Translations under genes and position numbers: made by a program
The notes under the pieces: model-generated
What the model was told of the DNA's origin: nothing
The model's input: only the letters and a program-made list of their open reading frames with translations
Databases searched by the model: none
Shown: one piece after another, positions 1-64,000 of the stretch
Position numbering within the stretch: the stretch's first letter is position 1
How the letters are laid out: each line of letters starts with the position of its first letter
From: Escherichia coli
Lineage (GTDB): Bacteria > Pseudomonadota > Gammaproteobacteria > Enterobacterales > Enterobacteriaceae
NCBI RefSeq assembly: GCF_965641715.1
Contig: NZ_OZ282453.1
Reading direction: 5' to 3' (one strand)
Length of the DNA stretch: 64,000 nucleotides

Positions 1-208
1 GCGTGCGCATGCCACCGGTGAAGTGGACGATAGCAAATTTAACGTGCTTGGTGGCTCGATTGCATACGGGCATCCCTTTGCGGCGACCGGCGCGCGAATG
101 ATAACCCAGACATTGCATGAACTTCGCCGCCGCGGCGGTGGATTTGGTTTAGTGACCGCCTGTGCTGCCGGTGGGCTTGGCGCGGCAATGGTTCTGGAGG
201 CGGAATAA
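1..208 (+). CDS. fadI: 3-ketoacyl-CoA thiolase FadI, C-terminal end (5' part lies outside the window)
   Basis: Open frame running off the left edge and ending ...[11 protein letters not shown], a thiolase C-terminus; stop overlaps the fadJ start (ATAATGG) as in the fadIJ operon. Confidence 0.85.
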
Positions 209-2352
209 TGGGAATGGCATCAGCGTTTACTCTTAATGTTCGTCTGGACAACATTGCTATCATCACCATCGACGTATCGGGTGAGAAAATGAATACCCTG
301 AAGGCGGAGTTTGCCTCGCAGGTGCGCGCCATTATTAAGCAACTCCGTGAAAACAAAGAGTTGCGAGGCGTGGTGTTTGTCTCCGCTAAACCGGACAACT
401 TCATTGCTGGCGCAGACATCAACATGATCGGCAACTGCAAAACGGCGCAAGAAGCGGAAGCTCTGGCGCGGCAGGGCCAACAGTTGATGGCGGAGATTCA
501 TGCTTTGCCCATTCCGGTTATTGCCGCTATTCATGGCGCTTGCCTGGGCGGTGGGCTGGAGCTGGCGCTCGCGTGCCACGGTCGCGTTTGTACTGACGAT
601 CCTAAAACGGTGCTCGGTTTGCCTGAAGTACAACTTGGATTGTTACCCGGTTCAGGCGGCACCCAGCGTTTACCGCGTCTGATAGGCGTCAGCACAGCAT
701 TAGAGATGATCCTCACCGGAAAACAACTTCGGGCGAAACAGGCATTAAAGCTGGGGCTGGTGGATGACGTCGTTCCGCACTCCATTCTGCTGGAAGCCGC
801 TGTTGAGCTGGCAAAGCAGGATCGTCCATCTTCCCGCCCTCTACCTGTACGCGAGCGTATTCTGGCGGGGCCGTTAGGTCGTGCGCTGCTGTTCAAAATG
901 GTCGGCAAGAAAACTGAGCACAAAACTCAGGGTAACTACCCGGCGACAGAACGTATTCTTGACGTTATTGAAACCGGATTAGCGCAGGGGACCAGCAGTG
1001 GCTATGACGCTGAAGCTCGCGCCTTTGGCGAACTGGCGATGACGCCACAATCGCAAGCTTTGCGTAGTATCTTTTTTGCCAGTACTGAAGTGAAGAAAGA
1101 TCCCGGTAGTGATGCGCCGCCTGCGTCATTAAACAGCGTGGGGATTTTAGGCGGTGGCTTGATGGGCGGTGGAATTGCCTACGTTACTGCCTGTAAAGCG
1201 GCTCTACCGGTAAGAATTAAAGATATCAACGCTCAGGGCATAAATCATGCGCTGAAGTACAGTTGGGATCAGCTTGATGGCAAAGTGCGCCGCCGCCATC
1301 TCAAAGCCAGCGAACGCGACAAGCAACTGGCTTTAATTTCGGGGACGACAGATTATCGCGGCTTTGCCCATCGCGATCTGATTATTGAAGCGGTGTTTGA
1401 AAATCTCGAGTTAAAACAACAGATGGTGGCGGAAGTGGAGCAAAACTGCGCCGCTCATACCATCTTTGCTTCGAATACTTCATCTTTACCGATTGGTGAT
1501 ATCGCCGCTCACGCCGCGCGACCTGAGCAGGTTATTGGCCTGCATTACTTCAGCCCGGTGGAAAAAATGCCGCTGGTGGAGATTATTCCTCATGCGGGTA
1601 CATCGGCGCAAACCATCGCCACTACGGTAAAACTGGCGAAAAAACAGGGCAAAACGCCAATCGTCGTGCGTGACAAAGCCGGGTTTTACGTCAATCGCAT
1701 CTTAGCGCCTTACATTAATGAAGCTATCCGCATGCTGACCGAAGGTGAACGGGTAGAGCACATTGATGCCGCGCTAGTGAAATTTGGTTTTCCGGTAGGT
1801 CCAATCCAACTTTTGGATGAGGTAGGAATCGACACCGGGACTAAAATTATTCCTGTACTGGAAGCCGCTTATGGAGAACGTTTTAGCGCGCCTGCAAATG
1901 TTGTTTCTTCAATTTTGAACGACGATCGCAAAGGCAGAAAAAATGGTCGGGGTTTCTATCTTTATGGTCAGAAAGGGCGTAAAAGCAAAAAACAGGTCGA
2001 TCCTGCCATTTACCCGCTCATTGGCGCACAAGGGCAGGGGCGACTCTCCGCACCGCAGGTTGCTGAACGGTGTGTGATGTTGATGCTGAATGAAGCAGTA
2101 CGTTGTGTTGATGAGCAGGTTATCCGTAGCGTGCGTGACGGGGATATTGGTGCGGTATTTGGCATTGGTTTTCCGCCATTTCTCGGTGGACCGTTTCGCT
2201 ATATCGATTCTCTCGGCGCGGGCGAAGTGGTTGCAATAATGCAACGACTGGCCACGCAGTATGGTTCACGTTTTACCCCTTGCGAGCGTTTAGTCGAGAT
2301 GGGTGCGCGTGGGGAAAGTTTTTGGAAAACAACTGCAACTGACCTGCAATAA
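208..2352 (+). CDS. fadJ: Anaerobic fatty-acid oxidation complex alpha subunit (enoyl-CoA hydratase / 3-hydroxyacyl-CoA dehydrogenase)
   Basis: 714-aa ORF with a crotonase-like N-terminal half and a Rossmann motif ([13 protein letters not shown]); sits directly downstream of fadI. Confidence 0.93.
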
Positions 2353-2554
2353 GAAGGTCAAAGCTATATGAATCCGCGCTGAATGGCGGATTGCTGGTCA
2401 AAATGTAAACGCATATTGACTATACTTACGCCATTGAGGTAAAAAACAGCGTTTCATTCGGTGAATGGATAAGGCACAATGCCGGCCACCGTTTTCTTTC
2501 TCTGGTTTCAGATGAAAGAAAACGGGCGAATCTGGTTAACAAAAGCGGTGCAAT

Positions 2555-3040
2555 ATGCAAGTTTTTATCATGCGTCACGGCGACGCAGCCCTCGATGCCG
2601 CCAGTGATTCGGTTCGTCCTCTGACTACTAATGGTTGTGACGAATCTCGCCTGATGGCGAACTGGCTGAAAGGTCAAAAAGTGGAAATCGAACGCGTTCT
2701 GGTGAGCCCGTTCCTGCGAGCCGAGCAAACACTGGAGGAAGTAGGGGATTGTCTGAACCTGCCTTCCAGTGCAGAAGTTCTGCCGGAGTTAACGCCCTGC
2801 GGCGATGTTGGTCTGGTCAGTGCCTATTTGCAGGCGTTGACCAATGAAGGTGTTGCTTCGGTGTTGGTTATCTCCCACTTACCGTTAGTCGGGTATCTGG
2901 TTGCCGAGTTATGTCCGGGCGAAACGCCGCCTATGTTTACCACCTCGGCCATTGCCAGCGTAACGCTTGATGAAAGCGGAAAAGGCGAGTTCAACTGGCA
3001 GATGAGCCCATGTAATTTGAAGATGGCGAAAGCTATCTGA
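2555..3040 (+). CDS. sixA: Phosphohistidine phosphatase SixA
   Basis: 161-aa ORF starting MQVFIMRHGDA, the RHG histidine-phosphatase motif; matches SixA in length and position next to fadJ. Confidence 0.9.
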   Translation: MQVFIMRHGDAALDAASDSVRPLTTNGCDESRLMANWLKGQKVEIERVLVSPFLRAEQTLEEVGDCLNLPSSAEVLPELTPCGDVGLVSAYLQALTNEGVASVLVISHLPLVGYLVAELCPGETPPMFTTSAIASVTLDESGKGEFNWQMSPCNLKMAKAI

Positions 3041-3049
3041 TTCGTTTGA

Positions 3050-3685
3050 AAAAATGCCCGATGTACAGCTTACATCGGGCATTTGTCTTTTTGCAATAGT
3101 AGATATTCACTCAAAACCTTTCACGGAGTTGATACGCTTCGATACAGAATTCATCGCACTTTTTCCTCTGCTTCCCTATTAATTTCTGACGAAATGAGAC
3201 TAAGTTGTAATGTATTTTTACAAAGCATCAAACTAATAGAACAGTTAATAATAAAAAAGAAATGATATTTTCGTGTCTTAATTTAATATTATTTGTGATG
3301 TGTTAATAGTATAACTTCAAAAAAGTACAATCTCAAACTTAATCTAAGATTGTCTTTTTTGCGCAGGTTATTCATAAATTGAAATTATGTGTAAGATATT
3401 TTTTTAAGCATTTCATTTCTTTTTTATAAGAAAATCCTCAAAATATTTCTATTCTGGCTATACATTAAGCGGTCCTTAATTCGCTGTTAAGTAAATATAA
3501 TTTGAAACAATAAAGACAAAATATCACCATCCGCCCACACCAAAGAATATCTTCTTATGCGACCTATTTTCTTGTTAGTTAGATCGGATAGCTTATTCAA
3601 TGGCTGGGTATAAATAATTGCTATTGACTGAATCAATGTATTGCAATGTTTATATTTTTAATTATTTATGGTTTAAGGACAAATA
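3050..3685. promoter_or_regulatory. AT-rich intergenic region upstream of the fimbrial operon (likely promoter/regulatory region)
   Basis: About 640 bp of strongly AT-rich non-coding DNA between sixA and the first fimbrial gene. No specific site is called. Confidence 0.4.
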
Positions 3686-4249
3686 ATGAGTAAGTTTGTA
3701 AAAACAGCTATTGCTGCAACAATGGTAATGGGTGCGTTCGCTTCTACTTCAACAATCGCCGCTGGCAACAATGGTACAGCACGTTTCTACGGCACCATTG
3801 AAGATTCCCCGTGCTCCATCGTTCCTGATGATCACAAACTGGAAGTTGATATGGGTGACATTGGTTCAGGGATCCTGAAAAACAACGGGACTTCTACACC
3901 GAAAGCTTTCCAGATCCATCTGCAAGACTGTGTGTTTGACACCCAGACAACGATGACCACTACCTTCACCGGTAACGCGTCTTCTACCAACAGCGGCAAT
4001 TACTACACCATTTACAATACCGATACTGGTGCGGCATTTAACAATGTCAGCCTGGCCATTGGTGACGCTCAGGGAACCTCTTATAAAAGCGGCGCGGGTA
4101 TCGAACAGAAAATCGTAAACGATACGGCGACCAACAAAGGCAAAGCGAAGCAGACGCTGGACTTTAAAGCCTGGCTGGTGGGCGCGGCTGATGCGCCAGA
4201 TTTAGGTAATTTTGAAGCCAACACGACCTTCCAGATTACTTATCTCTAA
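3686..4249 (+). CDS. yfcV: Fimbrial major subunit (chaperone-usher pilin)
   Basis: 187-aa ORF with a signal peptide (MSKFVKTAIAATMVMGAFASTSTIAA), one Cys pair and a C-terminal beta-strand ending ...TTFQITYL; first gene of the operon. Confidence 0.85.
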   Translation: MSKFVKTAIAATMVMGAFASTSTIAAGNNGTARFYGTIEDSPCSIVPDDHKLEVDMGDIGSGILKNNGTSTPKAFQIHLQDCVFDTQTTMTTTFTGNASSTNSGNYYTIYNTDTGAAFNNVSLAIGDAQGTSYKSGAGIEQKIVNDTATNKGKAKQTLDFKAWLVGAADAPDLGNFEANTTFQITYL

Positions 4250-4318
4250 GTGATACCCCCATAGCTTTCGGGCTATGGGGTTTTTAAATGGAATTCGCGC
4301 AAATTATAATAATTACGG

Positions 4319-6970
4319 ATGGATACGTGTATGCCTGACCATTCTCTTTTCCGACTGCGGGTACTTCCCTGCTGCGTTGCATTGGCAATGTCCGGGAGTT
4401 ATGTCAATGCCTGGGCTGAAGATGAAATTCAGTTTGATTCCCGTTTTCTGGAGTTAAAAGGCGACACAAAAATCGATCTGAAGCGATTTTCCAGCCAGGG
4501 TTATGTCGAGCCTGGGAAATACAATTTACAGGTTCAACTAAATAAACAGCCGCTGACGGAAGAATACGATATTTTCTGGTACGCCTCTGAGAACGATGCC
4601 AGTAAAACCTATGCCTGCCTGACGCCTGAACTGGTCGCGCAGTTTGGCTTAAAAGAGGATGTGGCAAAAAACCTGCAATGGATCCACGACGGCAAATGCC
4701 TGAAACCCGGTCAACTGGAAGGCATTGATATTAAAGCTGACCTGAGTCAGTCAGCGTTAGTCATTTCATTACCCCAGGCTTACCTTGAATATACCGACAT
4801 CAACTGGGATCCGCCTTCACGCTGGGATGACGGTATATCTGGTTTAATTGCTGACTACAGTATTACCGCCCAGACACGACATGAAGAAAATGGCGGGGAT
4901 GACAGCAATGAAATTAGCGGTAACGGGACGGTTGGGGTGAACCTCGGCGCATGGCGTCTTCGTGCCGACTGGCAGACTGATTATTTGCATAGTAAAAGCA
5001 ATGATGACGATGTTATCAACGGTGATGACACGCAAAAAAACTGGGAGTGGAGCCGCTACTACGCCTGGCGAGCCTTACCGTCGCTAAAAGCCAAACTTGG
5101 GCTTGGCGAAGACTACCTGAATTCTGATATTTTCGACGGCTTTAACTACGTGGGTGGCAGTATCAGCACCGACGATCAAATGTTGCCGCCGAATCTGCGC
5201 GGCTATGCGCCGGATATCTCCGGCGTGGCGCACACCACCGCGAAAGTGACCGTCAGCCAGATGGGCCGCGTGATTTACGAAACTCAGGTCCCGGCGGGGC
5301 CGTTCCGTATCCAGGATCTTGGCGATTCCGTCTCCGGTACGCTGCATATCCGCATTGAAGAGCAGAACGGTCAGGTGCAGGAATATGACATTAACACTGC
5401 GTCAATGCCGTTCCTGACCCGCCCCGGCCAGGTGCGCTATAAACTGATGATGGGCCGCCCGCAGGAGTGGGGGCACCACGTGGAAGGCGGTTTCTTCTCC
5501 GGCGGCGAAGCTTCCTGGGGGATTGCCAACGGCTGGTCGCTCTACGGCGGGGCGCTGGCAGATGAACACTATCAGTCGGCGGCGCTTGGCATCGGTCGCG
5601 ACCTGTCTGCCTTTGGCGCGGTCGCCTTTGATATCACCCACTCGCATACCCGCCTGGATAAAGAAACTGCCTACGGTAAAGGTTCACTGGACGGTAACTC
5701 GTTTCGCGTGAGCTATTCCAAAGACTTCGATGAACTGAACAGCCGCGTCACTTTTGCCGGATACCGCTTCTCGGAAGAGAACTTCATGACCATGAGCGAG
5801 TATCTCGATGCCAGCGACAGCGAAATGGTGCGCACCGGCAACGACAAAGAGATGTACACCGCCACCTATAACCAGAACTTCAGGGATGCCGGTGTGTCTG
5901 TTTATCTCAACTACACCCGCCATACCTACTGGGATCGCGACGAACAGACTAACTACAACATCATGCTCTCGCACTACTTCAACCTGGGCAGTATCCGCAA
6001 CATGAGCATTTCCATGACCGGATACCGCTACGAGTATGACAACCAGGCCGATAAAGGTGTGTACATATCGCTCAGTATGCCGTGGGGTGACAGCAGCACC
6101 ATCAGCTATAACGGCAACTACGGCAGCGGTTCGGACAGCAGCCAGGTGGGGTATTTCAGCCGTGTCGATGACGCAACCCATTACCAGTTGAACGTAGGCA
6201 CCAGCGACAATCACTCCAGCGTTGACGGTTATTACAGCCACGACGGATCGCTGGCGCAGGTCGATCTCAGCGCTAACTACCATGAAGGGCAGTACACCTC
6301 GGCGGGTATTTCCTTACAGGGCGGCGCGACGCTCACCGCACAAGGTGGCGCGCTCCACCGTACCCAGAATATGGGCGGCACGCGTCTGTTAATAGATGCC
6401 GATGGCGTGGTCGGTGTTCCGGTGGAAGGAAACGGTGCAGCGGTTTACACCAATATGTTCGGTAAGGCCGTGGTGGCAGACGTCAACAACTACTACCGCA
6501 ACCAGGCGTATATCGACCTAAACAACCTGCCGGAAAACGCCGAAGCCACCCAGTCCGTGGTGCAGGCCACCCTTACCGAAGGGGCCATTGGCTACCGTAA
6601 GTTCTCGGTTATCAGCGGGCAAAAAGCGATGGCGGTCCTGCGTCTGCAGGATGGTAGCTACCCGCCGTTTGGCGCGGAAGTGAAAAATGACAACGCGCAG
6701 AACGTTGGTCTGGTTGACGATGACGGCAACGTCTACCTCGCGGGCGTCAAACCTGGCGAGCATATGATCGTTTCATGGGGCGGTGTGGCCCACTGCGATA
6801 TTCATCTGCCTGACCCGCTGCCAGCCGATCTGTTCAATGGCCTGTTATTACCATGCCAGCAAACAGGGGCGATATCTCCTTCGATGCCTCATGAAATTAA
6901 GCCGATGATCCAGGAGCAGACCCAGCAGGTGATGCCAACGGAAGCACCGGTATCGGTATCCGCCAATTAA
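4319..6970 (+). CDS. yfcU: Fimbrial outer-membrane usher
   Basis: 883-aa ORF with signal peptide, usher size and position between pilin and chaperone. Exact start (4319 or 4331) is uncertain. Confidence 0.85.
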   Translation: MDTCMPDHSLFRLRVLPCCVALAMSGSYVNAWAEDEIQFDSRFLELKGDTKIDLKRFSSQGYVEPGKYNLQVQLNKQPLTEEYDIFWYASENDASKTYACLTPELVAQFGLKEDVAKNLQWIHDGKCLKPGQLEGIDIKADLSQSALVISLPQAYLEYTDINWDPPSRWDDGISGLIADYSITAQTRHEENGGDDSNEISGNGTVGVNLGAWRLRADWQTDYLHSKSNDDDVINGDDTQKNWEWSRYYAWRALPSLKAKLGLGEDYLNSDIFDGFNYVGGSISTDDQMLPPNLRGYAPDISGVAHTTAKVTVSQMGRVIYETQVPAGPFRIQDLGDSVSGTLHIRIEEQNGQVQEYDINTASMPFLTRPGQVRYKLMMGRPQEWGHHVEGGFFSGGEASWGIANGWSLYGGALADEHYQSAALGIGRDLSAFGAVAFDITHSHTRLDKETAYGKGSLDGNSFRVSYSKDFDELNSRVTFAGYRFSEENFMTMSEYLDASDSEMVRTGNDKEMYTATYNQNFRDAGVSVYLNYTRHTYWDRDEQTNYNIMLSHYFNLGSIRNMSISMTGYRYEYDNQADKGVYISLSMPWGDSSTISYNGNYGSGSDSSQVGYFSRVDDATHYQLNVGTSDNHSSVDGYYSHDGSLAQVDLSANYHEGQYTSAGISLQGGATLTAQGGALHRTQNMGGTRLLIDADGVVGVPVEGNGAAVYTNMFGKAVVADVNNYYRNQAYIDLNNLPENAEATQSVVQATLTEGAIGYRKFSVISGQKAMAVLRLQDGSYPPFGAEVKNDNAQNVGLVDDDGNVYLAGVKPGEHMIVSWGGVAHCDIHLPDPLPADLFNGLLLPCQQTGAISPSMPHEIKPMIQEQTQQVMPTEAPVSVSAN

Positions 6971-6992
6971 TAACGTGATTAAGGAATGATCC

Positions 6993-7745
6993 ATGACGAA
7001 TCTATTTTGCTCTGCCAAAAAATCCACAATGTTGCTGGCATTGCTACTAACCACTGCCAGCCTGTCAGCACAGGCCTCTGTCACGCCAGACCGTACACGC
7101 CTGATTTTTAATGAGAGTGATAAATCAATCAGCGTCACGCTGCGTAATAACGACCCGAAAATGCCGTATCTGGCACAAAGCTGGATGGAAGATGAACAGG
7201 GTAACAGGATTAGCTCGCCACTGACGGCCCTGCCGCCGGTGCAGCGCATCGATTCCATGATGAACGGCCAGGTGAAGGTGCAGGGGATGCCGGATATCAA
7301 CAAGCTGCCTGCCGACCGCGAGAGCGTGTTCTACTTCAACGTGCGTGAAATTCCGCCGAAATCGAATAAACCCAACACGTTACAGATAGTGCTGCAAACG
7401 CGCATCAAGCTGTTCTGGCGACCAAAGGCGCTGGAAAACGTCAGCATGAAAAACCCGTGGCAGCATAAGGTGACCTTAACCCGCAGCGGTCAGGAGTTTA
7501 CCGTCAATAATCCTACGCCGTACTACGTGGTTATCAGTAACGCCAGCACGCAGAAAAATGGCAATCCGGCAGCGGGATTTTCCCCCATGGTGATATCGCC
7601 AAAAACCTCTGTGCCGTTAAAAGTCAAAATGGATAGCGTCCCGGTGCTGTCTTACGTCAACGACTATGGCGCACGGATGCCGCTGTATTTTAAATGTGGC
7701 GGTGATACATGCCAGGTGGATGTAGAGCAGAGCCGCAAAGGCTGA
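6993..7745 (+). CDS. yfcS: Periplasmic fimbrial chaperone (PapD-like)
   Basis: 250-aa ORF with signal peptide and PapD-like features; follows the usher. Confidence 0.85.
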   Translation: MTNLFCSAKKSTMLLALLLTTASLSAQASVTPDRTRLIFNESDKSISVTLRNNDPKMPYLAQSWMEDEQGNRISSPLTALPPVQRIDSMMNGQVKVQGMPDINKLPADRESVFYFNVREIPPKSNKPNTLQIVLQTRIKLFWRPKALENVSMKNPWQHKVTLTRSGQEFTVNNPTPYYVVISNASTQKNGNPAAGFSPMVISPKTSVPLKVKMDSVPVLSYVNDYGARMPLYFKCGGDTCQVDVEQSRKG

Positions 7746-7760
7746 TGCCGGGAGAGCGAC

Positions 7761-8264
7761 ATGAGACAAATTTTTGTTGTGGGGGTGGGTATATTACTGC
7801 TGGGCGTTAGTGGGATATATAACATTATCCTTGCAAATTCAAAACCTGTTGATCTCATTTTACAGGTACATGTAGATCCTCCTCCGCCATGTAGCGTAAC
7901 GGGGAGTTCAGTAGATTTTCAGACTGTGAATATCAACGATATCAATGGTAGTAATTATCGTAAAGATGCAGGATATACGTTGTCATGCCCTGACCGAAAA
8001 GCTGATGATTTACGTATGCAGTTGAGAGGAAACACCACCACAATTAATGGAGAAAAAGTCGTTGATGTAGGGGTTCCAGGATTTGGTATTCGAATCGAGA
8101 ATGCAGATAACAACTCACTATTCTCCATTGGAGAAAACAACTGGACCCCTTTCAATATCACATCACAGCCGAAACTTAATGCAGTCCCGGTAAAACAAAG
8201 TGGTGCACAACTTTCAGGGGCCGATTTTAGTGGGAGTTTAACAATGGTGGTGGATTATCAATGA
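7761..8264 (+). CDS. yfcR: Fimbrial minor subunit
   Basis: 167-aa ORF with signal peptide and a C-terminal ...VVDYQ strand; 4-bp overlap with the next gene. Confidence 0.7.
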   Translation: MRQIFVVGVGILLLGVSGIYNIILANSKPVDLILQVHVDPPPPCSVTGSSVDFQTVNINDINGSNYRKDAGYTLSCPDRKADDLRMQLRGNTTTINGEKVVDVGVPGFGIRIENADNNSLFSIGENNWTPFNITSQPKLNAVPVKQSGAQLSGADFSGSLTMVVDYQ

Positions 8265-8737
8265 AAATACTCTTGTATTTATTGCTCTGTATGAGCAGCG
8301 GTATTGTGAATGCATCACCGGATATCACCTTCAAAGGAACTCTTGTATTGCCTCCGGCATGTACTATTAGTGATGGAAACACTATCGAGGTGGAGTTCAG
8401 GGATGTAATTATCGATAGCATTGATGGAAATAATGGGCGAGAGGTCGTGCCCTACGATATTAAATGTGATGCTGTTACACCCGGTAGTTCCTGGGATATG
8501 ACATTGACATGGATAGGCACACAAACAAGTTATGATGATGCTGCAATCGAAACTGATGTAACAGGATTAGGGATTAAACTTCGGCAAAATGGTCAGCCAT
8601 TTAGAGTAAATACACCGATACAAATTAACGCCGATACGAAACCACAATTAGAGGCTGTCCCCGTGAAGGCGGTAGATGCTGTATTAACAGACGGAACGTT
8701 TTCAGCTTCGGCCACATTACGGGTGGAATATCAATGA
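8261..8737 (+). CDS. yfcQ: Fimbrial minor subunit
   Basis: 158-aa ORF with signal peptide, ending ...RVEYQ; translationally coupled to its neighbours. Confidence 0.7.
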   Translation: MKILLYLLLCMSSGIVNASPDITFKGTLVLPPACTISDGNTIEVEFRDVIIDSIDGNNGREVVPYDIKCDAVTPGSSWDMTLTWIGTQTSYDDAAIETDVTGLGIKLRQNGQPFRVNTPIQINADTKPQLEAVPVKAVDAVLTDGTFSASATLRVEYQ

Positions 8738-9258
8738 AGATGAAAACCTGGTTCGCACTCATAGTAATGCTGTTACTGGCAGGAAATAGCACAGCGCGTG
8801 CAGACAATAATTTACACTTCTACGGAAATTTATTAAGTAAATCTTGTACCCTGGTAGTACAAGGACAAGTGCTGGCTGAAGTCCATTTCCCAAGTATCAG
8901 CAGCAGAGATTTAATGTCACGGGAACAATCTGATCGTGTGCCGGTCGTTTTTCAATTGAAAGATTGCAAAGGGCCTGTTGGTTACAAAGTTAGAGTTACG
9001 TTAACCGGTACCGAAGATAGCGATTTGCCAGGGTTTCTGGCTTTGGATGCATCATCGGGTGCGCAAGGTGTGAGCATTGGCATGGAAACAGTTGATGGGA
9101 TACAGGTCCCCATCAACAATTCGGCAGGGGCAATATTTAACCTGAGTAACGGTGCTAATAATCTTAACTTTAAGGCTTGGTTGCAGGCGAAATCTGGGCG
9201 TGAAGTCACTTCTGGTGAATTTACTGCCAGCCTGACGGCAATTTTTGAGTATATCTAA
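8734..9258 (+). CDS. yfcP: Fimbrial minor subunit
   Basis: 174-aa ORF with signal peptide, ending ...AIFEYI; overlapping start and stop with flanking genes. Confidence 0.7.
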   Translation: MKMKTWFALIVMLLLAGNSTARADNNLHFYGNLLSKSCTLVVQGQVLAEVHFPSISSRDLMSREQSDRVPVVFQLKDCKGPVGYKVRVTLTGTEDSDLPGFLALDASSGAQGVSIGMETVDGIQVPINNSAGAIFNLSNGANNLNFKAWLQAKSGREVTSGEFTASLTAIFEYI

Positions 9259-10098
9259 ATGAAAATAAAAGTGATTTTATTTGGTATGTTATTGTTCGGG
9301 CTTAATTCTTCTGTACAAGCAGACGTTACATTTAATAATGTTCAGACTTATGGCGCATCTTATGGCAGTGGGCTAACAACATCTATCGTTTATAAAATAG
9401 ATGTGTTAACCCCTGAAGGGGCATATTATGGGACATATTCACAAGGGGGGATTATGGTACAGGCAGGAGTTGTGCCTAACTTAACCTGGACTGGACCGGG
9501 TGTCCCCCCAGACATAACAATTCCGCCAGGGCGGGCACCGATAGTAGATGATTCTTATTGTCCCGGTATGACCTCTGGTTGGGTTTGTCATAGACTTCCT
9601 GTAAATGTACATGTTACGGGTACAACCCATGGTTGCCCTTGGGTGGTGACAACATCAATTTATAGCACAGCAAGGCCTCCGCAGGCGGGGCCATATTATT
9701 ATCAGGGGCCGAATGCGCACCAATCAAATTGTCCAACAGAGCCAGTAGCAAGCTATGATATTTCCTGGGATGAAAACACCGTTGTTCATAATAAATCATT
9801 AAGCCTGCAATCTACGGGGGGGGTTATTGAGAAATCGTTGCCGACATTCTTAATGAAAGATGGGCGATTATGTGATGGCAGTGACTTCAGTGATGACCGT
9901 GGAGCCTATTGTCGCCTGGTATCACAATTAATGACGTTTAGTGTCCAGGGTTGTGATAACAATAAAGTGAACGTAACGGCAAACCGACATCCTGTAACTG
10001 ATAAACAACTCCATGACATGCAGGTGCGTGTTGATACTAGTGAACGGCAAAGTTTTGATGCTACATGTCGCTTTCAATATATTCTTAATGAACTTTAA
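9259..10098 (+). CDS. yfcO: Fimbrial tip adhesin-like subunit
   Basis: 279-aa Cys-rich ORF with signal peptide; last gene of the fimbrial operon, next to smrB. Confidence 0.7.
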   Translation: MKIKVILFGMLLFGLNSSVQADVTFNNVQTYGASYGSGLTTSIVYKIDVLTPEGAYYGTYSQGGIMVQAGVVPNLTWTGPGVPPDITIPPGRAPIVDDSYCPGMTSGWVCHRLPVNVHVTGTTHGCPWVVTTSIYSTARPPQAGPYYYQGPNAHQSNCPTEPVASYDISWDENTVVHNKSLSLQSTGGVIEKSLPTFLMKDGRLCDGSDFSDDRGAYCRLVSQLMTFSVQGCDNNKVNVTANRHPVTDKQLHDMQVRVDTSERQSFDATCRFQYILNEL

Positions 10099-10117
10099 TT
10101 AATATTATTAGCCTCGA

Positions 10118-10160
10118 CAGTGTTCGTAGCCGGATAAGGCGTTTACCCCGCATCCGGCAT
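10118..10160. repeat. REP (repetitive extragenic palindromic) element
   Basis: gccggataaggcgtttaccccgcatccggca, a typical E. coli REP palindrome in the yfcO-smrB gap. Confidence 0.7.
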
Positions 10161-10211
10161 TTGGTCCCAGCATTCAGGGCGAAATGGCAAAACGCATCCG
10201 CCCCCTAATAT

Positions 10212-10763
10212 TCATGGCAACTCCGGCGGTAGCCACTCTTCCACTTCAATCAACACTAACAACGCTGCATCTCCGCCGTACTCTTTCGGCGCCTGGTGAA
10301 ATGCCATTACATGCGGATGTTGTGCCAGCCACAGCGGCGTTTGCTGTTTTAAAATATGCTTCCCGTGCCCGTGCATTACGCAAGCGCAAAACACATGTTC
10401 ACGGCGGCAGGCGGCAATCAACGCCCCCAGTTCCTGCTTGGCCTGTAGCTGCGTCAGACCGTGTAAATCCAAAAACAATTCCGGCGAATAATCACCGCGT
10501 CGCAACTTCTTCGCTTCAAAATGACTAACATCCGGGCGGACATATTTCACTGGGCCTTCGGTATTCAGTAACGGCTGAAACTCATCTGAGAAATAATGGC
10601 TGGCATCAGCCTGCTCCTGGATCAAGCGTTTCACCGGCACTTCGCTGACTTTTTTACGCTGTGGCCGATGGACAATGGTGTCCTGCTTAATCTTGCGAGT
10701 CCCCGCCATCAACTGGCGAAACAGAGCCTGGTCCTCCTCGCTAAGTGTTGTTTTCTTTTTCAT
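10212..10763 (-). CDS. smrB: Smr-domain ribosome-rescue endonuclease SmrB
   Basis: 183-aa ORF with a C-terminal Smr-like segment ([15 protein letters not shown]...HGHGKHIL); conserved position upstream of prmB. Confidence 0.85.
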
Positions 10764-10928
10764 TTATCTGTCTCTATTTCTAATTTTCCTACAGTTTACC
10801 CGACTCGTAGCGCAATCGATCGTTTTAAACGTATTTTTCCTCACTCACCGCGCGTGAATGCTGATTTATCGTCATCTTCATGGCAAACTAGCCGCCGAAA
10901 TTATTGCGATCATGCCCTGGAGGAATAC

Positions 10929-11861
10929 GTGGATAAAATTTTCGTTGATGAAGCAGTAAATGAGCTGCAAACCATTCAGGACATGTTGCGCTGGTCGGTG
11001 AGCCGCTTCAGCGCGGCAAATATCTGGTACGGTCACGGCACCGATAACCCGTGGGATGAAGCCGTACAGCTGGTATTGCCGTCGCTCTACCTGCCGCTGG
11101 ATATTCCGGAAGATATGCGCACCGCGCGTCTGACCTCCAGCGAAAAACATCGTATTGTTGAGCGCGTGATCCGCCGCGTCAACGAACGCATTCCGGTAGC
11201 TTACCTGACCAACAAAGCGTGGTTCTGCGGCCATGAATTTTACGTCGATGAACGCGTGCTGGTGCCGCGCTCGCCGATTGGTGAATTGATCAACAATAAA
11301 TTTGCCGGACTTATCAGCAAGCAACCGCAGCATATTTTAGATATGTGTACCGGTAGCGGCTGCATCGCCATTGCCTGTGCTTATGCCTTCCCGGAAGCGG
11401 AAGTCGATGCGGTAGATATCTCTCCCGACGCGCTGGCGGTTGCCGAACAGAACATCGAAGAACACGGTCTGATCCACAACGTCATACCGATTCGTTCCGA
11501 TCTGTTCCGTGATTTGCCGAAAGTGCAGTACGACCTGATTGTCACTAACCCGCCGTATGTCGATGCGGAAGATATGTCCGACCTGCCAAACGAATACCGT
11601 CACGAGCCGGAACTGGGCCTGGCATCTGGCACTGACGGCCTGAAACTGACGCGTCGCATTCTCGGTAACGCGGCAGATTACCTTGCTGATGATGGTGTGC
11701 TGATTTGTGAAGTCGGCAACAGCATGGTACATCTTATGGAACAATATCCGGATGTTCCGTTCACCTGGCTGGAGTTTGATAACGGCGGCGATGGTGTGTT
11801 TATGCTCACCAAAGAGCAGCTGCTGGCGGCCCGTGAACATTTCGCGATTTATAAAGATTAA
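10929..11861 (+). CDS. prmB: Ribosomal protein L3 glutamine methyltransferase PrmB
   Basis: SAM-methyltransferase motifs ([14 protein letters not shown]). The track ORF starts at 10596; the likely real start is the in-frame GTG at 10929 ([14 protein letters not shown]), giving ~310 aa. Confidence 0.88.
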
Positions 11862-11895
11862 GTAAACACGCAAACACAACAATAACGGAGCCGTG

Positions 11896-12981
11896 ATGGC
11901 TGGAAACACAATTGGACAACTCTTTCGCGTAACCACCTTCGGCGAATCGCACGGGCTGGCGCTCGGCTGCATCGTCGATGGTGTTCCGCCGGGCATTCCG
12001 CTGACGGAAGCGGACCTGCAACATGACCTTGATCGTCGTCGCCCTGGGACATCGCGCTATACCACACAGCGTCGTGAGCCAGATCAGGTCAAAATTCTCT
12101 CCGGTGTTTTTGAAGGTGTTACTACCGGCACCAGCATTGGTTTGTTGATCGAAAATACCGATCAGCGTTCTCAGGATTATAGTGCGATTAAGGACGTTTT
12201 CCGTCCTGGCCATGCCGATTACACCTACGAACAAAAATACGGTCTGCGCGATTATCGCGGCGGTGGACGTTCTTCCGCCCGCGAAACCGCCATGCGCGTG
12301 GCGGCAGGGGCGATTGCCAAAAAATATCTCGCCGAGAAATTTGGTATTGAAATCCGCGGCTGCCTGACCCAGATGGGCGACATTCCGCTGGAAATCAAAG
12401 ACTGGTCGCAGGTTGAACAAAATCCGTTCTTCTGCCCGGACCCGGACAAAATCGACGCGTTAGATGAACTGATGCGCGCGCTGAAAAAAGAGGGCGACTC
12501 CATCGGCGCGAAAGTCACCGTTGTAGCCAGTGGTGTCCCCGCCGGACTTGGCGAGCCGGTCTTTGACCGCCTGGATGCCGACATCGCCCATGCGCTGATG
12601 AGCATCAACGCGGTGAAAGGCGTGGAAATTGGCGACGGTTTTGACGTAGTGGCGCTGCGCGGCAGCCAGAATCGCGACGAAATCACCAAAGACGGTTTCC
12701 AGAGCAACCATGCGGGCGGCATTCTTGGCGGTATCAGCAGCGGGCAGCAAATCATTGCCCATATGGCGCTGAAACCGACCTCCAGCATTACCGTGCCGGG
12801 GCGCACCATTAACCGCTTTGGCGAAGAAGTTGAGATGATCACCAAAGGCCGTCACGATCCTTGTGTCGGGATCCGCGCGGTGCCGATCGCTGAAGCGATG
12901 CTGGCGATCGTATTAATGGATCACCTGTTACGGCAGCGGGCGCAAAATGCCGATGTGAAGACTGATATTCCACGCTGGTAA
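11896..12981 (+). CDS. aroC: Chorismate synthase
   Basis: Begins [33 protein letters not shown], the classic chorismate synthase N-terminus; 361 aa. Confidence 0.95.
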
Positions 12982-12984
12982 AAA

Positions 12985-13809
12985 ATGAACAAAACCGCGA
13001 TTGCGCTGCTGGCCCTGCTTGCCAGTAGCGTCAGCCTGGCAGCGACGCCGTGGCAAAAAATAACCCAACCTGTGCCGGGTAGCGCACAATCGATAGGCAG
13101 TTTTTCTAATGGCTGTATCGTCGGCGCTGACACGCTGCCGATACAGTCCGAACATTATCAGGTCATGCGTACCGATCAGCGTCGCTATTTCGGTCACCCG
13201 GACCTGGTGATGTTTATCCAGCGTCTGAGTAGCCAGGTGAGCAATCTGGGCATGGGTACGGTGCTGATTGGCGATATGGGGATGCCCGCTGGTGGGCGTT
13301 TCAACGGCGGTCATGCCAGCCACCAGACCGGACTGGATGTCGATATCTTTCTGCAACTGCCGAAAACTCGCTGGACCTCCGCGCAGCTCTTGCGCCCGCA
13401 AGCGTTAGATTTGGTTTCCCGGGACGGTAAACGCGTTGTCCCCACGCTGTGGAAGCCGGAAATTTTCAGCTTGATCAAACTCGCCGCCCAGGACAAAGAC
13501 GTCACGCGCATTTTTGTTAATCCGGCGATTAAACAACAACTTTGCCTTGATGCGGGCACCGATCGCGACTGGTTGCGCAAAGTGCGACCCTGGTTCCAGC
13601 ATCGTGCGCATATGCATGTACGATTACGTTGCCCTGCCGATAGTCTGGAGTGTGAAGATCAACCTTTACCGCCACCAGGCGATGGTTGCGGGGCAGAACT
13701 GCAAAGCTGGTTTGAACCTCCAAAACCGGGAACAACAAAGCCTGAGAAGAAGACACCGCCTCCGTTGCCGCCTTCCTGCCAGGCGCTACTGGATGAGCAC
13801 GTGATCTAA
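12985..13809 (+). CDS. mepA: Penicillin-insensitive murein endopeptidase MepA
   Basis: 274-aa ORF with signal peptide and His/Asp-rich zinc-peptidase segments; conserved aroC-mepA linkage. Confidence 0.9.
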
Positions 13810-14618
13810 TGGAAACGTTTAATAGCCTGTTTATGGTTTCCCCGCTGTTGCTGGGAGTTCTCTTTTTTGTCGCCATGCTGGCGGGATTTATCGACTCGAT
13901 TGCCGGTGGCGGTGGGTTACTCACCATTCCGGCATTGATGGCAGCGGGGATGTCTCCCGCTAATGCGCTGGCAACCAATAAACTGCAAGCCTGCGGCGGC
14001 TCTATTTCCGCCACTATCTACTTTATTCGCCGCAAAGTGGTTAGTTTAAGCGATCAGAAACTCAATATCGCCATGACCTTTATCGGCTCAATGAGCGGCG
14101 CACTGCTGGTGCAATACGTTCAGGCTGATGTCTTACGGCAGATTTTGCCCATTCTGGTGATTTGTATCGGCCTCTATTTCTTGCTGATGCCAAAGCTGGG
14201 TGAAGAAGATCGCCAGCGCCGGATGTACGGTTTACCCTTCGCGTTAATTGCCGGTGGCTGCGTCGGTTTTTATGACGGATTCTTTGGTCCGGCAGCCGGA
14301 TCGTTTTACGCGCTGGCCTTTGTTACGCTGTGCGGATTCAACCTCGCCAAAGCCACGGCTCACGCCAAATTACTCAACGCAACGTCAAACATCGGCGGTT
14401 TACTGCTGTTTATTCTCGGCGGCAAAGTGATTTGGGCGACGGGCTTTGTGATGCTAGTGGGGCAGTTCCTCGGCGCGCGCATGGGTTCAAGACTGGTGTT
14501 GAGCAAAGGACAAAAACTGATCCGCCCGATGATCGTTATCGTCTCGGCGGTGATGAGTGCCAAATTACTTTATGATAGCCACGGACAGGAGATCCTCCAC
14601 TGGTTGGGGATGAACTAA
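13809..14618 (+). CDS. yfcA: Inner-membrane TauE/SafE-family transporter
   Basis: 269-aa polytopic membrane protein with repeated Gly-rich helices; start overlaps the mepA stop. Confidence 0.8.
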   Translation: METFNSLFMVSPLLLGVLFFVAMLAGFIDSIAGGGGLLTIPALMAAGMSPANALATNKLQACGGSISATIYFIRRKVVSLSDQKLNIAMTFIGSMSGALLVQYVQADVLRQILPILVICIGLYFLLMPKLGEEDRQRRMYGLPFALIAGGCVGFYDGFFGPAAGSFYALAFVTLCGFNLAKATAHAKLLNATSNIGGLLLFILGGKVIWATGFVMLVGQFLGARMGSRLVLSKGQKLIRPMIVIVSAVMSAKLLYDSHGQEILHWLGMN

Positions 14619-15166
14619 TGAACAGTACACACCACTATGAGCAGTTGATTGAAATTTTTAATAGCTGCTTTGCCGATGATTTTAATACCCGTCTGATTAA
14701 AGGCGACGACGAACCGATCTATCTTCCTGCTGATGCGGAAGTACCGTATAACCGAATCGTCTTTGCCCACGGCTTTTATGCCAGCGCAATTCATGAGATT
14801 TCGCACTGGTGTATTGCCGGGAAAGCGCGCCGCGAGCAGGTTGATTTCGGCTACTGGTATTGCCCGGACGGTCGCGATGCCCAAACGCAAAGCCAGTTTG
14901 AAGATGTTGAAGTGAAGCCGCAGGCGCTTGACTGGTTGTTCTGCGTGGCGGCGGGATACCCGTTTAACGTCAGTTGCGACAATCTGGAAGGCGACTTCGA
15001 ACCGGACCGCGTGGTGTTTCAACGGCGAGTACATGCGCAGGTGATGGATTATCTAACAACTGGCATTCCGGAACGCCCGGCACGTTTCATTAAAGCACTA
15101 CAAAATTATTATCACACGCCGGAACTTACGGCGGAACAGTTCCCGTGGCCGGAAGCGCTCAACTGA
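14618..15166 (+). CDS. epmC: EF-P beta-lysyl-lysine hydroxylase
   Basis: 182-aa ORF at the conserved position after yfcA (ATGAACTAATG overlap). Confidence 0.75.
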   Translation: MNSTHHYEQLIEIFNSCFADDFNTRLIKGDDEPIYLPADAEVPYNRIVFAHGFYASAIHEISHWCIAGKARREQVDFGYWYCPDGRDAQTQSQFEDVEVKPQALDWLFCVAAGYPFNVSCDNLEGDFEPDRVVFQRRVHAQVMDYLTTGIPERPARFIKALQNYYHTPELTAEQFPWPEALN

Positions 15167-15199
15167 AGCCAGCGCCACGTTTTACAATGAGGAAAGAAG

Positions 15200-15478
15200 A
15201 TGATCGCGGAGTTTGAATCACGCATTCTGGCATTAATCGACGGTATGGTTGACCATGCCAGTGATGATGAGTTGTTTGCCAGTGGGTATTTGCGTGGCCA
15301 CCTGACATTAGCCATCGCAGAACTGGAAAGTGGTGATGACCACTCCGCTCAGGCGGTACATACGACCGTTAGCCAGAGTCTGGAAAAAGCCATTGGTGCT
15401 GGTGAATTGTCGCCGCGTGACCAGGCGCTGGTGACCGATATGTGGGAAAACCTGTTTCAGCAGGCGTCACAGCAGTAA
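15200..15478 (+). CDS. yfcL: Small conserved protein YfcL
   Basis: 92-aa ORF at the syntenic position. Confidence 0.7.
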
Positions 15479-15484
15479 GTTGCG

Positions 15485-15595
<111 letters not shown>

Positions 15596-15598
15596 TGG

Positions 15599-17671
<2,073 letters not shown>

Positions 17672-17763
17672 CTATTAATTGGCTGATCGGACTTGTTCGG
17701 CGTACAAGTGTACGCTATTGTGCATTCGAAACTTACTCTATGTGCGACTTACAGAGGTATTGA

Positions 17764-18984
17764 ATGAAACGTGCAGTGATTACTGGCCTGGGCATTGTTT
17801 CCAGCATCGGTAATAACCAGCAGGAAGTCCTGGCATCTCTGCGTGAAGGACGTTCAGGGATCACTTTCTCTCAGGAGCTGAAGGATTCCGGCATGCGTAG
17901 CCACGTCTGGGGCAACGTAAAACTGGATACCACTGGCCTCATTGACCGCAAAGTTGTGCGCTTTATGAGCGACGCATCCATTTATGCATTCCTTTCTATG
18001 GAGCAGGCAATCGCTGATGCGGGCCTCTCCCCGGAAGCTTACCAGAATAACCCGCGCGTTGGCCTGATTGCAGGTTCCGGCGGCGGCTCCCCGCGTTTCC
18101 AGGTGTTCGGCGCTGACGCAATGCGCGGCCCGCGCGGCCTGAAAGCGGTTGGCCCGTATGTGGTCACCAAAGCGATGGCATCCGGCGTTTCTGCCTGCCT
18201 CGCCACCCCGTTTAAAATTCATGGCGTTAACTACTCCATCAGCTCCGCGTGTGCGACTTCCGCACACTGTATCGGTAACGCAGTAGAGCAGATCCAACTG
18301 GGCAAACAGGACATCGTGTTTGCTGGCGGCGGCGAAGAGCTGTGCTGGGAAATGGCTTGCGAATTCGACGCAATGGGTGCGCTGTCTACTAAATACAACG
18401 ACACCCCGGAAAAAGCCTCCCGTACTTACGACGCTCACCGTGACGGTTTCGTTATCGCTGGCGGCGGCGGTATGGTGGTGGTTGAAGAGCTGGAACACGC
18501 GCTGGCGCGTGGTGCTCATATCTATGCTGAAATCGTTGGCTACGGCGCAACGTCTGATGGCGCAGATATGGTTGCTCCGTCTGGCGAAGGCGCAGTACGC
18601 TGCATGAAGATGGCGATGCATGGCGTTGATACCCCAATCGATTACCTGAACTCCCACGGTACTTCGACTCCGGTTGGCGACGTGAAAGAGCTGGCAGCTA
18701 TCCGTGAAGTGTTCGGCGATAAGAGCCCTGCGATTTCTGCAACCAAAGCCATGACCGGTCACTCTCTGGGCGCTGCTGGCGTACAGGAAGCTATCTACTC
18801 TCTGCTGATGCTGGAACACGGCTTTATCGCCCCGAGCATCAACATTGAAGAGCTGGACGAGCAGGCTGCGGGTCTGAACATCGTGACCGAAACGACCGAT
18901 CGCGAACTGACCACTGTTATGTCTAACAGCTTCGGCTTCGGCGGCACCAACGCCACGCTGGTAATGCGCAAGCTGAAAGATTAA
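17764..18984 (+). CDS. fabB: 3-oxoacyl-ACP synthase I
   Basis: 406-aa ORF starting [22 protein letters not shown], with the active-site region [14 protein letters not shown] and a C-terminal [10 protein letters not shown]. Confidence 0.95.
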
Positions 18985-18987
18985 TTC

Positions 18988-19065
18988 GCAGTAGGCCGGA
19001 GTAGGTCGGATAAGACGCGTCAGCGTCGCATCCGACGTTACGCGCCAATGCGGCATCCGGCACTA
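18988..19065. repeat. REP palindromes downstream of fabB
   Basis: ggtcggataagacgcgtcagcgtcgcatccgac plus an adjacent gcggcatccggca unit. Confidence 0.65.
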
Positions 19066-19255
19066 ACGCCAAAGGGAACCCGATGGTTCCCTTTTTCACA
19101 TCATTGACAATCGCCGCCTGTTCCAGGCAAACTTCCCGCTTTGTCGATTTCCTTCTGAAAAGACGTACGCGTTAATTCCTGCCAACGCACCGTAACCCTG
19201 AAACCAGAGAGATGAGACGGGGATACTCCTCGCCTTGCGCTGCATTCTGGAGTAA

Positions 19256-21429
<2,174 letters not shown>

Positions 21430-21527
21430 TACGTATCCTTATACCTGAAATCTTCGCAAGTATGCCTGGCCGCGAGATTATGGCACACTTGTCCGGTTAA
21501 CTCTCGTCTCATACAGGTAACACAAAC

Positions 21528-21572
21528 GTGAAAATCCTTGTTGATGAAAAAAATGATGACTTAATTTATTGA
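21528..21572 (+). pseudogene. pdxB: Orphaned original 5' end of pdxB (promoter-proximal start fused to phage DNA)
   Basis: gtg aaa atc ctt gtt gat gaa aa... encodes (M)KILVDE, the same N-terminal residues as the PdxB body at 57944, then diverges into phage-side sequence and stops after 14 codons. Confidence 0.65.
21531..21550. repeat. Left attachment-site core (20-bp direct repeat)
   Basis: aaaatccttgttgatgaaaa, identical to 57944..57963 at the other end of the prophage. Confidence 0.7.
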
Positions 21573-21696
21573 TGTAAAAGGATTTATGTCAGCGCGTGTC
21601 CACGCAGTGACCACATTTTCGAGTTACAGATAACACAAAGCCCGTTTTCACGGGCTTTGTGTTATCTGTAATTGTGGCTAAGCCACATGATTTATA

Positions 21697-22590
21697 CTAT
21701 TTCCAGTTACAAGCAGATTGAAGCGGTTTTAGCGCGTTTGACAGGCCGTTTAAATTGAAAGTTGCACTTACGGGGCTCTCATTATAAGGCGTTATTTTTG
21801 TATACATTTTGCTTGAGTTGGCTAGTTTTCGGATGAAATCAATGTCATTACCTTTATAAAAAACAGCCTTTGTATCTGTAGATACTAGCCAGTTTCGCTC
21901 AACTGCTTTCTGTTTATCAAGGCGATAAAGCATGCTGGTTTGTTCAAGGCCTAAATATACATCCCAACTAAGAAATACTTCGGTTTTCTTTTCTCGGCAA
22001 GCTATAAACAGAGTAGGAGTAACCGCTTCTCCAAATGGAGTTCTGATATAATCATCACTTTCTAACGATAAAATTACATTTTTCGAATCATCAATTGGCG
22101 ATGTAGTAATGGATGTGTGCCATTTTCCTACATCTGTGGCTTTCTCTAATTTTGATTCAGCTTGAACGGCTTTATCCTGTGGGAATAGTTTATCGTAGCA
22201 GTTTAGTCTGGCTTCTTTATCATTTTCTGCACGACATTTAGATATCTCAGAAAGATTTGGTTGCTGAGCCTCTGTTGTTACTGGCTTTTCCGTTTTAGAT
22301 TTTGAGTTTACAGATGGAATAAATGTTGGAGAAAAGAAACGATCATAACAAGATAAACGTCTATCATCATCTTTCTCATCAGGGCATTGATCTCTGCTTT
22401 CGAATTTTTCAGCAACTTTCGTTCGAGTCGGTTGTATTGACTTATCGTAACAAGAAAGTCTGTCTTTATTATTTTCTATTGCTCGGCACTGGAGTACTGC
22501 ATTGAAGTTCTTATGTTCAGTTGCTGCGTGAACAGGCAGTACACTAATTGATAAAAATGATGCGCCTATAGAAAAAATTATATTTTTCAT
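21697..22590 (-). CDS. Prophage cargo: secreted protein with three Cys-containing repeats, function unknown
   Basis: 297 aa, signal peptide (MKNIIFSIGASFLSISVLPVHAA), three repeats of C-x(8-10)-RL(S/N)CYD(K/R), then a ~150-aa C-terminal domain; AT-rich codon usage. Confidence 0.6.
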   Translation of the reverse strand: MKNIIFSIGASFLSISVLPVHAATEHKNFNAVLQCRAIENNKDRLSCYDKSIQPTRTKVAEKFESRDQCPDEKDDDRRLSCYDRFFSPTFIPSVNSKSKTEKPVTTEAQQPNLSEISKCRAENDKEARLNCYDKLFPQDKAVQAESKLEKATDVGKWHTSITTSPIDDSKNVILSLESDDYIRTPFGEAVTPTLFIACREKKTEVFLSWDVYLGLEQTSMLYRLDKQKAVERNWLVSTDTKAVFYKGNDIDFIRKLANSSKMYTKITPYNESPVSATFNLNGLSNALKPLQSACNWK

Positions 22591-22594
22591 TTTA

Positions 22595-22927
22595 TTATCC
22601 CTTTGGTTTAGTAAGAAATACTAAAATTCCGATAATGATATCGCCAATAACCCATAAGCTTCCAATGGTAATTAAACCTAAGCCTGTACCAATAACTGCA
22701 CCGGCTTTTTCAGCATCGGATGTGGCATTATTTATTATTTCACTAGTGCCACCTAGTCCAACTAAAAGCGTATAGATCATAAAAATATTAAATAATATAA
22801 AAACCCACTTAATGATCCGTCCAAAAAATGAACGCTTAAGTTTTTGTAGTTGTTTACCACAAGCAGGGCAATACAATGCTGAATCGCTCACCTCTTTCTG
22901 GCATTCAGGACATTTGATTAATGCCAT
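22595..22927 (-). CDS. Prophage cargo: zinc-ribbon membrane protein, function unknown
   Basis: 110 aa with an N-terminal CPEC-x(13)-CPAC zinc ribbon followed by two hydrophobic helices; 4 bp upstream of the repeat protein (probable operon). Confidence 0.6.
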   Translation of the reverse strand: MALIKCPECQKEVSDSALYCPACGKQLQKLKRSFFGRIIKWVFILFNIFMIYTLLVGLGGTSEIINNATSDAEKAGAVIGTGLGLITIGSLWVIGDIIIGILVFLTKPKG

Positions 22928-23139
22928 GTAATCCGCCTCCTTTGGATTAATACGAGTTGATGTTTGTTACAAAACATTTTGATTTTATCAGATTTTTTTT
23001 TATTGATAAGTGTCAATTGATTAGCTGGTATAGAGTGAGGCATATAGAAGGGCTGATCTGTATCAGTATGTGATGCAAAAATCCCACAGTTTCATGGAAT
23101 TTTTGCAGTTAGAGCTGTGAGATAGGGTGCCTTATCGAC

Positions 23140-23185
23140 CTTACCCTGGCAACCGATTGACGGGGGATTGCTCCCCCGTCGCGGT
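23140..23185 (-). terminator. 3' stem-loop of the hok-like transcript
   Basis: gacgggggagcaatcccccgtc hairpin just downstream of the toxin stop on the minus strand. Confidence 0.4.
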
Positions 23186-23189
23186 TTCC

Positions 23190-23330
23190 TTACTGCTTAC
23201 ACTGTAAGAACGCCGCAAACTCCGCTCCCCAGAAGCTCATCCGTATTTCGCACAGCGAACCGTGAAGCATCCAGATGATGAGGATTGCCGTCACGCAGAA
23301 CGTGATGGCCGTAAGCGATTTTTGCGACAT
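23190..23330 (-). CDS. Hok/Gef-like type I toxin (small membrane peptide)
   Basis: Hand-translated 46-aa ORF MSQKSLTAITFCVTAILIIWMLHGSLCEIRMSFWGAEFAAFLQCKQ: hydrophobic helix, then SLCEIR and EFAAF, resembling Hok-family motifs. Absent from the track because it is under 60 aa. Confidence 0.55.
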   Translation of the reverse strand: MSQKSLTAITFCVTAILIIWMLHGSLCEIRMSFWGAEFAAFLQCKQ

Positions 23331-23520
23331 AGCGCTTGCTCCTTTTTCGGGGAGGCGCTAACCTATCACTTGCTTAGGGTAGACGGTTAGGGCCTCGGTT
23401 AAACAAAAGTGTTTTCCGGGGCCTTTCCACATCTGGCCTTCGGGTATTCCCTCCGACCATCAGCCGAAAGGCACCCGCGCGTAATCTATCGCTTTTTTGT
23501 TACTCCGACAATTCTGCCTG

Positions 23521-23781
23521 TTAATTCTGAGGTAAAGGCAAACTCATCTGATTGTTTCCCCTGTGTGAAGCTGGCAGCTCATGCCACGGGATACCTTCTG
23601 ATGAGTGAACGCCGGAGGCGTGTTTCGATGTGAATTTATGGAAAGCTTCCAGTGTTGAGAAGCATACGCCGCATTCCAGATTGTTACACTGGTAATACTT
23701 TTGCCGCACGGTGTTTGAATCATTTTCCGGACGACTGGTGCGGATACGGGCAGATGCGCCACAAAGCGGACAACGGAACAT
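23521..23781 (-). CDS. ogr: Ogr/Delta-family zinc-finger late-gene activator
   Basis: Starts MFRCPLCGASARIRTSR...YYQCNNLECG, the Cys4 pattern of P2 Ogr; sits beside gene D. Confidence 0.85.
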   Translation of the reverse strand: MFRCPLCGASARIRTSRPENDSNTVRQKYYQCNNLECGVCFSTLEAFHKFTSKHASGVHSSEGIPWHELPASHRGNNQMSLPLPQN

Positions 23782-23823
23782 AGCGACCTCCCTTAACGTG
23801 GTGCTGCCGCTATTCTAAGTTGC

Positions 23824-24933
23824 TCACTCTGTTTCTGCTATCCATTCCGGGATTTTTGCTTCAAGCTCAAGCTGCGTGGTAAAGCCACTGTTATCAATGG
23901 TGTGCTCGGCTTTCGCAATAATCCAGTCCTGATTATCAATCTCGCTTTTAAATCCTGTTACCGTGCCATGCATTTCGGGGTAGAGTTCTGCTCGTCCACG
24001 TGTCAGCGTGATGGAGAATGATGCGGCTCCGCGTTGTAGTTGTTGCCACTTTGCCGCCGCTGCGCGTCTTGCTGCCTGCTCGTTCTGATAAGTCTTGCGT
24101 AACACAAACACATTGCCTTCCGCGCCTTCCATATAATCACCTTCACGGCTGCTGCTTTTCTCTTTTTTCGGTTTTGGCGGTTTGCGGCGTTTCACGCTGA
24201 CTTTTTTCTTTTTCCCGTAATTAAGATCAAGCCAGTAAGCGCGTACCCCCGTATACGCTTCGCGGTCAGCAATGCGGAACTGATGGCGATCGCCACTGCT
24301 GCGTGTGATGGCGAACGATGGCAACGGCTGGCCCTGTGCGTTCACGCCACCGCCGGGCATGATGAATAACAGATTACCGCTTTTTACCGTGGTGATTGCG
24401 CCCAGCATTTCCGCCATGCGCGTAAGGAAGGACATGTCACTTTCTTCGGTCTGGTCGGCGTGGTCGATTTCGATATCCATCAGCATTTCGCTGATTTGCG
24501 GTTTCAGACCGTACCGATGAGCGATGGCGGATACCACACGCTCAACGGTCACATCATGCCAGGACACCTCACGTTTAACGTTAAATTCATCCCGAAAATC
24601 TGCGCTTCTGGCTGAAACAGTCAGCCTGTCCGGCGGTCCTTCGTGTGCGATTTCATCAACAATGTAAGAGCCTTTTTCTGCCAGCGGTTCGCCTTTCCAG
24701 CCAATGAGAACCGTCAGGCGCGCGCCCCGTGGCGGTAGCTGCAACTGACCATCCGCATCATCCAGCGTGATGGTTAGCTGATCTGCCTCAAATCCCCGGT
24801 TGTCGGTCAGCGACAGGCTCATCAGGCGCTCTGCCACTCCGGACAGCGTTTTACCCTCCGCGAGAATATCAAAATCCGGCATTTTTACGGGGTCTGTGCT
24901 CTGACTGAGCAATTGCATGGTGGTATCGGTCAT
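23824..24933 (-). CDS. D: Tail protein gpD (late control gene D family)
   Basis: Conserved segments shared with P2 gpD (SLSLTDNRGFEADQL, RSADFRDEF, basic KKKVSVKRRKPPKPKK stretch, C-terminal GFTTQLELE). Start placed at MTDTTMQLL; the track ORF runs 44 codons further upstream. Confidence 0.8.
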   Translation of the reverse strand: MTDTTMQLLSQSTDPVKMPDFDILAEGKTLSGVAERLMSLSLTDNRGFEADQLTITLDDADGQLQLPPRGARLTVLIGWKGEPLAEKGSYIVDEIAHEGPPDRLTVSARSADFRDEFNVKREVSWHDVTVERVVSAIAHRYGLKPQISEMLMDIEIDHADQTEESDMSFLTRMAEMLGAITTVKSGNLLFIMPGGGVNAQGQPLPSFAITRSSGDRHQFRIADREAYTGVRAYWLDLNYGKKKKVSVKRRKPPKPKKEKSSSREGDYMEGAEGNVFVLRKTYQNEQAARRAAAAKWQQLQRGAASFSITLTRGRAELYPEMHGTVTGFKSEIDNQDWIIAKAEHTIDNSGFTTQLELEAKIPEWIAETE

Positions 24934-25090
24934 CTGCTTCCTCCCTGTGCGGCATGGTCGCATGTGCGTGTGGAGGGGGTTACTGCTTTTTGTTGTCGCC
25001 GTGGCGGGAGAACGGCGCAGGGGTGAGATTACGCGCGTGGTGGGTGATGATTGTTGCCGAATCATTTAACGGATACAAGGGGCTGAAGCT

Positions 25091-26275
25091 ATGAGTGAAA
25101 CTCGTTTTCATGGTGCCCGTGTTACGGAAAATACCGATCTGGTAACAGCGATTAACGATGTTGATTCCAGCGTTATCGGTATCGTGGCAACGGCGGATGA
25201 TGCGGACGCGAATCTGTTCCCGCTGAACAAGCCCACACTGCTGACCCGCGTCAATGACGTGCTGGGAAAATGCGGGACAACGGGGACGCTTTATCGTGCG
25301 CTTAAGGCCATCGCAGACCAGGTGAGCACAAAGGTGATCGTCGTTCGCGTGGCTGAACACAAAGAAGAAGACGGAAAGACGCAGGATCAACTGGTTATCG
25401 GTGGTTCTGAGGATGACGGCAGCTATACGGGGATGTATGCGCTGCTTGTTGCAGAGCAGGATGAAAGCATCGGATACCGTCCGCGTATTCTGGCCGCGCC
25501 GGAGCTGGACACGGAGGCGGTAACGAAATCCCTGTGCGTGATTGCAGGTAAACTGCGCGCGTTTGTGTATGCCTCATGTCACGGCTGTAACACGATGGCT
25601 GAGGCGATTACCTACCGCCAGAAATTCAACGAACGTGAGGTGATGCTCTTATGGCCGGACTTCATCGCCTACAACCCGAAAAGTGGCAAAAACGAAACGT
25701 TCCCCGCACCTGCCTATGCGTGCGGCCTTCGTGCGTACATTGACCATGAGCAGGGGTGGCACAAATCACTGTCCAACGTTCCGGTTAAAAATGTGCTGGG
25801 GATGTCGAAGCATGTGTTCTGGTCGTTGCAGGCCGAAGACAGCGATGCCAACAGCCTCAACAACAAAGAAATCACGACCATTATTCGTCGCAACGGGTTC
25901 CGCTTCTGGGGCAACCGCACACCGGAAACGAACGCCTACATCTTTGAGGTGTATACCCGAACCGCACAGGTGCTGGCTGATTCAATTGCGGAAGCGCAGT
26001 TTGAAACCATCGACAGTCCACTGACGCCTGCGAACGTGAAGGATGTTATCAGTGCCATCAGGGCAAAACTGGATTCACTGGTTACTGCCGGGAAACTGAT
26101 TGGCGCGGAGTGCTGGTATGACGTGGTGGATAACAGCACCACGGATTTACGTCAGGGGCGCGTGCGTATTCGCTACAAATATACGCCCGTTCCGCCACTG
26201 GAAGACATGGAGCTTTACCAGACGTTTACTGATGAATACTTTGAACCCGCATTTGCGGTGCTGGGAGGTGCCTGA
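25091..26275 (+). CDS. FI: Contractile tail sheath protein gpFI
   Basis: 394 aa; extended similarity to P2 FI (FPLNKP, KLRAF, WPDF, DHEQGWHKSLSNV, RRNGFRFWGNRT, YTRTAQV, YTPVPPLE). Confidence 0.9.
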   Translation: MSETRFHGARVTENTDLVTAINDVDSSVIGIVATADDADANLFPLNKPTLLTRVNDVLGKCGTTGTLYRALKAIADQVSTKVIVVRVAEHKEEDGKTQDQLVIGGSEDDGSYTGMYALLVAEQDESIGYRPRILAAPELDTEAVTKSLCVIAGKLRAFVYASCHGCNTMAEAITYRQKFNEREVMLLWPDFIAYNPKSGKNETFPAPAYACGLRAYIDHEQGWHKSLSNVPVKNVLGMSKHVFWSLQAEDSDANSLNNKEITTIIRRNGFRFWGNRTPETNAYIFEVYTRTAQVLADSIAEAQFETIDSPLTPANVKDVISAIRAKLDSLVTAGKLIGAECWYDVVDNSTTDLRQGRVRIRYKYTPVPPLEDMELYQTFTDEYFEPAFAVLGGA

Positions 26276-26787
26276 TGGCTGTGCCAAAACATCTTCGCTT
26301 TTTTACGCTGTTTGTGGATGGTGAAAACGAAGTGGGTAAGGTGACGTCCGTCACTCTGCCTAAGCTGACGCGCAAAACCGACAGCTACCGGGGTGGCGGC
26401 ATGATGGGTGCGGTAAGTATTGATCTCGGTCTGGACGACTCCGCGCTTGATGCGAGCTTTGTCATGGGGGGCGCAGTTCGTGAGCTGTTCCTTAAGTATG
26501 GCGGCACGATTGACGGCACGCTGCTGCGTTTTGCGGGTGAATACTACACCGATGCAGAAAGCGACCTGTATGAAGTCGAAATGCGCGGACGTGTGACGGA
26601 AATTGATATGGGGGAAGCCAAACAGGGCGAAGCCACATCACACACTTACGCCATTAAAAACACCTACTACAAGCTGAGTGTTAACGATCGCCCGTTGTGG
26701 GAGATTGACCTGCTGAACTTCATCTACCGGAAGGACGGCAAGGACATTGTGCCTGACCGTATCCGTTCCGCGCTTGGGCTTGGCTGA
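26275..26787 (+). CDS. FII: Tail tube protein gpFII
   Basis: 170 aa, immediately after the sheath gene (ATGATGGCT overlap); size and position as P2 FII. Confidence 0.85.
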   Translation: MAVPKHLRFFTLFVDGENEVGKVTSVTLPKLTRKTDSYRGGGMMGAVSIDLGLDDSALDASFVMGGAVRELFLKYGGTIDGTLLRFAGEYYTDAESDLYEVEMRGRVTEIDMGEAKQGEATSHTYAIKNTYYKLSVNDRPLWEIDLLNFIYRKDGKDIVPDRIRSALGLG

Positions 26788-26841
26788 TAAGTAATATGCA
26801 GGCGGCGCAGTGCGTCGCCTCTGACTGAAAGGAGTTTCCTG

Positions 26842-27207
26842 ATGAAAGAGACGAAAAACATCGATACCGAAAACACGGTAGTTACTGACACTGTGAAAGA
26901 AACCAGTGAGCGTGGCGTAAAACTTACCCAACCAATTGAGCGAGGCGGCGAAAAAATCACGTATGTGGAGATCACCGGGGCTATTGAGCAGGCTGGATCT
27001 CTGCGAGATTTGTCGCTGTCTGATGTGCTGAATCTGAAAGCGGAATCCATGTTTACGCTGCTGTCACGCGTGACATCACCGCGACTGGATGAAGTGACGA
27101 TCAAAAAAATGGCATCCCGTGACTTTATTCAGTTATGTGTGGTTGCCGTAAATTTTTTGAGCGGTGCGGACTCTGGCGGGAAGAACGAACAGGCGACGGA
27201 AGCCTGA
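26842..27207 (+). CDS. E: Tail assembly chaperone gpE
   Basis: 121-aa acidic ORF between tube and tape-measure genes; carries a slippery site near its 3' end. Confidence 0.75.
   Translation: MKETKNIDTENTVVTDTVKETSERGVKLTQPIERGGEKITYVEITGAIEQAGSLRDLSLSDVLNLKAESMFTLLSRVTSPRLDEVTIKKMASRDFIQLCVVAVNFLSGADSGGKNEQATEA
27153..27159 (+). other. Programmed -1 frameshift site for the E+E' fusion chaperone
   Basis: Heptamer T TTT TTG in the gpE frame; the -1 frame stays open to 27371 (E' extension), the same device P2 uses. Confidence 0.7.
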
Positions 27208-27321
27208 TCACGGTTGTGTGCTTTGAGCACATAGAAGACTTTGTGGCGGATATTGCCGCCATTTTTAACTGGTCGCCCGCCGAAATCTTCATGATGACTC
27301 CCGGCGAAGTGGTTAGCTGGC

Positions 27322-30165
27322 GTGAGCGGGCGGCACTTCGCAGCGGGAATACAGACAATGAAGACTCTTGATATCCGGGTCGCTTTCAGCGCCGTTGACA
27401 GGCTGACCCGGCCTGCCGAAAACGCCCGCCGCCTGATGGGGCAGTTTGGTGACTCCATCCAGCGAACGCAGGGGGCGATCAAAAATCTCGAGCGTCAGGC
27501 GCGTTCATTTGAGCGCGCCCGTGACGCTGTCAGTAAAGCGGATGCTGGCATATTGAAAGCACGACGCCAGCTTAACGCTCTTAATCAGTTACAACGCACG
27601 GGTACAGTGCTCAGCGAAAAACAACAAAAGCTGATGCAGCAGTTAAGCACCCGGCTTGAACGCCTGAATGAATCGCGCACACGGGAAATTCAGAAAATGC
27701 GGGAACTTGGCGGAGAGCTGAAACGCCACGGCATTTCCCTGACAGGCAGCGATAACACCATCCAGCAGGCCATCAGACGCACCGAACAGTACAACAACCA
27801 GCTTGAACGCGAACGGCAGGCGCTTGCGCGTGTAACGCGGGCGCGTGAGCGGTATTCGCGCGCGCAGGAAACCGCGGGAAAACTGAAAACAGGTGGTGCG
27901 CTGGCAATTGGTGCGGCAGCGGCGGGCGGCTATGCTGCCGGGCGTTTTTTGCAGCCCGCGATCGGGTTCGGCAAAGAGATGTCCCGCGTTCAGGCGCTGA
28001 CGCGAATCGACCAGAACAGCCCGCAGTTTAAGGCGCTGCGTGAGCAGGCGTTAAAACTTGGCTCTGAAACGCAGTTCACCGCAGGCGATGCCGCCAGTGG
28101 GCAGGCATTTCTTGCAATGGCTGGCTTCACACCGCAGGCCATTCAGGCTGCGCTCCCCGGAGTGCTGAGCATGGCAACGGCTGGCGGTATGGATCTCGGC
28201 GAGACGGCAGATATTGGCTCAAATATCCTGACGCAGTTCGGCCTTTCTGCTGACCAGATGGACCGGGTCGGTGACACGCTCACCGCAGCGTTTACCCGTA
28301 CCAACACTGACCTTCGCGCACTGGGCGAAACCATGAAATATGCAGGTCCGGTGGCGGGCAAGCTGGGAATATCGCTGGAGCAGGCCGCAGCGATGGCGGG
28401 CGTGCTGGCGAATATGGGTATCAGGGGAAGTGATGCCGGGACGGCAATGCGTGCCAGCCTGGCTCGTCTTGCATCACCGCCAAAGGCGGCAGCAGAGGCG
28501 CTGAAAGAGCTTGGTGTGGCAGTCTCTGACGCGAACGGCAAAATGCGCCCGATGGAGGATGTGCTGGCCGACCTTTATAAAGCCACCCGCAAATACGGGG
28601 AAGTTGACCGGGTATCGTTCTTTAAGGACATTGCCGGAGAAGAGGCTTTCACATCGTTTATGGCGCTCGTTGATGCAGCGGGTGACGGTTCCTTACCTAA
28701 ACTGAGAAAAGAACTTGAAGGCGCGCGCGGTGAGGCTGAACGCACAGCAAAGGTTATGGCCAACAACCTTGACGGCGATCTGAAATCACTCGGCAGTGCA
28801 TGGGAAGGGTTGCGCATCCGCATTGCAGATCTGATTGACGGCCCGCTGCGTTCTGTCACGCAGTGGCTCACGCGGGTGGTATCAAGGGTGACGGCGCTGG
28901 CGCAGGCCCATCCGGCACTGACGCGCCAGCTACTGATAGCAGGCGGTGCGTTGCTGGCAATGACTGCAACGATTGGCTCGTTGTCGCTGGTTATTGGCGT
29001 GCTTCACGGGAAACTGGCCACGTTACGTCTTGGTTTTTCTCTCCTGACCGGATCAATGAATGTCGTCAGGGTGCTGCCAGCACTATGGGGAATGGTAACA
29101 GGTTCCATCTCGTTGCTGGGTGGCGCTATCGGGGCGCTGTTCAGTCCGGTCGGATTGATTGTTGCCGCGTTTGTGGCTGCGGCGGTTCTCATCTGGAAAT
29201 ACTGGGAACCCATCAAGGCGTTTTATGCCGGGGTGTTCAGTGGAATTATGGAACGGCTGGCTCCGTTGCGCGAAACCTTTGAACGGTTTGGTCCTGTTTT
29301 TGATGTCGTGCGCGATGGGATTATTCAGCTCTTTAACTGGTTTAAATCGCTGCTGTCACCGATGGAGTCCAGCAAGGAAACGCTGGATAAATGTACCAGT
29401 GCTGGCGAGATATTCGGTAACGTTCTTGGTGGCGCGCTACAGCTTGTTCTGACGCCTGCAAAAATGCTGCTGGATACGCTGGCGTGGATACTTGAAAAAC
29501 TCGGTGTGCTTCCGGATGAAGCGGAAAGGGCGAGAAAGAAAATCGAAGACGCACAGCGTGCGGCCATTCTTCAGGACAAGGTTGCCTTGCTTCAGGGGGA
29601 CCTGGCGAAAATCAATCCGCCGAAGCCTGTGGAAAATGGCAATGGCACCGGAGGTGATAACCCCAAAGACAATAAACCGCTCACAGACAGCAATACCGGG
29701 ACGCTACGCAGACTCAGCAAAATTGCTGATAACACAGGTAAGCTGGTTGATGAGACGAAAAAACGCATTGGCCCCGGCGATATTGTCTTTAAGAACCTGC
29801 CCCGCGCACTTGCTGTTCGTGGGGAGTGGCAGGAGCGGAAGATTGCGCAGGTCAGTAAGCCTGCCCCCGCAATTAATATCACCCCCGTGGTCCCGGCTCC
29901 GCTGCCTCCGGCGCTGGTCCCTGTTGTTGCGGCCAGCTCCCGCCCGGTGGCGGAGGCCATACGATCTCCAGTGGCATCAGTTCCTGTAACTTCCCGTAAC
30001 CGGGAGCCTGTTGCCTCCGGATTTGGTGGTGAAATTCATGTTCATCTGCATAACGTTGTTACGCAGAATCCCCGCGAACTGGCGAAACTGGTCGGTGAAA
30101 TGGTCAGGGCAGAAATGGAACGGCGCGCCCGTGCCGGGCGTGGCAGTTTTTACGATAAAGATTGA
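27322..30165 (+). CDS. T: Tail tape-measure protein gpT
   Basis: 947 aa, Ala/Gly-rich with coiled-coil N-terminus and central hydrophobic segments; follows E/E'. Confidence 0.88.
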   Translation: MSGRHFAAGIQTMKTLDIRVAFSAVDRLTRPAENARRLMGQFGDSIQRTQGAIKNLERQARSFERARDAVSKADAGILKARRQLNALNQLQRTGTVLSEKQQKLMQQLSTRLERLNESRTREIQKMRELGGELKRHGISLTGSDNTIQQAIRRTEQYNNQLERERQALARVTRARERYSRAQETAGKLKTGGALAIGAAAAGGYAAGRFLQPAIGFGKEMSRVQALTRIDQNSPQFKALREQALKLGSETQFTAGDAASGQAFLAMAGFTPQAIQAALPGVLSMATAGGMDLGETADIGSNILTQFGLSADQMDRVGDTLTAAFTRTNTDLRALGETMKYAGPVAGKLGISLEQAAAMAGVLANMGIRGSDAGTAMRASLARLASPPKAAAEALKELGVAVSDANGKMRPMEDVLADLYKATRKYGEVDRVSFFKDIAGEEAFTSFMALVDAAGDGSLPKLRKELEGARGEAERTAKVMANNLDGDLKSLGSAWEGLRIRIADLIDGPLRSVTQWLTRVVSRVTALAQAHPALTRQLLIAGGALLAMTATIGSLSLVIGVLHGKLATLRLGFSLLTGSMNVVRVLPALWGMVTGSISLLGGAIGALFSPVGLIVAAFVAAAVLIWKYWEPIKAFYAGVFSGIMERLAPLRETFERFGPVFDVVRDGIIQLFNWFKSLLSPMESSKETLDKCTSAGEIFGNVLGGALQLVLTPAKMLLDTLAWILEKLGVLPDEAERARKKIEDAQRAAILQDKVALLQGDLAKINPPKPVENGNGTGGDNPKDNKPLTDSNTGTLRRLSKIADNTGKLVDETKKRIGPGDIVFKNLPRALAVRGEWQERKIAQVSKPAPAINITPVVPAPLPPALVPVVAASSRPVAEAIRSPVASVPVTSRNREPVASGFGGEIHVHLHNVVTQNPRELAKLVGEMVRAEMERRARAGRGSFYDKD

Positions 30166-30171
30166 GGAGTC

Positions 30172-30666
30172 ATGGCCATGATGATGATCTACGGCATGTT
30201 TGTTTTTGAGCTGCGCACGTTGCCGCATCAGCAGTTACAGCAAAACAAAAGCTGGCGGCATGTGAAAAATGAACGCGTTAACCGTTCAGCAAGCTGGCAG
30301 TATATCGGGGCAGGCGATGATCGCATCGTTCTTTCTGGTGTGCTTTATCCTGAAATTACAGGTGGCGAAGTGTCGCTTTCGTTGCTGACCACGCAGGCAT
30401 ATACAGGACGCCCCTGGCCTCTGATTGATGGTGTCGGGCAGATTTACGGCATGTATGTCCTGACCGGAACGAATACGACCCGTTCCGAGTTTGATCGCTA
30501 CGGTAAGGCGAAAAAGATAGAATTTTCACTGACCCTTGAACGCTGTGATGAGGATTTGCGGGAGCGCCTGCAATCCTCATCGTTCAGCGATATGCTGTCC
30601 GGCTTCAAAGATAAGGTGACATCATCTCTTAACAGCGCGGCCAGTTCAGTTAAAGGGCTGTTCTGA
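30172..30666 (+). CDS. U: Tail protein gpU
   Basis: 164-aa ORF directly after the tape-measure gene, the position and size of P2 gpU. Confidence 0.75.
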   Translation: MAMMMIYGMFVFELRTLPHQQLQQNKSWRHVKNERVNRSASWQYIGAGDDRIVLSGVLYPEITGGEVSLSLLTTQAYTGRPWPLIDGVGQIYGMYVLTGTNTTRSEFDRYGKAKKIEFSLTLERCDEDLRERLQSSSFSDMLSGFKDKVTSSLNSAASSVKGLF

Positions 30667-30675
30667 TTTAACACA

Positions 30676-30709
30676 AAAACCGCTAATGGTCAGATTAGCG
30701 GTTATTTTG
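30676..30709. terminator. Bidirectional intrinsic terminator between gpU and the invertase gene
   Basis: aaaaaccgctaatggtcagattagcggttattttgtttt: a 9-bp perfect stem (accgctaat/attagcggt) flanked by A-run and T-run, between convergent genes. Confidence 0.7.
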
Positions 30710-31307
30710 TTTTCTGACTCTTCTCTATTGCTCCGCTTGATTCTCCTGCGGGGTGGTAACGATAAATCGTCGATGTACCAATGCCGTAAATTATTGCCAG
30801 TTGTTTTCTGTCGTGACCGTTTTTAATCAGCCTTGCTATTTGCTCATGCTGTTCTTTTGTCAGCTTCGGGCGACGTCCGCCTGTGCGCCCCCGTGCGCGC
30901 GCTGCTGCCAGTCCGGCCAGTGTACGTTCAACAATTAATTCACGTTCCATTTCAGCCAGGGCACCCATCACGTGGAAGAAAAAACGCCCCATTGGAGAAG
31001 ATGTATCTATGCTGTCGGTCAGACTGCGAAAATTAATCCCTCGCTCCCGTAGTTCCCCGACGAGAGAAATCAGATGTTTCATGCTTCGCCCGAGGCGATC
31101 CAGTTTCCAGACAACCAGCGTGTCACCTTTTTGAAGACGCTTTAAAGCGCGTTTTAATCCCGGTCGGTCTGTCTTTGTCCCGCTTAATTTATCTTCAAAT
31201 ATTTGTTCACATCCTGCACAAACAAGAGCGTTTCGTTGCAGGTCTGTATTCTGGTCATTTGTTGATACCCTTACATAGCCAATCAGCACGCTGAATCTCC
31301 CGTCCAA
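30702..31307 (-). CDS. Serine DNA invertase (Hin/Gin/Cin/Pin family)
   Basis: IGYVRVSTNDQNTDLQRNAL...GDTLVVWKLDRLGRSMKHL...MGRFFFHVMGALAEMERELIVERT, near-identical in pattern to Hin/Gin including the catalytic Ser; C-terminal HTH. True start may lie a few codons inside the ORF. Confidence 0.9.
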   Translation of the reverse strand: MDGRFSVLIGYVRVSTNDQNTDLQRNALVCAGCEQIFEDKLSGTKTDRPGLKRALKRLQKGDTLVVWKLDRLGRSMKHLISLVGELRERGINFRSLTDSIDTSSPMGRFFFHVMGALAEMERELIVERTLAGLAAARARGRTGGRRPKLTKEQHEQIARLIKNGHDRKQLAIIYGIGTSTIYRYHPAGESSGAIEKSQKTK

Positions 31308-31342
31308 AAGCGTAAATCATGCCATGCAGGTCAGAAACGGCC

Positions 31343-31368
31343 ATTATCTAAAACCTCGGTTTACAGGA
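31343..31368. repeat. Invertase crossover site, left (gix/hix-like 26-mer)
   Basis: ttatctaaaacctcggtttacaggaa, an imperfect palindrome of the Hin/Gin site type; inverted copy at 34409..34434. Confidence 0.8.
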
Positions 31369-32374
31369 AACGGTAAACAGGGCTGGTAACGCCGTGCAAA
31401 AAAATGGCGATACTTTGTCCGGTGGGCTTACTTTTGAAAATGACTCAATCCTTGCCTGGATTCGAAATACTGACTGGGCGAAGATTGGATTTAAAAATGA
31501 TGCCGATGGTGACACTGATTCATACATGTGGTTTGAGACAGGCGACAACGGCAATGAATATTTCAAATGGAGAAGCAAACAAAGCACCACAACAAAAGAC
31601 CTGATGAATCTTAAATGGGATGCTTTGTATGTTCTTGTTAAAGCTCTTTTCAGCAGTGAAGTAAAAATATCGACAGTCAATGCACTGAGGATATTTAATT
31701 CATCTTTTGGTGCCATTTTTCGCCGTTCTGAAGAATGCCTGCATATCATCCCTACACGAGAGAATGAGGGGGAAAATGGTAATATAGGGCCACTACGTCC
31801 CTTTACGCTTAATCTCAGAACTGGCCGCATAACTATGGGGCATGGTCTGGATGTTACAGGAGATATAACAACTAACGCCTGGGTGTATGCAAACAGGTTT
31901 GCTATTAATAGTGGCTCAACCTCATGGATTGATATGCGAAACCAGAATGTCATTTTTGGTAGAAACGCAGTATCAACAAGTTCTGCGCAGGCTTTGTTAA
32001 GACAAGACCATGCAGAACGCAAATTTTTTGTCGGTGGACTTGGTAACTACCAGTTTGGTTTTTACATGATTAATAACTCAAGGACAGCCAATGGCACCGA
32101 TGGTCAGGCGTACATGGACAATAACGGTAACTGGCTTTGTGGCTCGCAAGTTATTCCTGGCAACTATGGCAATTTTGATTCCAGATATGTGAGAGATGTT
32201 CGCCTGGGTACGCGAGTTGTTCAATTGATGGCGCGTGGTGGTCGTTATGAAAAAGCCGGACACGCAATTACCGGATTAAGAATCATTGGTGAAGTAGATG
32301 GCGATGATGAAGCCATCTTCAGGCCAATACAAAAATACATCAATGGCACATGGTATAACGTCGCACAGGTGTAA
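31369..32374 (+). CDS. Alternative tail-fibre C-terminal cassette (silent in this orientation)
   Basis: Frame open from the crossover site; encodes ETVNRAGNAVQKNGD..., parallel to the H segment after its own site, and ends ...INGTWYNVAQV like the expressed fibre. No promoter or N-terminus of its own. Confidence 0.75.
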
Positions 32375-32905
32375 ATGATGCAGCATTTAAAAAATATTAA
32401 GTCTGGAAATCCTAAAACGAAAGAACAATATCAGCTAACAAAGAATTTTGATGTTATCTGGTTATGGTCCGAAGACGATAAAAACTGGTATGAGGAAGTG
32501 AAAAACTTTCAGCCAGACACAATAAAGATTGTTTACGATGCAAATAATATTATTGTCGCCATCACTAAAGATGCCTCCACGCTTAACCCTGAAGGTTTTA
32601 GCGTCGTTGAGGTTCCTGATATTACAGCCAACCGCCGCGCTGATGATTCAGGAAAGTGGATGTTTAAGGATGGAGCTGTAGTTAAACGGATTTATACGGC
32701 AGACGAACAGCAACAACAAGGCGAATCACAAAAGGCCGCATTGCTTTCCGAAGCTGAATCAGTCATCCAGCCGCTGGAACGCGCTGTCAGGCTGAATATG
32801 GCAACAGACGAGGAACGCACACGACTGGAAGCATGGGAACGCTACAGTGTTCTGGTCAGCCGTGTGGATACGGCAAATCCTGAATGGCCACAAAAGCCTG
32901 AATAA
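32375..32905 (+). CDS. Tail-fibre assembly chaperone (partner of the silent cassette)
   Basis: 176 aa, [26 protein letters not shown]...; clear paralog of the oppositely oriented 177-aa ORF. Confidence 0.8.
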
Positions 32906-32933
32906 AAATTAAGGCCCGCGATCGGGCCTTGTC

Positions 32934-33467
32934 TCATTCAGGTTGTTCGGGAAATGTTACTGGCAGGCTGGAGGTGTCTGTAGATTCGACTTTCTGCGCA
33001 TAGAGCATCCACTCGGTTAATTTTTGTTTATTCTCGTCGGAAATGATGCCCAGCCGTAGCTGTGAGTCCCATAGCTGGGTTTTATCCCTAACGAGCTGTA
33101 GCAGGCTTTGCTTTTCATTTTCCGCCTGCTGCCTCTGCTCTTCCTCGGTATAAGTTCGCTTTACCACTACGCCATCTTTGAACATCCATTTACCAGAAAT
33201 ATCAGCCCGGCGATTTGCTGTAATATCAGGAACCTCAACGACGCTTGCGCCTTCTGGATTAATTGCTGAAACATCCTTTTCAATACAAATAATAACGTTG
33301 TTGTGGTCATAGACCATTTTCAACGTATCAGGCTGAAAGTTCTTTTGTTCCTCATACCAGTTTTTCCCATCCTCTGTATAAAGCCATTTGATGTTAAATT
33401 GTTTCGTTAGCTGGTATTGCTCTTTTGTTTTAGGGTTGCCAGCAGTAATATTTTTTAAGTGCATCAT
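32934..33467 (-). CDS. Tail-fibre assembly chaperone (partner of the expressed fibre)
   Basis: 177 aa, [25 protein letters not shown]...; directly downstream of H on the same strand. Confidence 0.8.
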
Positions 33468-33469
33468 AA

Positions 33470-35698
33470 TTAAATACTCCCCGCGTTATACCACGTCCCA
33501 TTAATGCAATACTGAATTGGCCTTGCCTGAGTTGTATCAATTAATTCATCACGGTTTCCGTTAACTGAACCCGTAACGACATAACCTGACCTGTCAGACC
33601 AGCCGGGACCATTCCATGTCTGAACAGATGACAGACCGCCAAGGCGAATACCTGTAATAAACCTTGAGTTACATTCTGCCTGCGTGTATGCACCAACATC
33701 TCCCGCAGAGGGTTTGCGGGTCGTGGTGTAAAACTCTGACCAGTTAGCCTCAAATCCATAACCATCACGCGCTGAACGATAAAAAATACCGCCGTTCCTG
33801 TAATTCACGCGGAACTGTACAGCAGGGCAGCTCCCCGTATTCATATTGAAGTGGAGGATTAATGTCGATGCACCGCTGATATCTGCATCATAAACACCGC
33901 TATTCCAGTTCCAGCCAACAGCTTTATCATTTGCAACCCTGCTTCCTGTTTGCCCTAAAGCAAATGCAGGCTGCTGGTTTTTCGTGTTGTAGTCTCTTCG
34001 CCAGCCAGGAGCATAAGCATCACCATGATTAATATAAGTGAATTGAGCGTTAGAGGTGCCGCCTCCGGTGGAAGTGCTTGGTGTTGTTACACGGATGGTC
34101 ATGGCACCTTTATTACCCATAACCTCAATAACGCAACCTGCAAGATGAATAGTTCCACAGCCAGTATCGGTAATAATTTTATTATTGCCGTATGACCATG
34201 AACATTTGCACATCCAGTATGGGTGATTGAATGCCCCTTGAGAATCCAGCCATTCAATCAATTGTGCCGTTGTCCAGTTCCCTGCCCCTGTACTAATAGC
34301 ACTGTGAAAAGCGCGACATGCACCAATATTTTTTGTGAAGGTATCTTTTCCTGGAATATCTGCGCCGTTCTGGTTTTTCTGTAATGCGCCAGAAGCCTGA
34401 TTTACCGTTTCTTGTAAACCGAGGTATTCGATAACGGCAGCAACGGTCGATTTCGCAAGAATATCCCGCCCGACTTTTGTCAGGGTTGCCAGGCTGGCGA
34501 CATCATTCCCCGTAAAATACGGAAACCTGTCTGCCGCAGTAGCAAGCCCGGCCAGCGCCGTCAGGGTGGCATCTTTCGGTTGCTTACCCGCAAGCGCGTT
34601 AGTCATGGTGGTCGCAAAATTCGGGTCGTTTCCCAGCGCCGCCGCTAACTCGTTCAGCGTATTCAGTGCGTCAGGTGACGAATCTACAAGGGCGGCAATC
34701 GCAGCCATAACGAAAGCCGTGCTTGCGATTTGGGTATTATTCGTTCCCTGTCGCGCAGTTGGCGTTGTTGGCGTTCCGGTCAGCGCAGGACTGTTTAAGG
34801 GCGCTTTCTTGTTCGTTTCATCCATTACCGCCTTAACCGCTTTCGATGTCGCGGCCAGTGTTTCAGACGTGCTGTTGGTGGCACTACTGAGCTGGACTAT
34901 CCCTTTTTGTGCCGTCGTGGCGTCCTGAGCGGTATATTTTGCGTTAGCAAGGTCATACGCGGCCTTTACTGCTTTCGGCGTTGCAGCCTGCGTTTCAGAC
35001 GTGCTGTTGGTGGCGCTACTGAGCTGAACTATCCCTTTTCGCGCAGTGGTAGCGTCCTGTGCGGTGTATTTGCCATTAGCCAGGTCATATGCCGCCTTAA
35101 CAGCCTTTGGCGTTGCCGCAAGCGTTTCAGACGTGCTGTTAGTGGCGCTGCTAAGTTGAACAAAGCCTTTTGCGGTCAGCGAGGCGTCCGGGTGACGTCG
35201 TGAGTGTTCATGCTCTTTCAGTTTGTCATCCACGTAATCCACTGTGGCCATTACCATGGTGTTATCCACGGTAAGCGCCACGGTGGCAGTGCTGGATACG
35301 GTCAGAATGGTGCGAAATGTTTGTGCACGTCCTGACCCTTCGGCAACGGTTGGCTTGTAACTTTCGGCAGTATTGCCTACTGCGATTAAATCGCCGTGCT
35401 CATCAAACACACCAATTTCCCGGATCCAGAATCCGCCCGTTTCTGGAGGAATAACCAGCTCCGCAATAATGCGGTTCTGATGTGTTGCGTCCAGGATGAC
35501 GCGATTAACAGTGTGTCGCCACACCTCATGCACCAGACGGGTCTGCTTACTGTCTGGTGTGGGCAACGTGCCGCCACCGTCGCCCACGGCCATATGAGTC
35601 AGGCGGACAGGCTTACCATCTGGCGCGGCTGCCTGAGCTAATTTTTTTGCACCCGTATCGGTGATAACGGTTTTAAATTTTCGTGTTGTGGTACTCAT
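33470..35698 (-). CDS. H: Tail fibre protein gpH (constant N-terminus plus currently selected variable C-terminus)
   Basis: 742 aa; conserved phage-fibre N-terminus, three tandem 43-aa repeats, crossover site near codon 421, C-terminus ...[12 protein letters not shown]. Confidence 0.85.
34409..34434. repeat. Invertase crossover site, right (gix/hix-like 26-mer, inside gene H)
   Basis: ttcttgtaaaccgaggtattcgataa, the inverted partner of the left site. Confidence 0.8.
34906..35290. repeat. Three tandem ~129-bp repeats inside the tail-fibre gene
   Basis: The DNA repeats encode [43 protein letters not shown] three times with minor variation. Confidence 0.7.
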
Positions 35699-35700
35699 GC

Positions 35701-36231
35701 TTAATCGTCCGGATAAATGGTAATGACTTCACCGTCGTAAGTTGCTGCCGCCGCGAAAATATCTCCCGGGATCTCCTGAATGATATTCAGCCCTGTCATG
35801 TGGCGGCTGACCGGGCGGGCATCAGCAATCAACCGCTCCATTTCCAGATACATTTCCTCCGTCACGCCACTGTCCAGCGTGCCGACTTCAACGGTAAATG
35901 TTCCCGGTTCTCCGTCGAACTCCCACCACTCAGACACGCGAATGAGGTATCCCAGCGGCTCAATGGCCCGGCGCAGTGCGCTGATGGTCCCTTTGTGTCG
36001 GTGTATCAGCCATGCATCACGAATCACCTGTCGCTTTGTCTCTTCCGGCCAGTTGCGATCCCAGCGGTCAACGGAAAATGCCCAGGCGAGATAAGGCAGC
36101 AAATGCACCGGGCAGGTGTCCGGTGACCACAGCGTGTTGAGGTCTACCGGGATGTCTGTAATGCGCGCTCCGACAGCTTCGGCGCAACGCATGAAACGGC
36201 TGGCTGATGGCGGTAACAGTGAATTACTCAT
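35701..36231 (-). CDS. I: Baseplate protein gpI
   Basis: Syntenic between J and H. Start placed at MSNSLLPPSASRF, about 176 aa; the track ORF extends 11 codons further upstream. Confidence 0.75.
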   Translation of the reverse strand: MSNSLLPPSASRFMRCAEAVGARITDIPVDLNTLWSPDTCPVHLLPYLAWAFSVDRWDRNWPEETKRQVIRDAWLIHRHKGTISALRRAIEPLGYLIRVSEWWEFDGEPGTFTVEVGTLDSGVTEEMYLEMERLIADARPVSRHMTGLNIIQEIPGDIFAAAATYDGEVITIYPDD

Positions 36232-37120
36232 TGCGCCCACCTTCGCTGATGGTGAATGACTCACAGCGCGCCGCCTGTATGTCGCTGATGGCCAGATTCT
36301 GTGTGGGTTCGATTATCTCCACGCGTTGCACACCGTGCACATGCAGTGCGGCAGCAATGGCGGACAACGCCACGTCCTGACCGATAAGCCCCTGCTCAGC
36401 CAGCCACTTCCTGAACGACGATTCAGCCGCCGCCAGAATAGGTTCGGATTCCGGGCCGGGGTAAAAGTACAGTTTTGCATTCAGCCGCCATGTCACGATT
36501 CTGGCACTCTGTACGGTCAGGCGGTCGGCCACCGGGCGGGTATCCTCTGCATTCAGAACGGCGCGAACGGTATTAAGCAACGCCTCCGTTGCTGTGCCGT
36601 CGCCCTCAGTGGACAGGATGGAAACCGTCACGTTGGCCGGAGACGGGCTGATGGCCCGCGCATCGCGCACCAGACCGCTGGCGCTGCGTGCAAAATACTC
36701 GTATGCGCCTGACGGGCCAGCAACACTCAGACCATCATACGCCCGTTGCGCCCGCAGTCTCAGCGAGGTGTCGCTCTCCATCACCGCGTCGGTGGTATCC
36801 GTTGCCGGAGTGATAACCAGGCGCTTTGTGTTCATATTGCCCGCGAGGTTGTCCAGGTCTGTTCCGGTGCTGTGGCTCAACATGCAGGCGCGTGCGCCCT
36901 CGTTAACCCGCTGGCGTAACAGCATTTCACGAAACGACATGGTTTGAGCGATAACGTTCAGGGGTTCCGATTCCAGCTCCAGCGCGGCGGAGACGGCTTC
37001 ACGCTGTTCGGCGGGATAAGCCGCAATCATCATGGCCTTTGTGTCAGCCAGAATTGCTTCAAAGTCAGGCTCCGCGATGATGGCGGGTTCCGGTAACTGG
37101 GAAAGGTCAACGGCAGGCAT
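36224..37120 (-). CDS. J: Baseplate wedge protein gpJ
   Basis: 298 aa, size and position of P2 gpJ. Confidence 0.8.
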   Translation of the reverse strand: MPAVDLSQLPEPAIIAEPDFEAILADTKAMMIAAYPAEQREAVSAALELESEPLNVIAQTMSFREMLLRQRVNEGARACMLSHSTGTDLDNLAGNMNTKRLVITPATDTTDAVMESDTSLRLRAQRAYDGLSVAGPSGAYEYFARSASGLVRDARAISPSPANVTVSILSTEGDGTATEALLNTVRAVLNAEDTRPVADRLTVQSARIVTWRLNAKLYFYPGPESEPILAAAESSFRKWLAEQGLIGQDVALSAIAAALHVHGVQRVEIIEPTQNLAISDIQAARCESFTISEGGRNE

Positions 37121-37123
37121 GAT

Positions 37124-37474
37124 TTACTCCCTCAGCGTGATGGTTAATTCAACATTCTGCATGGTCTGCATGACAGTACCCGACAGCGTCACCCCGGCGC
37201 GGCCTCCTGCTTTCCAGACAACGTCGATGGCATCCAGGGCAATGCGGGGTTCCCATCGCGTCAGTGCAATCACGGCAGCACTCATGCATTGCAGACGCGT
37301 GGTGTTATTCATGGGTTCGTCAATTAAATCAGGCACAAGGCTGCCATATTCCCGTCGCATAACCCGGCTTGCCAGCGGGGTGATCAGGATGTCCCTGACT
37401 GACTGTTTCAGGTGCTCCATATCGTTCAGGTTTCCCGTCCCGTCCGGGTTCATTCCTGTGTAGCGGGTTGTCAC
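37124..37474 (-). CDS. W: Baseplate protein gpW
   Basis: 116 aa, between V and J as in P2. Confidence 0.8.
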   Translation of the reverse strand: MTTRYTGMNPDGTGNLNDMEHLKQSVRDILITPLASRVMRREYGSLVPDLIDEPMNNTTRLQCMSAAVIALTRWEPRIALDAIDVVWKAGGRAGVTLSGTVMQTMQNVELTITLRE

Positions 37475-38052
37475 TGCGGGCCTCCTGTCGAATCGCTGCC
37501 ACCTTTAACGCCACCGTGTTTATGCGTATGCACTGTGATGCCGTTTGAGGTGAAATCGCCGCCGCTGTGCGTGATATTGCCGCTCATCTTTCCCCCTTTT
37601 GTGACGTCAAGCGTCGCTGTTCTCAGAAGGTCTGTGCATTCCACGACAGGCGTGTCCAGTGTCACACTGACGGATGCCTGCAGGGTGGCCGTTTTCATGC
37701 CGCTGGCGCTCAGTGCGCCTGCGTCTGCGTCGTAGCGGAACACCGCGCCATCCGGCGCGCTGACCACGATTTCTTTCAGGCTTTTGCCTGGGGCCGGAAT
37801 GGCATCACTCCACAGGCTGCCAATTATCATGGCGGTTTCCGGGTTGCCGCCAATGCAGGCAATGACCACCTGTTCGCCTGGTGATGGCGGCAGCCACACA
37901 TTGAAGGCTCCCGCGCGCGTGGTGTTCCAGCGCAACCAGCCTGTTTCCAGTTCGCCGCTGCGAACGCGCACGCGCCAGGACTTCTCATCAACTTCAGAGA
38001 TGATCCCGGTGCGGATGATATTGCTCAGTAGCCGCATGAGTTCTGCGCTCAC
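37471..38052 (-). CDS. V: Baseplate spike/hub protein gpV
   Basis: 193 aa with a Gly-rich C-terminal tip (HTHKHGGVKGGSDSTGGP); syntenic. Confidence 0.8.
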   Translation of the reverse strand: MSAELMRLLSNIIRTGIISEVDEKSWRVRVRSGELETGWLRWNTTRAGAFNVWLPPSPGEQVVIACIGGNPETAMIIGSLWSDAIPAPGKSLKEIVVSAPDGAVFRYDADAGALSASGMKTATLQASVSVTLDTPVVECTDLLRTATLDVTKGGKMSGNITHSGGDFTSNGITVHTHKHGGVKGGSDSTGGPQ

Positions 38053-38693
38053 CGTACAGCCTCCGCAATCCGGCCCAGCACCGTGTTATAAATCAGGCGC
38101 TCATCTGCCTGGCTGATACCCAGCAGCTCACGTACCGGGTAATCGGTGAAAATGCCCGGCGCAACCTGATCGCGCTCACCGAACTGATGAACGCGTGCAA
38201 TACGTGCGGCCACGCCGCTGTAACCCACCGTCACACCGGAAGCATCTGCACGGGCTTTCAGGTAGCGGGCGGTGCGCAGTTTTACGAACATGGGGACGCG
38301 CCTGGTGCTGTCCTGGTTGATGCGCCGGGTGCGTATTTCCAGAAAGCGGTCGATGTCATCCCGGTAAAACGTGCGGATGCTGTTTTTATCCTCATCCCAC
38401 CCGGTGATGGTTCGCCCGTATTTCCCCGTGTCGTGATGCCAGTTTTTCAGCGTGCGTGCTTCGTTATTCCAGATAAAGCGAATGCGCTCCTGTATCCGGG
38501 TTACGCGGCGTCTGCGTGGTGTCCATGCGGTCCCGTCCGGCGCTTTCTGTGACCGGATGCGCGCCTGCTGGGCGCGGCGTAAATCCTGTGCCAGCTTTCT
38601 GGCGATGTTATTGATGGCCTGCTGATTCAGGCTGTCGCGGATGGCCTCAAAGGTTTCATCCACGCGGGTGAATGCCTTATCCATCGCTTTCAC
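38049..38693 (-). CDS. Tail completion / virion morphogenesis protein (gpS-like)
   Basis: 214 aa with an ARIARVHQFG segment typical of the gpS morphogenesis family; longer than P2 gpS. Confidence 0.7.
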   Translation of the reverse strand: MKAMDKAFTRVDETFEAIRDSLNQQAINNIARKLAQDLRRAQQARIRSQKAPDGTAWTPRRRRVTRIQERIRFIWNNEARTLKNWHHDTGKYGRTITGWDEDKNSIRTFYRDDIDRFLEIRTRRINQDSTRRVPMFVKLRTARYLKARADASGVTVGYSGVAARIARVHQFGERDQVAPGIFTDYPVRELLGISQADERLIYNTVLGRIAEAVR

Positions 38694-39144
38694 CCCACGT
38701 CACATCCTGGAATACATGCGACCAGTCGCCTTCGGAGGAGGGCAGGCGGGGTTTTGGCTCCGGCAGGTGTTCTGCCTGCGGTGTCCCCTGACTGTTGCGC
38801 GTGATGCGAACGCGTTCCCGCAGGGGGAGCGTAAACAGGAGATCGGCGCTGTCATCGTCATTGATAACGGCGGAAAATTTGATGTCCTGATTACACTCCG
38901 GATTAAGCAACAACTGTGGCTGATTTTCGGATAACCACGCCAGCAGCGGCAGCGTGAGGTCGTCCAGCTCTCCGGCGTAATCCATGACAAACATCACCAT
39001 CTGATAGCGGTAAACAAACGAGGGCGTTTCTCCGGTCGTTTCAATGTTGCCGCTCTCCACGAAAATGGTGAATTTTTCCGGGTTGGCCTGACACCATCGG
39101 CATGAACGGGTCATGGCTTCACGCAGGGAATCAGTTTTCAGCAT
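38677..39144 (-). CDS. Tail completion protein gpR-like
   Basis: 155 aa, syntenic between the lysis genes and gpS. Confidence 0.7.
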   Translation of the reverse strand: MLKTDSLREAMTRSCRWCQANPEKFTIFVESGNIETTGETPSFVYRYQMVMFVMDYAGELDDLTLPLLAWLSENQPQLLLNPECNQDIKFSAVINDDDSADLLFTLPLRERVRITRNSQGTPQAEHLPEPKPRLPSSEGDWSHVFQDVTWGESDG

Positions 39145-39184
39145 GGTTGTTGTCCTCGTTATTCACTTGTTGCAGTTCATGAGG

Positions 39185-39730
39185 TTACAGGGCTACACGT
39201 TCTTTCATCCAGCCATAGACAAACGACTCGTTAGCCTCGCGTTTCTCTGCCAGCTCCAGATAGCGTTCGCCCTGCGTACAGTTCATTGCAGACAACATCA
39301 CCATCTCGCCGTCCCGACCGCGTTTTTCCAGATATGCACGCAATGCGTTAATCGTGCGTGGGCCAGTGCGTCCGTCCGTGTCCATATCGGGATACAGTTT
39401 CCCGCCCTGATTGAATACGTTCAGCCAGCGCTGAAGCATTCTGGTTGCCACAGACGGCCCCATATTTACTCCGGTGTCACACAGTTCTGCGGCAATATCC
39501 GGGGACAGCTTCGCTATCTGATCAAAACGCGGTCCGTACCAGTAATCAGCTTCAAGGATTTCCAGTGCCTGTCCGCGAGTTAAATCACGCATATCGCCAC
39601 GGTATCCGTGCGCCCGTGCCACCTTTTCAGTGATGCCCCATTTTGTCGGACCGCCTCTGTCATCCGGGTGATTGACGTAGCCGCCTTCTTTGCCAAGAAC
39701 GACATCAAAAATTTCGTCTTTCGATTTCAT
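39185..39730 (-). CDS. Endolysin, GH108-type muramidase with C-terminal peptidoglycan-binding domain
   Basis: N-terminal EGGYVNHPDDRGGPTKWGIT as in the GH108 lysozyme family; sits in the P2 gene K position. Confidence 0.75.
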   Translation of the reverse strand: MKSKDEIFDVVLGKEGGYVNHPDDRGGPTKWGITEKVARAHGYRGDMRDLTRGQALEILEADYWYGPRFDQIAKLSPDIAAELCDTGVNMGPSVATRMLQRWLNVFNQGGKLYPDMDTDGRTGPRTINALRAYLEKRGRDGEMVMLSAMNCTQGERYLELAEKREANESFVYGWMKERVAL

Positions 39731-39784
39731 TTCGTCACCTCTGTGAATGATTTTTATGGTGATTACCGGCTTTAAGCCTGCGAC

Positions 39785-40111
39785 TTATTCATCTCCCTTT
39801 TGGGTTATGCGGTTAAAGGCGGCAATGATCTTGTCGCGTGCTTTTTCTGCGCCCATAAAACCGATAGATGCGCCGAAAAACGTCACGGCATCTTCAGGAA
39901 CTCCGAAGAAGCGCAACGACCCGGCCACGGCCATGGCAAGAACGCCGCACGCCAGCGATCCCGTTACGGTCTGAACCAGCGTTCGTCCGTCATAAAGACT
40001 CATCAGCGCGGAAATGCTGACTGCCGCGCCTGCTGCATACACCGTTGGCAGGTGGTCAAAGAGCCACGCAATAACCTGCTCTGTGATCCCTGTTTGAATA
40101 GTGCTCACTAC
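39785..40111 (-). CDS. Putative holin
   Basis: ~108-aa product with two or three TM helices between gpX and the endolysin. Proposed GTG start overlaps the gpX stop (TAGTG); the track's 180-aa ORF overextends upstream in another register. Confidence 0.6.
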   Translation of the reverse strand, partial: VVSTIQTGITEQVIAWLFDHLPTVYAAGAAVSISALMSLYDGRTLVQTVTGSLACGVLAMAVAGSLRFFGVPEDAVTFFGASIGFMGAEKARDKIIAAFNRITQKGDE

Positions 40112-40317
40112 TACTCCCCCCACAACTGAATCATTTCTCGTTTCTTCTTCTCCGGCTCCGGCATCTCCACGTCCTGCCCGGGGTCCAGAAATACCTGCTG
40201 ACAGAGTCCGGGGTTGGCATCCAGCACCTTTTCGGTGACGCCCTGCGTCGTGCCGTAGTACCGGAAACAGAGCGAATCCACGGTGTCGCCTTCCAGTGCC
40301 TTCACTTTCATCAGCAC
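40111..40317 (-). CDS. X: Tail protein gpX
   Basis: 68 aa, MLMKVKALEGDTVDSLCFRYYGTTQGVTEKVLDANPGL..., closely parallel to P2 gpX. Confidence 0.85.
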   Translation of the reverse strand: MLMKVKALEGDTVDSLCFRYYGTTQGVTEKVLDANPGLCQQVFLDPGQDVEMPEPEKKKREMIQLWGE

Positions 40318-40814
40318 AACTCCGCAAAGATTCGCGGTCGTCCCAGAATGTCAGAGATGGCCCAGCTCACATCGCGCCACAAATCCGATGTCTGTATATC
40401 CAGTGCGTCCGCCCGGCGGTCGCCCTTATCCGTTGTGTCCGCATCGCGGTAACGCTCCAGAATCAGGGCGCGTGTGGCGGTATAAACGGCATTGCGCCAG
40501 TGCCAGAGATTGACGCTTTCTCCGTTAATTACGGGTGCCGGAACATCGGCCAGCGTCTGGTGGCCAGCCGCCTGCTGTTCCTGCTGCCACGCTTCCAGCT
40601 CGCGGGTAACGTGTGCCACGGCCCCGGTGGCGGTATGCAGCAGGCGGGAGGTGGTCACACGGCCCGGCAGTCGTATCGCCAGACGCAGCTCACGCAGCAC
40701 AATATCCGGCCAGAATGCGCCCGCTGAAATACGGGTATCACCATCATCGGTATCGGTGATGTCGTCCTCTGCGGGGCCGGGGTTGGTTCTGGCAACCATA
40801 CTCATGGGGTTCAC
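40311..40814 (-). CDS. L: Head completion protein gpL
   Basis: 167 aa, syntenic between M and X. Confidence 0.8.
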   Translation of the reverse strand: MNPMSMVARTNPGPAEDDITDTDDGDTRISAGAFWPDIVLRELRLAIRLPGRVTTSRLLHTATGAVAHVTRELEAWQQEQQAAGHQTLADVPAPVINGESVNLWHWRNAVYTATRALILERYRDADTTDKGDRRADALDIQTSDLWRDVSWAISDILGRPRIFAELC

Positions 40815-40906
40815 TCCTGAAAAAATCGGGCGGTGGGTGCGCGGTGTAAACGGTCACGGAGTCAAACCGGAACACCGTGCACGCCGCCCGCTGACGGGGT
40901 CAGTCG

Positions 40907-41707
40907 TTAAACGCGCTTCGCCTTCTGCGTCGCGGTGGTTTTTCGTGTTGCAGGCTTCCGCGTTGTCTTTTTACTTTTGCTGCTTTCGTCCTGCGCCTGC
41001 TGTGCGCTGGCGTCATCTGGGGCGGCTGCGGAATCGGCTTTTTTCAGGGCGCGGGAAAGGGTTGCAATCTCGCGTTTCACACCTGCGTTCGGGTTCAGGT
41101 GCATCGCTTCGCGCAGCAGCTTCAGTGACAGGGCCATGCTGTCCGCATCGCTCAGGCCACGGCGGGCAAAGGCGCACGCCTTGCATAATTTGGCGCGTAC
41201 TTCGTCCGGCATATCCTGGTCGGTGACAATCTCCCGGAGGGTGTCCAGTGGTTCGATAAAGGCGGACAAATCCGCGTCGGCATCCGTCCCGGCCTGCGTC
41301 AGTACCGGGTTGCAGATTTCTTCGGTCAGCACTGTGGCAGCAGTACGGCCAAAGTTATCCGGCATGATGAGGTTGTGACGGACCACATACGCACCAATAC
41401 GCAATGCCAGCGGAAGATCGCCACAGTCAATCGCCCACACCATCAGCGTGGCAATCACCTCATCCTGCTGCCCGCCGTCAGCCTCCAGCGTTCCTTCAAT
41501 CCAGCCAGAAAAGTCCGGTAACAACTCTTTTTTGATGGCGGCTTTGGCGCTTCTGGCCTGTACGCCCTTAAGTCGGGCCTGTGCCAGACGCAGACGATAC
41601 AGCACCTCTTCATGCGCGGTACGTGCGGCGTGATCCACGCCTTCATTCGCCCGGCCTGCGCGCTGCGCCATCACGTTCTGCCAGTGTTGCTGTGCAGGGG
41701 TAATCAT
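40907..41707 (-). CDS. M: Terminase small/endonuclease subunit gpM
   Basis: 266 aa with a basic C-terminal tail; between capsid and head-completion genes. Confidence 0.8.
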   Translation of the reverse strand: MITPAQQHWQNVMAQRAGRANEGVDHAARTAHEEVLYRLRLAQARLKGVQARSAKAAIKKELLPDFSGWIEGTLEADGGQQDEVIATLMVWAIDCGDLPLALRIGAYVVRHNLIMPDNFGRTAATVLTEEICNPVLTQAGTDADADLSAFIEPLDTLREIVTDQDMPDEVRAKLCKACAFARRGLSDADSMALSLKLLREAMHLNPNAGVKREIATLSRALKKADSAAAPDDASAQQAQDESSKSKKTTRKPATRKTTATQKAKRV

Positions 41708-41752
41708 TCTTTCTCTCCGTTACAGGCGGGCATGATGCCCGCCGTGAGTTGA

Positions 41753-42805
41753 TTAGCTGTCGGCGAACTTCAGGCCAGTGACCATCGCGCACTTGCCATA
41801 GTCTTCAACGACATAAGCGTCATTGATGGACTGGTAAGTGGCGATGCGGTTGTATTCCGGCTCGTCTTTCATCAGGCGACGCATTGAGCCTCTCTGCCAG
41901 TAAATTGACAGGTTGTTGAATGAGGTAATCAGCATCGTTGCATCCGGGAAGAACGGCGCAAGGAATACATCCAGCCCGCCAATGGTGCGCGATGACAGGA
42001 TGAGCTGTCCGGCGAGTAATTCCGCATTGGGATTCTGGCCGCTGATGCTGTTCAGAACGGGCAGACGCAGCGAGTTAAACAGGTTGCGCCCCATAATCAC
42101 CACGAGGTCGTCTGCTTCCTTGTGCCATTCATCCAGCAGGGATGAGCGCGCGTCCTGTACGAGTGCATCAGCGTTCGCATACTTACCCGCGTGCGCCACG
42201 GTGTTGTCCATGTTGCGGGAAGTCAGCGTCACGTCATTCATTACGCGTTCACTGGCATCGGTTCTGATGTGCTCCAGCCAGCCCACGTTAACGTCCTGAA
42301 GCAGCTTGTTGGTGCTGAAATTGGATTTTTCCGCGTGTGATGTGCCGTTAAAGCCGATCATGATGCGGTCAAGCGCCACCTGCCGGGCAATCTGTGTGCT
42401 GATGCGCGACTGAAAATCGCTGTGAGCCGCCCAGGCATCAAGCTTCGGATACGAAATAAAGGTGTCGTAGTTCACCTGTTCACACTGGTACTGACGAGCC
42501 TTCATATCGACAGCGTTAATCGGATTACGGCGATCTGTGCCGTCATAACTGGTATTCGTGCGCGCAATCGGCCCGGTGGTGTCCAGGAGAACTTTTTCGC
42601 CTTTCTGGTCAGTTACACCGATTACGTTAATTCTTTTCGTAAATTCGGTACTTTCCTTTGAAGCGTTTTCAAAACGCTGTTGTACCGATGGATTGACGGT
42701 AAATCGCGATACCAGCGCAGAAACCGGGATATTGTTAAGCGACGCCTGCTGCGTCATGTAGCAGCCCAGCTTGTTACGGGCATTATCTGACATCACCAGA
42801 TTCAT
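41753..42805 (-). CDS. N: Major capsid protein gpN
   Basis: 350 aa, syntenic after the scaffold gene. Confidence 0.85.
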   Translation of the reverse strand: MNLVMSDNARNKLGCYMTQQASLNNIPVSALVSRFTVNPSVQQRFENASKESTEFTKRINVIGVTDQKGEKVLLDTTGPIARTNTSYDGTDRRNPINAVDMKARQYQCEQVNYDTFISYPKLDAWAAHSDFQSRISTQIARQVALDRIMIGFNGTSHAEKSNFSTNKLLQDVNVGWLEHIRTDASERVMNDVTLTSRNMDNTVAHAGKYANADALVQDARSSLLDEWHKEADDLVVIMGRNLFNSLRLPVLNSISGQNPNAELLAGQLILSSRTIGGLDVFLAPFFPDATMLITSFNNLSIYWQRGSMRRLMKDEPEYNRIATYQSINDAYVVEDYGKCAMVTGLKFADS

Positions 42806-42828
42806 AAAAATTTTGCTCCTTTGTCTTA

Positions 42829-43665
42829 TCAGAAGTCAGCCAGTTGGTCGGAGGCTGCGCCCGTTGCGGTGAACCGGTTCTGCGGATCGCCGTCCTGCGT
42901 GCGCAGTTTTTCCTTCAGTGCTGTCAGCTCTGTGGTCAGTGACGTGATTTTCTGACGGTCCTGCTTATGGCGGGCTTCCAGTGCATTAAAACGGTCGATA
43001 ATGTCGGCCTGTGACGTTGCGACGCCTTCCACCGCTTCCTGAATACGGGAAAAACTGGCGTCATCCGCTTTGCGGCCACGGCCAATAATTCCCATTACGC
43101 GGTTAAACCACTGGGTGCCTTCTTCCTGGCGTTGTTCTGCCATTTCGATGATTTCAGACTCGATGGCTTCGGAGATAAGCGGAGCCTCACCCTGGACACT
43201 GTTGAATTTCATCACTGCCTGACGTTGCTGTGCCGTGAATTTCAGACGTTCAGTGCCCAGGCTTGCCGGGGTGTCGGTCATCGCCAGCCCGACCAGATAG
43301 GCGCGCCCGTTAACGGAGAACTGCGGGTGCAGTTCGATACTGGAATAAATTTTCTTGCCGTCAGCGACAAGCTTCTTCATGCGCTCGGTCGGTTCGATTT
43401 CTGCATACAGCGCAGTACGCCCGGCCAGCGGACCTTCCGTAATGTCTTCCGTACTCAGTGCGGTGACATCGCCCATTGCGGAAAATTCGCTTGACGGGCA
43501 TGGCGAGAGATAGTGCTCAACGTTCACGCGGGCAGCGTAAACATCCGGGTCGAAGTTCTCAGCAGCTTCACGCAGATGCACCGGACTGATTTCGCGGCCA
43601 TCAACAGTTGATCCGGAGACAGCCACGCGAAACTTTTTGCGTGATGTCTTTTTTTCATTAGCCAT
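42829..43665 (-). CDS. O: Capsid scaffold protein gpO
   Basis: Start placed at MANEKKTSRKKFRVAVSG (about 278 aa); first gene of the leftward late operon, divergent from P. Confidence 0.8.
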   Translation of the reverse strand: MANEKKTSRKKFRVAVSGSTVDGREISPVHLREAAENFDPDVYAARVNVEHYLSPCPSSEFSAMGDVTALSTEDITEGPLAGRTALYAEIEPTERMKKLVADGKKIYSSIELHPQFSVNGRAYLVGLAMTDTPASLGTERLKFTAQQRQAVMKFNSVQGEAPLISEAIESEIIEMAEQRQEEGTQWFNRVMGIIGRGRKADDASFSRIQEAVEGVATSQADIIDRFNALEARHKQDRQKITSLTTELTALKEKLRTQDGDPQNRFTATGAASDQLADF

Positions 43666-43819
43666 AGTTTTTGCCCCTCTGACTGGTTCTTCAGTCATGA
43701 TGGCAAAGCGTAACAGGCTGATACAAAGGGCTTTTGTTGTAAGAAAATGGCCAGAACAGGGGGTTAAGGAGAACGGTTTCGCGCGCGGGTAATCTTCCTG
43801 TAATTACTCAGGGGGAGCA
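43666..43819. promoter_or_regulatory. Divergent late-promoter region between gpO and gpP
   Basis: 154-bp gap between the divergently transcribed head genes. No promoter motif was confirmed. Confidence 0.4.
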
Positions 43820-45571
43820 ATGATTCAGGACGCTTTTGTGCGCCAGCGTGCGCGACAACTTTACTGGCAGGGTTATCCGCCCGCTGAAATATCACGTCTG
43901 ATGGGAATAAACCCGAACACGATTTATGCGTGGAAAAAACGCGACCAGTGGGATGAAACGCCACCCGTGCAGCGTGTCACGCAGTCCATCGATGCGCGCC
44001 TCATCCAGCTTACTGAAAAACAGAATAAAACAGGCGGTGACTTTAAGGAAATAGACCTGCTGACCCGGCAGCTTAAAAAACTGCATGATGGCCAGCCGGA
44101 TGCGACGGCCACAGGAAAGAAAGGCCGGGCGAAAAAGCTTAAAAATCATTTCACGCCGGAACAGATTGCCGCACTGCGGGAAAAAATCATCAGCAGGCTG
44201 GAGTGGCATCAGCGGGGCTGGTTTGACTCCCTGACCCTTTGCAGGGAAGCCGGGATACGTAACAGGATGATCCTGAAATCCCGACAGATTGGGGCGACCT
44301 GGTATTTTGCACAGGAAGCACTGCTGATGGCGCTGCGTGACGATGTGGCGCAACCTTACCAGCGTAACCAGATTTTTTTGTCTGCGTCGCGTCGTCAGGC
44401 GTTCCAGTTTAAAAGCATTATTCAGAAGGCTGCATCTGAAGTTGATGTGGAGCTGAAAGGGGGCGATAAAATCATCCTCTCCAACGGCGCAGAGCTGCAT
44501 TTTCTCGGCACTTCTGCTGCGACGGCACAGTCCTACACAGGCAATTTTTATTTTGATGAATTTTTCTGGGTCAGTCGCTTTGCTGAACTGCGCAAGGTGG
44601 CTGGCGCTATGGCAACCCTCAGCGGGCTGCGACGCACCTACTTCTCCACGCCATCAACCGAAACGCACGAGGCATACGTCTACTGGAACGGCGACCGCTG
44701 GAACGAGAAAAAGGCCGCGCATAAACGCCAGCGTTTTTCTGTGGACTGGAAAACGCTGCATAACGGGCTTATCTGCCCCGACCGGACGTGGCGGCAAATT
44801 GTCACGCTGGAAGATGTGGTTAATCACGGCTGGAAACACACCGATATTGATGAAATTCGTGATGAAAACACCGAAGACGAGTTCCGCAATCTCTATATGT
44901 GTGAGTTTGTCCGCGAAGGGGAATCGGCATTTAACCTGAATATCCTGATTGGCTGCGGTGTTGACGGATACGACGACTGGAAAGACTGGAAACCTTTTGC
45001 TCCCCGCCCGATGGGGAATCGTCCGGTATGGATTGGGTATGACGCAAACGGCAGCAGTGGAAACGGCGACAGTGGCGCGGTGTCCGTGGTGGTTCCTCCG
45101 GCTGTTCCTGGTGGCCGTTTTCGAACGGTGGAGACGCGACGCGTTCAGGGGCTGGAGTTTGAAGAACAGGCCAGAGTCATTGAAGAGTTCACGTGTCGCT
45201 ACAACGTGGAACACATCGGCATTGATGTGACGGGCGGGAACGGGGAGGCTGTTTATCAGATAGTGAAACGGTTTTTCCCTGCCGCTATTCCGTACACCTT
45301 CACGCTGTCATCAAAACGGTCGCTGGTACTGAAAATGCTGCAAATAATGCGTGCCGGGCGGTGGGAATACGATCGCGCCGAACGCGAGCTGGTCGCGGCC
45401 TTTAACGCCGTGCGTAAGGTGAAAACACCGGGCGGCTTTATCACTTACGAAACGGACCGCGCGAGGGGGATCAGCCACGGCGACCTTGCGTGGGCAACCA
45501 TGCTTGCTGTCATTAACGAACCAATTGGCGGCGAAGGAGAAAACGAGCGTTTCACGGTTATGGAGTTCTGA
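43820..45571 (+). CDS. P: Terminase large (ATPase) subunit gpP
   Basis: 583 aa; terminase ATPase and nuclease architecture; adjacent to the portal gene. Confidence 0.88.
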   Translation: MIQDAFVRQRARQLYWQGYPPAEISRLMGINPNTIYAWKKRDQWDETPPVQRVTQSIDARLIQLTEKQNKTGGDFKEIDLLTRQLKKLHDGQPDATATGKKGRAKKLKNHFTPEQIAALREKIISRLEWHQRGWFDSLTLCREAGIRNRMILKSRQIGATWYFAQEALLMALRDDVAQPYQRNQIFLSASRRQAFQFKSIIQKAASEVDVELKGGDKIILSNGAELHFLGTSAATAQSYTGNFYFDEFFWVSRFAELRKVAGAMATLSGLRRTYFSTPSTETHEAYVYWNGDRWNEKKAAHKRQRFSVDWKTLHNGLICPDRTWRQIVTLEDVVNHGWKHTDIDEIRDENTEDEFRNLYMCEFVREGESAFNLNILIGCGVDGYDDWKDWKPFAPRPMGNRPVWIGYDANGSSGNGDSGAVSVVVPPAVPGGRFRTVETRRVQGLEFEEQARVIEEFTCRYNVEHIGIDVTGGNGEAVYQIVKRFFPAAIPYTFTLSSKRSLVLKMLQIMRAGRWEYDRAERELVAAFNAVRKVKTPGGFITYETDRARGISHGDLAWATMLAVINEPIGGEGENERFTVMEF

Positions 45572-46617
45572 TGAGCAGAAAAAATAAAAAAGTGCGCATG
45601 AGTTCACGCATTGATCTCGCTGATGCGCTCAGGAAAGAATCGTCGCTCAGTGCATTCACATTTGATGGTCCTTACCGCCTGACCGGGCATGACCTGCTGG
45701 ACAATATGTACTGTGCTGATAACGGGCGGTGGTATGAAACCCCGGTGGACTGGTACGGTCTGGCAAGAGCCGCCCGGCAAACGTCCTGGCATCAGTCTGC
45801 GCTTTACTTTAAGCGCAATGTATTGCTCGGTTGCTACATCCCGCACCCGCTGCTTTCCCGGCAGGATTTCTCGGCGCTGGCGCTGGACTGGTTTGTGTTC
45901 GGTAACGCATTCCTTGAGCTTCGGAGCAATATGCTCGGCGAACCACTTAAATTACGGCACGCACTGGCGAAATACATGCGACGCGGAAGCGATCTTGAAT
46001 CATGGTGGTATGTGCAGGATGGCAAGGACGCGTTTCAGTTTCGCCCTGGCAAAGTGTGCCACCTGATGAATCCGGACATTAACCAGGAAATTTACGGCAT
46101 GCCGGAATATCTTGGCGCATTACTCTCGGCCAGCCTGTCTCATTCGGCGGACATGTTCAGAAAACTGTACTACGACAATGGATCCCACGCCGGGTGCATC
46201 ATCTACATCGGTGCAGCGCAGGTAAACCGCGAAAGCATGGACTCCCTGAAGGAAACGCTACAGGGTGCGCGTGGTGGTGGTGCATTTAAAAACGTGCTCA
46301 TTCACGCGCCCAACGGGGGCAAAGAAGGTGTGCAAATTTTGCCGTTCCAGCAGATCACCGCAAAGGATGAGTTCATGAATGTTAAGGCGGCATCCCGTGA
46401 TGATGTGCTGGCTGCGCACCGCGTTCCGCCGCAACTGATGGGGGCGATGCCGGGCGAAAAAAGTGCGTTTGGTGATGTGGAGAAGGCAGCGCGGGTTTAC
46501 GCAATTAACGAGCTGATGCCCGTCATGGAGGCCATGAAGCATATCAATGACTGGCTTGGCGAAGAGGTGATCCGCTTTAACCCTTACGCACTGCTGGACA
46601 CCCAGCCCACATCCTGA
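45571..46617 (+). CDS. Q: Portal protein gpQ
   Basis: 348 aa, start overlaps the gpP stop; P2 Q size and position. Confidence 0.88.
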   Translation: MSRKNKKVRMSSRIDLADALRKESSLSAFTFDGPYRLTGHDLLDNMYCADNGRWYETPVDWYGLARAARQTSWHQSALYFKRNVLLGCYIPHPLLSRQDFSALALDWFVFGNAFLELRSNMLGEPLKLRHALAKYMRRGSDLESWWYVQDGKDAFQFRPGKVCHLMNPDINQEIYGMPEYLGALLSASLSHSADMFRKLYYDNGSHAGCIIYIGAAQVNRESMDSLKETLQGARGGGAFKNVLIHAPNGGKEGVQILPFQQITAKDEFMNVKAASRDDVLAAHRVPPQLMGAMPGEKSAFGDVEKAARVYAINELMPVMEAMKHINDWLGEEVIRFNPYALLDTQPTS

Positions 46618-47141
46618 CGCGCTTCGCTTGTCTGCTGCTTCGCCGGGGCATAAAAAATTTATGCCCCGACTCTCCAGCTCCTGTATCAATCAGATAATTT
46701 CACGACGTCTTCCAGCTTATCGCCATCATCGACGGTCAGGCTCTTACGCAATCCCACCGCGTTGACTGCATGTTCTTGCCGCCTCAGTGCGATTTTGACG
46801 GCCTTATCTGTCACCCCATCAAATCAAAAGCCCTCACGCCTTTTTCACGCTCAGTGTGAGAAATACAGCCATTCTGTTGTGTCGCTGCGACATCGTTCAG
46901 GGAATGCTATTTACCCCCTGAAACGCGGGCTGTTCCCCCGTCACCTGCGCGCAGAAAAAACGCGTTTTTTTGTGCACGCACGGATCCTTGACGGATCCAG
47001 TCGCCACGCGGGCCGGAAGGGTAAAAAGTTGTTCAAAAAAATTGTGCAAATTTGTGCACTATTGTGCGGTGTATAAAATGAAAATATGGCGGTGTTATTA
47101 CTGCCCAACAAGCCGTTATACTTACGTTATGGGCGTGCATA
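46618..47141. other. Non-coding region expected to contain the cos site, plus the promoter of the downstream toxin-antitoxin pair
   Basis: Placed by synteny (P2 cos lies next to Q). Contains a Q-distal hairpin ggggcataaaaaatttatgcccc and three TTGTGC direct repeats at about 47040..47068. Exact cos ends not identified. Confidence 0.4.
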
Positions 47142-47498
47142 ATGGAAATGAATATGAAAACTGTAACTGATGATGAATTTCGTGAGAACCTGAGTGAAAT
47201 TCTGGATTACCTTTCTTCCGGTGGCAGTGTCGTTATCACGGCGCAGGGAGGGAAGGATGTTGTTCTTGCTGGTTCTGATCTTAGTCCTGAAATACGGGCT
47301 GTCCTTGGCAAAACCAAAAAACTGCGGGATCAAATAAACAAAATGAAGCAACCACTCTTAATAAATGCAGTGAGAGATCTGGAAAAACGTCATCCAGCTC
47401 TTGTCGCACAGAGAAAAAAAGGATTGTCTTTTGAAGATGCAATGAAGCGTACAAGAGAAAAACATGCGGATATCATTAAAAAGCTTGAGGATAACTGA
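47142..47498 (+). CDS. Phd/YefM-family antitoxin
   Basis: N-terminal T..EFRENLSEILDYL...VVIT..GKDVVL resembles the Phd/YefM fold; stop overlaps the toxin start (ATAACTGATGG). Confidence 0.7.
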   Translation: MEMNMKTVTDDEFRENLSEILDYLSSGGSVVITAQGGKDVVLAGSDLSPEIRAVLGKTKKLRDQINKMKQPLLINAVRDLEKRHPALVAQRKKGLSFEDAMKRTREKHADIIKKLEDN

Positions 47499-47905
47499 TG
47501 GACATAGTGTTTTTGTCAAAAGAACAAGTAGAACGTATCCATGCTGAAACTTTACCCCAGAGCGGAAATGCCAATGACGGGCTACTTGAAGGTGCTTTAA
47601 ATCGCGTCAGGACACTACACTACTATGAAGGGGTTGATGATATTCATGCTCTGGCTGCTATGTATTTGATTGGTATAGCCAAGGCTCATGCCTTTCATGA
47701 TGGGAATAAACGCACAGCTTTTCAGGCTGCATCAATATTTTTAATGATGAACTCTTCCGAACTTTCAAACTCCCTGCTGCTGGTTAAATTAACGGTGTTT
47801 TCAGCAATGGGGATAGCTACCCTTGAGGAAGTTACCTTTGCTTTGAAATTGCTGTCTGATTATGGCAATGAATTAATCAGCGACTACGAAGAAGATTATA
47901 TTTAA
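47498..47905 (+). CDS. Doc-family toxin (Fic fold)
   Basis: HAFHDGNKRTAF matches the Doc/Fic core motif HxFx(D/N)GNKR; 135 aa. Confidence 0.8.
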   Translation: MDIVFLSKEQVERIHAETLPQSGNANDGLLEGALNRVRTLHYYEGVDDIHALAAMYLIGIAKAHAFHDGNKRTAFQAASIFLMMNSSELSNSLLLVKLTVFSAMGIATLEEVTFALKLLSDYGNELISDYEEDYI

Positions 47906-48071
47906 TGCTGGCATACTCTGTCGTGTTAAGACAACAGCCTTTGCGGAGACAGGGCAGGGTGCCAGACTTGCCCGCAGCGCGTCTGACATGAGCAGTTATT
48001 CATCTTTTTTATTGTTTTTCTCCATGCAGGGCGACAGTGCGCCCCGATAAAATTAAAAGCCGTCAAATTCG

Positions 48072-48407
48072 TCATTCATGCGTTTTTTCTTCATGGTCTG
48101 TCACTTCTCTCCTGATAACTTCATTGCACAAATCAACGCACTCATTGCAGATGTAAACAGACGGTCCGGCAATCACCTTTGTGACTTCGTACTGGGATTT
48201 ATTGCAGAAGCTGCAATAAATCGTCTCCTCACCTGAAGTCCATGTTTTGCTGGTTTCGCCAGACATCAGTTGTTTGAGGTCTTTTTCACGACGAAGAACT
48301 ATCTGGCCACATTCAGCTATTTTTTGGATGTTGACATTTTCTTCTTTCGCCAGCGCTTCCATCCGCTCAATCAGTCGCTGCGCTTTTTCTCTGTCAATGC
48401 GTTGCAT
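48072..48407 (-). CDS. Stand-alone protein carrying a ClpX-type N-terminal zinc-binding domain
   Basis: C-terminal half [38 protein letters not shown] is near-identical in pattern to the ClpX C4 zinc-binding domain; N-terminal 60 aa helical; no AAA+ module. Confidence 0.7.
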
Positions 48408-48470
48408 TGTGTCCCCCTTGTTTATGTTCCCGGGTTAAAGTCATCAGGGCGGATGCGCCCTGATGTTGTG

Positions 48471-48782
48471 TTATTCGGGAAATAACGCCCGGATATTTCC
48501 GGCCATCTGACTGGTTATCTGTGCGGTTGATACTGGCTGTGACGCGGGGCGTTCTGTCCTGGTTTGTGTCACTGATAACGCTTCATCATCAGCCCATGCA
48601 GCCAGTCGGTAAGCCTCTGCCGGATTCATTTTCAGAAGTGCCAGCCCGGCCAGAAAAGCCACGCGTTGGCCGCTTTTGCGCGCTTCTGGTGTAAGGCTGT
48701 CCAGCCAGGCGCATGCTTCACCTTCGTTCTTGACGGCGGCGGGCTTCAGATAGAAACTTATCCGTCTGGTTGGAGTCGTCAT
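48471..48782 (-). CDS. ParR/StbB-like partition adaptor
   Basis: ~103 aa from MTTPTRRISFYLKP...EACAWLDSL...RVAFLAGLALL, parallel to plasmid R1 ParR; directly downstream of the parM-like gene. Confidence 0.65.
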   Translation of the reverse strand: MTTPTRRISFYLKPAAVKNEGEACAWLDSLTPEARKSGQRVAFLAGLALLKMNPAEAYRLAAWADDEALSVTQTRTERPASQPVSTAQITSQMAGNIRALFPE

Positions 48783-48786
48783 TGGT

Positions 48787-49746
48787 TTACTCCTTGTCCA
48801 TTGCGTACAGCCCATTAACCAGAGCAAACTGTGGCACCCCGTCCGCGATGAAAGTCGCATTAACTCCGCAGGCTTCGCGGATAGCGGGTGCCACAATCTC
48901 CGCCCCGCCACCGACAACCATCACCCGCCCGTAACCCGAAAAAACCGCCAGCGCGCGGATCACGCGTTGTTTCAGTGTTTCTTCCTTTTCACGAATAACC
49001 GCCATCAGGCTGGCGTAATGCGCGTCATTGTGGATGTGCTGGCGCAACCAGGCTTCATCATGGCGATGTTCGATAATGGTATTGGCGATGTGGTGACTGA
49101 TACGCATACCGTTAGTGGCCATCACCGACAGTACGGCATCGGCCATCAGGGAAACGCCTACGTGTGGATCGCAAAACACCTGGCTGATACCTGCCAGTTG
49201 CCCCTGAACCTTTGCCACATCCAGTGTGGTTCCGCCCAAATCCACAATCAGCAGGGATTCAAGCGGACTCATGTCAGCCAGTGCTTTAAAGCCAGCCGGA
49301 ATGGATTCAGGCATAACCCGTACGTTACGGATAGTGAATGTTTCGCCGTTCTGGTACTCCACCGGGCGCATAACGTTCGCTTTTTTGCGGCTGATGTTGG
49401 CCATGTCCGGCTGTGCGTTTGTGTCGAAATACTCGCTCAATGGCAGGGTGACAACCACATCCACCTCCTGTGGCGTGATGCCTGATTTGACCAGCGCGTG
49501 ATGAATGGCAATGACATTCACATCGCTGTACTGGTATTGCGTGTCGGTCGTCTGGACAAAGCGATCGCTGACCGGATCAAAACCATAGCGCACGCCATCA
49601 AGCATGTAGTTCGCGGGCTGCGAGCCACCGAACGGCGCAGACCATTCCGACTTGAAGCTGTTCGGGCTGATGGCGTTGCGGCGTTCGCCGTTCTCAGTCC
49701 ATGCCAGCTTGATGTTGGTGGAGCCGTCGTCGATACAAATTTTCAT
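48787..49746 (-). CDS. ParM/StbA-like actin-family partition ATPase
   Basis: MKICIDDGSTNIKLAW...ISPNSFK...YSDVNVIAIHHAL...VMVVGGGAE...LVNGLYAM follows plasmid R1 ParM through all actin-fold motifs; 319 aa. Confidence 0.85.
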   Translation of the reverse strand: MKICIDDGSTNIKLAWTENGERRNAISPNSFKSEWSAPFGGSQPANYMLDGVRYGFDPVSDRFVQTTDTQYQYSDVNVIAIHHALVKSGITPQEVDVVVTLPLSEYFDTNAQPDMANISRKKANVMRPVEYQNGETFTIRNVRVMPESIPAGFKALADMSPLESLLIVDLGGTTLDVAKVQGQLAGISQVFCDPHVGVSLMADAVLSVMATNGMRISHHIANTIIEHRHDEAWLRQHIHNDAHYASLMAVIREKEETLKQRVIRALAVFSGYGRVMVVGGGAEIVAPAIREACGVNATFIADGVPQFALVNGLYAMDKE

Positions 49747-49769
49747 GTCGCTTTTCCTTATGTTGATTA

Positions 49770-49895
49770 ATTAATCGTTTACAGGATTTTTAAATCCCGC
49801 TTTTGCCTGTTTTGTGCGCGCTTCATATATCGCGGCACGTTTTTTGCTCATTTATGGGATTTGTGAATCCCGTTTCTGTCTGTTTTTTGTTTCCA
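49770..49895. repeat. Two palindrome-containing ~33-bp direct repeats upstream of the parM-like gene
   Basis: ggatttttaaatcccgcttttgcctgttttgtg and ggatttgtgaatcccgtttctgtctgttttttgt, about 73 bp apart; the second lies in the 3' end of gene A. Possible centromere or operator. Confidence 0.35.
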
Positions 49896-52645
49896 CTGGT
49901 CAGGCCACCCCGCAGCAGGTCTGCTTTGCGGCTGGCGCGTTCAGTGGTTTCACTGATTCTCTGTGCGTGCTCTGCGTCGCGGATGGCGCGCAGCATGTCA
50001 GAAAGCACGGTAACGGGTGTTTTCATGGTGTTCTGGTCCTGCTGAAGTGTGGATGCCAGGCGTGCGGCGGCTTCAGGGTCTGATGCCCCCAGCTGTGCCA
50101 GATAGCTGGCGACCGGGTTATGGCGGATCTCCGTGCTGCTTACGCCATGATTACGGCTCAGGCGCTGCCAGAGCTGCGTGATTCGGCTGTCCGGGCGGGT
50201 ATCCGGTTTGCGTACAATTTCAAATCCCTGCGGTGCAATGATGCTGCCGTCAACGTACAGACTGCCGCCCCGTAACAGGTGCTGCATCTGTTGTTCACCG
50301 ATATGCAGGCCGAGAGATTCAGCAGACTCCCGCCATTCTTTAGCGAGTAATTCGTGGTTATCAGGCAAAGGCCGTGGCTGTTTGCGGCTCTGTGTCCAGC
50401 TCTGCATTTCATCACTGCTGTTTTTTGCCTGTTTGTCACGAAGCGAACGCATCAGCGCCCGGCGTTCGTGCCGTTTCAGTGAGCGCATCCATTCGTTCAC
50501 GTCAACGCCGTCAGGAAGCTGCGGCCACGGTGCTGGCCGTTCTTTCGACTGTTCTGTCCCGCTGTTGCCTGTTTCCTGTACACGGGGACAGTTATTGCCA
50601 CGAGTCCAAGGGGCGGCAGGGCCGCCCTGAAGGTCAAAACCATTTTCGCGGGCGCTGTCTTCCGTTTCCGGTTTACGTCTTACCAGTTTCCAGTTATCCG
50701 GATGCGTGCACACACGGGAGGATTCCCCGATGAGTGGTGACCAGATCCCGTAAATCTGTACGCTCTGTTCGCCGTAATCATTCAGCTCATCTGCGAGGTC
50801 GTAGGCGGTGCGAATCAGGTAGTCTTTGCGTGGAACAAGTACGCCGCCCTGTTTTTCAATGTAGGTGGCAAAACACCCGGCATCGGCGGCAGCGAGTACC
50901 GCATCCATTGCGTCATCTTTCAGTCGTTGCGGGCCTTCCGGGTTGCGTGCCATCTGGCTGGCAAGGCGGCGCAGTTCACGCCACACCTGACGGGAGGGGA
51001 TGCCAAAGAACTGGAACTGGCGGACCCGATGAAGGCGCGCCCAGCCGATGGCGCGCTCCACACTCTCGGCCATTGATTTTCCGGTTTCGTGGTCAACGCG
51101 TGGCTTGCCCGTTTTCGGGTCGATGCCATCCACGGCGCGGCTGTCCAGGTTCTTTCCGATGTAGGTCGCGATATAGCTGGTTGGTGTGCCTTTTGAGCCG
51201 TCGACATACTCCGCCTTAAAGCGCGGAGTAATATCATTGCCCAGCTCGTGGCGGTCTTCCTGAATGGCAATATCGCGGGTGATGGCCACGATGCTGTCGA
51301 TTTCTTCCGGATGAGCAAAGACCATCATATGCCAGTGCACGGTGCCGTCATGGTGAGGCTCCACCGTGCGGATGCCATACCAGCGAAGACCGTCGCGGTT
51401 CAGTTTTTTGCGGACCGCCGCAAAAAACGTGTTAACCAGGTAATCGCTGGAGTCGCGCATGGTGGCCCCGTTCCATTTGGGATTCGGATGACCGTTCTCT
51501 GTTGTGGCGTGGTATTTTGACGGGCAGGTGACAGTCAGAAACACCGCTTTGTCGCCACGGGCTTCGGCCAGAAGTTCCAGCCCCTTCATGGTGGCCATCA
51601 TTTCTGCCTTACGGTGAACCGGGTTACTTACTCCCGCGTAATACACCGTCTCGAGATCAATCGTGAACCCGTCTTCATTTTCCAGCATGAAACTTTTCAG
51701 GAAATCGCGTGTTTTCTCGCGCTGTGCGCGAAACTCGCTTAACGCGTCCTGGCTCAGATAGGGCGATGTTTTTCTGGAAACCAGACAGGCGGCGCGGAGT
51801 TGTTCTTCTCTCCACTCGCAACGTAACAGCCACAGTTTGCGTTTCCACCATTCTGCACAGGTCAGGCGAAGGATTGCGCCCGGCAGCAGCTCCGTGTCCG
51901 GTTCGTTCCTCTGGTCTTTGTCTGTTGTCAGTGCGTCATAATGTGGAGGCATGGCGTGCAGGTGTAACGCCATGCGGGCCAGCATCTGATACGCCTTCAG
52001 CGTTACATCCATGGTCAGTTCGCCATCGGTCGCGCCAAAGCCATCGCAGAGTTTTTCGAAGGTGCTGCTGAACATCGCCGCCGTCATGGTGGCCAGTGTC
52101 TGTATCTGGTGTTTGTTGAGCTGCGGCAGGTAAAGCAAATCGTCCAGGCGTTCGCGTCCGGCAAGGGAGCGATAACCCTGTGTCAGCCAGCGGTGATCGG
52201 TGCGCTCCAGACGTTCGAATATTTTGCGCAGGTTTCCGCGCGCGTAGCGTTCAGCCTGCCAGCTCTTTTTGCCTTTCTGACGATCGGCTTCCTGTTTTTT
52301 GCGCAGGAAGGAGAGGTGGCGAATAAGCGGATCGCGCAGATAGGACGGCAGCAGGCGCAGCGAGGCCATGGCTTCATCCACCGCGCCGCGTGCCTGTTTT
52401 CTGGCATCTCCTGCCAGTGTGATGGTTTTGTCCTGTTTTTCCTGTGCGTCCAGGCTTTTATTAATCAGGTTGCCCAGCGGCGTTGCGGAGAACGCCGCAT
52501 CAGCCATTTCCTGGCGGTGCTCGTTCTCTACCCGGTAGGCATCCAGCCAGGAGGAAAGCGCGGATTCAGGAGCGGGGATCCCCGTTCCTTCACGCCCCAC
52601 TGCGTGGCGCGGTTGTTGCCAGTCCCTGATGTACTCTGCCGTCAT
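49823..52645 (-). CDS. A: Replication initiation endonuclease (P2 gpA family)
   Basis: 940 aa; large early protein with a tyrosine-containing segment (TSYIATYIGKN) of the rolling-circle initiator type; last gene of the early operon. Confidence 0.75.
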   Translation of the reverse strand: MTAEYIRDWQQPRHAVGREGTGIPAPESALSSWLDAYRVENEHRQEMADAAFSATPLGNLINKSLDAQEKQDKTITLAGDARKQARGAVDEAMASLRLLPSYLRDPLIRHLSFLRKKQEADRQKGKKSWQAERYARGNLRKIFERLERTDHRWLTQGYRSLAGRERLDDLLYLPQLNKHQIQTLATMTAAMFSSTFEKLCDGFGATDGELTMDVTLKAYQMLARMALHLHAMPPHYDALTTDKDQRNEPDTELLPGAILRLTCAEWWKRKLWLLRCEWREEQLRAACLVSRKTSPYLSQDALSEFRAQREKTRDFLKSFMLENEDGFTIDLETVYYAGVSNPVHRKAEMMATMKGLELLAEARGDKAVFLTVTCPSKYHATTENGHPNPKWNGATMRDSSDYLVNTFFAAVRKKLNRDGLRWYGIRTVEPHHDGTVHWHMMVFAHPEEIDSIVAITRDIAIQEDRHELGNDITPRFKAEYVDGSKGTPTSYIATYIGKNLDSRAVDGIDPKTGKPRVDHETGKSMAESVERAIGWARLHRVRQFQFFGIPSRQVWRELRRLASQMARNPEGPQRLKDDAMDAVLAAADAGCFATYIEKQGGVLVPRKDYLIRTAYDLADELNDYGEQSVQIYGIWSPLIGESSRVCTHPDNWKLVRRKPETEDSARENGFDLQGGPAAPWTRGNNCPRVQETGNSGTEQSKERPAPWPQLPDGVDVNEWMRSLKRHERRALMRSLRDKQAKNSSDEMQSWTQSRKQPRPLPDNHELLAKEWRESAESLGLHIGEQQMQHLLRGGSLYVDGSIIAPQGFEIVRKPDTRPDSRITQLWQRLSRNHGVSSTEIRHNPVASYLAQLGASDPEAAARLASTLQQDQNTMKTPVTVLSDMLRAIRDAEHAQRISETTERASRKADLLRGGLTSGNKKQTETGFTNPINEQKTCRDI

Positions 52646-52651
52646 AGTGAT

Positions 52652-53017
52652 TTACTTCGTCATGCCATTCAGGGTGTCGCGGCAGACTGTAGCCAGCCGC
52701 TGAATTTCCAGCACGGTGTCTTCTGTGTCGGCATGGCGATGTGTGATGCGGATGCTGTCGGCAATCACATCGACGATTGCAGAGGATGGGCGCTGGTAAA
52801 TGCCAATAACGGACGGGGTGCCACCTTCAATGCGGTAAAGCCTGTAATTTCCCTCGTGGCTGTCAATCATGTAGCGACCATCAATAACAATCTTTCCGTC
52901 AGCGAGCTGCGGTACAGGCAGGGATTTCAGGTACATGTCATAACGATCACGCACGCGAGCGGCAAGATCACGTTCTGTGTTGAGCAGGTATTCAAGAAAG
53001 TCGTTGGCGAGAATCAT
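52652..53017 (-). CDS. Hypothetical early protein
   Basis: 121-aa ORF immediately upstream of gene A on the same strand. Confidence 0.5.
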   Translation of the reverse strand: MILANDFLEYLLNTERDLAARVRDRYDMYLKSLPVPQLADGKIVIDGRYMIDSHEGNYRLYRIEGGTPSVIGIYQRPSSAIVDVIADSIRITHRHADTEDTVLEIQRLATVCRDTLNGMTK

Positions 53018-53089
53018 TGCGGCAATCCTCTTGTTACAGATGTGCGAAGGCCTCCCGCCGCAAGGTGCAGGAAAGGCCCGGAACAGGAG

Positions 53090-53320
53090 TTAATGGAGTT
53101 TGTTTTGCTGCTGGATGAGCTGTTGAAGCTCGTGCAGATCATCCGCCAGATAGCTGAAAACAGAGGCGGAATAAATGTTTGATAGTGCGTGGCTGCGCTC
53201 ATGCAGCATATTGATGTGCATGATTTGCGCGACGCGTGATGCGCGGGAAAGTCTGCGGTTGATTTCAGTCTGGATGTGACGACGCTCCGCGATAGCGCGG
53301 TGTGGTTTGCGGTTTGCCAT
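53090..53320 (-). CDS. Hypothetical early protein (small, basic)
   Basis: 76-aa ORF in the early operon. Confidence 0.4.
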   Translation of the reverse strand: MANRKPHRAIAERRHIQTEINRRLSRASRVAQIMHINMLHERSHALSNIYSASVFSYLADDLHELQQLIQQQNKLH

Positions 53321-53642
53321 GGTGTGGCCCCTTGTGTAGTAAGTTGTGAAAACTCACCATCCAGAGCTGCGAAACTGTGGGTGGCGAGACGTACGAGGTT
53401 CGCAGTACCGGCTACACAAGAACCCGGCCCGACCGAAGTCGGCCCCGTACGCCCCGCCATAATTCTGACGCGAAAAAAACGTGGCAATACAGTACGCACA
53501 AAAAAACCGCTGGCGCGGTTGTGCGCTTGTGTAGTCAGCAGGCTGCGAAACCCGGCACCCGTTTTGTGAGGTGCAGCGGAAATGTAACCTGACTGATTGC
53601 GGCATGGCAAGCGGTTTTTTTGTGTGTGCATGTTCTGGTTTC

Positions 53643-53942
53643 TTAGTGGTTCAGAAAAAAATCAAAAACCTTGTCAATGCGTTGCAGCAGCTCTTGCTGT
53701 ATTGCTTCCGGCGTTTCCGGTTCGCCTGGCGCCTCCAACGTCGCGCAGAAATCCTCGATTTCATGACGGAGCGTCAGGCGAATGGCGAGAGGTGTGGTTC
53801 TGGCGTGCTCCAGCTCATCCAGCAGCGCCAGCACAGCAGACGGCGAGAGCATTGCGCGAAACGCCAGTAATTTTTGAGGCGTTGCCATTCGTTGCAGGTC
53901 AGTCGCCAGTTCGCGTAATTCCTGGTGGTTGATGGCGCTCAT
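53643..53942 (-). CDS. Hypothetical early protein
   Basis: 99-aa ORF, start overlapping the upstream gene's stop. Confidence 0.5.
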   Translation of the reverse strand: MSAINHQELRELATDLQRMATPQKLLAFRAMLSPSAVLALLDELEHARTTPLAIRLTLRHEIEDFCATLEAPGEPETPEAIQQELLQRIDKVFDFFLNH

Positions 53943-54184
53943 GCTCTGGCTTCCTTCAGTAGCTGGTTAAACATGTTGGTAAGTGGATTGCCGCACCCGA
54001 ACGGCATCGGGTTTATCTGGTAAGAAAAGCGACCGCCTGTTTTGCGCTCTTTTCTTATGACTGAACCGCTGCGCCAGAGTCGGCGTAACTCCGCATTAAT
54101 GGCTGTGGTTGGGGTATTCAGTGCTGCGGCGATTTCTCCACCGCTACACCCCGGATTGGCGGCGATATAGTCCAGAATGGTCAT
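53939..54184 (-). CDS. Hypothetical early protein, possible winged-helix DNA binder
   Basis: 81 aa, MTILDYIAANPGCSGGEIAAALNTPTTAINAELRRL, an HTH-like pattern. Confidence 0.5.
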   Translation of the reverse strand: MTILDYIAANPGCSGGEIAAALNTPTTAINAELRRLWRSGSVIRKERKTGGRFSYQINPMPFGCGNPLTNMFNQLLKEARA

Positions 54185-54384
54185 CTGCGTGACTCTTGTA
54201 CCTGTCGGATAAGGTTCACCCGCACCACATTCGTGGCGCAGAAGTAAGTGCCGTCAGTGAGATAGATGTGATGTGCATCCTTTTCTGAACGGTGTTTGTC
54301 GATTGTGGTAATCAGGCGTTCGTCGACTTCGTATTCACGCCCTCTGGAGGTAAAACGAACGACAGGAAAATGCTTAATTGCCAT
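54181..54384 (-). CDS. Hypothetical early protein
   Basis: 67-aa ORF, translationally coupled in the operon. Confidence 0.45.
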   Translation of the reverse strand: MAIKHFPVVRFTSRGREYEVDERLITTIDKHRSEKDAHHIYLTDGTYFCATNVVRVNLIRQVQESRR

Positions 54385-54579
54385 TACGCCTCCTTGGCGT
54401 GTGCGAATACCTCCGCGAATGCGGATTGTTTTACATTTTCTTATTTAATCTGTGGTTTTATTTGCTCTGTTATTCGCCAGTGAAAAAGCGTTCAATCTTT
54501 TTTATTGAATGAATAATTCGCATAATCCCAATAGCGCAGGCCACCGAAATAATCAGAACAAGCCATGAGATAAATATAC

Positions 54580-54825
54580 TCATGCGATATTCCCCAGCTT
54601 ATACGGTTCAATATGTTCCCCGCACTCTGCGGCACAGATCAGCTCGGAAAGTTCGTTAAGTGCATCCAGATCATCAGCGTAAAAAGCCACGTCATACAGA
54701 CTTCGGATTGCTCTGGTCAATGAGTCACGGGCCGCACGTTCAGCATGAGCGCCTGATGCACTTAAGCGAAAATAAAAACGCTCAAGTGCTTTGTTAATGA
54801 GAGTTTTATATTCTTTGCCCATCAC
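54580..54825 (-). CDS. Hypothetical early protein
   Basis: 81-aa ORF in the early operon. Confidence 0.45.
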   Translation of the reverse strand: MMGKEYKTLINKALERFYFRLSASGAHAERAARDSLTRAIRSLYDVAFYADDLDALNELSELICAAECGEHIEPYKLGNIA

Positions 54826-54833
54826 AACGCCCT

Positions 54834-55121
54834 TTAATCTGCTTTCTGTATTTCAGCTTCTGAATCCATACAAATAATTTCGATATAGGGTTCATCGCCA
54901 TTAACCTGGCGTGCCTTTTCAGCTTCGCTAATGATTTCTCGTACGGTCTGGTACGGAAGTTCCACAAGCAGTCGCGTGCCGTTCAGATAAACGTAAGTGG
55001 CTTCGTCGGCTCCGTTTTTACCCGCCGGAGTTACTCCGTCAATAGCGGATGCACGTAATAACAGTTCACCGCGAAAATCAATAAAACGGATAAATACACC
55101 TTGTGCATGGTCTTTGGTCAT
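54834..55121 (-). CDS. Hypothetical early protein
   Basis: ~95 aa from MTKDHAQGVFIRF; the track ORF overextends upstream. Confidence 0.45.
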   Translation of the reverse strand: MTKDHAQGVFIRFIDFRGELLLRASAIDGVTPAGKNGADEATYVYLNGTRLLVELPYQTVREIISEAEKARQVNGDEPYIEIICMDSEAEIQKAD

Positions 55122-55131
55122 AAAGCACCTG

Positions 55132-55473
55132 TTATAAATCAGCCTGTTTAATAAAACTTTGCCCGCGAAGCAGACGATCAACCGTGCGAAGTGCTTCGTA
55201 TAATGTGAAATCCTGCCCGAACTGATTGTCGCCACTGCTTAGAGCAAAAATGCGGTTTCCGGTAAACGGATTGCGTGGGCATTTGTGGATCACGATTCCA
55301 GCTTTCTCAATCAGCCAGGCATGCTCGCCGATTTGTTTTACTGGGTAGCCATCCGGCGTTGCATGTGTATCACTCAGGCTGTAGCGGATGTTGCTGCGTG
55401 ATGCACTGGTAGCAAAACGGTTAGCGTGGCGTTCTGCACCATTGCGAAAGCGTGAATTACGTTGCTGTTTCAT
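55132..55473 (-). CDS. Hypothetical early protein (in the position of P2 gene B)
   Basis: 113-aa ORF. Assignment is positional only. Confidence 0.4.
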   Translation of the reverse strand: MKQQRNSRFRNGAERHANRFATSASRSNIRYSLSDTHATPDGYPVKQIGEHAWLIEKAGIVIHKCPRNPFTGNRIFALSSGDNQFGQDFTLYEALRTVDRLLRGQSFIKQADL

Positions 55474-55725
55474 GTTAAAGACTCTGTACAGATTTAATTA
55501 TTCCGGCATAGAGGCCGAACTCAAAATATTTGCGATTAAATCGCATCGCATTGTTTTCACGTTTTGCGGACTGCTGGTTCATTTTCGTTTGCCTCCGCAC
55601 ATGAGAATTGCGCCGCTTAAGAGGTAACCGAAGTTAATTGATAGTATTACAATTAACATAAGGTCCAATTTGTCCATGCCACACATAATTACCCTCATTG
55701 CAGTAGTTGCGGGTTGTCAGGTTTC

Positions 55726-55932
55726 TCACCCGATAAACCAGATAACAAACGCTATAAACATCGCCCCAATAGCTGCCGGGAAAAGTCCTTTGGTATAAGC
55801 GGCGATATATTCAATGCTGAGTTCAATAAAGCGTTCTTCATGTCCCGTTAACTTGCGAAACAAATAGATCTCTATTACGCCTATCTCAATAAAAACAAGG
55901 GTCAGAATGGCGCTGATGATATGGCTGGTCAT
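55726..55932 (-). CDS. Small membrane protein
   Basis: 68 aa with two hydrophobic helices; directly downstream of cox. Confidence 0.45.
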   Translation of the reverse strand: MTSHIISAILTLVFIEIGVIEIYLFRKLTGHEERFIELSIEYIAAYTKGLFPAAIGAMFIAFVIWFIG

Positions 55933-55938
55933 TTATGA

Positions 55939-56226
55939 CTAAAGTCCCAGCCACAACAACCATGCGTCGCGGCGTTCTTTCGGTTGCTCAAAAAACGCTT
56001 TGCGCATGCCTTCGTTAAATGCTGGCAGATATACCCAGTTTTCTGATGCACGCGTCTTTACTGAACCTGGTTTCACAAAGTCAATTGTCGGTAGCTTTGC
56101 TGCGTCAATCATGGTTCTGACTGTGGATTCCTTGCGGCCGATCATCTTGGCGAATAGTTGATATGGCACCGCTTCAAGTGGATATGGTGCTACCTGAATG
56201 AACCCCCCAAGCTCTGATTCGCTCAT
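55939..56226 (-). CDS. cox: Cox-like excisionase / early transcriptional regulator
   Basis: ...VPYQLFAKMIGRKESTVRTMIDAAKLPTIDF...NWVYLPAFNEGMRKAF...RRDAWLLWLGL parallels P2 Cox throughout. Confidence 0.85.
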   Translation of the reverse strand: MSESELGGFIQVAPYPLEAVPYQLFAKMIGRKESTVRTMIDAAKLPTIDFVKPGSVKTRASENWVYLPAFNEGMRKAFFEQPKERRDAWLLWLGL

Positions 56227-56300
56227 TGTGGTAATCTCCCTAATTCGTTCGAATGGCTCAAAATGGCTTATATCGGCTTATTTGAGTGTTTTTATGTTTG

Positions 56301-56346
56301 TGCCCGATGTGGCATGTTGCGATGGAGGATATGCCCGATATGGCAT
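56301..56346. promoter_or_regulatory. Immunity-switch operator: two 15-bp direct repeats between cox and C
   Basis: tgcccgatgtggcat (56301..56315) and tgcccgatatggcat (56332..56346), directly repeated as expected for a P2-type C repressor operator. Confidence 0.55.
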
Positions 56347-56357
56347 CTTTGTCAAGC

Positions 56358-56660
56358 ATGGGTGAAAAATTTCGCCTGATTCGTGAAGCAGAAGGTATGA
56401 CCCGCCAGGAGTTTGCGGATTGTGTTGGGCTGCCTTATGGGACGGTAACTAACTATGAGGTGAGGGGGAAGCAAGTAACAGAGGGTGCCTTACTTAAGGT
56501 TACGAAACACCCTAAATTTAAGAAGTATGCTTATTGGTTATCAACAGATGAAACGATGCCGGAGGTCGGGCAAATTTCTCCGGCTCTCTCTCTTGATGGT
56601 TCCTGCAATTCGGAGGGAGATCGCGTTTCAACCGAAAAAATCCAAAAATTATCCCGCTGA
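56358..56660 (+). CDS. C: Immunity repressor C (HTH)
   Basis: 100 aa from MGEKFRLIREAEGMTRQEFADCVGLPYGTVTNYE...KYAYWLSTDE...GQISPALS, parallel to P2 C. The track ORF (from 56286) would run through the operator repeats. Confidence 0.75.
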   Translation: MGEKFRLIREAEGMTRQEFADCVGLPYGTVTNYEVRGKQVTEGALLKVTKHPKFKKYAYWLSTDETMPEVGQISPALSLDGSCNSEGDRVSTEKIQKLSR

Positions 56661-56756
56661 GGCCAGAAAACTGGTTAGACCTGCTTTTTGTCTGGTCTGA
56701 TTATTGCTGGAAAGAGGCTGGAGAAATTGTAGAGCGGTTCATTGGAGGGCTTCGTA

Positions 56757-57761
56757 ATGTCGATTAAGAAGCTCGAAGATGGTCGTTATTTGCTGGACAT
56801 CAGGCCGAACGGACGCAAGGGAAAGCGCGTGCGTAAGGTATTTGACAAAAAATCGGTAGCGGTGGCCACTGAACGCTACATCATGGCGAACGCTGAAAAG
56901 CGGGAATATATACAGGGCTACCGTGATCGTCGAACGCTAAATGATTTGCTTGAGTTGTGGTGGATGTATCACGGCCAGCACAGGCGTAAGGCGGAAGAAG
57001 ACCGAAAACAACTGCGCAACATAATCAATGAGCTTGGCGCTGATATGCAGGCTGTGGATCTTGATAAGCTGAAAATTATCGCGTGGCGTTCTCAAAAGAT
57101 AGCTGAAGGATTGAAACCGTCATCTGCTAACAGGTACATGAATCGGTTATCCGGAATGTTTACCGTGCTGAAAAAAATAGGTCTTTGGGATGCAGAACAT
57201 CCAGTAAGGGGAATTTCTATTCTTTATGTATCTCCACGAGAAATGGCGTTCCTGTCACAGAAGGAAGTGGCGCTATTGCTCGATACACTGGAGGGCGACT
57301 ACTGGCGTGTTGCGCTTTTGTGTTTAAGCACAGGGGCGCGCTGGAGTGAAGCTTGTAAGCTTCGTGGTGAACAGATAGTTCATAACCGTGTAACGTTTCT
57401 TGAAACCAAAAATGGCCGGAAGAGAACAGTGCCAATTTCGCAGGCAGTTTGTGAGGCGATCAAAACCAGAGAAACAGGCGGCTTGTTTGAGGTGAAGTAC
57501 CGGGAATTCTGCCTGGCGCTGAAAAGAGTTAAGCCCGACTTACCAAAAGGCCAGGCTGCACATGTGCTGCGGCATACGTTCGCCAGCCATTTTGTGATGA
57601 ACGGAGGAAACATTATTGCGCTTCAGAAGATTCTTGGTCACGCAACCATTCAGCAAACAATGGCATATGCGCATTTTGCACCGGATTACCTGCAGGATGC
57701 GGTGGCCCTTAATCCGCTGAAAGGTGGCGTAAGTGTCCACGCAGTGTCCACGGGGGATTAA
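56757..57761 (+). CDS. int: Tyrosine integrase (P2 Int family)
   Basis: MSIKKLEDGRYLLDIRPNGRKGKR...LSTGARWSEA...HVLRHTFASHFVMNGGNI...MAYAHFAPDYLQDA; catalytic R, H-x-x-R and Y present; 3' end faces the attachment site. Confidence 0.9.
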   Translation: MSIKKLEDGRYLLDIRPNGRKGKRVRKVFDKKSVAVATERYIMANAEKREYIQGYRDRRTLNDLLELWWMYHGQHRRKAEEDRKQLRNIINELGADMQAVDLDKLKIIAWRSQKIAEGLKPSSANRYMNRLSGMFTVLKKIGLWDAEHPVRGISILYVSPREMAFLSQKEVALLLDTLEGDYWRVALLCLSTGARWSEACKLRGEQIVHNRVTFLETKNGRKRTVPISQAVCEAIKTRETGGLFEVKYREFCLALKRVKPDLPKGQAAHVLRHTFASHFVMNGGNIIALQKILGHATIQQTMAYAHFAPDYLQDAVALNPLKGGVSVHAVSTGD

Positions 57762-57919
57762 TTTTATATAGCCTGAAACGGCTTAAAGGGCGATACTGAA
57801 TAACAATTTTTCAGTATTGCCCGTCTAAATGGTTATGTTGTTATCTGTATGATTATTAATGTTTTTTCAGATTAAACAGCAGTTTGCAAATGGGCGTTTG
57901 TTGATAAAGGAGCCTTAGA

Positions 57920-59077
57920 TTGTCAGAGACTGAAAAAGGGTTAAAAATCCTTGTTGATGAAAATATGCCTTATGCCCGCGACTTATTTAGCCGTTTGGGT
58001 GAGGTGACCGCGGTTCCCGGGCGTCCAATCCCCGTCGCTCAACTGGCAGACGCGGATGCGCTGATGGTGCGTTCGGTCACGAAAGTGAATGAATCTTTGC
58101 TGGCAGGAAAACCCATTAAATTTGTTGGCACTGCCACTGCGGGGACCGACCATGTCGATGAAGCATGGTTGAAGCAGGCGGGAATTGGTTTTTCCGCTGC
58201 ACCTGGCTGTAATGCGATTGCGGTGGTGGAATATGTTTTCTCCTCCCTGCTGATGCTTGCCGAACGCGATGGATTTTCACTGCACGAGCGTACCGTGGGG
58301 ATCGTGGGCGTTGGTAATGTTGGTCGGCGTTTACAGGCACGACTGGAAGCGTTAGGGATTAAAACCTTGCTTTGCGATCCGCCTCGCGCTGACCGTGGGG
58401 ATGAGGGTGATTTCCGCTCGCTGGATGAATTAGTTCAGCATGCGGATATTCTGACTTTCCATACGCCACTTTTCAAAGACGGGCCGTACAAAACGCTGCA
58501 TCTGGCGGATGAAAAACTGATCCGTAACCTGAAGCCAGGAGCGATTCTGATTAACGCCTGCCGTGGCGCAGTCGTCGATAATACCGCGCTGCTGACCTGC
58601 CTGAATGAAGGCCAGAAGTTAAGCGTAGTGCTGGATGTCTGGGAAGGCGAACCGGAACTTAACGTGGAGTTGCTGACAAAAGTGGATATCGGCACGCCGC
58701 ATATTGCAGGCTATACCCTGGAAGGTAAAGCACGCGGTACTACGCAAGTGTTTGAAGCCTATAGCAAGTTTATTGGGCATGAACAGCACGTTGCGCTGGA
58801 TACATTACTACCCGCGCCAGAGTTTGGTCGCATTACACTGCATGGCCCGCTCGATCAACCGACGCTGAAAAGGCTGGTGCATTTGGTGTATGATGTGCGC
58901 CGCGATGACGCACCGCTGCGTAAAGTCGCCGGGATACCGGGTGAGTTCGATAAACTGCGCAAAAACTATCTTGAGCGCCGTGAATGGTCATCTCTGTATG
59001 TAATTTGTGATGACGCCAGTGCGGCATCATTGCTGTGTAAACTGGGTTTTAACGCCGTTCATCATCCGGCACGTTAA
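57920..59077 (+). CDS. pdxB: Erythronate-4-phosphate dehydrogenase; 5' end supplied by the prophage
   Basis: D-2-hydroxyacid dehydrogenase with [11 protein letters not shown] motif. The frame opens at a TTG (57920) preceded by AAGGAG (57908..57913), giving an SETEKGL N-terminal extension ahead of the native KILVDEN. Confidence 0.85.
57944..57963. repeat. Right attachment-site core (20-bp direct repeat) inside the pdxB 5' end
   Basis: aaaatccttgttgatgaaaa, identical to 21531..21550. Confidence 0.7.
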
Positions 59078-59142
59078 TCTCTTCTTCATGCTCTCTGCTG
59101 TAACATTGGCAGGGAGCTTTGCTATTTCTGGAGTAAACCACC

Positions 59143-60156
59143 ATGTCTGAAGGCTGGAACATTGCCGTCCTGGGCGCAACTGGCGCTGTGGGCGAAGCCC
59201 TGCTTGAAACGCTGGCTGAACGTCAGTTCCCGGTTGGGGAAATTTATGCACTGGCACGTAACGAAAGCGCAGGCGAACAACTGCGCTTTGGTGGTAAGAC
59301 AATCACCGTGCAGGATGCTGCTGAATTCGACTGGACGCAGGCGCAGCTGGCATTTTTTGTCGCAGGCAAAGAAGCTACCGCTGCCTGGGTTGAAGAAGCG
59401 ACCAACTCAGGTTGCCTGGTGATCGACAGCAGCGGACTGTTTGCTCTCGAACCCGACGTACCGCTGGTGGTGCCGGAAGTAAACCCGTTTGTACTGACCG
59501 ATTACCGCAACCGGAATGTCATCGCCGTACCGGACAGTCTGACCAGTCAGTTGCTGGCGGCACTGAAACCGTTAATCGATCAGGGCGGTTTATCACGTAT
59601 CAGCGTTACCAGCCTGATTTCAGCCTCCGCCCAGGGCAAAAAAGCGGTCGATGCGTTAGCGGGGCAGAGTGCGAAATTGCTCAACGGCATTCCGATTGAC
59701 GAAGAAGATTTCTTCGGGCGTCAGCTGGCGTTCAACATGCTGCCGTTACTGCCGGATAGCGAAGGTAGCGTGCGTGAAGAACGTCGTATCGTTGACGAAG
59801 TACGCAAAATCCTGCAGGACGAAGGGCTGATGATTTCGGCAAGCGTCGTCCAGGCACCGGTATTCTACGGTCATGCCCAGATGGTCAACTTTGAAGCACT
59901 GCGTCCGCTGGCGGCAGAAGAAGCGCGTGATGCGTTTTCTCAGGGCGAAGATATTGTGCTCTCTGAAGAGAACGAATTCCCGACTCAGGTAGGGGATGCT
60001 TCGGGTACGCCGCATCTTTCTGTTGGCTGTGTGCGTAATGACTACGGTATGCCGGAGCAAGTCCAGTTCTGGTCGGTGGCCGATAACGTTCGCTTTGGCG
60101 GCGCGCTGATGGCAGTAAAAATCGCCGAGAAACTGGTGCAGGAGTATCTGTACTAA
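59143..60156 (+). CDS. usg: Aspartate-semialdehyde dehydrogenase paralog
   Basis: 337 aa with N-terminal [10 protein letters not shown]; conserved pdxB-usg-truA order. Confidence 0.85.
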
Positions 60157-60968
60157 TGTCCGACCAGCAACAACCGCCAGTTTATAAAATTGCGCTGGGC
60201 ATTGAGTACGACGGCAGTAGGTATTACGGCTGGCAACGGCAGAATGAAGTCCGCAGTGTGCAGGAGAAGCTGGAAAAGGCGCTCTCCCAGGTGGCGAACG
60301 AACCGATCACCGTCTTCTGCGCCGGGCGTACTGACGCAGGGGTACACGGTACCGGGCAGGTGGTGCATTTCGAAACAACCGCGCAGCGCAAAGACGCTGC
60401 GTGGACGTTGGGCGTAAATGCGAATTTACCTGGTGACATCGCCGTGCGTTGGGTTAAAGCTGTACCTGATGATTTTCATGCCCGATTTAGCGCCACGGCT
60501 CGCCGTTATCGCTACATCATCTACAATCATCGGCTGCGCCCGGCGGTACTGAGTAAAGGGGTAACCCATTTTTACGAACCGCTGGACGCTGAACGGATGC
60601 ATCGGGCTGCGCAATGCTTGCTGGGCGAGAATGATTTCACCTCGTTCCGTGCGGTGCAGTGCCAGTCCCGAACCCCGTGGCGCAACGTTATGCATATTAA
60701 TGTCACGCGTCACGGTCCTTATGTGGTGGTTGATATCAAAGCGAATGCCTTTGTACATCATATGGTCAGGAATATTGTCGGCAGCCTGATGGAAGTCGGT
60801 GCCCACAACCAGCCGGAGAGCTGGATAGCAGAGTTGCTGGCGGCAAAGGACAGAACGCTGGCGGCAGCAACGGCAAAAGCGGAAGGGCTGTATCTGGTCG
60901 CGGTGGATTACCCTGACCGGTATGATCTTCCAAAACCGCCAATGGGCCCGCTATTTCTGGCGGACTAA
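60156..60968 (+). CDS. truA: tRNA pseudouridine(38-40) synthase
   Basis: 270 aa with the catalytic-region motif [17 protein letters not shown]. Confidence 0.9.
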
Positions 60969-61050
60969 CGAGAATAATGCTCGGAACATTTCAGGCTGTA
61001 GCCAACGTAGTTACAGCCTGAAAGATGACGAGTACAAGGCATAGGCAAAT

Positions 61051-61710
61051 ATGGACCTGATTTATTTCCTCATCGATTTTATCCTGCACATTGACGTGCA
61101 TCTGGCAGAGCTGGTCGCGGAGTACGGCGTCTGGGTTTATGCCATTTTGTTCTTAATTTTGTTCTGTGAAACCGGTCTGGTGGTAACGCCGTTTTTACCG
61201 GGTGATTCATTGCTGTTTGTTGCCGGAGCGTTGGCATCACTGGAAACCAACGATCTCAACGTCCATATGATGGTGGTGCTGATGCTGATCGCCGCGATTG
61301 TGGGTGACGCGGTCAATTACACTATCGGGCGGTTGTTCGGTGAAAAGTTATTCAGTAATCCCAATTCGAAAATTTTCCGTCGCAGTTATCTCGACAAAAC
61401 CCATCAGTTTTATGAGAAACATGGCGGCAAAACGATTATTCTCGCCCGTTTTGTGCCGATCGTCAGAACGTTCGCCCCGTTTGTTGCGGGAATGGGCCAC
61501 ATGTCGTACCGTCATTTCGCTGCTTATAACGTGATCGGCGCACTGTTGTGGGTACTGCTTTTTACCTACGCAGGCTATTTCTTCGGTACAATCCCGATGG
61601 TTCAGGATAACCTTAAGCTGCTGATCGTCGGGATTATTGTGGTTTCTATTTTGCCGGGCGTCATCGAAATAATCCGTCACAAACGCGCTGCGGCACGCGC
61701 CGCAAAATAA
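61051..61710 (+). CDS. dedA: DedA/SNARE-associated family inner-membrane protein
   Basis: 219-aa polytopic membrane protein at the syntenic position. Confidence 0.85.
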
Positions 61711-61865
61711 AAAGTAACTCCGCGGTTCGACCACTTTTTTATCCAAAGTTTCGGGCTGTTATGTTTTAATGTGCAACATTCATGGTCTGTTGGGGGCAAA
61801 AATGGCATTATGCGTCCCCAAAGATAAAACTGGCATCGAACCAGGTTCAGACAGAAAGGTCCCTA

Positions 61866-62780
61866 ATGAGCTGGATTGAACGAATTAAAAGCAACATTAC
61901 TCCCACCCGCAAGGCGAGCATTCCTGAAGGGGTGTGGACTAAGTGTGATAGCTGCGGTCAGGTTTTATACCGCGCTGAGCTGGAACGTAATCTTGAGGTC
62001 TGTCCGAAGTGTGACCATCACATGCGTATGACAGCGCGTAATCGCCTGCATAGCCTGTTAGATGAAGGAAGCCTTGTGGAGCTGGGTAGCGAGCTTGAGC
62101 CGAAAGATGTGCTGAAGTTTCGTGACTCCAAGAAGTATAAAGACCGTCTGGCATCTGCGCAGAAAGAAACCGGCGAAAAAGATGCGCTGGTGGTGATGAA
62201 AGGCACTCTGTATGGAATGCCGGTTGTCGCTGCGGCATTCGAGTTCGCCTTTATGGGCGGTTCAATGGGGTCTGTTGTGGGTGCACGTTTCGTGCGTGCC
62301 GTTGAGCAGGCGCTGGAAGATAACTGCCCGCTGATCTGCTTCTCCGCCTCTGGTGGCGCACGTATGCAGGAAGCACTGATGTCGCTGATGCAGATGGCGA
62401 AAACCTCTGCGGCACTGGCAAAAATGCAGGAGCGCGGCTTGCCGTACATCTCCGTGCTGACCGACCCGACGATGGGCGGTGTTTCTGCAAGTTTCGCCAT
62501 GCTGGGCGATCTCAACATCGCTGAACCTAAAGCGTTAATCGGCTTTGCCGGTCCGCGTGTTATCGAACAGACCGTTCGCGAAAAACTGCCGCCAGGATTC
62601 CAGCGCAGTGAATTCCTGATCGAGAAAGGCGCGATCGACATGATCGTCCGTCGTCCGGAAATGCGCCTGAAACTGGCGAGCATTCTGGCGAAGTTGATGA
62701 ATCTGCCAGCGCCGAATCCTGAAGCGCCGCGTGAAGGCGTAGTGGTACCCCCGGTACCGGATCAGGAACCTGAGGCCTGA
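61866..62780 (+). CDS. accD: Acetyl-CoA carboxylase carboxyltransferase beta subunit
   Basis: Begins MSWIERIK with the CDSCGQV...CPKCDHH zinc ribbon; 304 aa. The track ORF starts 28 codons upstream. Confidence 0.92.
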
Positions 62781-62849
62781 TAACTGATAAGGGCAGGGCC
62801 ACTGGCTCTGCCCTTTTGCTATTCTCACCGTAACGAATCAGCGGATACC

Positions 62850-64000
62850 ATGATTATCAAACGCACTCCTCAAGCCGCGTCGCCTCTGGCTTCGTGGCTT
62901 TCTTATCTGGAAAACCTGCACAGTAAAACTATCGATCTCGGCCTTGAGCGCGTGAGCCAGGTCGCGGCGCGTCTTGGCGTTCTGAAACCAGCGCCATTTG
63001 TGTTTACCGTTGCGGGTACGAATGGCAAAGGCACCACCTGCCGTACGCTGGAGTCGATTCTGATGGCGGCAGGGTACAAAGTGGGCGTCTACAGTTCGCC
63101 TCATCTGGTGCGTTATACCGAGCGCGTACGTGTGCAGGGTCAGGAATTGCCGGAATCGGCCCACACCGCCTCTTTTGCGGAGATTGAATCGGCACGCGGT
63201 GATATTTCCCTGACCTATTTCGAGTACGGTACGCTGTCGGCGTTGTGGCTGTTCAAACAGGCACAACTTGACGTGGTGATTCTGGAAGTAGGGCTGGGCG
63301 GTCGTCTGGACGCAACCAATATTGTCGACGCCGATGTCGCGGTAGTAACCAGTATTGCGCTGGATCATACCGACTGGCTGGGGCCAGATCGCGAAAGTAT
63401 TGGTCGCGAGAAAGCAGGCATCTTTCGCAGCGAAAAACCGGCAATTGTCGGTGAGCCGGAAATGCCTTCTACCATTGCTGATGTGGCGCAGGAAAAAGGT
63501 GCACTGTTACAACGTCGGGGCGTTGAGTGGAACTATTCCGTCACCGATCATGACTGGGCGTTTAGCGATGCTCACGGCACGCTGGAAAATCTGCCGTTGC
63601 CGCTTGTCCCGCAACCGAATGCCGCAACAGCGCTGGCGGCACTGCGTGCCAGCGGGCTGGAGGTCAGTGAAAATGCCATTCGTGACGGGATTGCCAGCGC
63701 AATTTTGCCGGGACGTTTCCAGATTGTGAGCGAGTCGCCACGCGTTATTTTTGATGTCGCGCATAATCCACATGCGGCGGAATATCTCACCGGGCGTATG
63801 AAAGCGCTACCGAAAAACGGGCGCGTGCTGGCGGTTATCGGTATGCTACATGATAAAGATATTGCCGGAACTCTGGCCTGGTTGAAAAGCGTGGTTGATG
63901 ACTGGTATTGTGCGCCACTGGAAGGGCCGCGCGGTGCCACGGCAGAACAACTGCTTGAGCATTTGGGTAACGGCAAATCATTTGATAGCGTTGCGCAGGC
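62850..64000 (+). CDS. folC: Dihydrofolate synthase / folylpolyglutamate synthase, 5' portion (3' end lies outside the window)
   Basis: Open frame from ATG 62850 running off the right edge; VAGTNGKGTT P-loop; follows accD. Not in the track because no stop lies in the window. Confidence 0.88.
   Translation, partial: MIIKRTPQAASPLASWLSYLENLHSKTIDLGLERVSQVAARLGVLKPAPFVFTVAGTNGKGTTCRTLESILMAAGYKVGVYSSPHLVRYTERVRVQGQELPESAHTASFAEIESARGDISLTYFEYGTLSALWLFKQAQLDVVILEVGLGGRLDATNIVDADVAVVTSIALDHTDWLGPDRESIGREKAGIFRSEKPAIVGEPEMPSTIADVAQEKGALLQRRGVEWNYSVTDHDWAFSDAHGTLENLPLPLVPQPNAATALAALRASGLEVSENAIRDGIASAILPGRFQIVSESPRVIFDVAHNPHAAEYLTGRMKALPKNGRVLAVIGMLHDKDIAGTLAWLKSVVDDWYCAPLEGPRGATAEQLLEHLGNGKSFDSVAQ

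Follow-up and report, generated by a model that had tools for sequence, protein, structure and literature searches.

The window, a 64,000-nt stretch of Escherichia coli contig NZ_OZ282453.1, is a P88-like prophage (Xuanwuvirus, Peduoviridae) of a kind carried by roughly one in four complete E. coli genomes. Phage P88 is near-identical to the window (98.5% over 1226 nt), is inducible (PMC5285337) and, together with Citrobacter phage PhiSM, is one of two plaque-forming phages to which we refer below (PMC5285337, PMC6456863). The RM10740 prophage matched the window at 100% over 1226 nt; it carries an IS66 insertion where the window has an invertase and tail-fibre segment, and its gene D is truncated.

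Two reading frames between the tube and tape-measure genes

Based on Pfam matches, the tail block on the plus strand runs in the order sheath, tube, E, E', tape measure and U. It begins with the sheath gene FI (25091..26275; PF04984, PF22671 and PF17482), followed by the tube gene FII (26275..26787; PF04985, 7.5e-47) directly 5' of gene E, and continues through the tape-measure gene T (27358..30165, using the RefSeq start coordinate; PF10145, 2.3e-58) to a gpU-like tail gene, which is the last of the block (30172..30666; PF06995, 1.5e-38). E and E' are placed between the tube and tape-measure genes, as is found for the P2-type chaperone pair. Gene E (26842..27207) starts at an ATG at 26842, 7 nt downstream of a Shine-Dalgarno motif read from the sequence (AGGAG, 26830..26834), and ends at a TGA at 27205-27207; its zero-frame product of 121 aa is the predicted tail assembly chaperone.

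The -1 frame contains six stops among its first 93 codons and is then open from 27123 to a TGA at 27369-27371, overlapping gene E by 85 nt. The segment that we call E' (27159..27371) runs from the GAG codon at 27159-61 to this TGA (70 codons plus the stop), and the composite E+E' coding region (26842..27371) would yield a 176-aa fusion through a -1 shift. Within this region, RefSeq and GenBank place a stand-alone 51-aa ORF with a GTG start (27216..27371, 'GpE family phage tail protein'), which is best read as part of E+E'. As originally predicted, the -1 frame runs to 27371 and into the start of the tape-measure gene, overlapping its ATG at 27358 by 14 nt. The same prediction had the -1 frame opening exactly at the slippery heptamer, which proved incorrect: it opens 30 nt (10 codons) upstream, at 27123.

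Inspection of the sequence and reading frames confirmed the heptamer itself, T TTT TTG, at 27153..27159 in the gpE frame. It is phased as X XXY YYZ because the E-frame codons are AAT (27151-53), TTT (27154-56) and TTG (27157-59), and it corresponds to the P2 site by homology. It is overlapped by another in-frame heptamer, A AAT TTT (27150..27156), which the original prediction did not mention. Slippage at T TTT TTG would give ...VNFL-ERC... and slippage at A AAT TTT would give ...VNFF-ERC..., fusion products that are one residue apart.

To place these heptamers against chance expectation, we counted TTTTTTG in the window (39 copies compared to 20.6 expected) and set this count aside as evidence because the motif is too frequent. 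Long ORFs carry 0.0031 in-frame X XXY YYZ heptamers per codon, which corresponds to ~0.09 expected in the 28-codon overlap; the heptamer pattern by itself is thus expected by chance at ~9%. When the pattern was scored in 130 mechanical ORFs of the window (defined as an ORF with a -1 extension of at least 40 codons and a heptamer within the overlap), it was present in six, the other five of which are shadow ORFs inside longer ORFs, judging from their coordinates. Given the chance rate and the six of 130 ORFs, the heptamer pattern alone is weak evidence. At the level of sequence, it is homology and conservation, and not the heptamer pattern alone, that make the putative frameshift site real.

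Homology of E and the predicted fusion

The Pfam family PF06528 (Phage_P2_GpE) and PHROG 1756 were both matched by the frameshifted product only. The PF06528 match lay at fusion residues 135-170 (7.9e-12; 44.9 bits, cut-off 23), and the PHROG 1756 match (9.6e-39) began at residue 103, right at the slip site. The gene E product matched PHROG 103 'tail protein' (2.3e-35) and, weakly, PF10109 (Phage_TAC_7; 17.2 bits, under the cut-off of 25), with no NCBIfam match for this N-terminal part. Using BLASTP, the fusion aligned to P2 E+E' with 31% identity (E = 6e-26) over residues 23-172, continuously through the shift point. Homology to gpE-type proteins was therefore found for both the E part (PHROG 103 and BLASTP) and the E' part (PF06528), and a PDB search for a sequence relative returned none (best E = 0.69). 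In an alignment of 18 predicted fusions, the slip site fell at a nearly invariant F(L) column, and D137, A139, W144, A164 and R167 of E' were invariant.

In the FETUD tail operon of P2, programmed -1 frameshifting produces E and E+E' (Christie et al. 2002, as cited in PMC3091744), and the homologous TTTTTTG is where the P2 RefSeq record (NC_001895) places a -1 join. The P2-like arrangement proposed for the window was borne out by gene order, PF06528, the BLASTP alignment (6e-26) and a shared heptamer column. As in P2, T TTT TTG occupies the identical phase and alignment column, the site lies between FII and T, and E' ends a few nucleotides inside T. The two loci differ in the length of E (121 aa here compared to 91 aa) and of the fusion (176 compared to 142 aa), as well as in the distance from the slip site to the E stop (48 nt here compared to 21 nt), so that the E/E' overlap is longer than that of P2. 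In addition, the overlapping heptamer A AAT TTT is extra to the window, gene D is found upstream of the sheath gene, on the other strand, and not 3' of U, and the frameshift is unannotated in public records of Xuanwuvirus.

A parallel to the G/GT genes of phage lambda had also been proposed. The lambda heptamer is G GGA AAG, and none of the Pfam or PHROG matches was to a lambda-type family. The parallel is limited to arrangement and presumed function and does not extend to family membership: in both systems, two products with a common N-terminus would arise from a low-frequency -1 slip, encoded just 5' of the tape-measure gene (PMC5009743), whereas the lambda tail is non-contractile. In the G/GT-type pair, a fixed ratio is needed for tail assembly and neither product is found in the virion (PMC5009743). 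Xu, Hendrix and Duda (2004), whose work is reviewed in PMC5009743, described the frameshift in tail genes more generally.

Conservation of the slip site and the -1 frame

When viral contigs were scanned using the E protein, the only relatives returned were 98-100% identical, which is uninformative on conservation. Wider relatives were gathered by searching annotated phages with tblastn and by scanning again with the protein of PhiSM. Across 20 Peduoviridae loci from various genera, a set that includes the window itself, an in-frame X XXY YYZ heptamer was present at one alignment column in every case. It was TTTTTTG in 15 loci and a different X XXY YYZ heptamer in the other five, and in all 20 the heptamer fell within the overlap, with a -1 extension of 122-173 nt beyond the E stop. 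The sequences observed include C CCT TTC in Reipivirus Kp4847-1 (at the same position as A AAT TTT), A AAT TTT only in Citrobacter phage PhiSM, G GGA AAG in Mannheimia 587AP1, and T TTT TTT in Vibrio 1F53_PE003 and Burkholderia ST79. For Burkholderia phages KS14 and Milagro, the frameshift join is annotated. The window shares with other Peduoviridae the two-frame arrangement and the in-frame X XXY YYZ heptamer in the overlap, and is unusual only for having two overlapping candidate heptamers.

Among 158 close relatives from IMG/VR (100 distinct sequences), A AAT TTT was invariant. Approximately 40% of close relatives, including phage PhiSM, carry T TTT ATG instead of T TTT TTG, and all of these retain A AAT TTT, with the -1 ORF intact. 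The heptamer claimed as conserved is thus conserved across genera (TTTTTTG in 15 of 20 loci and some heptamer in all) but only in part within the genus, where the refuting condition named beforehand, a lack of heptamer conservation in relatives, partly applies. In E. coli genomes, T TTT TTG (P88-type only) was found in 819 compared to 599 with TTTTATG, a share of ~58% among genomes with either Xuanwuvirus allele type.

Of the 158 relatives, 153 (96 of 100 distinct sequences) had an intact, full-length -1 ORF, and a few (L047, L178 and others) had indels truncating E'. Based on 41 distinct close relatives, third positions of the -1 frame made up 22 of the 36 variable columns in the E'-only region, and 7 of 12 in the E/E' overlap 5' of the annotated GTG. 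Coding constraint, as read from this sequence variation, acts on the -1 frame.

Predicted slippage, alternatives and annotation

We consider it highly probable that E and E' are the tail assembly chaperone pair of a P88-like prophage, with E+E' predicted to arise from a -1 slip on A AAT TTT TTG. The candidate site is an ordinary, well-known P2-type -1 ribosomal frameshift giving E and E+E'. Most ribosomes would translate E (121 aa) and end at the stop at 27207, and a minority would back up 1 nt on A AAT TTT TTG (27150..27159) and continue in the -1 frame to 27371, yielding a 176-aa E+E' that has the N-terminus of E and ends in a conserved domain of the GpE type. If P2 E/E+E' and lambda G/GT are a guide, the two proteins may act in tail assembly around the tape-measure protein, the gene for which lies directly 3', and the E : E+E' ratio would be set by the slip frequency. 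Production of E+E' and its need for tail assembly are known for P2 only, according to the P2 RefSeq record and PMC3091744. The anatomy, the homology, the coding constraint on the -1 frame and the conservation of a slippery site at this column are observed here; slippage itself, its rate and the heptamer used are inferred.

It is very unlikely that E' is an independent small gene translated without frameshifting, from the GTG at 27216 (51 aa) or the ATG at 27135 (78 aa). PGAP and the P88 record do give a separate CDS at 27216..27371, as do many other Peduoviridae records, and the ATG-initiated 78-aa ORF exists mechanically. However, a search of the sequence 5' of the two start codons found no Shine-Dalgarno, and both conservation and third-position bias of the -1 frame extend beyond the GTG as far 5' as the slip site, where the PHROG 1756 match also begins (fusion residue 103). 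Annotated stand-alone starts vary between relatives, whereas the heptamer column is fixed, and the homologous P2 region is established as a frameshift product (P2 RefSeq record; PMC3091744).

The remaining alternatives concern how, or whether, a fusion is made at all. In transcriptional slippage, RNA polymerase would add one U on the homopolymeric T6 run at 27153-27158 and the ribosome would not slip. This run is short, as efficient transcriptional slippage needs ~9 or more T, and the T4 run (AAATTTTATG) is all that is found in ~40% of close relatives, including viable PhiSM, which keep the two-frame arrangement; other relatives carry the non-homopolymers G GGA AAG or C CCT TTC. E. coli genes avoid UUUUUUU and AAAAAAA in every one of the three frames, and transcriptional slippage may be the reason (PMC4066793), which lends the idea some credit, but we regard it as even less likely than an independent gene. 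Least probable of all is decay of the locus within a defective prophage, in which the heptamer and open -1 frame are kept by descent and yield no product. The -1 ORF is full length in 153 of 158 relatives and has codon-position bias, none of the ORFs for sheath, tube, E, E', T, U and D is shortened in the window, and near-identical P88 is inducible and plaque-forming (PMC5285337); these observations outweigh the E'-truncating indels in a few relatives (L047, L178 and others) and the RM10740 copy with its IS66 insertion and truncated gene D, which would fit such decay.

For the favored -1 ribosomal frameshift, we looked for stimulators. Downstream RNA structure was rejected based on folding z-scores and low covariation: neither 27160-27212 (z = +0.48) nor 27150-27260 (z = -1.71) was significant, and the covariation term in the consensus fold of 12 relatives was just -0.53 kcal/mol. 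The only tidy hairpins (27214-27234 and 27243-27262) are at least 55 nt downstream of the slip site. In having no downstream RNA structure, the locus resembles P2 and Burkholderia P2-like phages, for which the same is reported. No dnaX-like upstream Shine-Dalgarno stimulator was visible in 27120-27150. In E. coli, shifting on A_AAU_UUU reaches 11.4% when a strong stimulator is present (PMC4066793 Table S3), and without one both heptamers shift at only ~0.07-0.12% in reporters, close to the background of 0.055% (PMC4066793). Slippage at this locus may be very rare, unless a stimulator has gone unrecognised.

Since A AAT TTT is invariant and T TTT TTG is replaced in ~40% of close relatives, slippage may take place at either site or at both, and in our reading both heptamers can contribute. 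A AAT TTT would be sufficient alone because it is the only heptamer carried by phage PhiSM. We tentatively suggest, as a plausible refinement, that in Xuanwuvirus and Reipivirus the working slip site has moved one codon upstream to X XXU UUY (A AAU UUU in the window and C CCU UUC in Reipivirus, at the same position), leaving the ancestral P2-type U UUU UUG dispensable. If so, the two common E. coli prophage alleles would set different E : E+E' ratios, with allele AAATTTTTTG having two chances to slip and allele AAATTTTATG having one, possibly aided by a nearby hairpin, and the window would yield a mix of two fusions, ...NFF-ERC... and ...NFL-ERC.... Natural variation between TTG and ATG at the slip site provides a ready-made experiment on the heptamer used and on the frameshifting tolerated by tail assembly.

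The locus matters mainly for annotation, being a known kind of feature that opens no new biology. RefSeq labels the gene E product 'tail protein', and hundreds of E. coli genomes, like the P88-like phage records, list E' as a 51-aa gene of its own; with the E+E' frameshift product unannotated, the tail module is therefore mis-described. In public records, E' was also once named 'tail fiber protein' and once omitted.

The E/E' reading frames and their homology

The contractile-tail gene block that contains the E/E' region lies on the + strand. It comprises genes for the sheath (25091..26275; PF04984, PF22671 and PF17482), the tube (26275..26787; PF04985, 7.5e-47), E (26842..27207; a 121-aa ORF between tube and tape measure), the tape measure T (27358..30165; PF10145, 2.3e-58) and gpU (30172..30666; PF06995), with a good Shine-Dalgarno sequence, AGGAG, ahead of E at 26830-26834. 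The E-frame codons at the slip site are GTA AAT TTT TTG, which puts T TTT TTG (27153..27159) in the correct X XXY YYZ phase, as originally predicted. Six stop codons interrupt the first 93 codons of the -1 frame, after which it stays open from 27123 to a TGA at 27369-27371; it therefore opens 10 codons before the heptamer, not exactly at it as had been claimed, but does run to 27371, 14 nt inside the tape-measure gene (ATG at 27358). The predicted product of a slip is a 176-aa fusion, E+E'.

Homology searches supported the fused product. The zero-frame protein alone gave only a sub-threshold Pfam match (PF10109, 17.2 bits; cut-off, 25), whereas the frameshifted product matched PF06528 (Phage_P2_GpE) above the cut-off at residues 135-170 (7.9e-12). 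Using PHROGs, E was assigned to family 103 (2.3e-35) and the -1 part to family 1756 (9.6e-39), the latter match beginning at fusion residue 103, at the slip site. P2 makes a 91-aa E and a 142-aa E+E' from one start, with the shift at TTTTTTG (PMC3091744), and its RefSeq record joins E+E' from two pieces, noting a '-1 translational frameshift' at the homologous TTTTTTG. The proposed likeness to P2 was borne out by BLASTP, in which the fusion aligned to P2 E+E' (6e-26, 31% identity) continuously through the shift point; judged by sequence, T TTT TTG is the heptamer homologous to the P2 site.

The pattern alone is not beyond chance, and the case is carried by homology and conservation. The window contains 39 copies of TTTTTTG (20.6 expected), and the in-frame X XXY YYZ rate in long ORFs (0.0031 per codon) corresponds to ~0.09 expected in the 28-codon overlap. 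An ORF with a long -1 extension and a heptamer was found for 6 of 130 mechanical ORFs, of which the other five look, from their coordinates, like shadow ORFs within longer ORFs. Overall, a programmed -1 frameshift very probably makes E+E' here, and the evidence supports an unannotated case of the well-known P2 E/E+E' frameshift, which belongs with the general frameshifting of tail assembly chaperones.

Conservation, coding constraint and alternative explanations

We compared 20 loci from different Peduoviridae genera, including the window and phage P88. In each of the 20, the tube gene is followed by an E-like ORF, the -1 frame continues 122-173 nt beyond the E stop, and the overlap contains an in-frame X XXY YYZ heptamer. 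This heptamer was T TTT TTG in 15 loci, T TTT TTT in Vibrio 1F53_PE003 and Burkholderia ST79, G GGA AAG in Mannheimia (whose record marks it as slippery), C CCT TTC in Klebsiella Reipivirus and A AAT TTT in Citrobacter PhiSM, all at one place in the DNA alignment. When 18 predicted fusions were aligned, the slip site fell at a nearly invariant F(L) column, and D137, A139, W144, A164 and R167 were invariant in the E' part.

A set of 41 distinct close-relative sequences was compared; in the stretch that codes for E' alone (27208-27357), 36 columns varied, 22 of them at third positions of the -1 frame. Comparing the window with one PhiSM-type sequence (the allele with ATG rather than the P88-type TTG at the slip site), 6 of the differing codons were synonymous and 3 non-synonymous when read in the -1 frame; the corresponding counts for the other two frames were 0 and 9, and 1 and 8. 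The same bias was seen in the E/E' overlap 3' of the heptamer and 5' of the annotated GTG (27160-27207; 7 of 12 variable columns), which argues that -1 translation would begin at the slip site rather than at GTG 27216. Independent initiation of E' is further disfavoured by the absence of start signals and by conservation and PHROG homology reaching upstream of that annotated start.

Transcriptional slippage on the T6 run would also join the two frames, but is disfavoured because the same arrangement is kept in relatives with T4, G GGA AAG or C CCT TTC. A decayed remnant is likewise disfavoured: the ORFs remain intact with codon bias, and truncating indels occur in only a few relatives. In those IMG/VR relatives (L047, L178 and others), E' is truncated by single-base indels in or near the T run of ...GCCATTTTTAAC..., and the -1 extension is shortened in 4 of 100 distinct sequences by a stop codon or, in one of the four, because the contig ends there; such loci probably represent prophages in decay or faults of assembly.

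Overlapping heptamers and slip rate

The only non-routine elements are a genus-invariant second heptamer and a common TTG/ATG polymorphism. The second heptamer, A AAT TTT (27150..27156), overlaps T TTT TTG in the window and is invariant in 158 IMG/VR relatives (100 distinct sequences). The predicted conservation of T TTT TTG holds for 15 of the 20 Peduoviridae loci, but within the genus the heptamer is limited to the P88-type half, which reads AAATTTTTTG at 27150..27159, as opposed to AAATTTTATG in PhiSM-type relatives; one sequence (L180) has the ATG allele with P88-type flanks. Based on a 95-nt segment, the P88 type is present in 819 complete E. coli genomes and the PhiSM type in 599, all of them keeping A AAT TTT. 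The temperate phage PhiSM is viable (PMC6456863), the PhiSM-type -1 ORF is full length, and Reipivirus, the nearest other genus, has C CCT TTC exactly at the A AAT TTT position.

Published E. coli reporter -1 rates with no stimulator, IS911 stimulators and the IS3 pseudoknot, respectively, were 0.118%, 0.247% and 0.765% for U_UUU_UUG, 0.070%, 0.355% and 11.4% for A_AAU_UUU, and 0.193%, 1.39% and 23.2% for C_CCU_UUC (PMC4066793, Table S3); H_HHU_UUY motifs were among the best, and U_UUU_UUG was not one of them (PMC4066793). Invariance in the genus and these rates together make A AAT TTT the conserved and, in principle, more responsive candidate within Xuanwuvirus. Slipping at either heptamer would lead to the same -1 frame, with products differing by one residue (...NFF-ERC... 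for A AAT TTT and ...NFL-ERC... for T TTT TTG).

Folding revealed no significant structure 3' of the slip site (27160-27212, z = +0.48; 27150-27260, z = -1.71), a consensus fold of 12 relatives had almost no covariation support, and no upstream Shine-Dalgarno-like element was seen at the window slip site. The window resembles P2 and Burkholderia P2-like phages in this respect, for which downstream structures are reported absent (PMC3091744). The slip rate is therefore probably low, which would suit two chaperone products required in unequal amounts, by analogy with lambda G:GT (~30:1; PMC5009743).

In one PhiSM-type locus (L003, 2396..2440), the equivalent of 27160..27212 forms a hairpin 4-8 nt past A AAT TTT (-18.9 kcal/mol, z -1.79) that is less stable in the window (-11.9 kcal/mol, z +0.48); with marginal significance, it may be a compensating stimulator for the allele without T TTT TTG. 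A 9-bp hairpin at 27214..27234 (UUGUGUGCU/AGCACAUAG; z only -1.81) begins 7 nt past the E stop codon and differs between the P88 and PhiSM types by one compensatory U-A to G-C pair and two G-U-preserving changes, but at 55 nt beyond the slip site is too far for a classical stimulator. A terminator-like element inside E' (27243..27262; GTGGCGG-ATATT-GCCGCCAT then TTTTA) lies just 5' of the tape-measure start. Its stem, kept in 12/12 relatives folded, doubles as coding sequence for ADIAAIF, the best-conserved peptide motif of E', which makes structural and coding constraint inseparable.

Public annotation and the surrounding tail genes

The prophage is a Xuanwuvirus (Peduoviridae) of E. coli. 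Over 1226 nt it is 98.5% identical to P88, a plaque-forming, inducible phage (PMC5285337), and 100% identical to E. coli RM10740; of 5,426 complete E. coli genomes, 1,370 carry this segment. The frameshift is absent from the public annotation of this locus, and E' is mis-described: RefSeq lists E as 'tail protein' and, as a gene of its own, a 51-aa 'GpE family phage tail protein' (27216..27371, from GTG 27216), the P88 GenBank record names the small E' ORF 'tail fiber protein', and the PhiSM record (OR565851) omits it. Product names in OR565851 look displaced by one gene, the name 'late control gene D protein' being given to the sheath ORF and 'ogr' to the D ORF.

Gene order differs from the P2 FETUD operon in that the gpD-like hub gene (23824..25065, - strand; a single 413-aa ORF) sits upstream of the sheath gene and is read from the opposite strand. 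In RM10740 (L182, 25324..26177), the gpD annotation consists of an 801-nt 'VgrG/Pvc8 family' CDS and a pseudogene fragment, which may reflect truncation there or a different start choice. Between tube and E, a G+C-rich hairpin without a T tail (26800..26820; AGGCGGCGC-AGU-GCGUCGCCU) may reduce E and T expression relative to sheath and tube; a Mannheimia relative has a rho-independent terminator annotated at the same intergenic position. A bidirectional terminator-like hairpin (30678..30703) closes the + strand block after U. Beyond it, a serine invertase (30702..31307, - strand; Resolvase and HTH_7, 1.5e-50) adjoins tail-fibre-like ORFs on both strands (31394..35700), an arrangement suggestive of a Gin/Cin-type invertible host-range segment. 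In RM10740, whose prophage is otherwise almost identical, an IS66 element occupies this position and the invertase is missing.

Follow-up and report, generated by a model that had tools for sequence, protein, structure and literature searches.

A probable two-state tail-fibre inversion switch of the Gin/Cin type in a P88-like prophage of Escherichia

Introduction

The mechanism of site-specific DNA inversion entered the textbooks with Mu G, P1 C and Hin. The G segment of Mu has the order Sc, site, Sv, U, U', Sv', site and invertase, with annotated boundaries that enclose 3,059 bp in the Mu record, and the invertase gene lies 67 bp beyond the crossover and is transcribed away from the segment. 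The host ranges of Mu G(+) and G(-) phages have been measured, and the exchange of S/U and S'/U' switches the host range (PMC4406740). For the S' of P1, dependence on the O-antigen has been described (bioRxiv 10.1101/2022.07.24.501295). The C segment of P1 and P7, which is inverted by Cin, serves the same function as the switch analysed here. In P1 it is longer (4.2 kb), and cin, which ends at cixL, is read towards the segment, unlike the invertase gene of the present locus. Hin/hix of Salmonella belongs to the same recombinase family and site type but flips a promoter (~1 kb), whereas the switch described below exchanges coding cassettes.

Among P2-like elements, P2 itself is without such a switch on comparison, as an earlier sequence-only reading of this locus had correctly remarked. 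The P2-like prophages of EPEC E2348/69 resemble our locus by layout, with an invertase, inverted repeats and alternating fibre C-termini; inversion was shown there experimentally, both orientations coexisting by sequencing and PCR (Goldberg et al., 2014; PMC4272514). One of those loci has three repeats and four states (PMC4272514), whereas ours has two sites. The switch is already known from the P2-like Xuanwuvirus reference phages P88, 503458 and 520873, in which it is annotated. These phages and Citrobacter phage phiSM carry, like our locus, T, U, the invertase gene, a silent cassette, two chaperone genes, H, I, J, W and V. The host range conferred by the P88 fibre has been measured, and position 730 of the fibre is among those that determine it, in a paper that mentions neither the invertase nor an inversion (PMC5285337).

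Results

The prophage that carries the locus

The window, which is the whole stretch of 64 kb that was analysed, contains a 36.4-kb prophage (21531..57963) bounded by the 20-bp direct repeat AAAATCCTTGTTGATGAAAA (att repeat). It is inserted at pdxB, and strain PapRG-06-5 has the empty site between flk and pdxB. P2-type structural genes occur together with ParM/StbB partition genes as in Xuanwuvirus, and the ParM is 98% identical to that of P88. The FI-FII-E-T-U operon converges on V-W-J-I-H with the invertase gene between them, which is the gene order of phages 503458 and P88 and not that of P2. By its phage genes, gene order and ParM, the carrier is a P88-like (Peduoviridae, Xuanwuvirus-type) prophage of the P2 family in an Escherichia chromosome, whereas Mu is a transposable phage. 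It differs from the P88 reference in the orientation of the segment, the integration site and the host background.

The invertase and its putative enhancer

The open reading frame of the invertase was called at 30702..31307 on the minus strand. The GTG at 31289, with GGGAGA just upstream, is the likely true start, since the resulting product of 195 aa equals the P88 and GPEC548 homologues in length; the gene would thus span 30702..31289. The protein has an N-terminal resolvase catalytic domain (PF00239, 7.9e-50) and a C-terminal HTH_7 domain (PF02796, 8.7e-14), as in the ~190-aa class of invertases, and matches the Gin structures 4m6f/3uj3 in the PDB with E values of ~1e-98. The context of the catalytic Ser9 (GYVRVSTNDQ) is intact, and residues 4-106 are those of crystallised Gin save for K38 in place of R38. 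The catalytic domain is of Gin type (129 of 134 residues identical to Mu Gin over positions 1-134), whereas the DNA-binding domain shares only 26 of 49 residues with Mu Gin and scores highest against Hin (1hcr). In the alignment to 1hcr, Q, R and L occupy the positions of Hin Q151, R154 and L155, the invertase-specific Fis-contact residues in helix 1 of the DNA-binding domain (PMC3798978). The protein is identical to the P88 invertase at 194 of 195 positions and only 73% identical to P1 Cin, and comparison with its homologues revealed no inactivating change. To judge from its sequence, the recombinase is an intact serine invertase of the Gin/Hin family.

In the P1 record, nucleotides 19-90 of cin carry the annotation of the Cin enhancer. 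The equivalent stretch here, 31200..31271 on the minus strand (nucleotides 19-90 of the invertase gene), is identical to Mu gin at 72 of 72 positions and is the predicted recombinational (Fis) enhancer, lying towards the 5' end of the gene. The identity with gin extends over the first ~110 nt of the gene and amounts to 206 of 210 nt over its first 210. Domains, active site, Fis-contact residues, recombination sites and putative enhancer all agree with the Fis/enhancer-dependent Gin/Cin/Hin/Pin subfamily. No sigma-70-like promoter turned up for the invertase gene in a consensus scan of 30600-31500. The DNA that separates this gene from gene U contains a hairpin flanked by T-runs on either side (30678..30703, coinciding with inverted repeat I7), which is terminator-like on both strands and is a candidate two-way terminator.

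The recombination sites

The left site (31344..31369, plus strand, TTATCTAAAACCTCGGTTTACAGGAA) lies in non-coding DNA, with its crossover TC at 31356-31357. The crossover dinucleotide is 67 bp from the invertase start, and the site aligns with Mu gixR, which stands at the same distance from gin. The right site (34409..34434, minus strand, TTCTTGTAAACCGAGGTATTCGATAA) lies inside gene H at codons 422-430, with its crossover dinucleotide at 34421-34422 in codon 426. The sequence-only reading had named the right gene for this repeat, but its codon, near 421, has to be moved to these positions. The two 26-bp sites are imperfect palindromes inverted relative to each other; they agree in 23 of their 26 positions and have TC/GA as a common central dinucleotide. 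Both lie within a 65-nt inverted repeat (I2) that is 77% complementary. A degenerate site pattern matched exactly twice in the 64 kb, against an expectation of 0.03, and none of 100 shuffles reached two matches. We class both as gix/hix-type sites with matching core dinucleotides. Their outer half-sites are the same as in P88, whereas the right site differs from P88 by one extra substitution in its inner half, reading ACAAGAA for ACAGGAA, 9 nt from the core dinucleotide.

The invertible segment and gene H

The segment measures 3,067 bp between the crossover dinucleotides, both counted, close to that of Mu, and shows ~91% DNA identity to the Mu G segment and ~95% to part of the P7 C segment (95.5% over ~3 kb, 31406-34387 of the window). 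It contains two C-terminal fibre cassettes and two chaperone genes, laid out as in Mu, and the invertase gene beside it is likewise transcribed in the direction leading away from it. The silent S-type cassette (31370..32374, plus strand) has neither a promoter nor a start of its own in the present orientation; it shares 93% identity with residues 431-764 of the fibre that P88 expresses, 99.4% with H of GPEC548, 73% with Sv of P1 and 66% with S of Mu. It is followed by the gene of its U-type assembly chaperone (32375..32905, plus strand; Caudo_TAP 1.3e-36), which has 97.7% identity with U of P1 and 94% with U of Mu. Facing this gene is that of the U'-type chaperone (32934..33467, minus strand; Caudo_TAP 4.1e-37), 96% identical to P1 U' and 98% to Mu U', which in turn sits after its own cassette. 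This second, S'-type cassette (33470..34408, minus strand) is contiguous with H in an ORF of 742 aa and is 94.6% identical to P1 Sv' and 88% to Mu S'. P1/P7 provide the closest named homologues of Sv', U' and U. On this homology, each cassette with its chaperone is one of the two pairs known from Mu and P1, S/U and S'/U', and the prophage is predicted to express the Mu S'/U'-type pair at present.

The constant N-terminal part of H (34435..35698, minus strand) matches the Phage_tail_fib N-terminal domain (1.4e-53) and, in three stretches, Phage_fiber_2. It has three shaft repeats of 132 nt (44 aa; tandem repeat family D1/D2) and is 98-99% identical to the constant parts of phage 503458 and GPEC548. 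It is of the P2 H type (421 aa with Phage_tail_fib and fibre repeats), whereas Mu has the short Sc.

When the segment was inverted in silico, H stayed in frame, changing from the present 742 aa to 764 aa with residues 1-433 in common. The silent cassette was joined in frame to the constant part, with its own chaperone gene directly downstream. One of the two fibre forms ends in ...YINGTWYNVAQV and the other in 12 residues that are not spelled out here. The flipped fibre has Ile at position 730, where P88 has Leu. The locus shares with the Mu G and P1 C segments a site inside the fibre gene that permits an in-frame swap, and cassette-chaperone pairs in opposite orientations. All the elements named in the sequence-only reading are there at the coordinates it gave, and its interpretation is borne out: a serine invertase adjoins a segment of ~3.1 kb with 26-bp inverted repeats, which holds two alternative C-terminal cassettes, each with its opposed assembly paralog, and inversion would exchange the C-terminal part of the fibre.

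Orientation in related elements

Both orientations were found among close relatives. The GPEC548 prophage has flanks 96.5% identical to the window and the segment reversed, and the P88 reference phage is likewise in the flipped state relative to the window. On contig L014, a prophage whose flanks agree with P88 at 99.97% carries the 3.1-kb segment the other way round, and at least 17 public contigs encode an exact copy of the P88 fibre as flipped in silico (744 aa). In two assemblies of strain ATCC 25922, one and the same phage-plasmid of 48,488 bp occurs in opposite orientations; it has a segment homologous to that of the window, with near-identical sites. The junction of the current type is present in 122 of 5,426 E. 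coli genomes and that of the flipped type in 354, and E. coli genomes hold up to seven matching places. In the exact-sequence collection, the H protein of the window and its flipped form were both absent.

Discussion

We consider it very probable that the locus is a two-state site-specific inversion switch of the Gin/Cin type for the receptor-binding end of the tail fibre, carried by a P88-like prophage. The switch is almost certainly active, on the grounds that near-identical relatives occur in both orientations and that the invertase is intact. The sequence-only reading had offered a single orientation together with an inactivated invertase as grounds for giving it up, and both halves of that combination are contradicted by what was found.

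By analogy with the Mu, P1 and Hin systems, invertase dimers would bind the two inverted 26-bp sites and, together with host Fis on the enhancer in the 5' end of the invertase gene, would form an invertasome. Both sites would be cut at the central TC, one half rotated by 180 degrees and the ends religated, so that 3.07 kb are inverted. H is transcribed from the late V-W-J-I-H operon; the cassette downstream of codon 426 would therefore be fused to the constant 425-residue shaft, with its own chaperone next. The present orientation would give an S'-type fibre with the U'-type chaperone, and inversion an S-type (P88-type) fibre with the U-type chaperone. The host range likely differs between the orientations, as suggested by the identity of 88-95% to S' of Mu and P1 on one side and of 66-93% to S of Mu, S of P1 and the P88 fibre on the other.

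The architecture might instead have been inherited by a copy that no longer inverts, the prophage being locked in the S'/U' state through weak or absent expression of the invertase or through the extra change in the right site. That our scan found no promoter-like site upstream of the invertase gene would fit such a loss, as would the substitution relative to P88, and in SfMu a single change beside the core was proposed to impair and block inversion (PMC4406740). However, the invertase is nearly that of P88, from a lineage found in both orientations; the region upstream of it aligns with Mu gixR-gin, with identity to gin in the first ~110 nt of the gene; and the TC core is kept in both sites. 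Moreover, the inner half-sites differ at the same positions among relatives found in either orientation. We therefore regard a locked prophage as improbable. Still less is to be said for a multi-state shufflon with more than two fibre variants, like Min of p15B or the one EPEC prophage. Multi-site versions are known in P2-like prophages (PMC4272514), but the window has only two gix-like sites even when three mismatches are allowed, with only two cassettes and two chaperone genes between them, so that we give this reading almost no weight.

A further proposal would add to the two-state switch and not replace it, namely that the invertase has additional, or even its main, targets in other invertible segments of the host genome, such as the fibre switches of other prophages, on which it would act in trans. 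This locus would then be one node in a network of cross-talk. The sites are near-identical in the window, the ATCC 25922 phage-plasmid, Mu and P1, though the invertases are only 56-86% identical, and E. coli genomes have up to seven matching places; no second substrate was found within the 64-kb window, and we think such a role unlikely. In the furthest-reaching version, the P88-type invertase would be a natural chimera, with a catalytic domain and enhancer nearly those of Mu Gin and a DNA-binding domain closer to Hin. As its sites hardly differ from the ones in Mu, P1 and an unrelated phage-plasmid, it might cross-activate or cross-flip the fibre switches of prophages and plasmids residing in the same cell. 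This idea is tentative and has a small chance of being right; if it were true, several elements sharing a cell would be coupled in their host ranges.

As a two-state switch, the locus adds no new principle, and its practical value is limited. It does bear on annotation, in that the 'partial' fibre gene at 31370-32374 is not a pseudogene, and on the comparison of assemblies, where this 3-kb inversion can be a legitimate difference between two assemblies of one strain. With two orientations and two fibre types, the particles coming from a population of lysogens would be a mixture of two host ranges. The prophage thus likely releases two particle types with different receptors, which matters for host-range prediction.

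Organization of the fibre locus

The invertase, inverted repeats, alternative fibre cassettes and facing chaperone genes described by the sequence-only reading are all present in the ORF map and repeat search. The recombinase ORF lies at 30702..31307 (minus); its likely start, a GTG at 31289 with GGGAGA ahead of it, gives a protein of 195 aa, the length also found in the P88 and GPEC548 homologues. An inverted repeat of 65 nt (31340-31404 / 34374-34438; 77% complementary) brackets about 3 kb and contains the two 26-bp recombination sites, 31344-31369 and 34409-34434, which are inverted to each other. Compared in inverted orientation, the sites are identical at 23/26 positions, and each is centred on the dinucleotide TC. 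The P2-type fibre gene H (33470..35698, minus, 742 aa) extends across the right site. Inside the segment, a promoterless plus-strand ORF of 326 aa (31394..32374) forms the silent-cassette frame, and two facing ORFs of 176/177 aa (32375..32905, plus; 32934..33467, minus) encode the chaperones.

A degenerate site pattern allowing up to 3 mismatches matched only these two sites in 64 kb, against 0.03 matches expected from shuffled sequences. With 2 sites only within 64 kb, a shufflon or any other arrangement using a third site was rejected. A 224-aa ORF antisense to the silent cassette (31348..32022, minus) was dismissed as spurious, since it is the plus-strand reading frame that the fibres of P88, P1 and Mu share.

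Pfam assigned Resolvase and HTH_7 domains to the invertase, a Phage_tail_fib N-terminal domain and three fibre repeats to H, and Caudo_TAP to both chaperone ORFs; the genes flanking the locus on either side are P2 GpU and Tail_P2_I. The three fibre repeats of the constant H shaft are tandem 132-nt (44-aa) Phage_fiber_2 units at 34828-35189. Their number is 1 in P2, 2 in an O145 prophage, 3 in P88 and the window, and 4 in the ATCC 25922 phage-plasmid, which implies that fibre length differs among these relatives.

Segment orientation in silico and among relatives

Inversion was simulated between the central dinucleotides (31356-34422, 3,067 bp). H is open in both orientations, with 742 aa at present and 764 aa after the simulated inversion, and a chaperone gene directly follows the fused cassette either way in the ORF map. 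Residues 1-433 are common to the two forms, which diverge beyond that point; one form ends YINGTWYNVAQV. An exact-sequence look-up found neither the 742-aa H nor the flipped 764-aa H on record. The flipped form of an O145 prophage fibre was also absent from the record in an exact look-up; the silent cassette of that prophage is frameshifted, and its invertase is identical at 194/195 residues.

Both orientations were found among relatives. The segment of the GPEC548 prophage is reversed relative to the window, with flanks 96.5% identical, and the P88 reference is likewise flipped. We searched 5,426 complete E. coli genomes with 651-bp junction queries across the right site at a coverage of at least 80%; the current-type junction occurred in 122/5,426 genomes and the flipped type in 354/5,426. 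An alternative P88 fibre of 744 aa, predicted purely by inverting the P88 reference at its two sites, is encoded exactly on at least 17 public contigs with the same gene neighbourhood. In one of these contigs both flanks match P88 at 99.97% identity, and the 3.1-kb segment between them is inverted. The P88 invertase matches that of the window at 194/195 residues.

A case within one strain comes from ATCC 25922, where the same 48,488-bp phage-plasmid has opposite segment orientations in two complete assemblies, CP009073.1 and CP158444.1. The inversion that separates them is precise, spans 3.07 kb of a homologous fibre segment and has its breakpoints at the predicted sites. This element has a P2-type tail, an IncFII-type repA and an adjoining 184-aa invertase that is only 56% identical to the window invertase. 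With both orientations seen across these comparisons, the relatives do not show the outcome that the sequence-only reading had named as fatal to itself, a segment seen in a single orientation beside an inactivated invertase.

Invertase and putative enhancer

The catalytic domain of the invertase aligns with crystallised Mu Gin at an E value of about 1e-98. Within residues 4-106 the only difference from Mu Gin is K38 in place of R38, and the invertase retains an intact catalytic serine motif. Over the catalytic domain 129/134 residues agree with Mu Gin, against only 26/49 over the DNA-binding domain, and the latter scores slightly higher with the DNA-binding domain of Hin. At the positions of Hin Q151, R154 and L155, reported as invertase-specific Fis contacts (PMC3798978), the same residues are conserved.

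At the 5′ end of the gene, the first ~110 nt are identical to Mu gin, as are 206/210 over the first 210 nt. The putative enhancer is 72/72 identical to Mu gin over the stretch annotated as the Cin enhancer in the P1 record. A scan of the 5′ 210 nt for Fis-like 15-mers gave many weak candidates and one pair 48 bp apart; the putative enhancer is therefore assigned by its identity to Mu gin. A sigma-70 consensus scan of 30600-31500 for an invertase promoter gave no site. Mu gin has the same 67-bp distance from crossover to start and the same transcription away from the segment, whereas the geometry of P1 cin differs in these respects. The invertase looks mosaic (30705-30887, minus), the catalytic domain and enhancer resembling those of Gin and the DNA-binding domain that of Hin.

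Fibre cassettes and predicted host range

For the expressed fibre end, identity is 94.6% with P1 Sv′ and 88% with Mu S′; the chaperone paired with it matches P1 U′ at 96% and Mu U′ at 98%. The silent cassette shares 99.4% identity with the fibre of the E. coli GPEC548 prophage and 93% with the expressed P88 fibre end; against P1 Sv the figure is 73%, and against Mu S 66%. The chaperone that goes with the silent cassette shares 97.7% identity with P1 U and 94% with Mu U. At the DNA level, the segment has 95.5% identity to the P7 C segment over ~3 kb and ~91% to the Mu G segment.

The published host ranges of related fibres serve as a working prediction. Mu G(+), which expresses S/U, infects E. 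coli K-12 (PMC4406740), and the hosts of Mu G(-) are E. coli C, Citrobacter freundii and Enterobacter cloacae. The host range of P88 is set by residues 716-746 of its 764-aa fibre, with positions 730 and 744 critical (PMC5285337); the flipped window fibre, constructed in silico, has Ile for Leu at 730 and keeps Glu744.

Prophage and host context

The locus belongs to a 36.4-kb prophage (21531-57963) between flk and pdxB, with a 20-bp direct repeat at its ends and an empty integration site in a related strain. Its genes make up a full P2-type complement of D, FI, FII, E, T, U, V, W, J, I, H, S and R, together with lysis, capsid, terminase, portal, A-type replication protein, Ogr, integrase and ParM/StbB genes. 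Gene order is the same in phages 503458 and P88 (genus Xuanwuvirus) but differs in P2, which has V-W-J-I-H-G and FI-...-D on one strand and no invertase.

Several further features of the prophage were observed. This integrated element encodes Plasmid_stab_B and a ParM/StbA-like protein, a partition pair of plasmid type (48471-49746, minus). The ParM shares 98% identity with its P88 counterpart and 96-98% across P88 and other Xuanwuvirus phages, and is therefore a genus trait; plasmids of 47-52 kb exist among the elements with homologous fibre segments. In the variable region from the portal gene to the replication module, an overlapping gene pair (47142-47905) encodes a phd/yefM-like antitoxin of 118 aa, whose score of 29.2 bits falls just short of the Pfam cut-off (29.8), and a Fic/Doc toxin of 135 aa. 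A 111-aa protein (48072-48407, minus) has a ClpX-type C4 zinc finger (Pfam zf-C4_ClpX, 3e-17) without the ATPase domain, and one could speculate that it interferes with ClpX adaptor binding. Two proteins make up the attL-proximal cargo (21697-22927, minus). The first, 297 aa long and secreted, combines a type VI secretion VasI domain with repeated RLSCYDK motifs; the one that follows is a zinc-ribbon membrane protein of 110 aa.

The 20-bp integration core overlaps the first pdxB codons (21528-21550, 57920-57963). At attL the native pdxB GTG start is retained and then runs into phage DNA; at attR phage sequence precedes the pdxB body, with an in-frame TTG at 57920 that lies seven extra codons upstream. 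As a result pdxB closely follows the integrase gene (56742..57761) in the same orientation, so its expression may now depend on phage-end sequences. The chromosomal flanks (1-21530, 57964-64000; fadJ ... fabB, yfcJ, flk / pdxB, usg, truA, dedA) share only 90-95% identity with most E. coli and ~98% with a few strains, which come from baboons and fresh water. The host is accordingly a divergent lineage of Escherichia.

Relation to known fibre switches

Among the traits that define Fis-dependent invertases and fibre segments of the Mu G / P1 C type, the locus shows every one that can be judged from sequence; Fis dependence and a host-range change would be the biochemical counterparts. The reading as an invertible fibre switch is considered correct. 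The same locus is already annotated in reference P88-like phages. Inversion has been demonstrated experimentally in P2-like prophages of E. coli (PMC4272514), and invertases with adjacent inversions at the P2-like fibre hotspot were noted in a 2024 preprint. The switch system is already known, and only two points are of mild interest. One is the silence of the P88 paper, which nowhere mentions the invertase or inversion and gives no experimental support for switching in P88; the other is the mosaic appearance of the invertase.

Follow-up and report, generated by a model that had tools for sequence, protein, structure and literature searches.

The tail-fibre gene of an Escherichia coli prophage was predicted to carry tandem repeats in its constant part. 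This raised the questions of what the repeated unit is, whether and how its number changes among related fibres, and what the number does for the fibre. We addressed them in the 64,000-nt stretch of contig NZ_OZ282453.1 that holds the gene (hereafter the window) and in its relatives. The units are very probably Phage_fiber_2 (Pf2) modules of the trimeric fibre shaft of a P88-like, P2-family prophage, with a count that changes by in-register recombination of whole modules.

The fibre gene and its neighbourhood comprise the following features (positions in the window):

35701..36264, minus strand: baseplate protein gpI, directly upstream of the fibre gene (PF09684 Tail_P2_I, E 2.8e-51)
33470..35698, minus strand: tail-fibre gene, P2 gpH / P88 type, ORF of 742 aa (PF12571, E 1.4e-53; PF03406, E 1.3e-61)
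35240..35683, minus strand: N-terminal tail-collar / baseplate-attachment domain, aa 6-153 (PF12571 Phage_tail_fib, 181 bits)
35036..35167, minus strand: repeat unit 1, aa 178-221 (PF03406 stretch, aa 173-213)
34904..35035, minus strand: repeat unit 2, aa 222-265
34772..34903, minus strand: repeat unit 3, aa 266-309, a hybrid of a conserved 26-aa core (34826-34903) followed by P2-H-type distal shaft sequence
34374..34438, no strand: right inverted repeat (invertible segment; gix-like core TTATCGAATACCTCGGTTTACAAGAAAC), at the constant/variable boundary of the fibre gene
32934..33467, minus strand: tail-fibre assembly protein, current orientation (PF02413, E 4.1e-37)
32375..32905, plus strand: tail-fibre assembly protein, alternative orientation (PF02413, E 1.3e-36)
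31394..32374, plus strand: ORF of an alternative variable fibre C-terminus (P2 H / Mu S-like), silent in the present orientation (PF21446; weak match to Mu S, 5yvq)
31340..31404, no strand: left inverted repeat of the invertible segment, pairing with 34374-34438
30702..31307, minus strand: serine DNA invertase of the Gin/Cin/Pin type (PF00239, E 1.5e-50; PF02796)

The baseplate genes gpI and gpJ lie upstream of the fibre gene. The fibre is of the P2 gpH type, with a tail-collar domain, Pf2 units, a distal receptor-binding part and its cognate Caudo_TAP assembly gene directly downstream. The two inverted repeats are 65 nt long and carry the gix-like core TTATC(T/G)AA(A/T)ACCTCGGTTTACA(G/A)GAAAC. 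Together with the alternative fibre end, the second assembly gene and the invertase, they split the gene into a constant and an invertible variable part. Inverted gix-like sites in the fibre gene, an adjoining serine invertase and two sets of fibre end plus assembly gene are also what characterizes the invertible segments of Mu (G) and P1 (C). The C-terminal 320 aa in the present orientation (aa 422-742) were near-identical to Mu S' (PDB 8ju3, E 3.8e-201). Positions 31340-34438 of the window thus form a Mu-G-like invertible segment on a P2-type tail, each end having its own assembly gene. Protein database entries with the same constant part and different ends (661, 716 and 725 aa) are consistent with inversion in the population.

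The tandem repeat is real and well above chance expectation. In the window, Tandem Repeats Finder reported a period of 132 at 34828-35161 (2.5 copies, 82% matches, score 444), and a separate repeat search found three 98-nt copies at an exact spacing of 132 nt. The array is in frame with the 742-aa minus-strand ORF and spans 34772-35167, with three units of 44 aa (132 bp). The original prediction was right about a tandem repeat in the fibre, and the peptide it quoted is the true sequence of unit 1. Period and interval were wrong: its unit of 43 residues (~129 bp) was one residue off, and its interval (34906-35290) takes in 123 nt of unrepeated upstream coding sequence (aa 137-177) along with units 1 and 2, and misses unit 3. 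The location it gave, the shaft in the constant part, was confirmed. The units lie between the N-terminal tail-collar domain and the distal part of the protein, with the array between the baseplate-attachment domain and the invertible segment, about 330 bp upstream of the gix-like site.

Each 44-residue unit consists of a conserved core of about 33 residues, which begins with G, and an 11-residue linker. The Ser/Thr-rich stretch SSATNSTSE was highly conserved. The description of the units as near-identical holds for the protein of units 1 and 2 (91% aa identity), but not for their DNA (79.5% nt identity) and not for unit 3 (59% aa and 59-64% nt identity to the other two). Unit 3 has only its first 26 residues in common with units 1 and 2 and continues with a different sequence. 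Between units 1 and 2 there were 20 synonymous and 4 non-synonymous codon differences (pS 0.68, dS about 1.7, dN 0.05), and synonymous sites between the window units are close to saturation. A dN/dS of about 0.03 points to strong purifying selection on the protein sequence of each unit. The longest in-register identical runs between window units were 19, 17 and 23 nt. Two unsupported antisense ORFs of 120 and 98 aa (34566-34928 and 34907-35203, both on the plus strand) cross the repeat region; most likely, they arise because the coding sequence on the opposite strand is repeated and GC-rich.

By profile matching, the units are assigned to PF03406 (Phage_fiber_2, "phage tail fibre repeat"), of which the fibre of this P88-like, P2-family prophage has three modules. 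The fibre protein scored 204.3 bits (E 1.3e-61) over three stretches, against a curated cut-off of 22 bits. First noted in lambda Stf, the family also has members in P2 gpH, in Mu S and in fibres of E. coli prophages. Like the window's unit, the PF03406 repeat is a tail-fibre element of about 40 residues; the window, a three-unit instance, differs from it in nothing essential. The repeat is widespread, with 14,126 cluster representatives matching at E <= 0.001 a 196-aa repeat region that included flanking sequence. The feature is therefore an ordinary and already catalogued one: a P88-type prophage fibre with the PF03406 array in its common three-unit form. As the prophage type is already in GenBank, the window itself adds little that is new.

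The closest phage was Escherichia phage P88 (Xuanwuvirus P88; tail fibre AIZ95147), with 96.5% nt identity over the constant part. P88 has three units at the same positions, and the same gene order, two assembly genes, alternative fibre end and invertase. The P88 record, however, has the alternative distal end in frame (764 aa, versus 742 aa in the window), and its unit 1 is only 81% identical to the window's at the DNA level, so that unit 1 is of mosaic origin. At the DNA level, unit 2 is 96% identical to its P88 counterpart; for unit 3, identity is 99% to the P88 counterpart and 88% to P2 unit 2. The P2 gpH fibre shares the domain order, the unit sequence and the hybrid last unit, but it has two units instead of three, its match to the constant part is 132 bp shorter, and P2 is without an invertible segment. 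Phage Mu, with its S/S' fibres and G segment (PDB 5yvq, 8ju3, 9ki1), shares the S' end, the gix-like sites and the invertase. It differs in its N-terminal domain and in having a single Pf2 unit (residues 111-150 of S).

Structure and function of the Phage_fiber_2 repeat are little known (PMC3368898), and a PDB sequence search with the unit profile found no solved protein with the unit except Mu S. The motif is similar to that of the alpha-beta fibrous repeats of T4 gp34 and gp12, which have 33-47 residues and variable loops. In these T4 repeats, a beta-strand begins at a conserved Gly and a helix at a conserved Ser/Thr-Pro; on the trimer axis, the helices pack into a three-helix bundle (Granell et al. 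2017, PMC5537660). A global profile alignment placed G on G and TP on TP, while tests for homology to the gp34 repeats gave no significant score (hhalign P 0.02-0.03; HMMER single-sequence E 0.05-0.3). AlphaFold2 models of aa 150-345 had pLDDT values too low for a comparison of folds, of 40 for the monomer (10-row alignment) and of 30 for a pseudo-trimer (three chains, 50-residue Gly/Ser linkers, matched alignment rows). In both, GxVQLSS formed a short strand and a 12-residue stretch formed a helix, a pattern to be read as a hint at secondary structure only.

The number of units differed among relatives. The 1259-nt constant part had matches with spans of 995, 1127, 1259 or 1523 nt on complete E. 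coli chromosomes. Read in register at 44 aa, one unit was found in L003, two in L002, three in the window and five in L001; L001, L002 and L003 are on complete E. coli chromosomes, and their genes otherwise match. When the whole gene was used as query, eight of the best 12 complete genomes had spans about 132 nt shorter and four had spans of query length, consistent with two and three units, respectively. Database proteins with four units (705 aa, some on chromosome-size contigs), five units and six units were also found.

A larger sample was taken from IMG/VR, namely 48 complete fibre ORFs with an N-terminal domain at least 95% identical to the window's. Two units were the most frequent (22 ORFs), followed by three and four (8 each) and one (6), with one ORF each for five, six, seven and eight units; the spacing was always 44 aa. 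Many IMG/VR loci stem from draft assemblies, where the count of units with 100% identity is liable to error. The comparison among relatives proposed with the original prediction thus gave 1 to 8 units, not an invariant count. The suggestion made there, that fibre length could vary between isolates, stands for unit count and protein length, from which a longer physical fibre, with a fixed length added by each module, would follow.

The same distal module occurred with different counts: one, two, three or five units for the P2-H type, two to seven for the NDNANGRVPS type, and four, six or eight for the type leading directly into a Mu-S'-like head. Unit number therefore varies independently of receptor-binding type. 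The five-unit and two-unit loci on complete chromosomes (L001 3001-7406, E. coli P13-6; L002 3001-5741, E. coli CDF6) belong to decaying prophages. In them, truncated fibre genes encode 566 and 552 aa, and the annotation marks the fibre and assembly genes that follow downstream as frameshifted or partial.

Several relatives carry traces of how the number changed. The L001 array differs from the window array by an additional 264-bp block. Units 2 and 4 of L001 have 100% identity, as expected of a duplication of this block, and its unit 3 is chimeric: nt 1-26 are those of window unit 3, and from nt 22 on the sequence is that of unit 1. This junction points to unequal in-register recombination, and the crossover would lie where the units are most conserved, in the ATNSTSET codons. 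The eight-unit array of L019 is that of L020 (six units) with unit 4 present in two further copies of 100% identity; the flanks of the two loci are 98.4-98.8% identical. In L005, the pair of units 3-4 recurs as units 5-6. As the period comprises only whole codons, unequal recombination in register would gain or lose 44-residue modules, or 88-residue pairs, with the reading frame intact. The resulting fibres would form a family graded in shaft length, in steps of whole modules.

The last unit was a hybrid in every array, with the conserved 26-residue core followed by one of at least three unrelated continuations: the P2-H type, as in the window, NDNANGRVPS..., or one running straight into a Mu-S'-like head. 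The core would thereby double as a joint for splicing on unrelated distal modules. Hybrid last units with the core as joint fit a long-standing view of tail-fibre genes as mosaics, with exchange at motifs they share (Haggard-Ljungquist 1992 and Sandmeier 1994, as cited in PMC8986868). The core of unit 3 (34826-34903) and the same position in L004-L060 form the junction to unrelated distal modules, a natural splice point for fibre-end exchange. For the design of chimeric fibres, in engineered P2 particles or tailocins, the core offers this splice point and the unit number a natural length adjuster.

The most likely role of the unit is that of a stackable shaft module, which would set the distance between the baseplate and the receptor-binding tip. 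The array sits in the constant part, between the baseplate-binding domain and the invertible receptor-binding end, and is thus common to both alternative fibres. Repeats of the adenovirus fibre shaft make up another length-polymorphic fibre shaft. Among E. coli prophage fibres, collagen segments vary by multiples of 3 residues and coiled coils by multiples of 7 (PMC3368898). All these shafts resemble Pf2 arrays in that length shifts by whole structural repeats, whereas repeat unit and fold differ. Fibre length may in turn affect adsorption or host range. Literature searches returned nothing specific on Pf2 copy-number variation or on effects of fibre length on these two properties. The fibres surveyed here are a natural series, otherwise similar and with 1 to 8 shaft modules, in which fibre length can be related to adsorption.

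It is possible, though we consider it doubtful, that the differences in copy number are altogether neutral. The Pf2 core would then serve as a homology patch for recombining fibre genes, gains and losses of units would be tolerated without selection, and shaft length would have no functional role. The hybrid nature of every last unit, with its conserved core and unrelated distal modules, agrees with this, and so does the wide range of total fibre length across the 48 ORFs (558-951 aa). Within each distal-module type, no significant relation between copy number and distal length was found. Across types, however, copy number dropped with a longer distal part (Spearman -0.59, P 1e-5, n = 48, L001-L057; -0.53 without duplicates and truncated genes), which hints at some length balancing, although this raw correlation (overall range -0.53 to -0.60) ignores phylogeny. 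The strong purifying selection on each unit also speaks against full neutrality. Part of the variation could still be a neutral by-product of mosaic recombination.

At the other extreme, unit number could be a selected length rheostat, which we regard as unlikely. Shorter distal modules with more units would balance reach, synonymous divergence of neighbouring units may be favoured as stabilizing a useful count, and identical duplications would mark recent re-tuning. In a stronger form, the 44-residue step may match the structural period of the tail sheath where the fibre is stowed. The correlation above is the evidence for such length compensation, and it is a lead only, as the trend comes from differences between distal-module types.

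The units could also be binding sites instead of spacers, either periodic contacts by which the folded-back fibre docks on the sheath, or low-affinity glycan sites that set avidity. Mu fibres, which have one Pf2 unit, are docked along the sheath groove before infection (PMC11915804), and the conserved stretch SSATNSTSE would, on this reading, be a surface loop. Searches gave no evidence of binding, and 1 to 8 units on near-identical baseplate and N-terminal domains are hard to square with a fixed docking geometry. We consider binding sites quite improbable and return to the shaft module as the preferred reading.

The array in the window is a three-unit allele that is common, old and stable, not one that is hypermutable or recently duplicated. 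Of the 60 complete genomes that matched most closely, 59 had three units, and three sibling isolates of strain 2020N21-110 are among these 59. Each window unit has a positional counterpart in other phages, and unit 1 is 100% identical to unit 1 of L002. The minimal segment for efficient RecA recombination in E. coli is reported to be roughly 23-27 bp. The age and stability of the array follow from the identical runs of 17-23 nt, which are at or below this minimum, from the near-saturated synonymous sites, from the constancy of the count in 59 of 60 genomes and from the counterparts elsewhere. Given this near-fixed state in the closest complete genomes, changes in count are rare. "Prone to slippage", as the repeats had been called, is too strong for this allele.

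A contingency locus, in which frequent slippage would make fibre length heterogeneous within one lysogen population, is accordingly highly improbable. In-frame tandem repeats in a host-interaction gene and the recent, 100% identical duplications in some relatives are what such a locus would be expected to have. The window units are only 59-80% identical in their DNA, with no shared run above 23 nt, and the count is constant as described, so the array was rejected as a hypermutable repeat. That the count is an assembly artefact, a frequent error with tandem repeats and one that had been named as refuting the original prediction, can be dismissed, since the units are readily distinguished by their 20-40% DNA divergence, the same constant part was recovered from many independent contigs (15 for P0042, 5 for P0043) and phage P88 has the same three units.

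The wider family includes other periods. A second P2-like lineage, with an N-terminal domain about 62% identical (L058, L065-L078; proteins P0121 and P0122), has the same Pf2 core with a 23-residue linker containing SHTHPW (ASASHTHPWSQITDVPAASLTVK). Its period is 56 residues, in arrays of 2-5 units (e.g., aa 180-459 of the L069 fibre ORF). Some database proteins mix 44- and 56-residue units in arrays of 10-11, and periods of 39 and 58 residues are also present.

Follow-up and report, generated by a model that had tools for sequence, protein, structure and literature searches.

A P88/phiSM-like prophage lysis cassette of Escherichia coli with holin and predicted muramidase kept and spanin genes deleted

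Spanins are regarded as a required third step in lysis by phages whose hosts are Gram-negative, and we know of no work that establishes their importance beyond laboratory conditions. A prophage lysis cassette that appears to lack them raises the question of whether the genes were lost, were never part of the cassette, or are present but hidden from gene calling. Such a cassette lies in a 64,000-nt stretch of Escherichia coli DNA (contig NZ_OZ282453.1; hereafter the window), where the first-pass annotation compared it with phage P2, took the difference for a module swap, and left the spanin function as missing, encoded elsewhere or embedded. The reading favored here, with a probability of roughly 0.8, is that a P88/phiSM-like prophage has here lost the spanins of its late-operon lysis cassette and kept the holin and muramidase intact.

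The features of the locus are collected in Table 1. The gene order on the minus strand is gpX, holin, endolysin, gpR, with 2 nt between gpX and holin, 54 nt between holin and endolysin, and 40 nt between the endolysin stop and the gpR ATG; the GH108 gene is followed by ...TAACCTCATGAACTGCAAC... and then by gpR. The 40-nt gap contains no spanin frame, which bears out the earlier statement that gpR comes directly after the endolysin and that LysA, LysB and LysC are absent between gpX and gpR. Both flanking tail genes match those of phage phiSM over their full length (98.5% identity for gpX, whose mechanical ORF runs from a GTG at 40317, and 98.7% for gpR).

Table 1. Features of the prophage and its lysis region (window coordinates)
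Feature	Position	Strand	Evidence and remarks
P88/phiSM-like Xuanwuvirus (Peduoviridae) prophage	21531-57963		bounded by 20-bp direct repeat AAAATCCTTGTTGATGAAAA
gpX, tail protein X	40111-40311	minus	PF05489, 6.9e-20; lysis cassette lies downstream
Holin, lambda S family, 107 aa	39785-40108	minus	PF05106 Phage_holin_3_1 (5.4e-19), phrog_126
Endolysin, predicted GH108 + PG_binding_3 muramidase, 181 aa	39185-39730	minus	PF05838 (1.3e-26), PF09374 (4.3e-25)
Recombinant 3' tract of endolysin gene	39185-39293	minus	gene positions 438-546
Junction filler CCTCATGAA, 9 nt	39176-39184	minus	alignments, BLAST map, sequence
lysC remnant, last 14 codons and stop (LQQVNNEDNNHAEN, stop)	39131-39175	minus	overlaps gpR start
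gpR Shine-Dalgarno GAGGA	39153-39157	minus	8 nt 5' of ATG; read from sequence
gpR, tail completion	38677-39144	minus	PF06891, 1.3e-39; first gene past cassette

The small membrane protein proposed as a holin matches holin profiles, while the proposed overlap of its start with the gpX stop is not there: the genes are adjacent, the holin GTG (40108-40106) lying 2 nt past the gpX TAG (40113-40111) and being preceded by a Shine-Dalgarno GGGGGAG. The protein scores 68.9 bits with PF05106 (cut-off 23.8) and matches phrog_126 holin/anti-holin at 3.1e-33, and its score with the NCBIfam equivalog TIGR01594 (51.2 bits) falls under the cut-off of 55.05; by sequence it is a member of the lambda S family and not of that equivalog. 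Set beside a class I topology (three transmembrane domains, charged C-terminus), hydropathy marks strong hydrophobic stretches at residues 22-39 and 43-71 and a weaker third at about 74-86, and the charged C-terminal tail has a net charge of only +1. It shows no significant similarity to P2 Y (BLASTP E 17). In E. coli RM10740, whose DNA is 100% identical to the window here, the holin is WP_000104344.1, and the same protein occurs in spanin-plus prophages.

For the endolysin, the domain search confirmed the GH108-like N-terminus claimed earlier (the stretch then quoted, EGGYVNHPDDRGGPTKWGIT, corresponds to residues 15-34): PF05838 Glyco_hydro_108 scores 93.4 bits against a gathering threshold of 21.2, PF09374 scores 88.1 bits against 24.6, and phrog_315 endolysin is matched at 2.8e-53. 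The protein was also expected to differ from the P2 K family, and it has no significant alignment to K (BLASTP E 0.12), carrying GH108 and PG_binding_3 instead. Its EGGY motif with the N-terminal catalytic Glu (E15-G-G-Y18 in the translation) aligns with Sen1395, the nearest solved structure (6V3Z, 1.3e-111). Peptidoglycan hydrolase activity has been shown for Sen1395 (PMC6996933), and because the match is close the window endolysin is predicted to have muramidase activity. Searches of the protein for a hydrophobic stretch (maximum KD15 0.47), a hydrophobic N-terminus, a transmembrane domain, and a cationic or amphipathic tail were all negative. A SAR or otherwise membrane-active endolysin was ruled out by the absent hydrophobic N-terminus and cationic tail.

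Sen1395 and TtsA (PDB 6V3Z, 6V40; PMC6996933) share with the window enzyme a two-domain fold family, an N-terminal GH108 domain with EGGY and a C-terminal PG-binding domain. The role of TtsA is in the non-lytic export of typhoid toxin, whereas the window enzyme lies in a phage late operon and has a GH108 function predicted from sequence. Descent into a similar role, with the holin and muramidase domesticated as a non-lytic, type-10-secretion-like export device, would agree with the nearest structure being a TtsA homologue, with the absence of outer-membrane-disrupting genes, and with N167 of the window endolysin, which sits at the N166 position described for TtsA (PMC6996933). N167 is, however, common to the alleles of spanin-plus relatives, the cassette sits within a complete att-flanked prophage late operon from gpX to gpR, and no cargo toxin or chitinase gene is adjacent. 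We regard domestication as most improbable.

What kind of prophage this is determines what the cassette should be compared with. By sequence it is a P88/phiSM-like Xuanwuvirus and not P2. It lies between flk and pdxB, with copies of the 20-bp repeat at 21531-21550 and 57944-57963, and is about 96% colinear with the functional Citrobacter phage phiSM (Shae_phiSM, OR565851), a plaque-forming, spanin-plus sister (PMC6456863). Colinear blocks over 21534-57954 are 88.9-97.1% identical to phiSM, the invertible tail-fibre segment excepted; 41 of the 46 annotated phiSM proteins are matched in the window, most over their full length. The choice of P2 as yardstick was therefore wrong, and the difference from P2 is one at genus level; the lesson for annotation is that such a cassette should be compared with P88 and phiSM. 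P2 has Y, K, lysA, lysB and lysC in the same late-operon position (O-type), between X and R. The window holin and endolysin are unrelated in sequence to their P2 counterparts, and lysA, lysB and lysC are all absent. Between P2 and the spanin-plus relatives of the window there is still a likeness, with the same overlapped spanins, a lysC running into the start of R, and distantly homologous LysC proteins.

Those relatives show what the cassette once contained. The order gpL, gpX, holin, GH108 endolysin, then gpR and gpS after an intervening segment is common to phiSM and to equivalent E. coli prophages such as IHE3034 and JNE120393; between phiSM and the window nucleotide identity is about 96-97% across the prophage, 99% in the holin and 96.7% in the endolysin. 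Overlapped LysB-like and LysC-like spanins come after this holin and GH108 endolysin in phiSM and in 32 complete E. coli genomes, and RefSeq annotates both spanin genes in the intact E. coli copies. The phiSM i-spanin (135 aa, LysB-like, DUF2570) matches the phrog_214 Rz-like spanin at 1.1e-39 and has an N-terminal transmembrane domain. The overlapping 96-aa o-spanin ORF matches PF23793 LysC at 7.8e-13, contains the lipobox LLTGC and shares 28% identity with P2 LysC (E 2e-4). This lambda-S-type holin is the standard one in Xuanwuvirus, whereas endolysins are of two kinds there, GH108 in the phiSM type and Peptidase_M15_4 in the P88/Chuche type. The P88/Chuche type has the same late-gene backbone and lambda-S-type holin gene as the window; in place of GH108 it has a 130-aa Peptidase_M15_4 endolysin, and it keeps both spanins where the window keeps only a 14-codon stub. 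Spanins are present in phiSM and Chuche and are annotated (as DUF2570 or Rz-like spanin) in P88 and the other listed P88-type records. All deposited members examined thus have an i-spanin and an o-spanin, and the window lacks the complete Xuanwuvirus lysis module.

The site of the loss can be mapped precisely. phiSM matches 99% of positions 38600-40900 at 97.5% identity, yet its match is longer by about 500 nt; matches to P88-type phages take in 73% of this 2.3-kb query at 96-98% and reach window position 39175. Between endolysin and gpR, the 510-nt LysB-like/LysC-like segment of phiSM (OR565851, 17142-17651) is replaced in the window by the 9-nt filler, joined to a foreign endolysin 3' end, and the sequence spanning the junction is GCCCTGTAACCTCATGAACTGCAAC. 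The remaining lysC stub aligns with the 3' end of lysC in phiSM and Chuche (LQRLNNEDNNHAEN, then stop). The ends were rejoined 31 nt upstream of the ATG of gpR, whose ribosome-binding site is retained.

The left side of the junction is not a plain cut. Against phiSM-type alleles the endolysin gene, which ends in ...GTAGCCCTGTAACCTCATGAA, has 4-5 mismatches in its first 437 nt and 17-21 in its last 109 nt, with the best breakpoint at 437/438 (Fisher p 1e-9 to 2e-12). The last 109 nt or so are of different ancestry, and the junction was therefore made by recombination. A simple internal deletion had to be modified on account of this foreign tract, which points to recombination with a GH108 gene plus an illegitimate right-hand join. 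GH108 genes from a lambdoid prophage (RM8082) and a 48-kb plasmid record (JE86_p3) share about 94% identity with the tract but lack its terminal 19 nt; neither this comparison nor exact-pattern scans of IMG/VR, JGI metagenome contigs and GTDB representatives yielded a donor of the tract or of the filler. As judged from these alignments, the spanin pair was lost in a secondary 510-nt deletion/recombination within the window lineage, separate from any module swap relative to P2. The cassette is a deletion variant of a known cassette, and otherwise an ordinary, well-annotated holin-endolysin pair.

These results bear directly on the module swap, in which, relative to P2, a cassette natively without spanins was imported, or one with its spanins embedded or elsewhere. 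The half of that interpretation that concerns the holin and endolysin stands, since their families differ from P2 Y and K, and the GH108 genes of the lambdoid prophage and the plasmid record do precede small unannotated ORFs rather than annotated spanins. The half that made spanin absence part of the swap does not: lysB and lysC stand at this place in sisters that share the holin and, at 99% identity, the 5' part of the endolysin, the lysC stub persists, and no lipobox ORF was found, embedded or distant. Overall the module-swap interpretation is partly supported, but the surviving lysC remnant and the sisters that have spanins largely refute its natively spanin-less form, which we consider very unlikely.

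Could spanins nevertheless be present in a form that gene calling misses? A six-frame lipobox scan of the whole prophage (21500-58000; ATG, GTG and TTG starts) found no credible o-spanin or u-spanin, and a scan of 38600-40400 under looser rules (CTG, ATT and ATA starts added) found no credible spanin; all hits were holin artefacts, either antisense or in frame. As a positive control, the whole-prophage scan picked up the o-spanin of phiSM (LysC). The sole extra minus-strand ORF within the endolysin (39580-39708, 42 aa) has neither a signal or lipobox nor a transmembrane domain. The six-frame scans ruled out spanin frames that are embedded or overlap other genes, and a spanin or disruptin elsewhere in the prophage was rejected on sequence, as the regions unshared with phiSM encode other functions (a Phd/Doc TA system, a ClpX-ZnF protein, Hok, VasI-like and ParM-like proteins, and regulators). 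Among the options left by the first-pass annotation it is thus "missing" that is supported, and neither "embedded" nor "elsewhere"; the absence of spanins is a real deletion and not a gene-calling miss. A promoter and terminator scan of 37900-44000 gave nothing above shuffle expectation.

A loss of spanins might still have been compensated by an unrecognized, non-spanin outer-membrane disruptor that makes lysis complete: a cationic peptide might act in the manner of a disruptin, the endolysin itself might be membrane-active, or a co-resident prophage might provide spanins in trans. No spanin can be identified in about 13-15% of the phages that infect Gram-negative bacteria, and in phiKT a cationic peptide takes its place (PMC6139136; bioRxiv 10.1101/515445). 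The lineage is also fairly common. Against this, the cassette is tightly packed with no extra ORF, the holin is the same as in spanin-plus sisters, and the endolysin differs from spanin-plus alleles at about seven residues, all conservative, with no cationic or amphipathic tail. The regions unshared with phiSM hold TA, ClpX-ZnF and regulatory genes, and the spanin-plus sisters show that the ancestral system required no such factor. Compensation is accordingly an unlikely explanation.

The uncompensated loss of spanins, which we prefer, is best explained by one ancestral event. This event removed the overlapped LysB-like/LysC-like pair, swapped the last 109 nt or so of the endolysin gene for sequence of a foreign GH108 allele, and left a complete endolysin, the 14-codon lysC stub and the gpR ribosome-binding site. 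Upon induction, Ogr-dependent late transcription would lead to expression of holin and endolysin; the holin would permeabilize the inner membrane at its programmed time, and the muramidase would then escape and degrade the murein. With the dedicated outer-membrane step absent, release would require the outer membrane to fail mechanically or osmotically. The expected phenotype is that of a leaky Rz/Rz1-null, with spherical cells if divalent cations stabilize the outer membrane. This holin-endolysin lysis with a leaky outer-membrane step is inferred by analogy, its functional consequence being taken from the genetics of lambda and P2. In the P2 record lysB and lysC are marked nonessential, with an effect on lysis timing or regulation, and shaken cultures need no spanins unless millimolar divalent cations stabilize the outer membrane (PMC6139136). 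Lambda Rz/Rz1-null mutants and spanin-less phages (PMC6139136) likewise have holin and endolysin without an identifiable outer-membrane-disruption gene, and a phenotype that depends on divalent cations and shear is expected of them. The cassettes of the phages that Kongari et al. (2018; PMC6139136) list as spanin-less have no known spanin-bearing ancestor, whereas in the window the loss, known here from sequence, is recent and traceable and near-isogenic spanin-plus sisters exist.

Whether the lineage still moves as a phage is a separate matter. Among 5426 complete E. coli genomes, 5 have the identical junction, in two alleles one SNP apart and at two integration sites (flk/pdxB and ihfA/btuC). 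It is identical in RM10740, ETEC1730 and 10 further loci, and one genome holds two copies. The exact endolysin protein has entries in 658 index blocks and was seen on 325 contigs, and the junction is present in 10 of the 10 contexts shown for it. Comparison of these copies indicates a single origin of the junction, and because the junction is so widely spread the lineage probably remains viable and transmissible.

Another account would be decay of a prophage already dead: a cryptic element that releases no virions would have gathered several inactivating lesions, the spanin deletion among them, and its distribution would reflect vertical inheritance and recombination between resident prophages rather than phage transmission. 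Two of three independent complete-genome contexts are degraded, the RM10740 copy having IS66 in a tail-fibre gene and the ETEC1730 copy IS66 and IS100 insertions, both with a shortened gpD call. The junction was absent from IMG/VR, JGI metagenome contigs and GTDB representative genomes when these were scanned for the exact pattern, and no deposited phage genome that was matched carries it. P88-like prophages (about 1066 of the 5426 complete genomes) are frequent enough for gene conversion, and diversity is about zero around the junction and rises in the flanks, where divergence reaches 3.15%. In the window itself, however, gpA, int, cox, both att repeats and the late genes are intact relative to functional phiSM, whose late proteins are all present at full length (87-100% identity) except the DUF2570 protein, which has no match. 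The deletion is "clean" in that a full endolysin ORF is kept together with the Shine-Dalgarno and start of gpR, which selection for virion production would be expected to preserve; the junction is found at no fewer than two integration sites whose integrases differ, in two copies within one genome, and on those 325 contigs; and spanin loss alone is non-lethal in P2 or lambda. Decay is on balance doubtful, though the most serious of the alternatives.

A stronger claim, that a circulating, still-transmissible temperate coliphage lineage exists without an outer-membrane-disruption gene beside near-isogenic spanin-plus sisters in E. coli, is possible and is put forward tentatively. If it is true, either spanins are dispensable when phages spread in the gut or there is an unrecognized route of outer-membrane disruption in E. 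coli, and the spanin-less and spanin-plus pair would be a natural experiment on the fitness value of spanins outside the shaker flask. The loss is precisely mapped, the host is tractable, and the sisters differ essentially by the 0.5-kb spanin segment, which permits burst, the timing of release and fitness in competition to be compared directly, both in the presence and in the absence of Mg2+.

Spread of the junction could alternatively come from clonal host expansion or from gene conversion between co-resident P88-like prophages, which the diversity valley fits too. The host flanks of the window prophage match those in RM10740, and the two are 100% identical over 37000-47067 and differ in the tail-fibre region.

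The cassette belongs to a prophage that, by sequence comparison, is a P88/phiSM-like Xuanwuvirus and not a Peduovirus. A 20-bp perfect direct repeat (AAAATCCTTGTTGATGAAAA), the putative attL/attR core, bounds the prophage, which has flk on one side and pdxB on the other, the site also occupied in E. coli RM10740; the latter is 100% identical to the window over 37000-47067 and differs in the tail-fibre region (in RM10740 an IS66-family element interrupts the invertase/tail-fibre region). Citrobacter phage phiSM (OR565851), a functional, plaque-forming temperate phage (PMC6456863), is colinear with the prophage, individual blocks being 88.9-97.1% identical and most of the length ~96%. Its late proteins are all matched full length in the window (gpD, sheath, tube, tape measure, baseplate, capsid, terminase and portal among them), the DUF2570 protein excepted.

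Features of the prophage and its lysis cassette
Feature	Position	Strand	Match or remark
Prophage	21531-57963		
Direct repeats	21531-21550; 57944-57963		putative attL/attR core
VasI/TagO-like T6SS-associated protein	21700-22590	-	
Zinc-ribbon membrane protein	22595-22927	-	
Hok/Gef toxin gene	23190-23330	-	
ogr	23521-23781	-	
Hin/Gin-type serine invertase	30702-31307	-	Resolvase + HTH_7
Tail-fibre/tail-fibre-assembly segment	31340-34396		
gpS	38049-38693	-	PF05069
gpR	38677-39144	-	PF06891
lysC remnant	39131-39175		last 14 codons + stop
Junction 9 nt	39176-39184		
Endolysin, 181 aa	39185-39730	-	PF05838 GH108 1.3e-26; PF09374 PG_binding_3 4.3e-25; phrog_315
Holin, 107 aa	39785-40108	-	PF05106 lambda-S family 5.4e-19; phrog_126
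gpX	40111-40311	-	PF05489
gpL	to 40311	-	PF05926
Phd/YefM-Doc(Fic) toxin-antitoxin pair	47142-47905	+	
ClpX C4 zinc finger protein	48072-48407	-	
ParM-like segregation ATPase + partner genes	48471-49746	-	

Every gene of the cassette region lies on the minus strand, in the 5'->3' order gpL, gpX, holin, endolysin, gpR, gpS. The first-pass annotation had called the endolysin GH108-type and left its relation to P2 K to be checked; the domain search bore out the assignment, and the protein has no significant similarity to K. It lacks both a hydrophobic segment and a cationic tail. Among solved structures it is closest to Sen1395 (6V3Z; 1.3e-111), a muramidase of the TtsA family for which PG-hydrolase activity has been demonstrated (PMC6996933). 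Residue 167 is Asn where Sen1395 has Asp167; the position matches the specificity-determining Asn166 of TtsA (PMC6996933) and may have a bearing on the endolysin's preferred peptidoglycan cross-links. Asn167 is unrelated to the deletion described below, since it is shared by the spanin-plus alleles (those of E. coli prophages of the same type that still carry lysB/lysC). The gene read as a holin is indeed one of the lambda-S family, with no significant similarity to P2 Y, but its GTG start (40108, behind a GGGGGAG Shine-Dalgarno) is 2 nt past the gpX TAG and does not overlap it. The 72-aa "holin/anti-holin" of the P88-type phage Chuche (2976-3194 of its locus, L002) is annotated from an internal Met of the same lambda-S-family gene, probably a difference in start-codon annotation and not a different gene.

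In phiSM, Chuche and E. coli prophages with an intact cassette, the gene after the endolysin encodes a 135-aa protein with an N-terminal transmembrane domain and a match to the Rz-like spanins of phrog_214 (1.1e-39); an overlapping 96-aa ORF runs into the gpR start, carries a lipobox (LLTGC), matches PF23793 LysC (7.8e-13) and is 28% identical to P2 LysC. P2 lysB/lysC have the same overlapped architecture (PMC6139136). In the window, the 510 nt of phiSM 17142-17651 are absent and CCTCATGAA stands in their place, next to a lysC remnant (LQQVNNEDNNHAEN*); the gpR Shine-Dalgarno GAGGA and ATG are retained. The gpR ATG is only 40 nt from the endolysin stop, in agreement with the earlier observation that no spanin genes lie between them. 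The cassette represents a familiar type of system, here in a deletion variant: we consider it probable (roughly 80%) that the spanin function is missing through secondary deletion in a P88/phiSM-type cassette. A native module swap relative to P2, as first proposed, is at odds with both the lysC stub and the existence of spanin-plus sisters and is very improbable.

The first-pass annotation had also allowed for a spanin function encoded elsewhere or embedded, and sequence scans bore out neither suggestion. A prophage-wide six-frame scan for lipoprotein signals, with all alternative starts, returned antisense artefacts only, the same ones being present in phiSM; the scan did pick up the phiSM o-spanin (positive control). 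A looser scan of 38600-40400 with non-canonical starts gave only in-frame holin pieces, and the sole extra minus-strand ORF within the endolysin gene (42 aa) has no signal and no transmembrane domain. A hidden non-spanin outer-membrane disruptor such as a disruptin (bioRxiv 10.1101/515445) is improbable, as the cassette has no room for one and offers no candidate.

The endolysin gene itself is a mosaic: its first 437 nt are ~99% identical to phiSM-type alleles (4-5 mismatches) and its last 109 nt only 81-84% (17-21 mismatches), with the best breakpoint at 437/438 (Fisher p 1e-9 to 2e-12). GH108 genes from a lambdoid prophage and from a 48-kb plasmid record match the 3' tract at ~94% identity. 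The junction (the site where the 9 nt replace lysB/lysC) probably arose through a homologous crossover within a foreign GH108 gene on its left and an illegitimate join within the lysC 3' end on its right. No donor was found among P88-type phages, IMG/VR, JGI metagenome contigs or GTDB representative genomes.

The P88-type spanin/gpR region occurs in ~1066 of 5426 complete E. coli genomes, 32 of which have the full GH108-lysB-lysC-gpR arrangement, and the deletion junction in five of the 5426: RM10740, at flk/pdxB, and four pig ETEC strains, at ihfA/btuC with a different integrase. In a large assembly collection, 658 indexed blocks contain the exact endolysin protein, which was seen on 325 contigs (745 and 224 for two spanin-plus alleles). 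In 10/10 contexts shown, and similar ones collapsed into them, gpR follows 40 nt after the endolysin; the junction is the same throughout, in two alleles one SNP apart. One genome has two copies, 97.8% identical to each other. The flanks diverge by up to 3.15%, with a diversity valley around the junction. Together these data indicate that the junction arose once, after which it was widely disseminated, its flanks recombined, or both. A dead, decaying prophage is possible though rather unlikely: IS-laden copies exist and the junction is absent from phage and virome collections, but the window copy is intact, the deletion is clean and the variant has spread over multiple sites. Genomic context makes T10SS-like domestication scarcely credible. 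The spanin-less copy of the pig ETEC strains (ETEC1730, NZ_CP122832.1; locus L005, 1203-4600) has IS66 and IS100 insertions and, between ogr and gpD, a His-Xaa-Ser (HxsABCD) radical-SAM cluster.

Under the deletion reading, holin and soluble muramidase would be expressed from the late operon, holin triggering would free the muramidase to degrade murein, and no dedicated outer-membrane step would follow. Spanins are dispensable in shaken culture so long as the outer membrane is not stabilised by divalent cations at millimolar levels, as with lambda Rz/Rz1 nulls (PMC6139136), and lysB and lysC are marked nonessential in the P2 record; by these analogies we would expect a viable phage with conditional, delayed release. 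Neither holin nor endolysin shows signs of compensation for spanin loss: spanin-plus sisters have an identical holin protein, and their endolysin alleles differ from that of the window by ~7 conservative residues. The locus is of modest interest, chiefly for offering natural spanin-null and spanin-plus counterparts within E. coli.

Elsewhere in the prophage, the invertase adjoins the tail-fibre segment, which is inverted relative to phiSM and therefore looks like an invertible host-range switch. The post-portal cargo region (47142-48407) also differs, the phiSM "memP" gene being replaced by the Phd/YefM-Doc(Fic) pair and the ClpX C4 zinc finger protein. The ParM-like genes, located in the early region of this integrated prophage of the P2 family, are also present in phiSM. 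Three cargo genes adjoin ogr within the att-bounded element (21700-23781, minus strand); the zinc-ribbon and VasI/TagO-like proteins have full-length matches in phiSM.

Follow-up and report, generated by a model that had tools for sequence, protein, structure and literature searches.

Rousset et al. (2022; PMC9122126) defined a cos-proximal hotspot between gpA and gpQ of P2-like phages, and found a putative partition system there in about a quarter of these phages. In P2 itself, this site, which adjoins cos and is bounded by the replication gene (A) and the portal gene (Q), is the old/tin locus, where conserved flanks enclose swappable cargo (Rousset et al., 2022; PMC9122126). The partition genes of one phage of this kind, P88, were flagged by Pfeifer (2021).

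Three other described systems are relevant here. The ParMRC cassette of plasmid R1 encodes an actin-like ATPase, ParM, and an adaptor, ParR, which are joined with a centromere, parC, made of ten direct iterons. The Phd-Doc pair of phage-plasmid P1 couples a toxin to an antitoxin, Phd, that is a substrate of ClpXP. The zinc-binding domain (ZBD) at the N-terminus of ClpX is the docking site of several substrates and adaptors (PMC7804408).

The window analyzed here is a stretch of 64,000 nucleotides from the chromosome of E. coli RM10740, identical (100%) to NZ_CP043821.1. It contains a P2-like prophage of the P88 type (Xuanwuvirus), to which P88 and further Xuanwuvirus phages come nearest. P2-type structural genes are present, and the integrase adjoins pdxB. 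The interval of interest (46618-49822) begins right after the portal stop codon (46617) and ends right before the stop codon of gpA (49823). Table 1 lists its features.

Table 1. Features of the portal-gpA interval and its flanks, in window coordinates
Feature	Position	Strand	Evidence and remarks
Portal	45571-46617	+	Left flank of hotspot
Portal-proximal conserved non-coding backbone	46618..47067		95-98% identity to P88, ES4, FDAARGOS_1077 and AVS0717 up to exactly 47067
Portal terminator hairpin	46644-46668		Within portal-proximal backbone
Small conserved ORF, 42 aa	46686-46814	-	PGAP hypothetical
Presumed cos site	near 47003-47023		Inferred from P88_4B11 termini
Phd-Doc toxin-antitoxin cassette, 863 bp	47068..47930	+	ES4 homology stops at 47067, resumes at 47931; G+C 0.40-0.41
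Phd/YefM-like antitoxin, 114 aa (118 aa from 47142)	47154 (or 47142)..47498	+	Stop overlaps doc start; WP_001561011 (PGAP)
Doc toxin, 135 aa, Fic-fold kinase family	47498..47905	+	PHROG 577 2.9e-26; TIGR01550 53.6 bits (cut-off 38.65)
Displaced-cargo remnant: spacer after ZBD gene and degraded 5' stub	47931..48071	-	96% alignment to ES4
Stand-alone hairpin-ZBD protein, 111 aa	48072..48407	-	Pfam zf-C4_ClpX 5.7e-16; PHROG 6797 full length, annotated function unknown
G+C-rich hairpin, 10-bp, between parR and ZBD gene	48442..48465		Minus strand without T-run
ParR adaptor, 103 aa, Plasmid_stab_B family	48471..48782	-	Pfam 1.1e-22; PHROG 2515 3.4e-58 over ORF residues 46-148; WP_000211256 (PGAP)
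ParM actin-like partition ATPase, 319 aa	48787..49746	-	Pfam StbA_N 3.4e-81 and ParM_N 3.3e-67
Candidate parC/operator: two 42-nt repeats, spacing 73 bp	49775..49889	-	Each with palindrome GGGATT-N4-AATCC(C/T)
Gene A replication endonuclease	49823..52645	-	PHROG 91 1e-275; PGAP: replication endonuclease; right-hand conserved flank

A Catalogued Hotspot with Exchangeable Contents

The initial annotation described five genes, for a Phd-like antitoxin, Doc, a stand-alone ClpX ZBD protein, ParR and ParM, in a cargo hotspot flanked by portal/cos on one side and gene A on the other. Matches in Pfam, PHROG, NCBIfam and PDB bear out all five identities, the antitoxin being only weakly Phd-like, and the RefSeq/PGAP annotation of NZ_CP043821.1 has the same five genes plus the 42-aa hypothetical ORF of Table 1. 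The hotspot, too, is confirmed by relatives with conserved flanks and exchangeable contents. The flanks are matched in 1,445 genomes, but at least 80% of the interval is matched in only 17, and homology within it breaks at 47067, 47931, 48075 and 48383.

The combination had also been thought undescribed. It is not; Table S5 of Rousset et al. (2022; PMC9122126) already contains the exact gene arrangement, with three identical protein accessions. The hotspot, its partition cassette and this arrangement are known, and the locus is a catalogued hotspot mosaic rather than a new module. Phage P88 shares the backbone, and its gp17-gp19 are parM, parR and the ZBD gene in this order, with 95-97% identity. 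In P88, however, a same-strand 112-aa gene follows the ZBD gene, in the slot occupied here by the convergent Phd-Doc cassette.

The cargo is unlike that of P2, being composed of a partition cassette, a ClpX-domain gene and a toxin-antitoxin (TA) pair. All three are absent from the systems that were cloned and tested by Rousset et al. (2022; PMC9122126). A defence-database search, suggested in the initial annotation, was run with the five proteins against PADLOC-DB. It returned no recognized anti-phage defence system; the matches were weak Fic-domain ones to candidate families (E 7e-6 or weaker), and the four remaining proteins had none. Phd-Doc may still have a role in defence.

The P2 cos 19-mer has no match with 3 mismatches allowed. 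The termini of the linear GenBank record P88_4B11, which map to 47021/47024, were used instead to place cos, and a candidate at about 46917-46950, picked by eye, was dropped. A search of Rfam gave a single match, below threshold, on the portal terminator hairpin.

The Partition Cassette

ParM aligns over its full length with R1 ParM (1MWK, 7.5e-94), and the residues of its phosphate/adenosine motifs (DDGSTNIK, DLGGTTLD and GGGAE) are identical in the aligned R1 protein. The gene for ParR lies directly 3' of parM, after a gap of 4 bp. The 148-aa TTG ORF given for it in the ORF list is an over-extension of the 103-aa protein. A PDB sequence search found no solved structure matching ParR. In a second ParR allele, the N-terminal 30 residues and the C-terminal tail NI(R/Q)A(L/F)FPE are kept.

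Upstream of parM, the two palindromes of the candidate parC lie at 49783-49798 and 49856-49871, with the distal one inside the last codons of gene A. The proximal palindrome is matched in 39 of 40 related loci and the distal in about 60%; the arms are conserved and the 4-nt spacer varies. ParR probably binds both. Promoter-like sites are not enriched (1 found where 3.5 were expected), and none stands before the ZBD gene or parM.

The cassette shares with that of R1 a full-length ParM, a Plasmid_stab_B ParR, the parM-parR order and repeats upstream of parM. It differs in its carrier, an integrating phage with a rolling-circle replicase, and in its candidate centromere, which has two palindromes 73 bp apart instead of ten direct iterons. 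That there are only two sites counts against the explanation preferred below, as do the lack of a promoter before the ZBD gene and the chromosomal integration of nearly all copies. By homology to R1, this would be an R1-type partition cassette, typical of the P88 lineage, whose ParM filaments would segregate phage DNA whenever that DNA is extrachromosomal.

A ClpX Zinc-Binding Domain without ClpX

In the ZBD protein, a helical hairpin at the N-terminus is followed by a disordered linker and then by a C4 zinc ribbon of the ClpX type (C65, C68, C87 and C90). Its AF2 model has a pLDDT of 79.6, and it matches the ZBD of E. coli ClpX (1OVX) at 2.3e-19. With the ClpX N-terminal domain (1OVX, 2DS5) it has in common the zinc ribbon (30/39 core identity), the four cysteines and an equivalent of F16 in the hydrophobic docking patch. 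This residue, F67, is invariant in the family alignment and corresponds to a position in the patch of ClpX that binds lambda-O, SspB and RssB.

Unlike ClpX, the 111-aa protein is phage-borne and has no AAA+ module. The NCBIfam clpX models match positions 3-53 only, at 48-49 bits against cut-offs of 359-371. It is not a ClpX, and has the N-domain alone in common with it. A recent capture of host clpX was also considered, and was rejected because a blastn search at distant sensitivity hits no more than 221 genomes and misses the clpX that all of the genomes have.

Across the family, the zinc-ribbon core is identical to that of E. coli ClpX at 30-35 of 39 positions, versus 27-31 of 39 among the phage versions themselves. 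The N-terminal hairpins of the phage versions are identical at only 13-34 of 50 positions. A profile of the hairpin, run against 1.84 billion representatives, found 16 proteins. The eight that were read all have the hairpin-ZBD architecture, so the hairpin seems specific to this small family, and domain context yields no functional clue. Searches of the literature turned up no relevant work on ClpX zinc-finger proteins that stand alone or are encoded by phages.

The closeness of the zinc ribbon to that of the host is the rationale for proposing that this protein is a mimic of the ClpX N-domain. Its gene would be a single-gene insertion on the early/parMR strand. Its product might compete for adaptors or substrates that depend on the N-domain, or pair with ClpX. 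As a tentative hypothesis, the hairpin-ZBD family, which occurs only in P2-like prophages of enterobacteria and in phage-plasmids of the D6 type, would in this way reprogramme ClpXP proteolysis in early phage development or in the lysogen, and antitoxins labile to ClpXP, such as the neighbouring Phd, could be affected.

A Recent Toxin-Antitoxin Insertion

Doc matches P1 Doc (3K33) at 6e-13, with HAFHDGNKRTA aligned to HIFNDANKRTA, and the Fic-type motif HxFx(D/N)(A/G)NKR is intact as HAFHDGNKR. The antitoxin is less easily placed. It matches Pfam PhdYeFM_antitox at 9.8e-5 over residues 5-42 only and PHROG 375 at 4e-5; against TIGR01552 it scores 16.6 bits, below the NCBIfam cut-off of 20.8. 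It has no sequence match in the PDB. Its C-terminal region is shared with the antitoxin of a second P2-like lineage, L080.

The pair resembles Phd-Doc of P1 in the fold and catalytic motif of Doc, in an upstream, overlapping antitoxin with a Phd/YefM-like N-terminus (the two reading frames overlap at 47498), and in being carried by a temperate phage. It differs in its longer and only weakly Phd-like antitoxin, and in its setting in an integrated P2-like prophage, as a recent and rare acquisition. By homology to P1 Doc, the toxin would arrest translation once the labile antitoxin is lost, with prophage addiction or abortive infection as the outcome.

The stub beside the cassette derives from a 174-aa gene that follows the ZBD gene in ES4-type prophages; its translation, '..MSDALRASLAPCPVSAKAVV', matches 'MKEALRAGLAPCPVSVEAVV' of ES4. 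These boundaries indicate that the cassette is the most recent insertion in the interval, and that it replaced older cargo of which a gene stub was left behind.

Distribution of the Parts and Alternative Explanations

Among 5,426 complete E. coli genomes, parMR is found in 1,306, the ZBD allele in 111, the Phd-Doc pair in 19 (with all copies at least 99% identical) and the full block in 17. These are nested and separable layers. In genomes UPEC132 and 300444 the Phd-Doc pair is intact, parM is truncated, and parR and the ZBD gene are absent. Small ORFs between gpA and the ZBD gene in prophages without parMR were considered as possible partition proteins of divergent sequence; the idea was set aside, as their matches, where there are any, are to PHROGs without an assigned function.

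The explanation that these data make likely is that a P88-type prophage has, in its cos-proximal gpA-gpQ hotspot, three separately acquired modules that work independently. The initial annotation had suggested instead that the three minus-strand genes may act together. In its widest form, this makes ParM, ParR and the ZBD protein one co-transcribed module, to which Phd-Doc may also belong, and a new maintenance or defence system. The three genes are, as it had noted, closely packed on the early-operon strand (gaps of 76, 4 and 63 bp), and with no T-run after the hairpin, transcription may read through from parR into the ZBD gene. The three also occur together elsewhere; the ZBD allele is contiguous with parR in 111/111 genomes, and never apart from it. 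At locus L081, a divergent ZBD (35% identity) adjoins a divergent ParR allele (56%). Given this adjacency and this pairing, parR and the ZBD may be functionally tied. ZBD homologues are, further, common on D6-type phage-plasmids (105 plasmid places), elements that live as plasmids. However, the association runs in one direction, which fits physical linkage inside one phage lineage; about 91% of the genomes bearing parMR have no ZBD gene, and in the part of the Rousset table (PMC9122126) that was covered, zf-C4_ClpX is mentioned 43 times versus 489 for StbA. Other P2-like prophages have ZBD homologues with 35-73% identity in this hotspot but no ParM (StbA) or ParR (Plasmid_stab_B) gene there. 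In D6-type phage-plasmids the homologues stand beside Ea22-like genes; in D6 and PhiR41_1 the gene belongs to an Ea22-type accessory block and does not adjoin a partition locus. With G+C also unlike (0.44 for the ZBD gene, 0.55 for parR and parM) and a PADLOC match absent, a single module is highly improbable. A narrower coupling joins the ZBD protein to Phd-Doc alone, and has it alter the rate at which ClpXP degrades the antitoxin, which would fix the threshold at which the toxin is triggered. The nature of P1 Phd and the docking role of the ClpX ZBD make this attractive, as does the presence of the ZBD in 17 of the 19 TA-bearing genomes. Two P2-like lineages that are unrelated, the present one and L080, have a Doc-family pair next to a ZBD gene, a hint that a ClpX-Phd link could exist. 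Yet the near identity of the 19 copies implies one acquisition event, which with L080 makes only two. About 94 of the 111 ZBD-bearing genomes are without the pair, which itself stays intact in the two genomes that have lost the ZBD gene. The cassette was, moreover, inserted over earlier cargo beside a ZBD gene already there, and on the convergent strand. The coupling is improbable.

A third explanation concerns lifestyle. Here, ParMRC lets P88-type phages live as low-copy plasmids, and Phd-Doc serves them for addiction as it does P1. In its favour, ParM is closely homologous to R1 ParM over the full length, parM genes on 1,762 enterobacterial plasmids are about 66% identical to this one in nucleotide sequence, and one complete P88-like genome has been deposited as a 34,461-bp circular "plasmid" (NZ_CP148288.1). 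Such a life was suggested by Rousset et al. (2022; PMC9122126) and Pfeifer (2021). Against it, of the 1,453 places at which complete genomes carry parMR, 1,451 are chromosomal and integrated, and a plasmid place that was examined turned out to be a prophage within a 129-kb plasmid, into which it is integrated. The phage retains its integrase and rolling-circle gpA replicase, a circular contig can arise from induced phage DNA in culture, and the TA pair is present in only 19 of the 1,306 parMR genomes. A plasmid phase for these phages is possible but doubtful. Separately acquired, independent modules in a known hotspot are the preferred reading.

What the Locus Offers

As a whole, the finding adds little, since the hotspot, the partition cassette and the arrangement are published and the parts behave as independent cargo. 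It does show hotspot turnover cleanly, with an 863-bp TA cassette in the place of older cargo, a stub left behind, and breakpoints that are nested. The hairpin-ZBD family is worth keeping in view, being uncharacterized and having a zinc ribbon that resembles host ClpX more than it does the other family members. If these proteins do mimic the ClpX N-domain, they would form a new class of protease modulators encoded by phages, and would offer a way into the question of how proteolysis in the host is tuned by temperate phages.

The interval and its genes

In P2-like phages, the cos-proximal interval between gpA and gpQ is a hotspot of diversity, with 18,150 loci falling into 1,650 arrangements, and in about one quarter of these phages it contains a putative plasmid partitioning system (Rousset et al., 2022, PMC9122126). 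The hotspot was found again in a 2024 preprint, and the partition genes of P88 had already been noticed, with the suggestion of episomal and integrated states (Pfeifer et al., 2021, PMC7969092). The initial annotation had taken the present combination to be undescribed. However, Rousset's Table S5 already lists the arrangement, and the PGAP accessions of its antitoxin, ParR, and stand-alone ClpX-type zinc-binding domain (ZBD) protein are the same there. The systems cloned and tested in that study included none of these genes.

The gene calls were checked by ORF listing and by PHROGs, NCBIfam, Pfam, and PDB sequence searches, the Pfam input being the five proteins concatenated. Each of the five identities first proposed was confirmed, and the limits of the interval, 46618-49822, are exact. 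In several databases, the ZBD protein and its homologs are labelled "carboxylate--amine ligase." None of the domain searches run on the protein supports that name, which appears to be a propagated misannotation.

Features of the interval, with related places in other records
Feature	Position	Strand	Evidence or content
Small conserved ORF	46686-46814	-	PGAP annotation
Three TTGTGC(A) repeats and palindrome	47038-47067		Conserved backbone
TA (Phd-Doc) cassette	47068-47930		Alignment breaks
Phd-like antitoxin	47154-47498	+	Weak, N-terminus only, under NCBIfam cut-off
Doc	47498-47905	+	P1 Doc, 6e-13; catalytic motif HAFHDGNKR intact
ZBD protein, 111 aa	48072-48407	-	Residues 57-104 to E. coli ClpX zinc-binding domain, 2.3e-19
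ParR	48471-48782	-	Plasmid_stab_B, 1.1e-22
ParM	48787-49746	-	R1 ParM, full length, 7.5e-94
ISCro1	31756-34371		IS66 family; tnpA, tnpB, transposase
Hairpin-ZBD gene neighborhoods	L005 (ES4 prophage) 2222-3667; L014 6001-7543; L002 5312-6300		Near 174-aa gene, DUF7446, Ea22-like genes
Doc-ZBD neighborhood	L080 (distant P2-like prophage) 3825-5372		Between gpA and ParR remnant, then ZBD
Second parR allele	L081 (P88-like early region) 3651-5372		gpA, ParM, ParR, ZBD
Circular P88-like genome	L009 (NZ_CP148288.1) 1-34461		PLSDB

Positions 46400-50000 match the E. coli RM10740 chromosome (NZ_CP043821.1) at 100% identity. The RefSeq annotation gives a P2-type prophage there, whose genes cover capsid, terminase, portal, tail, and lysis functions; its early operon includes cox and the replication endonuclease, and its integrase gene adjoins pdxB. 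Its nearest isolated relatives are P88 and its kin (genus Xuanwuvirus, family Peduoviridae).

Elsewhere in the prophage, ISCro1 separates a 425-aa "phage tail protein" from the tail fibre assembly gene. In a related phage the tail fibre is 885 aa long and matches over its first ~200 residues; the tail fibre gene may therefore have been truncated by the element, leaving a prophage unable to form infectious particles. In the ES4 and AVS0717 prophages (L005 and L007), the replication endonuclease gene gpA carries an annotated frameshift, which makes it probable that some P88-like prophages are defective.

Modules that come apart

Do parM, parR, and the ZBD gene travel together? In a megablast search of 5,426 complete E. 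coli genomes, their distribution is nested. Here, parMR is present in 1,306 genomes, the present ZBD gene in 111, the Phd-Doc pair in 19 (all at least 99% identical), and the whole interval, at a coverage of at least 80%, in 17. The ZBD gene and parR form a single contiguous stretch in 111 genomes. Thus, the present ZBD allele always adjoins parR, but ~91% of parMR prophages do not have this allele. A similar ratio is seen in the rows listed of Rousset's table, where zf-C4_ClpX has 43 mentions against 489 for StbA.

More distant homologs of the ZBD protein (35-73% identity) occupy the gpA-downstream hotspot of other P2-like prophages in Salmonella and E. coli. No StbA or Plasmid_stab_B gene is found at those loci, and the genes between gpA and the ZBD gene there have no match or match only PHROGs of unknown function. 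Homologs ~50% identical reside in D6-type phage-plasmids, which contribute 105 plasmid places to the E. coli set; there the gene often comes immediately after an Ea22-like gene and does not adjoin a partition locus. UPEC132 and 300444 keep an identical TA pair; both lack parR and the ZBD gene, and what is left of parM is a fragment of 54 aa. Since parMR, the ZBD gene, and the TA pair are found apart, both in the genome counts and at the homolog loci, the earlier reading of the locus as an undescribed, jointly acting module is not supported.

In alignments with P88, ES4, FDAARGOS_1077, and AVS0717, the portal-side backbone is common up to exactly 47067, and homology restarts at 47931, 48075, or 48383, according to which of them is compared; the TA cassette therefore spans 47068-47930. 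The 140 bp that follow the cassette hold a degraded 5' stub of a 174-aa gene, the gene that comes after the ZBD gene in ES4-type prophages. This, in turn, means that the ZBD gene was there before the cassette, which displaced older cargo next to it. P88 and others have further small genes on the same strand after the ZBD gene. AVS0717 lacks the ZBD gene, and a relative of P88 gp20 comes next after parR; the ZBD gene therefore behaves as a single-gene insertion. The G+C content agrees with a mosaic: it is 0.40-0.41 in the TA pair, 0.44 in the ZBD gene, and 0.55 in parMR.

The linear P88_4B11 record has its two ends at 47021/47024, which presumably places cos ~45 bp from the variable slot. The TTGTGC(A) repeats, just inside the hotspot boundary and ~20-45 bp from the presumed cos end, may be a binding site for terminase or a host factor.

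The partition genes

In ParM, the residues of the phosphate and adenosine motifs are identical to those of aligned R1 ParM. Two repeats of 42 nt, spaced by 73 bp, lie upstream of parM, and both contain the palindrome GGGATT-N4-AATCC(C/T). The proximal palindrome has matches in 39 of 40 related loci, its 4-nt spacer varying; the distal copy lies within the end of gene A and is kept in ~60% of the 40. These repeats look like a ParR operator or centromere, to which ParR would bind.

In a second ParR allele (in L081), which is 56% identical, the first 30 residues and the C-terminal tail are conserved. In that record, gpA and ParM are 97% identical to the window, against 56% for ParR and 35% for the ZBD protein; the recombination breakpoints thus fall inside parR, and its 3' part was swapped jointly with the ZBD gene.

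Of 1,453 parMR places in complete E. coli genomes, 1,451 are chromosomal, and the one plasmid place inspected is a prophage within a 129-kb plasmid. PLSDB also holds a complete P88-like genome, integrase included, as a circular "plasmid" of 34,461 bp from E. coli Z1323PEC0009. This circle could be a true episome, or it could be induced phage DNA assembled as a circle.

The hairpin-ZBD family

In an AlphaFold2 model of the ZBD protein (pLDDT 79.6), residues 6-22 and 27-48 form a helical hairpin, followed by a disordered linker and then by the zinc ribbon, which has a C-terminal helix. When 1.84 billion proteins were searched with a profile of just the hairpin, only 16 representatives matched, and the ZBD is present in all eight matches read. 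The zinc-ribbon cores of the phage versions are identical to E. coli ClpX at 30-35 of 39 positions, yet to one another at 27-31; their hairpins share 13-34 of 50. The four cysteines and F67 are invariant in the family alignment. F67 corresponds to F16 of ClpX, which lies in the hydrophobic patch where lambda-O, SspB, RssB, and trigger factor bind (PMC7804408).

Recent capture of the host clpX is ruled out as the origin of the gene, as no nucleotide similarity between the two is detectable. A literature search found no publications on such stand-alone hairpin-ZBD proteins. As a working model, drawn from the conservation pattern and known N-domain biology, the protein would mimic the ClpX N-domain, and might work as a decoy or as a pairing partner.

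ClpXP degrades P1 Phd, and this makes a functional link between Phd-Doc and the ZBD protein conceivable. Doc-ZBD neighborhoods occur independently in two places, the present locus and L080, where a Doc 58% identical and a 132-aa Phd-like antitoxin lie between gpA and a ParR remnant, with a divergent hairpin-ZBD gene next. Given that TA pairs are not unusual in this hotspot, a count of two is not evidence of such a link, and the distribution data argue against dependence between the TA pair and the ZBD gene.

The neighborhood of hairpin-ZBD, 174-aa, DUF7446, and Ea22-like genes recurs in both P2-like hotspots and D6-type phage-plasmids, which suggests a common pool of small early accessory genes across the two. 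The locus itself is a catalogued arrangement within a well-known hotspot, made of three separable modules.
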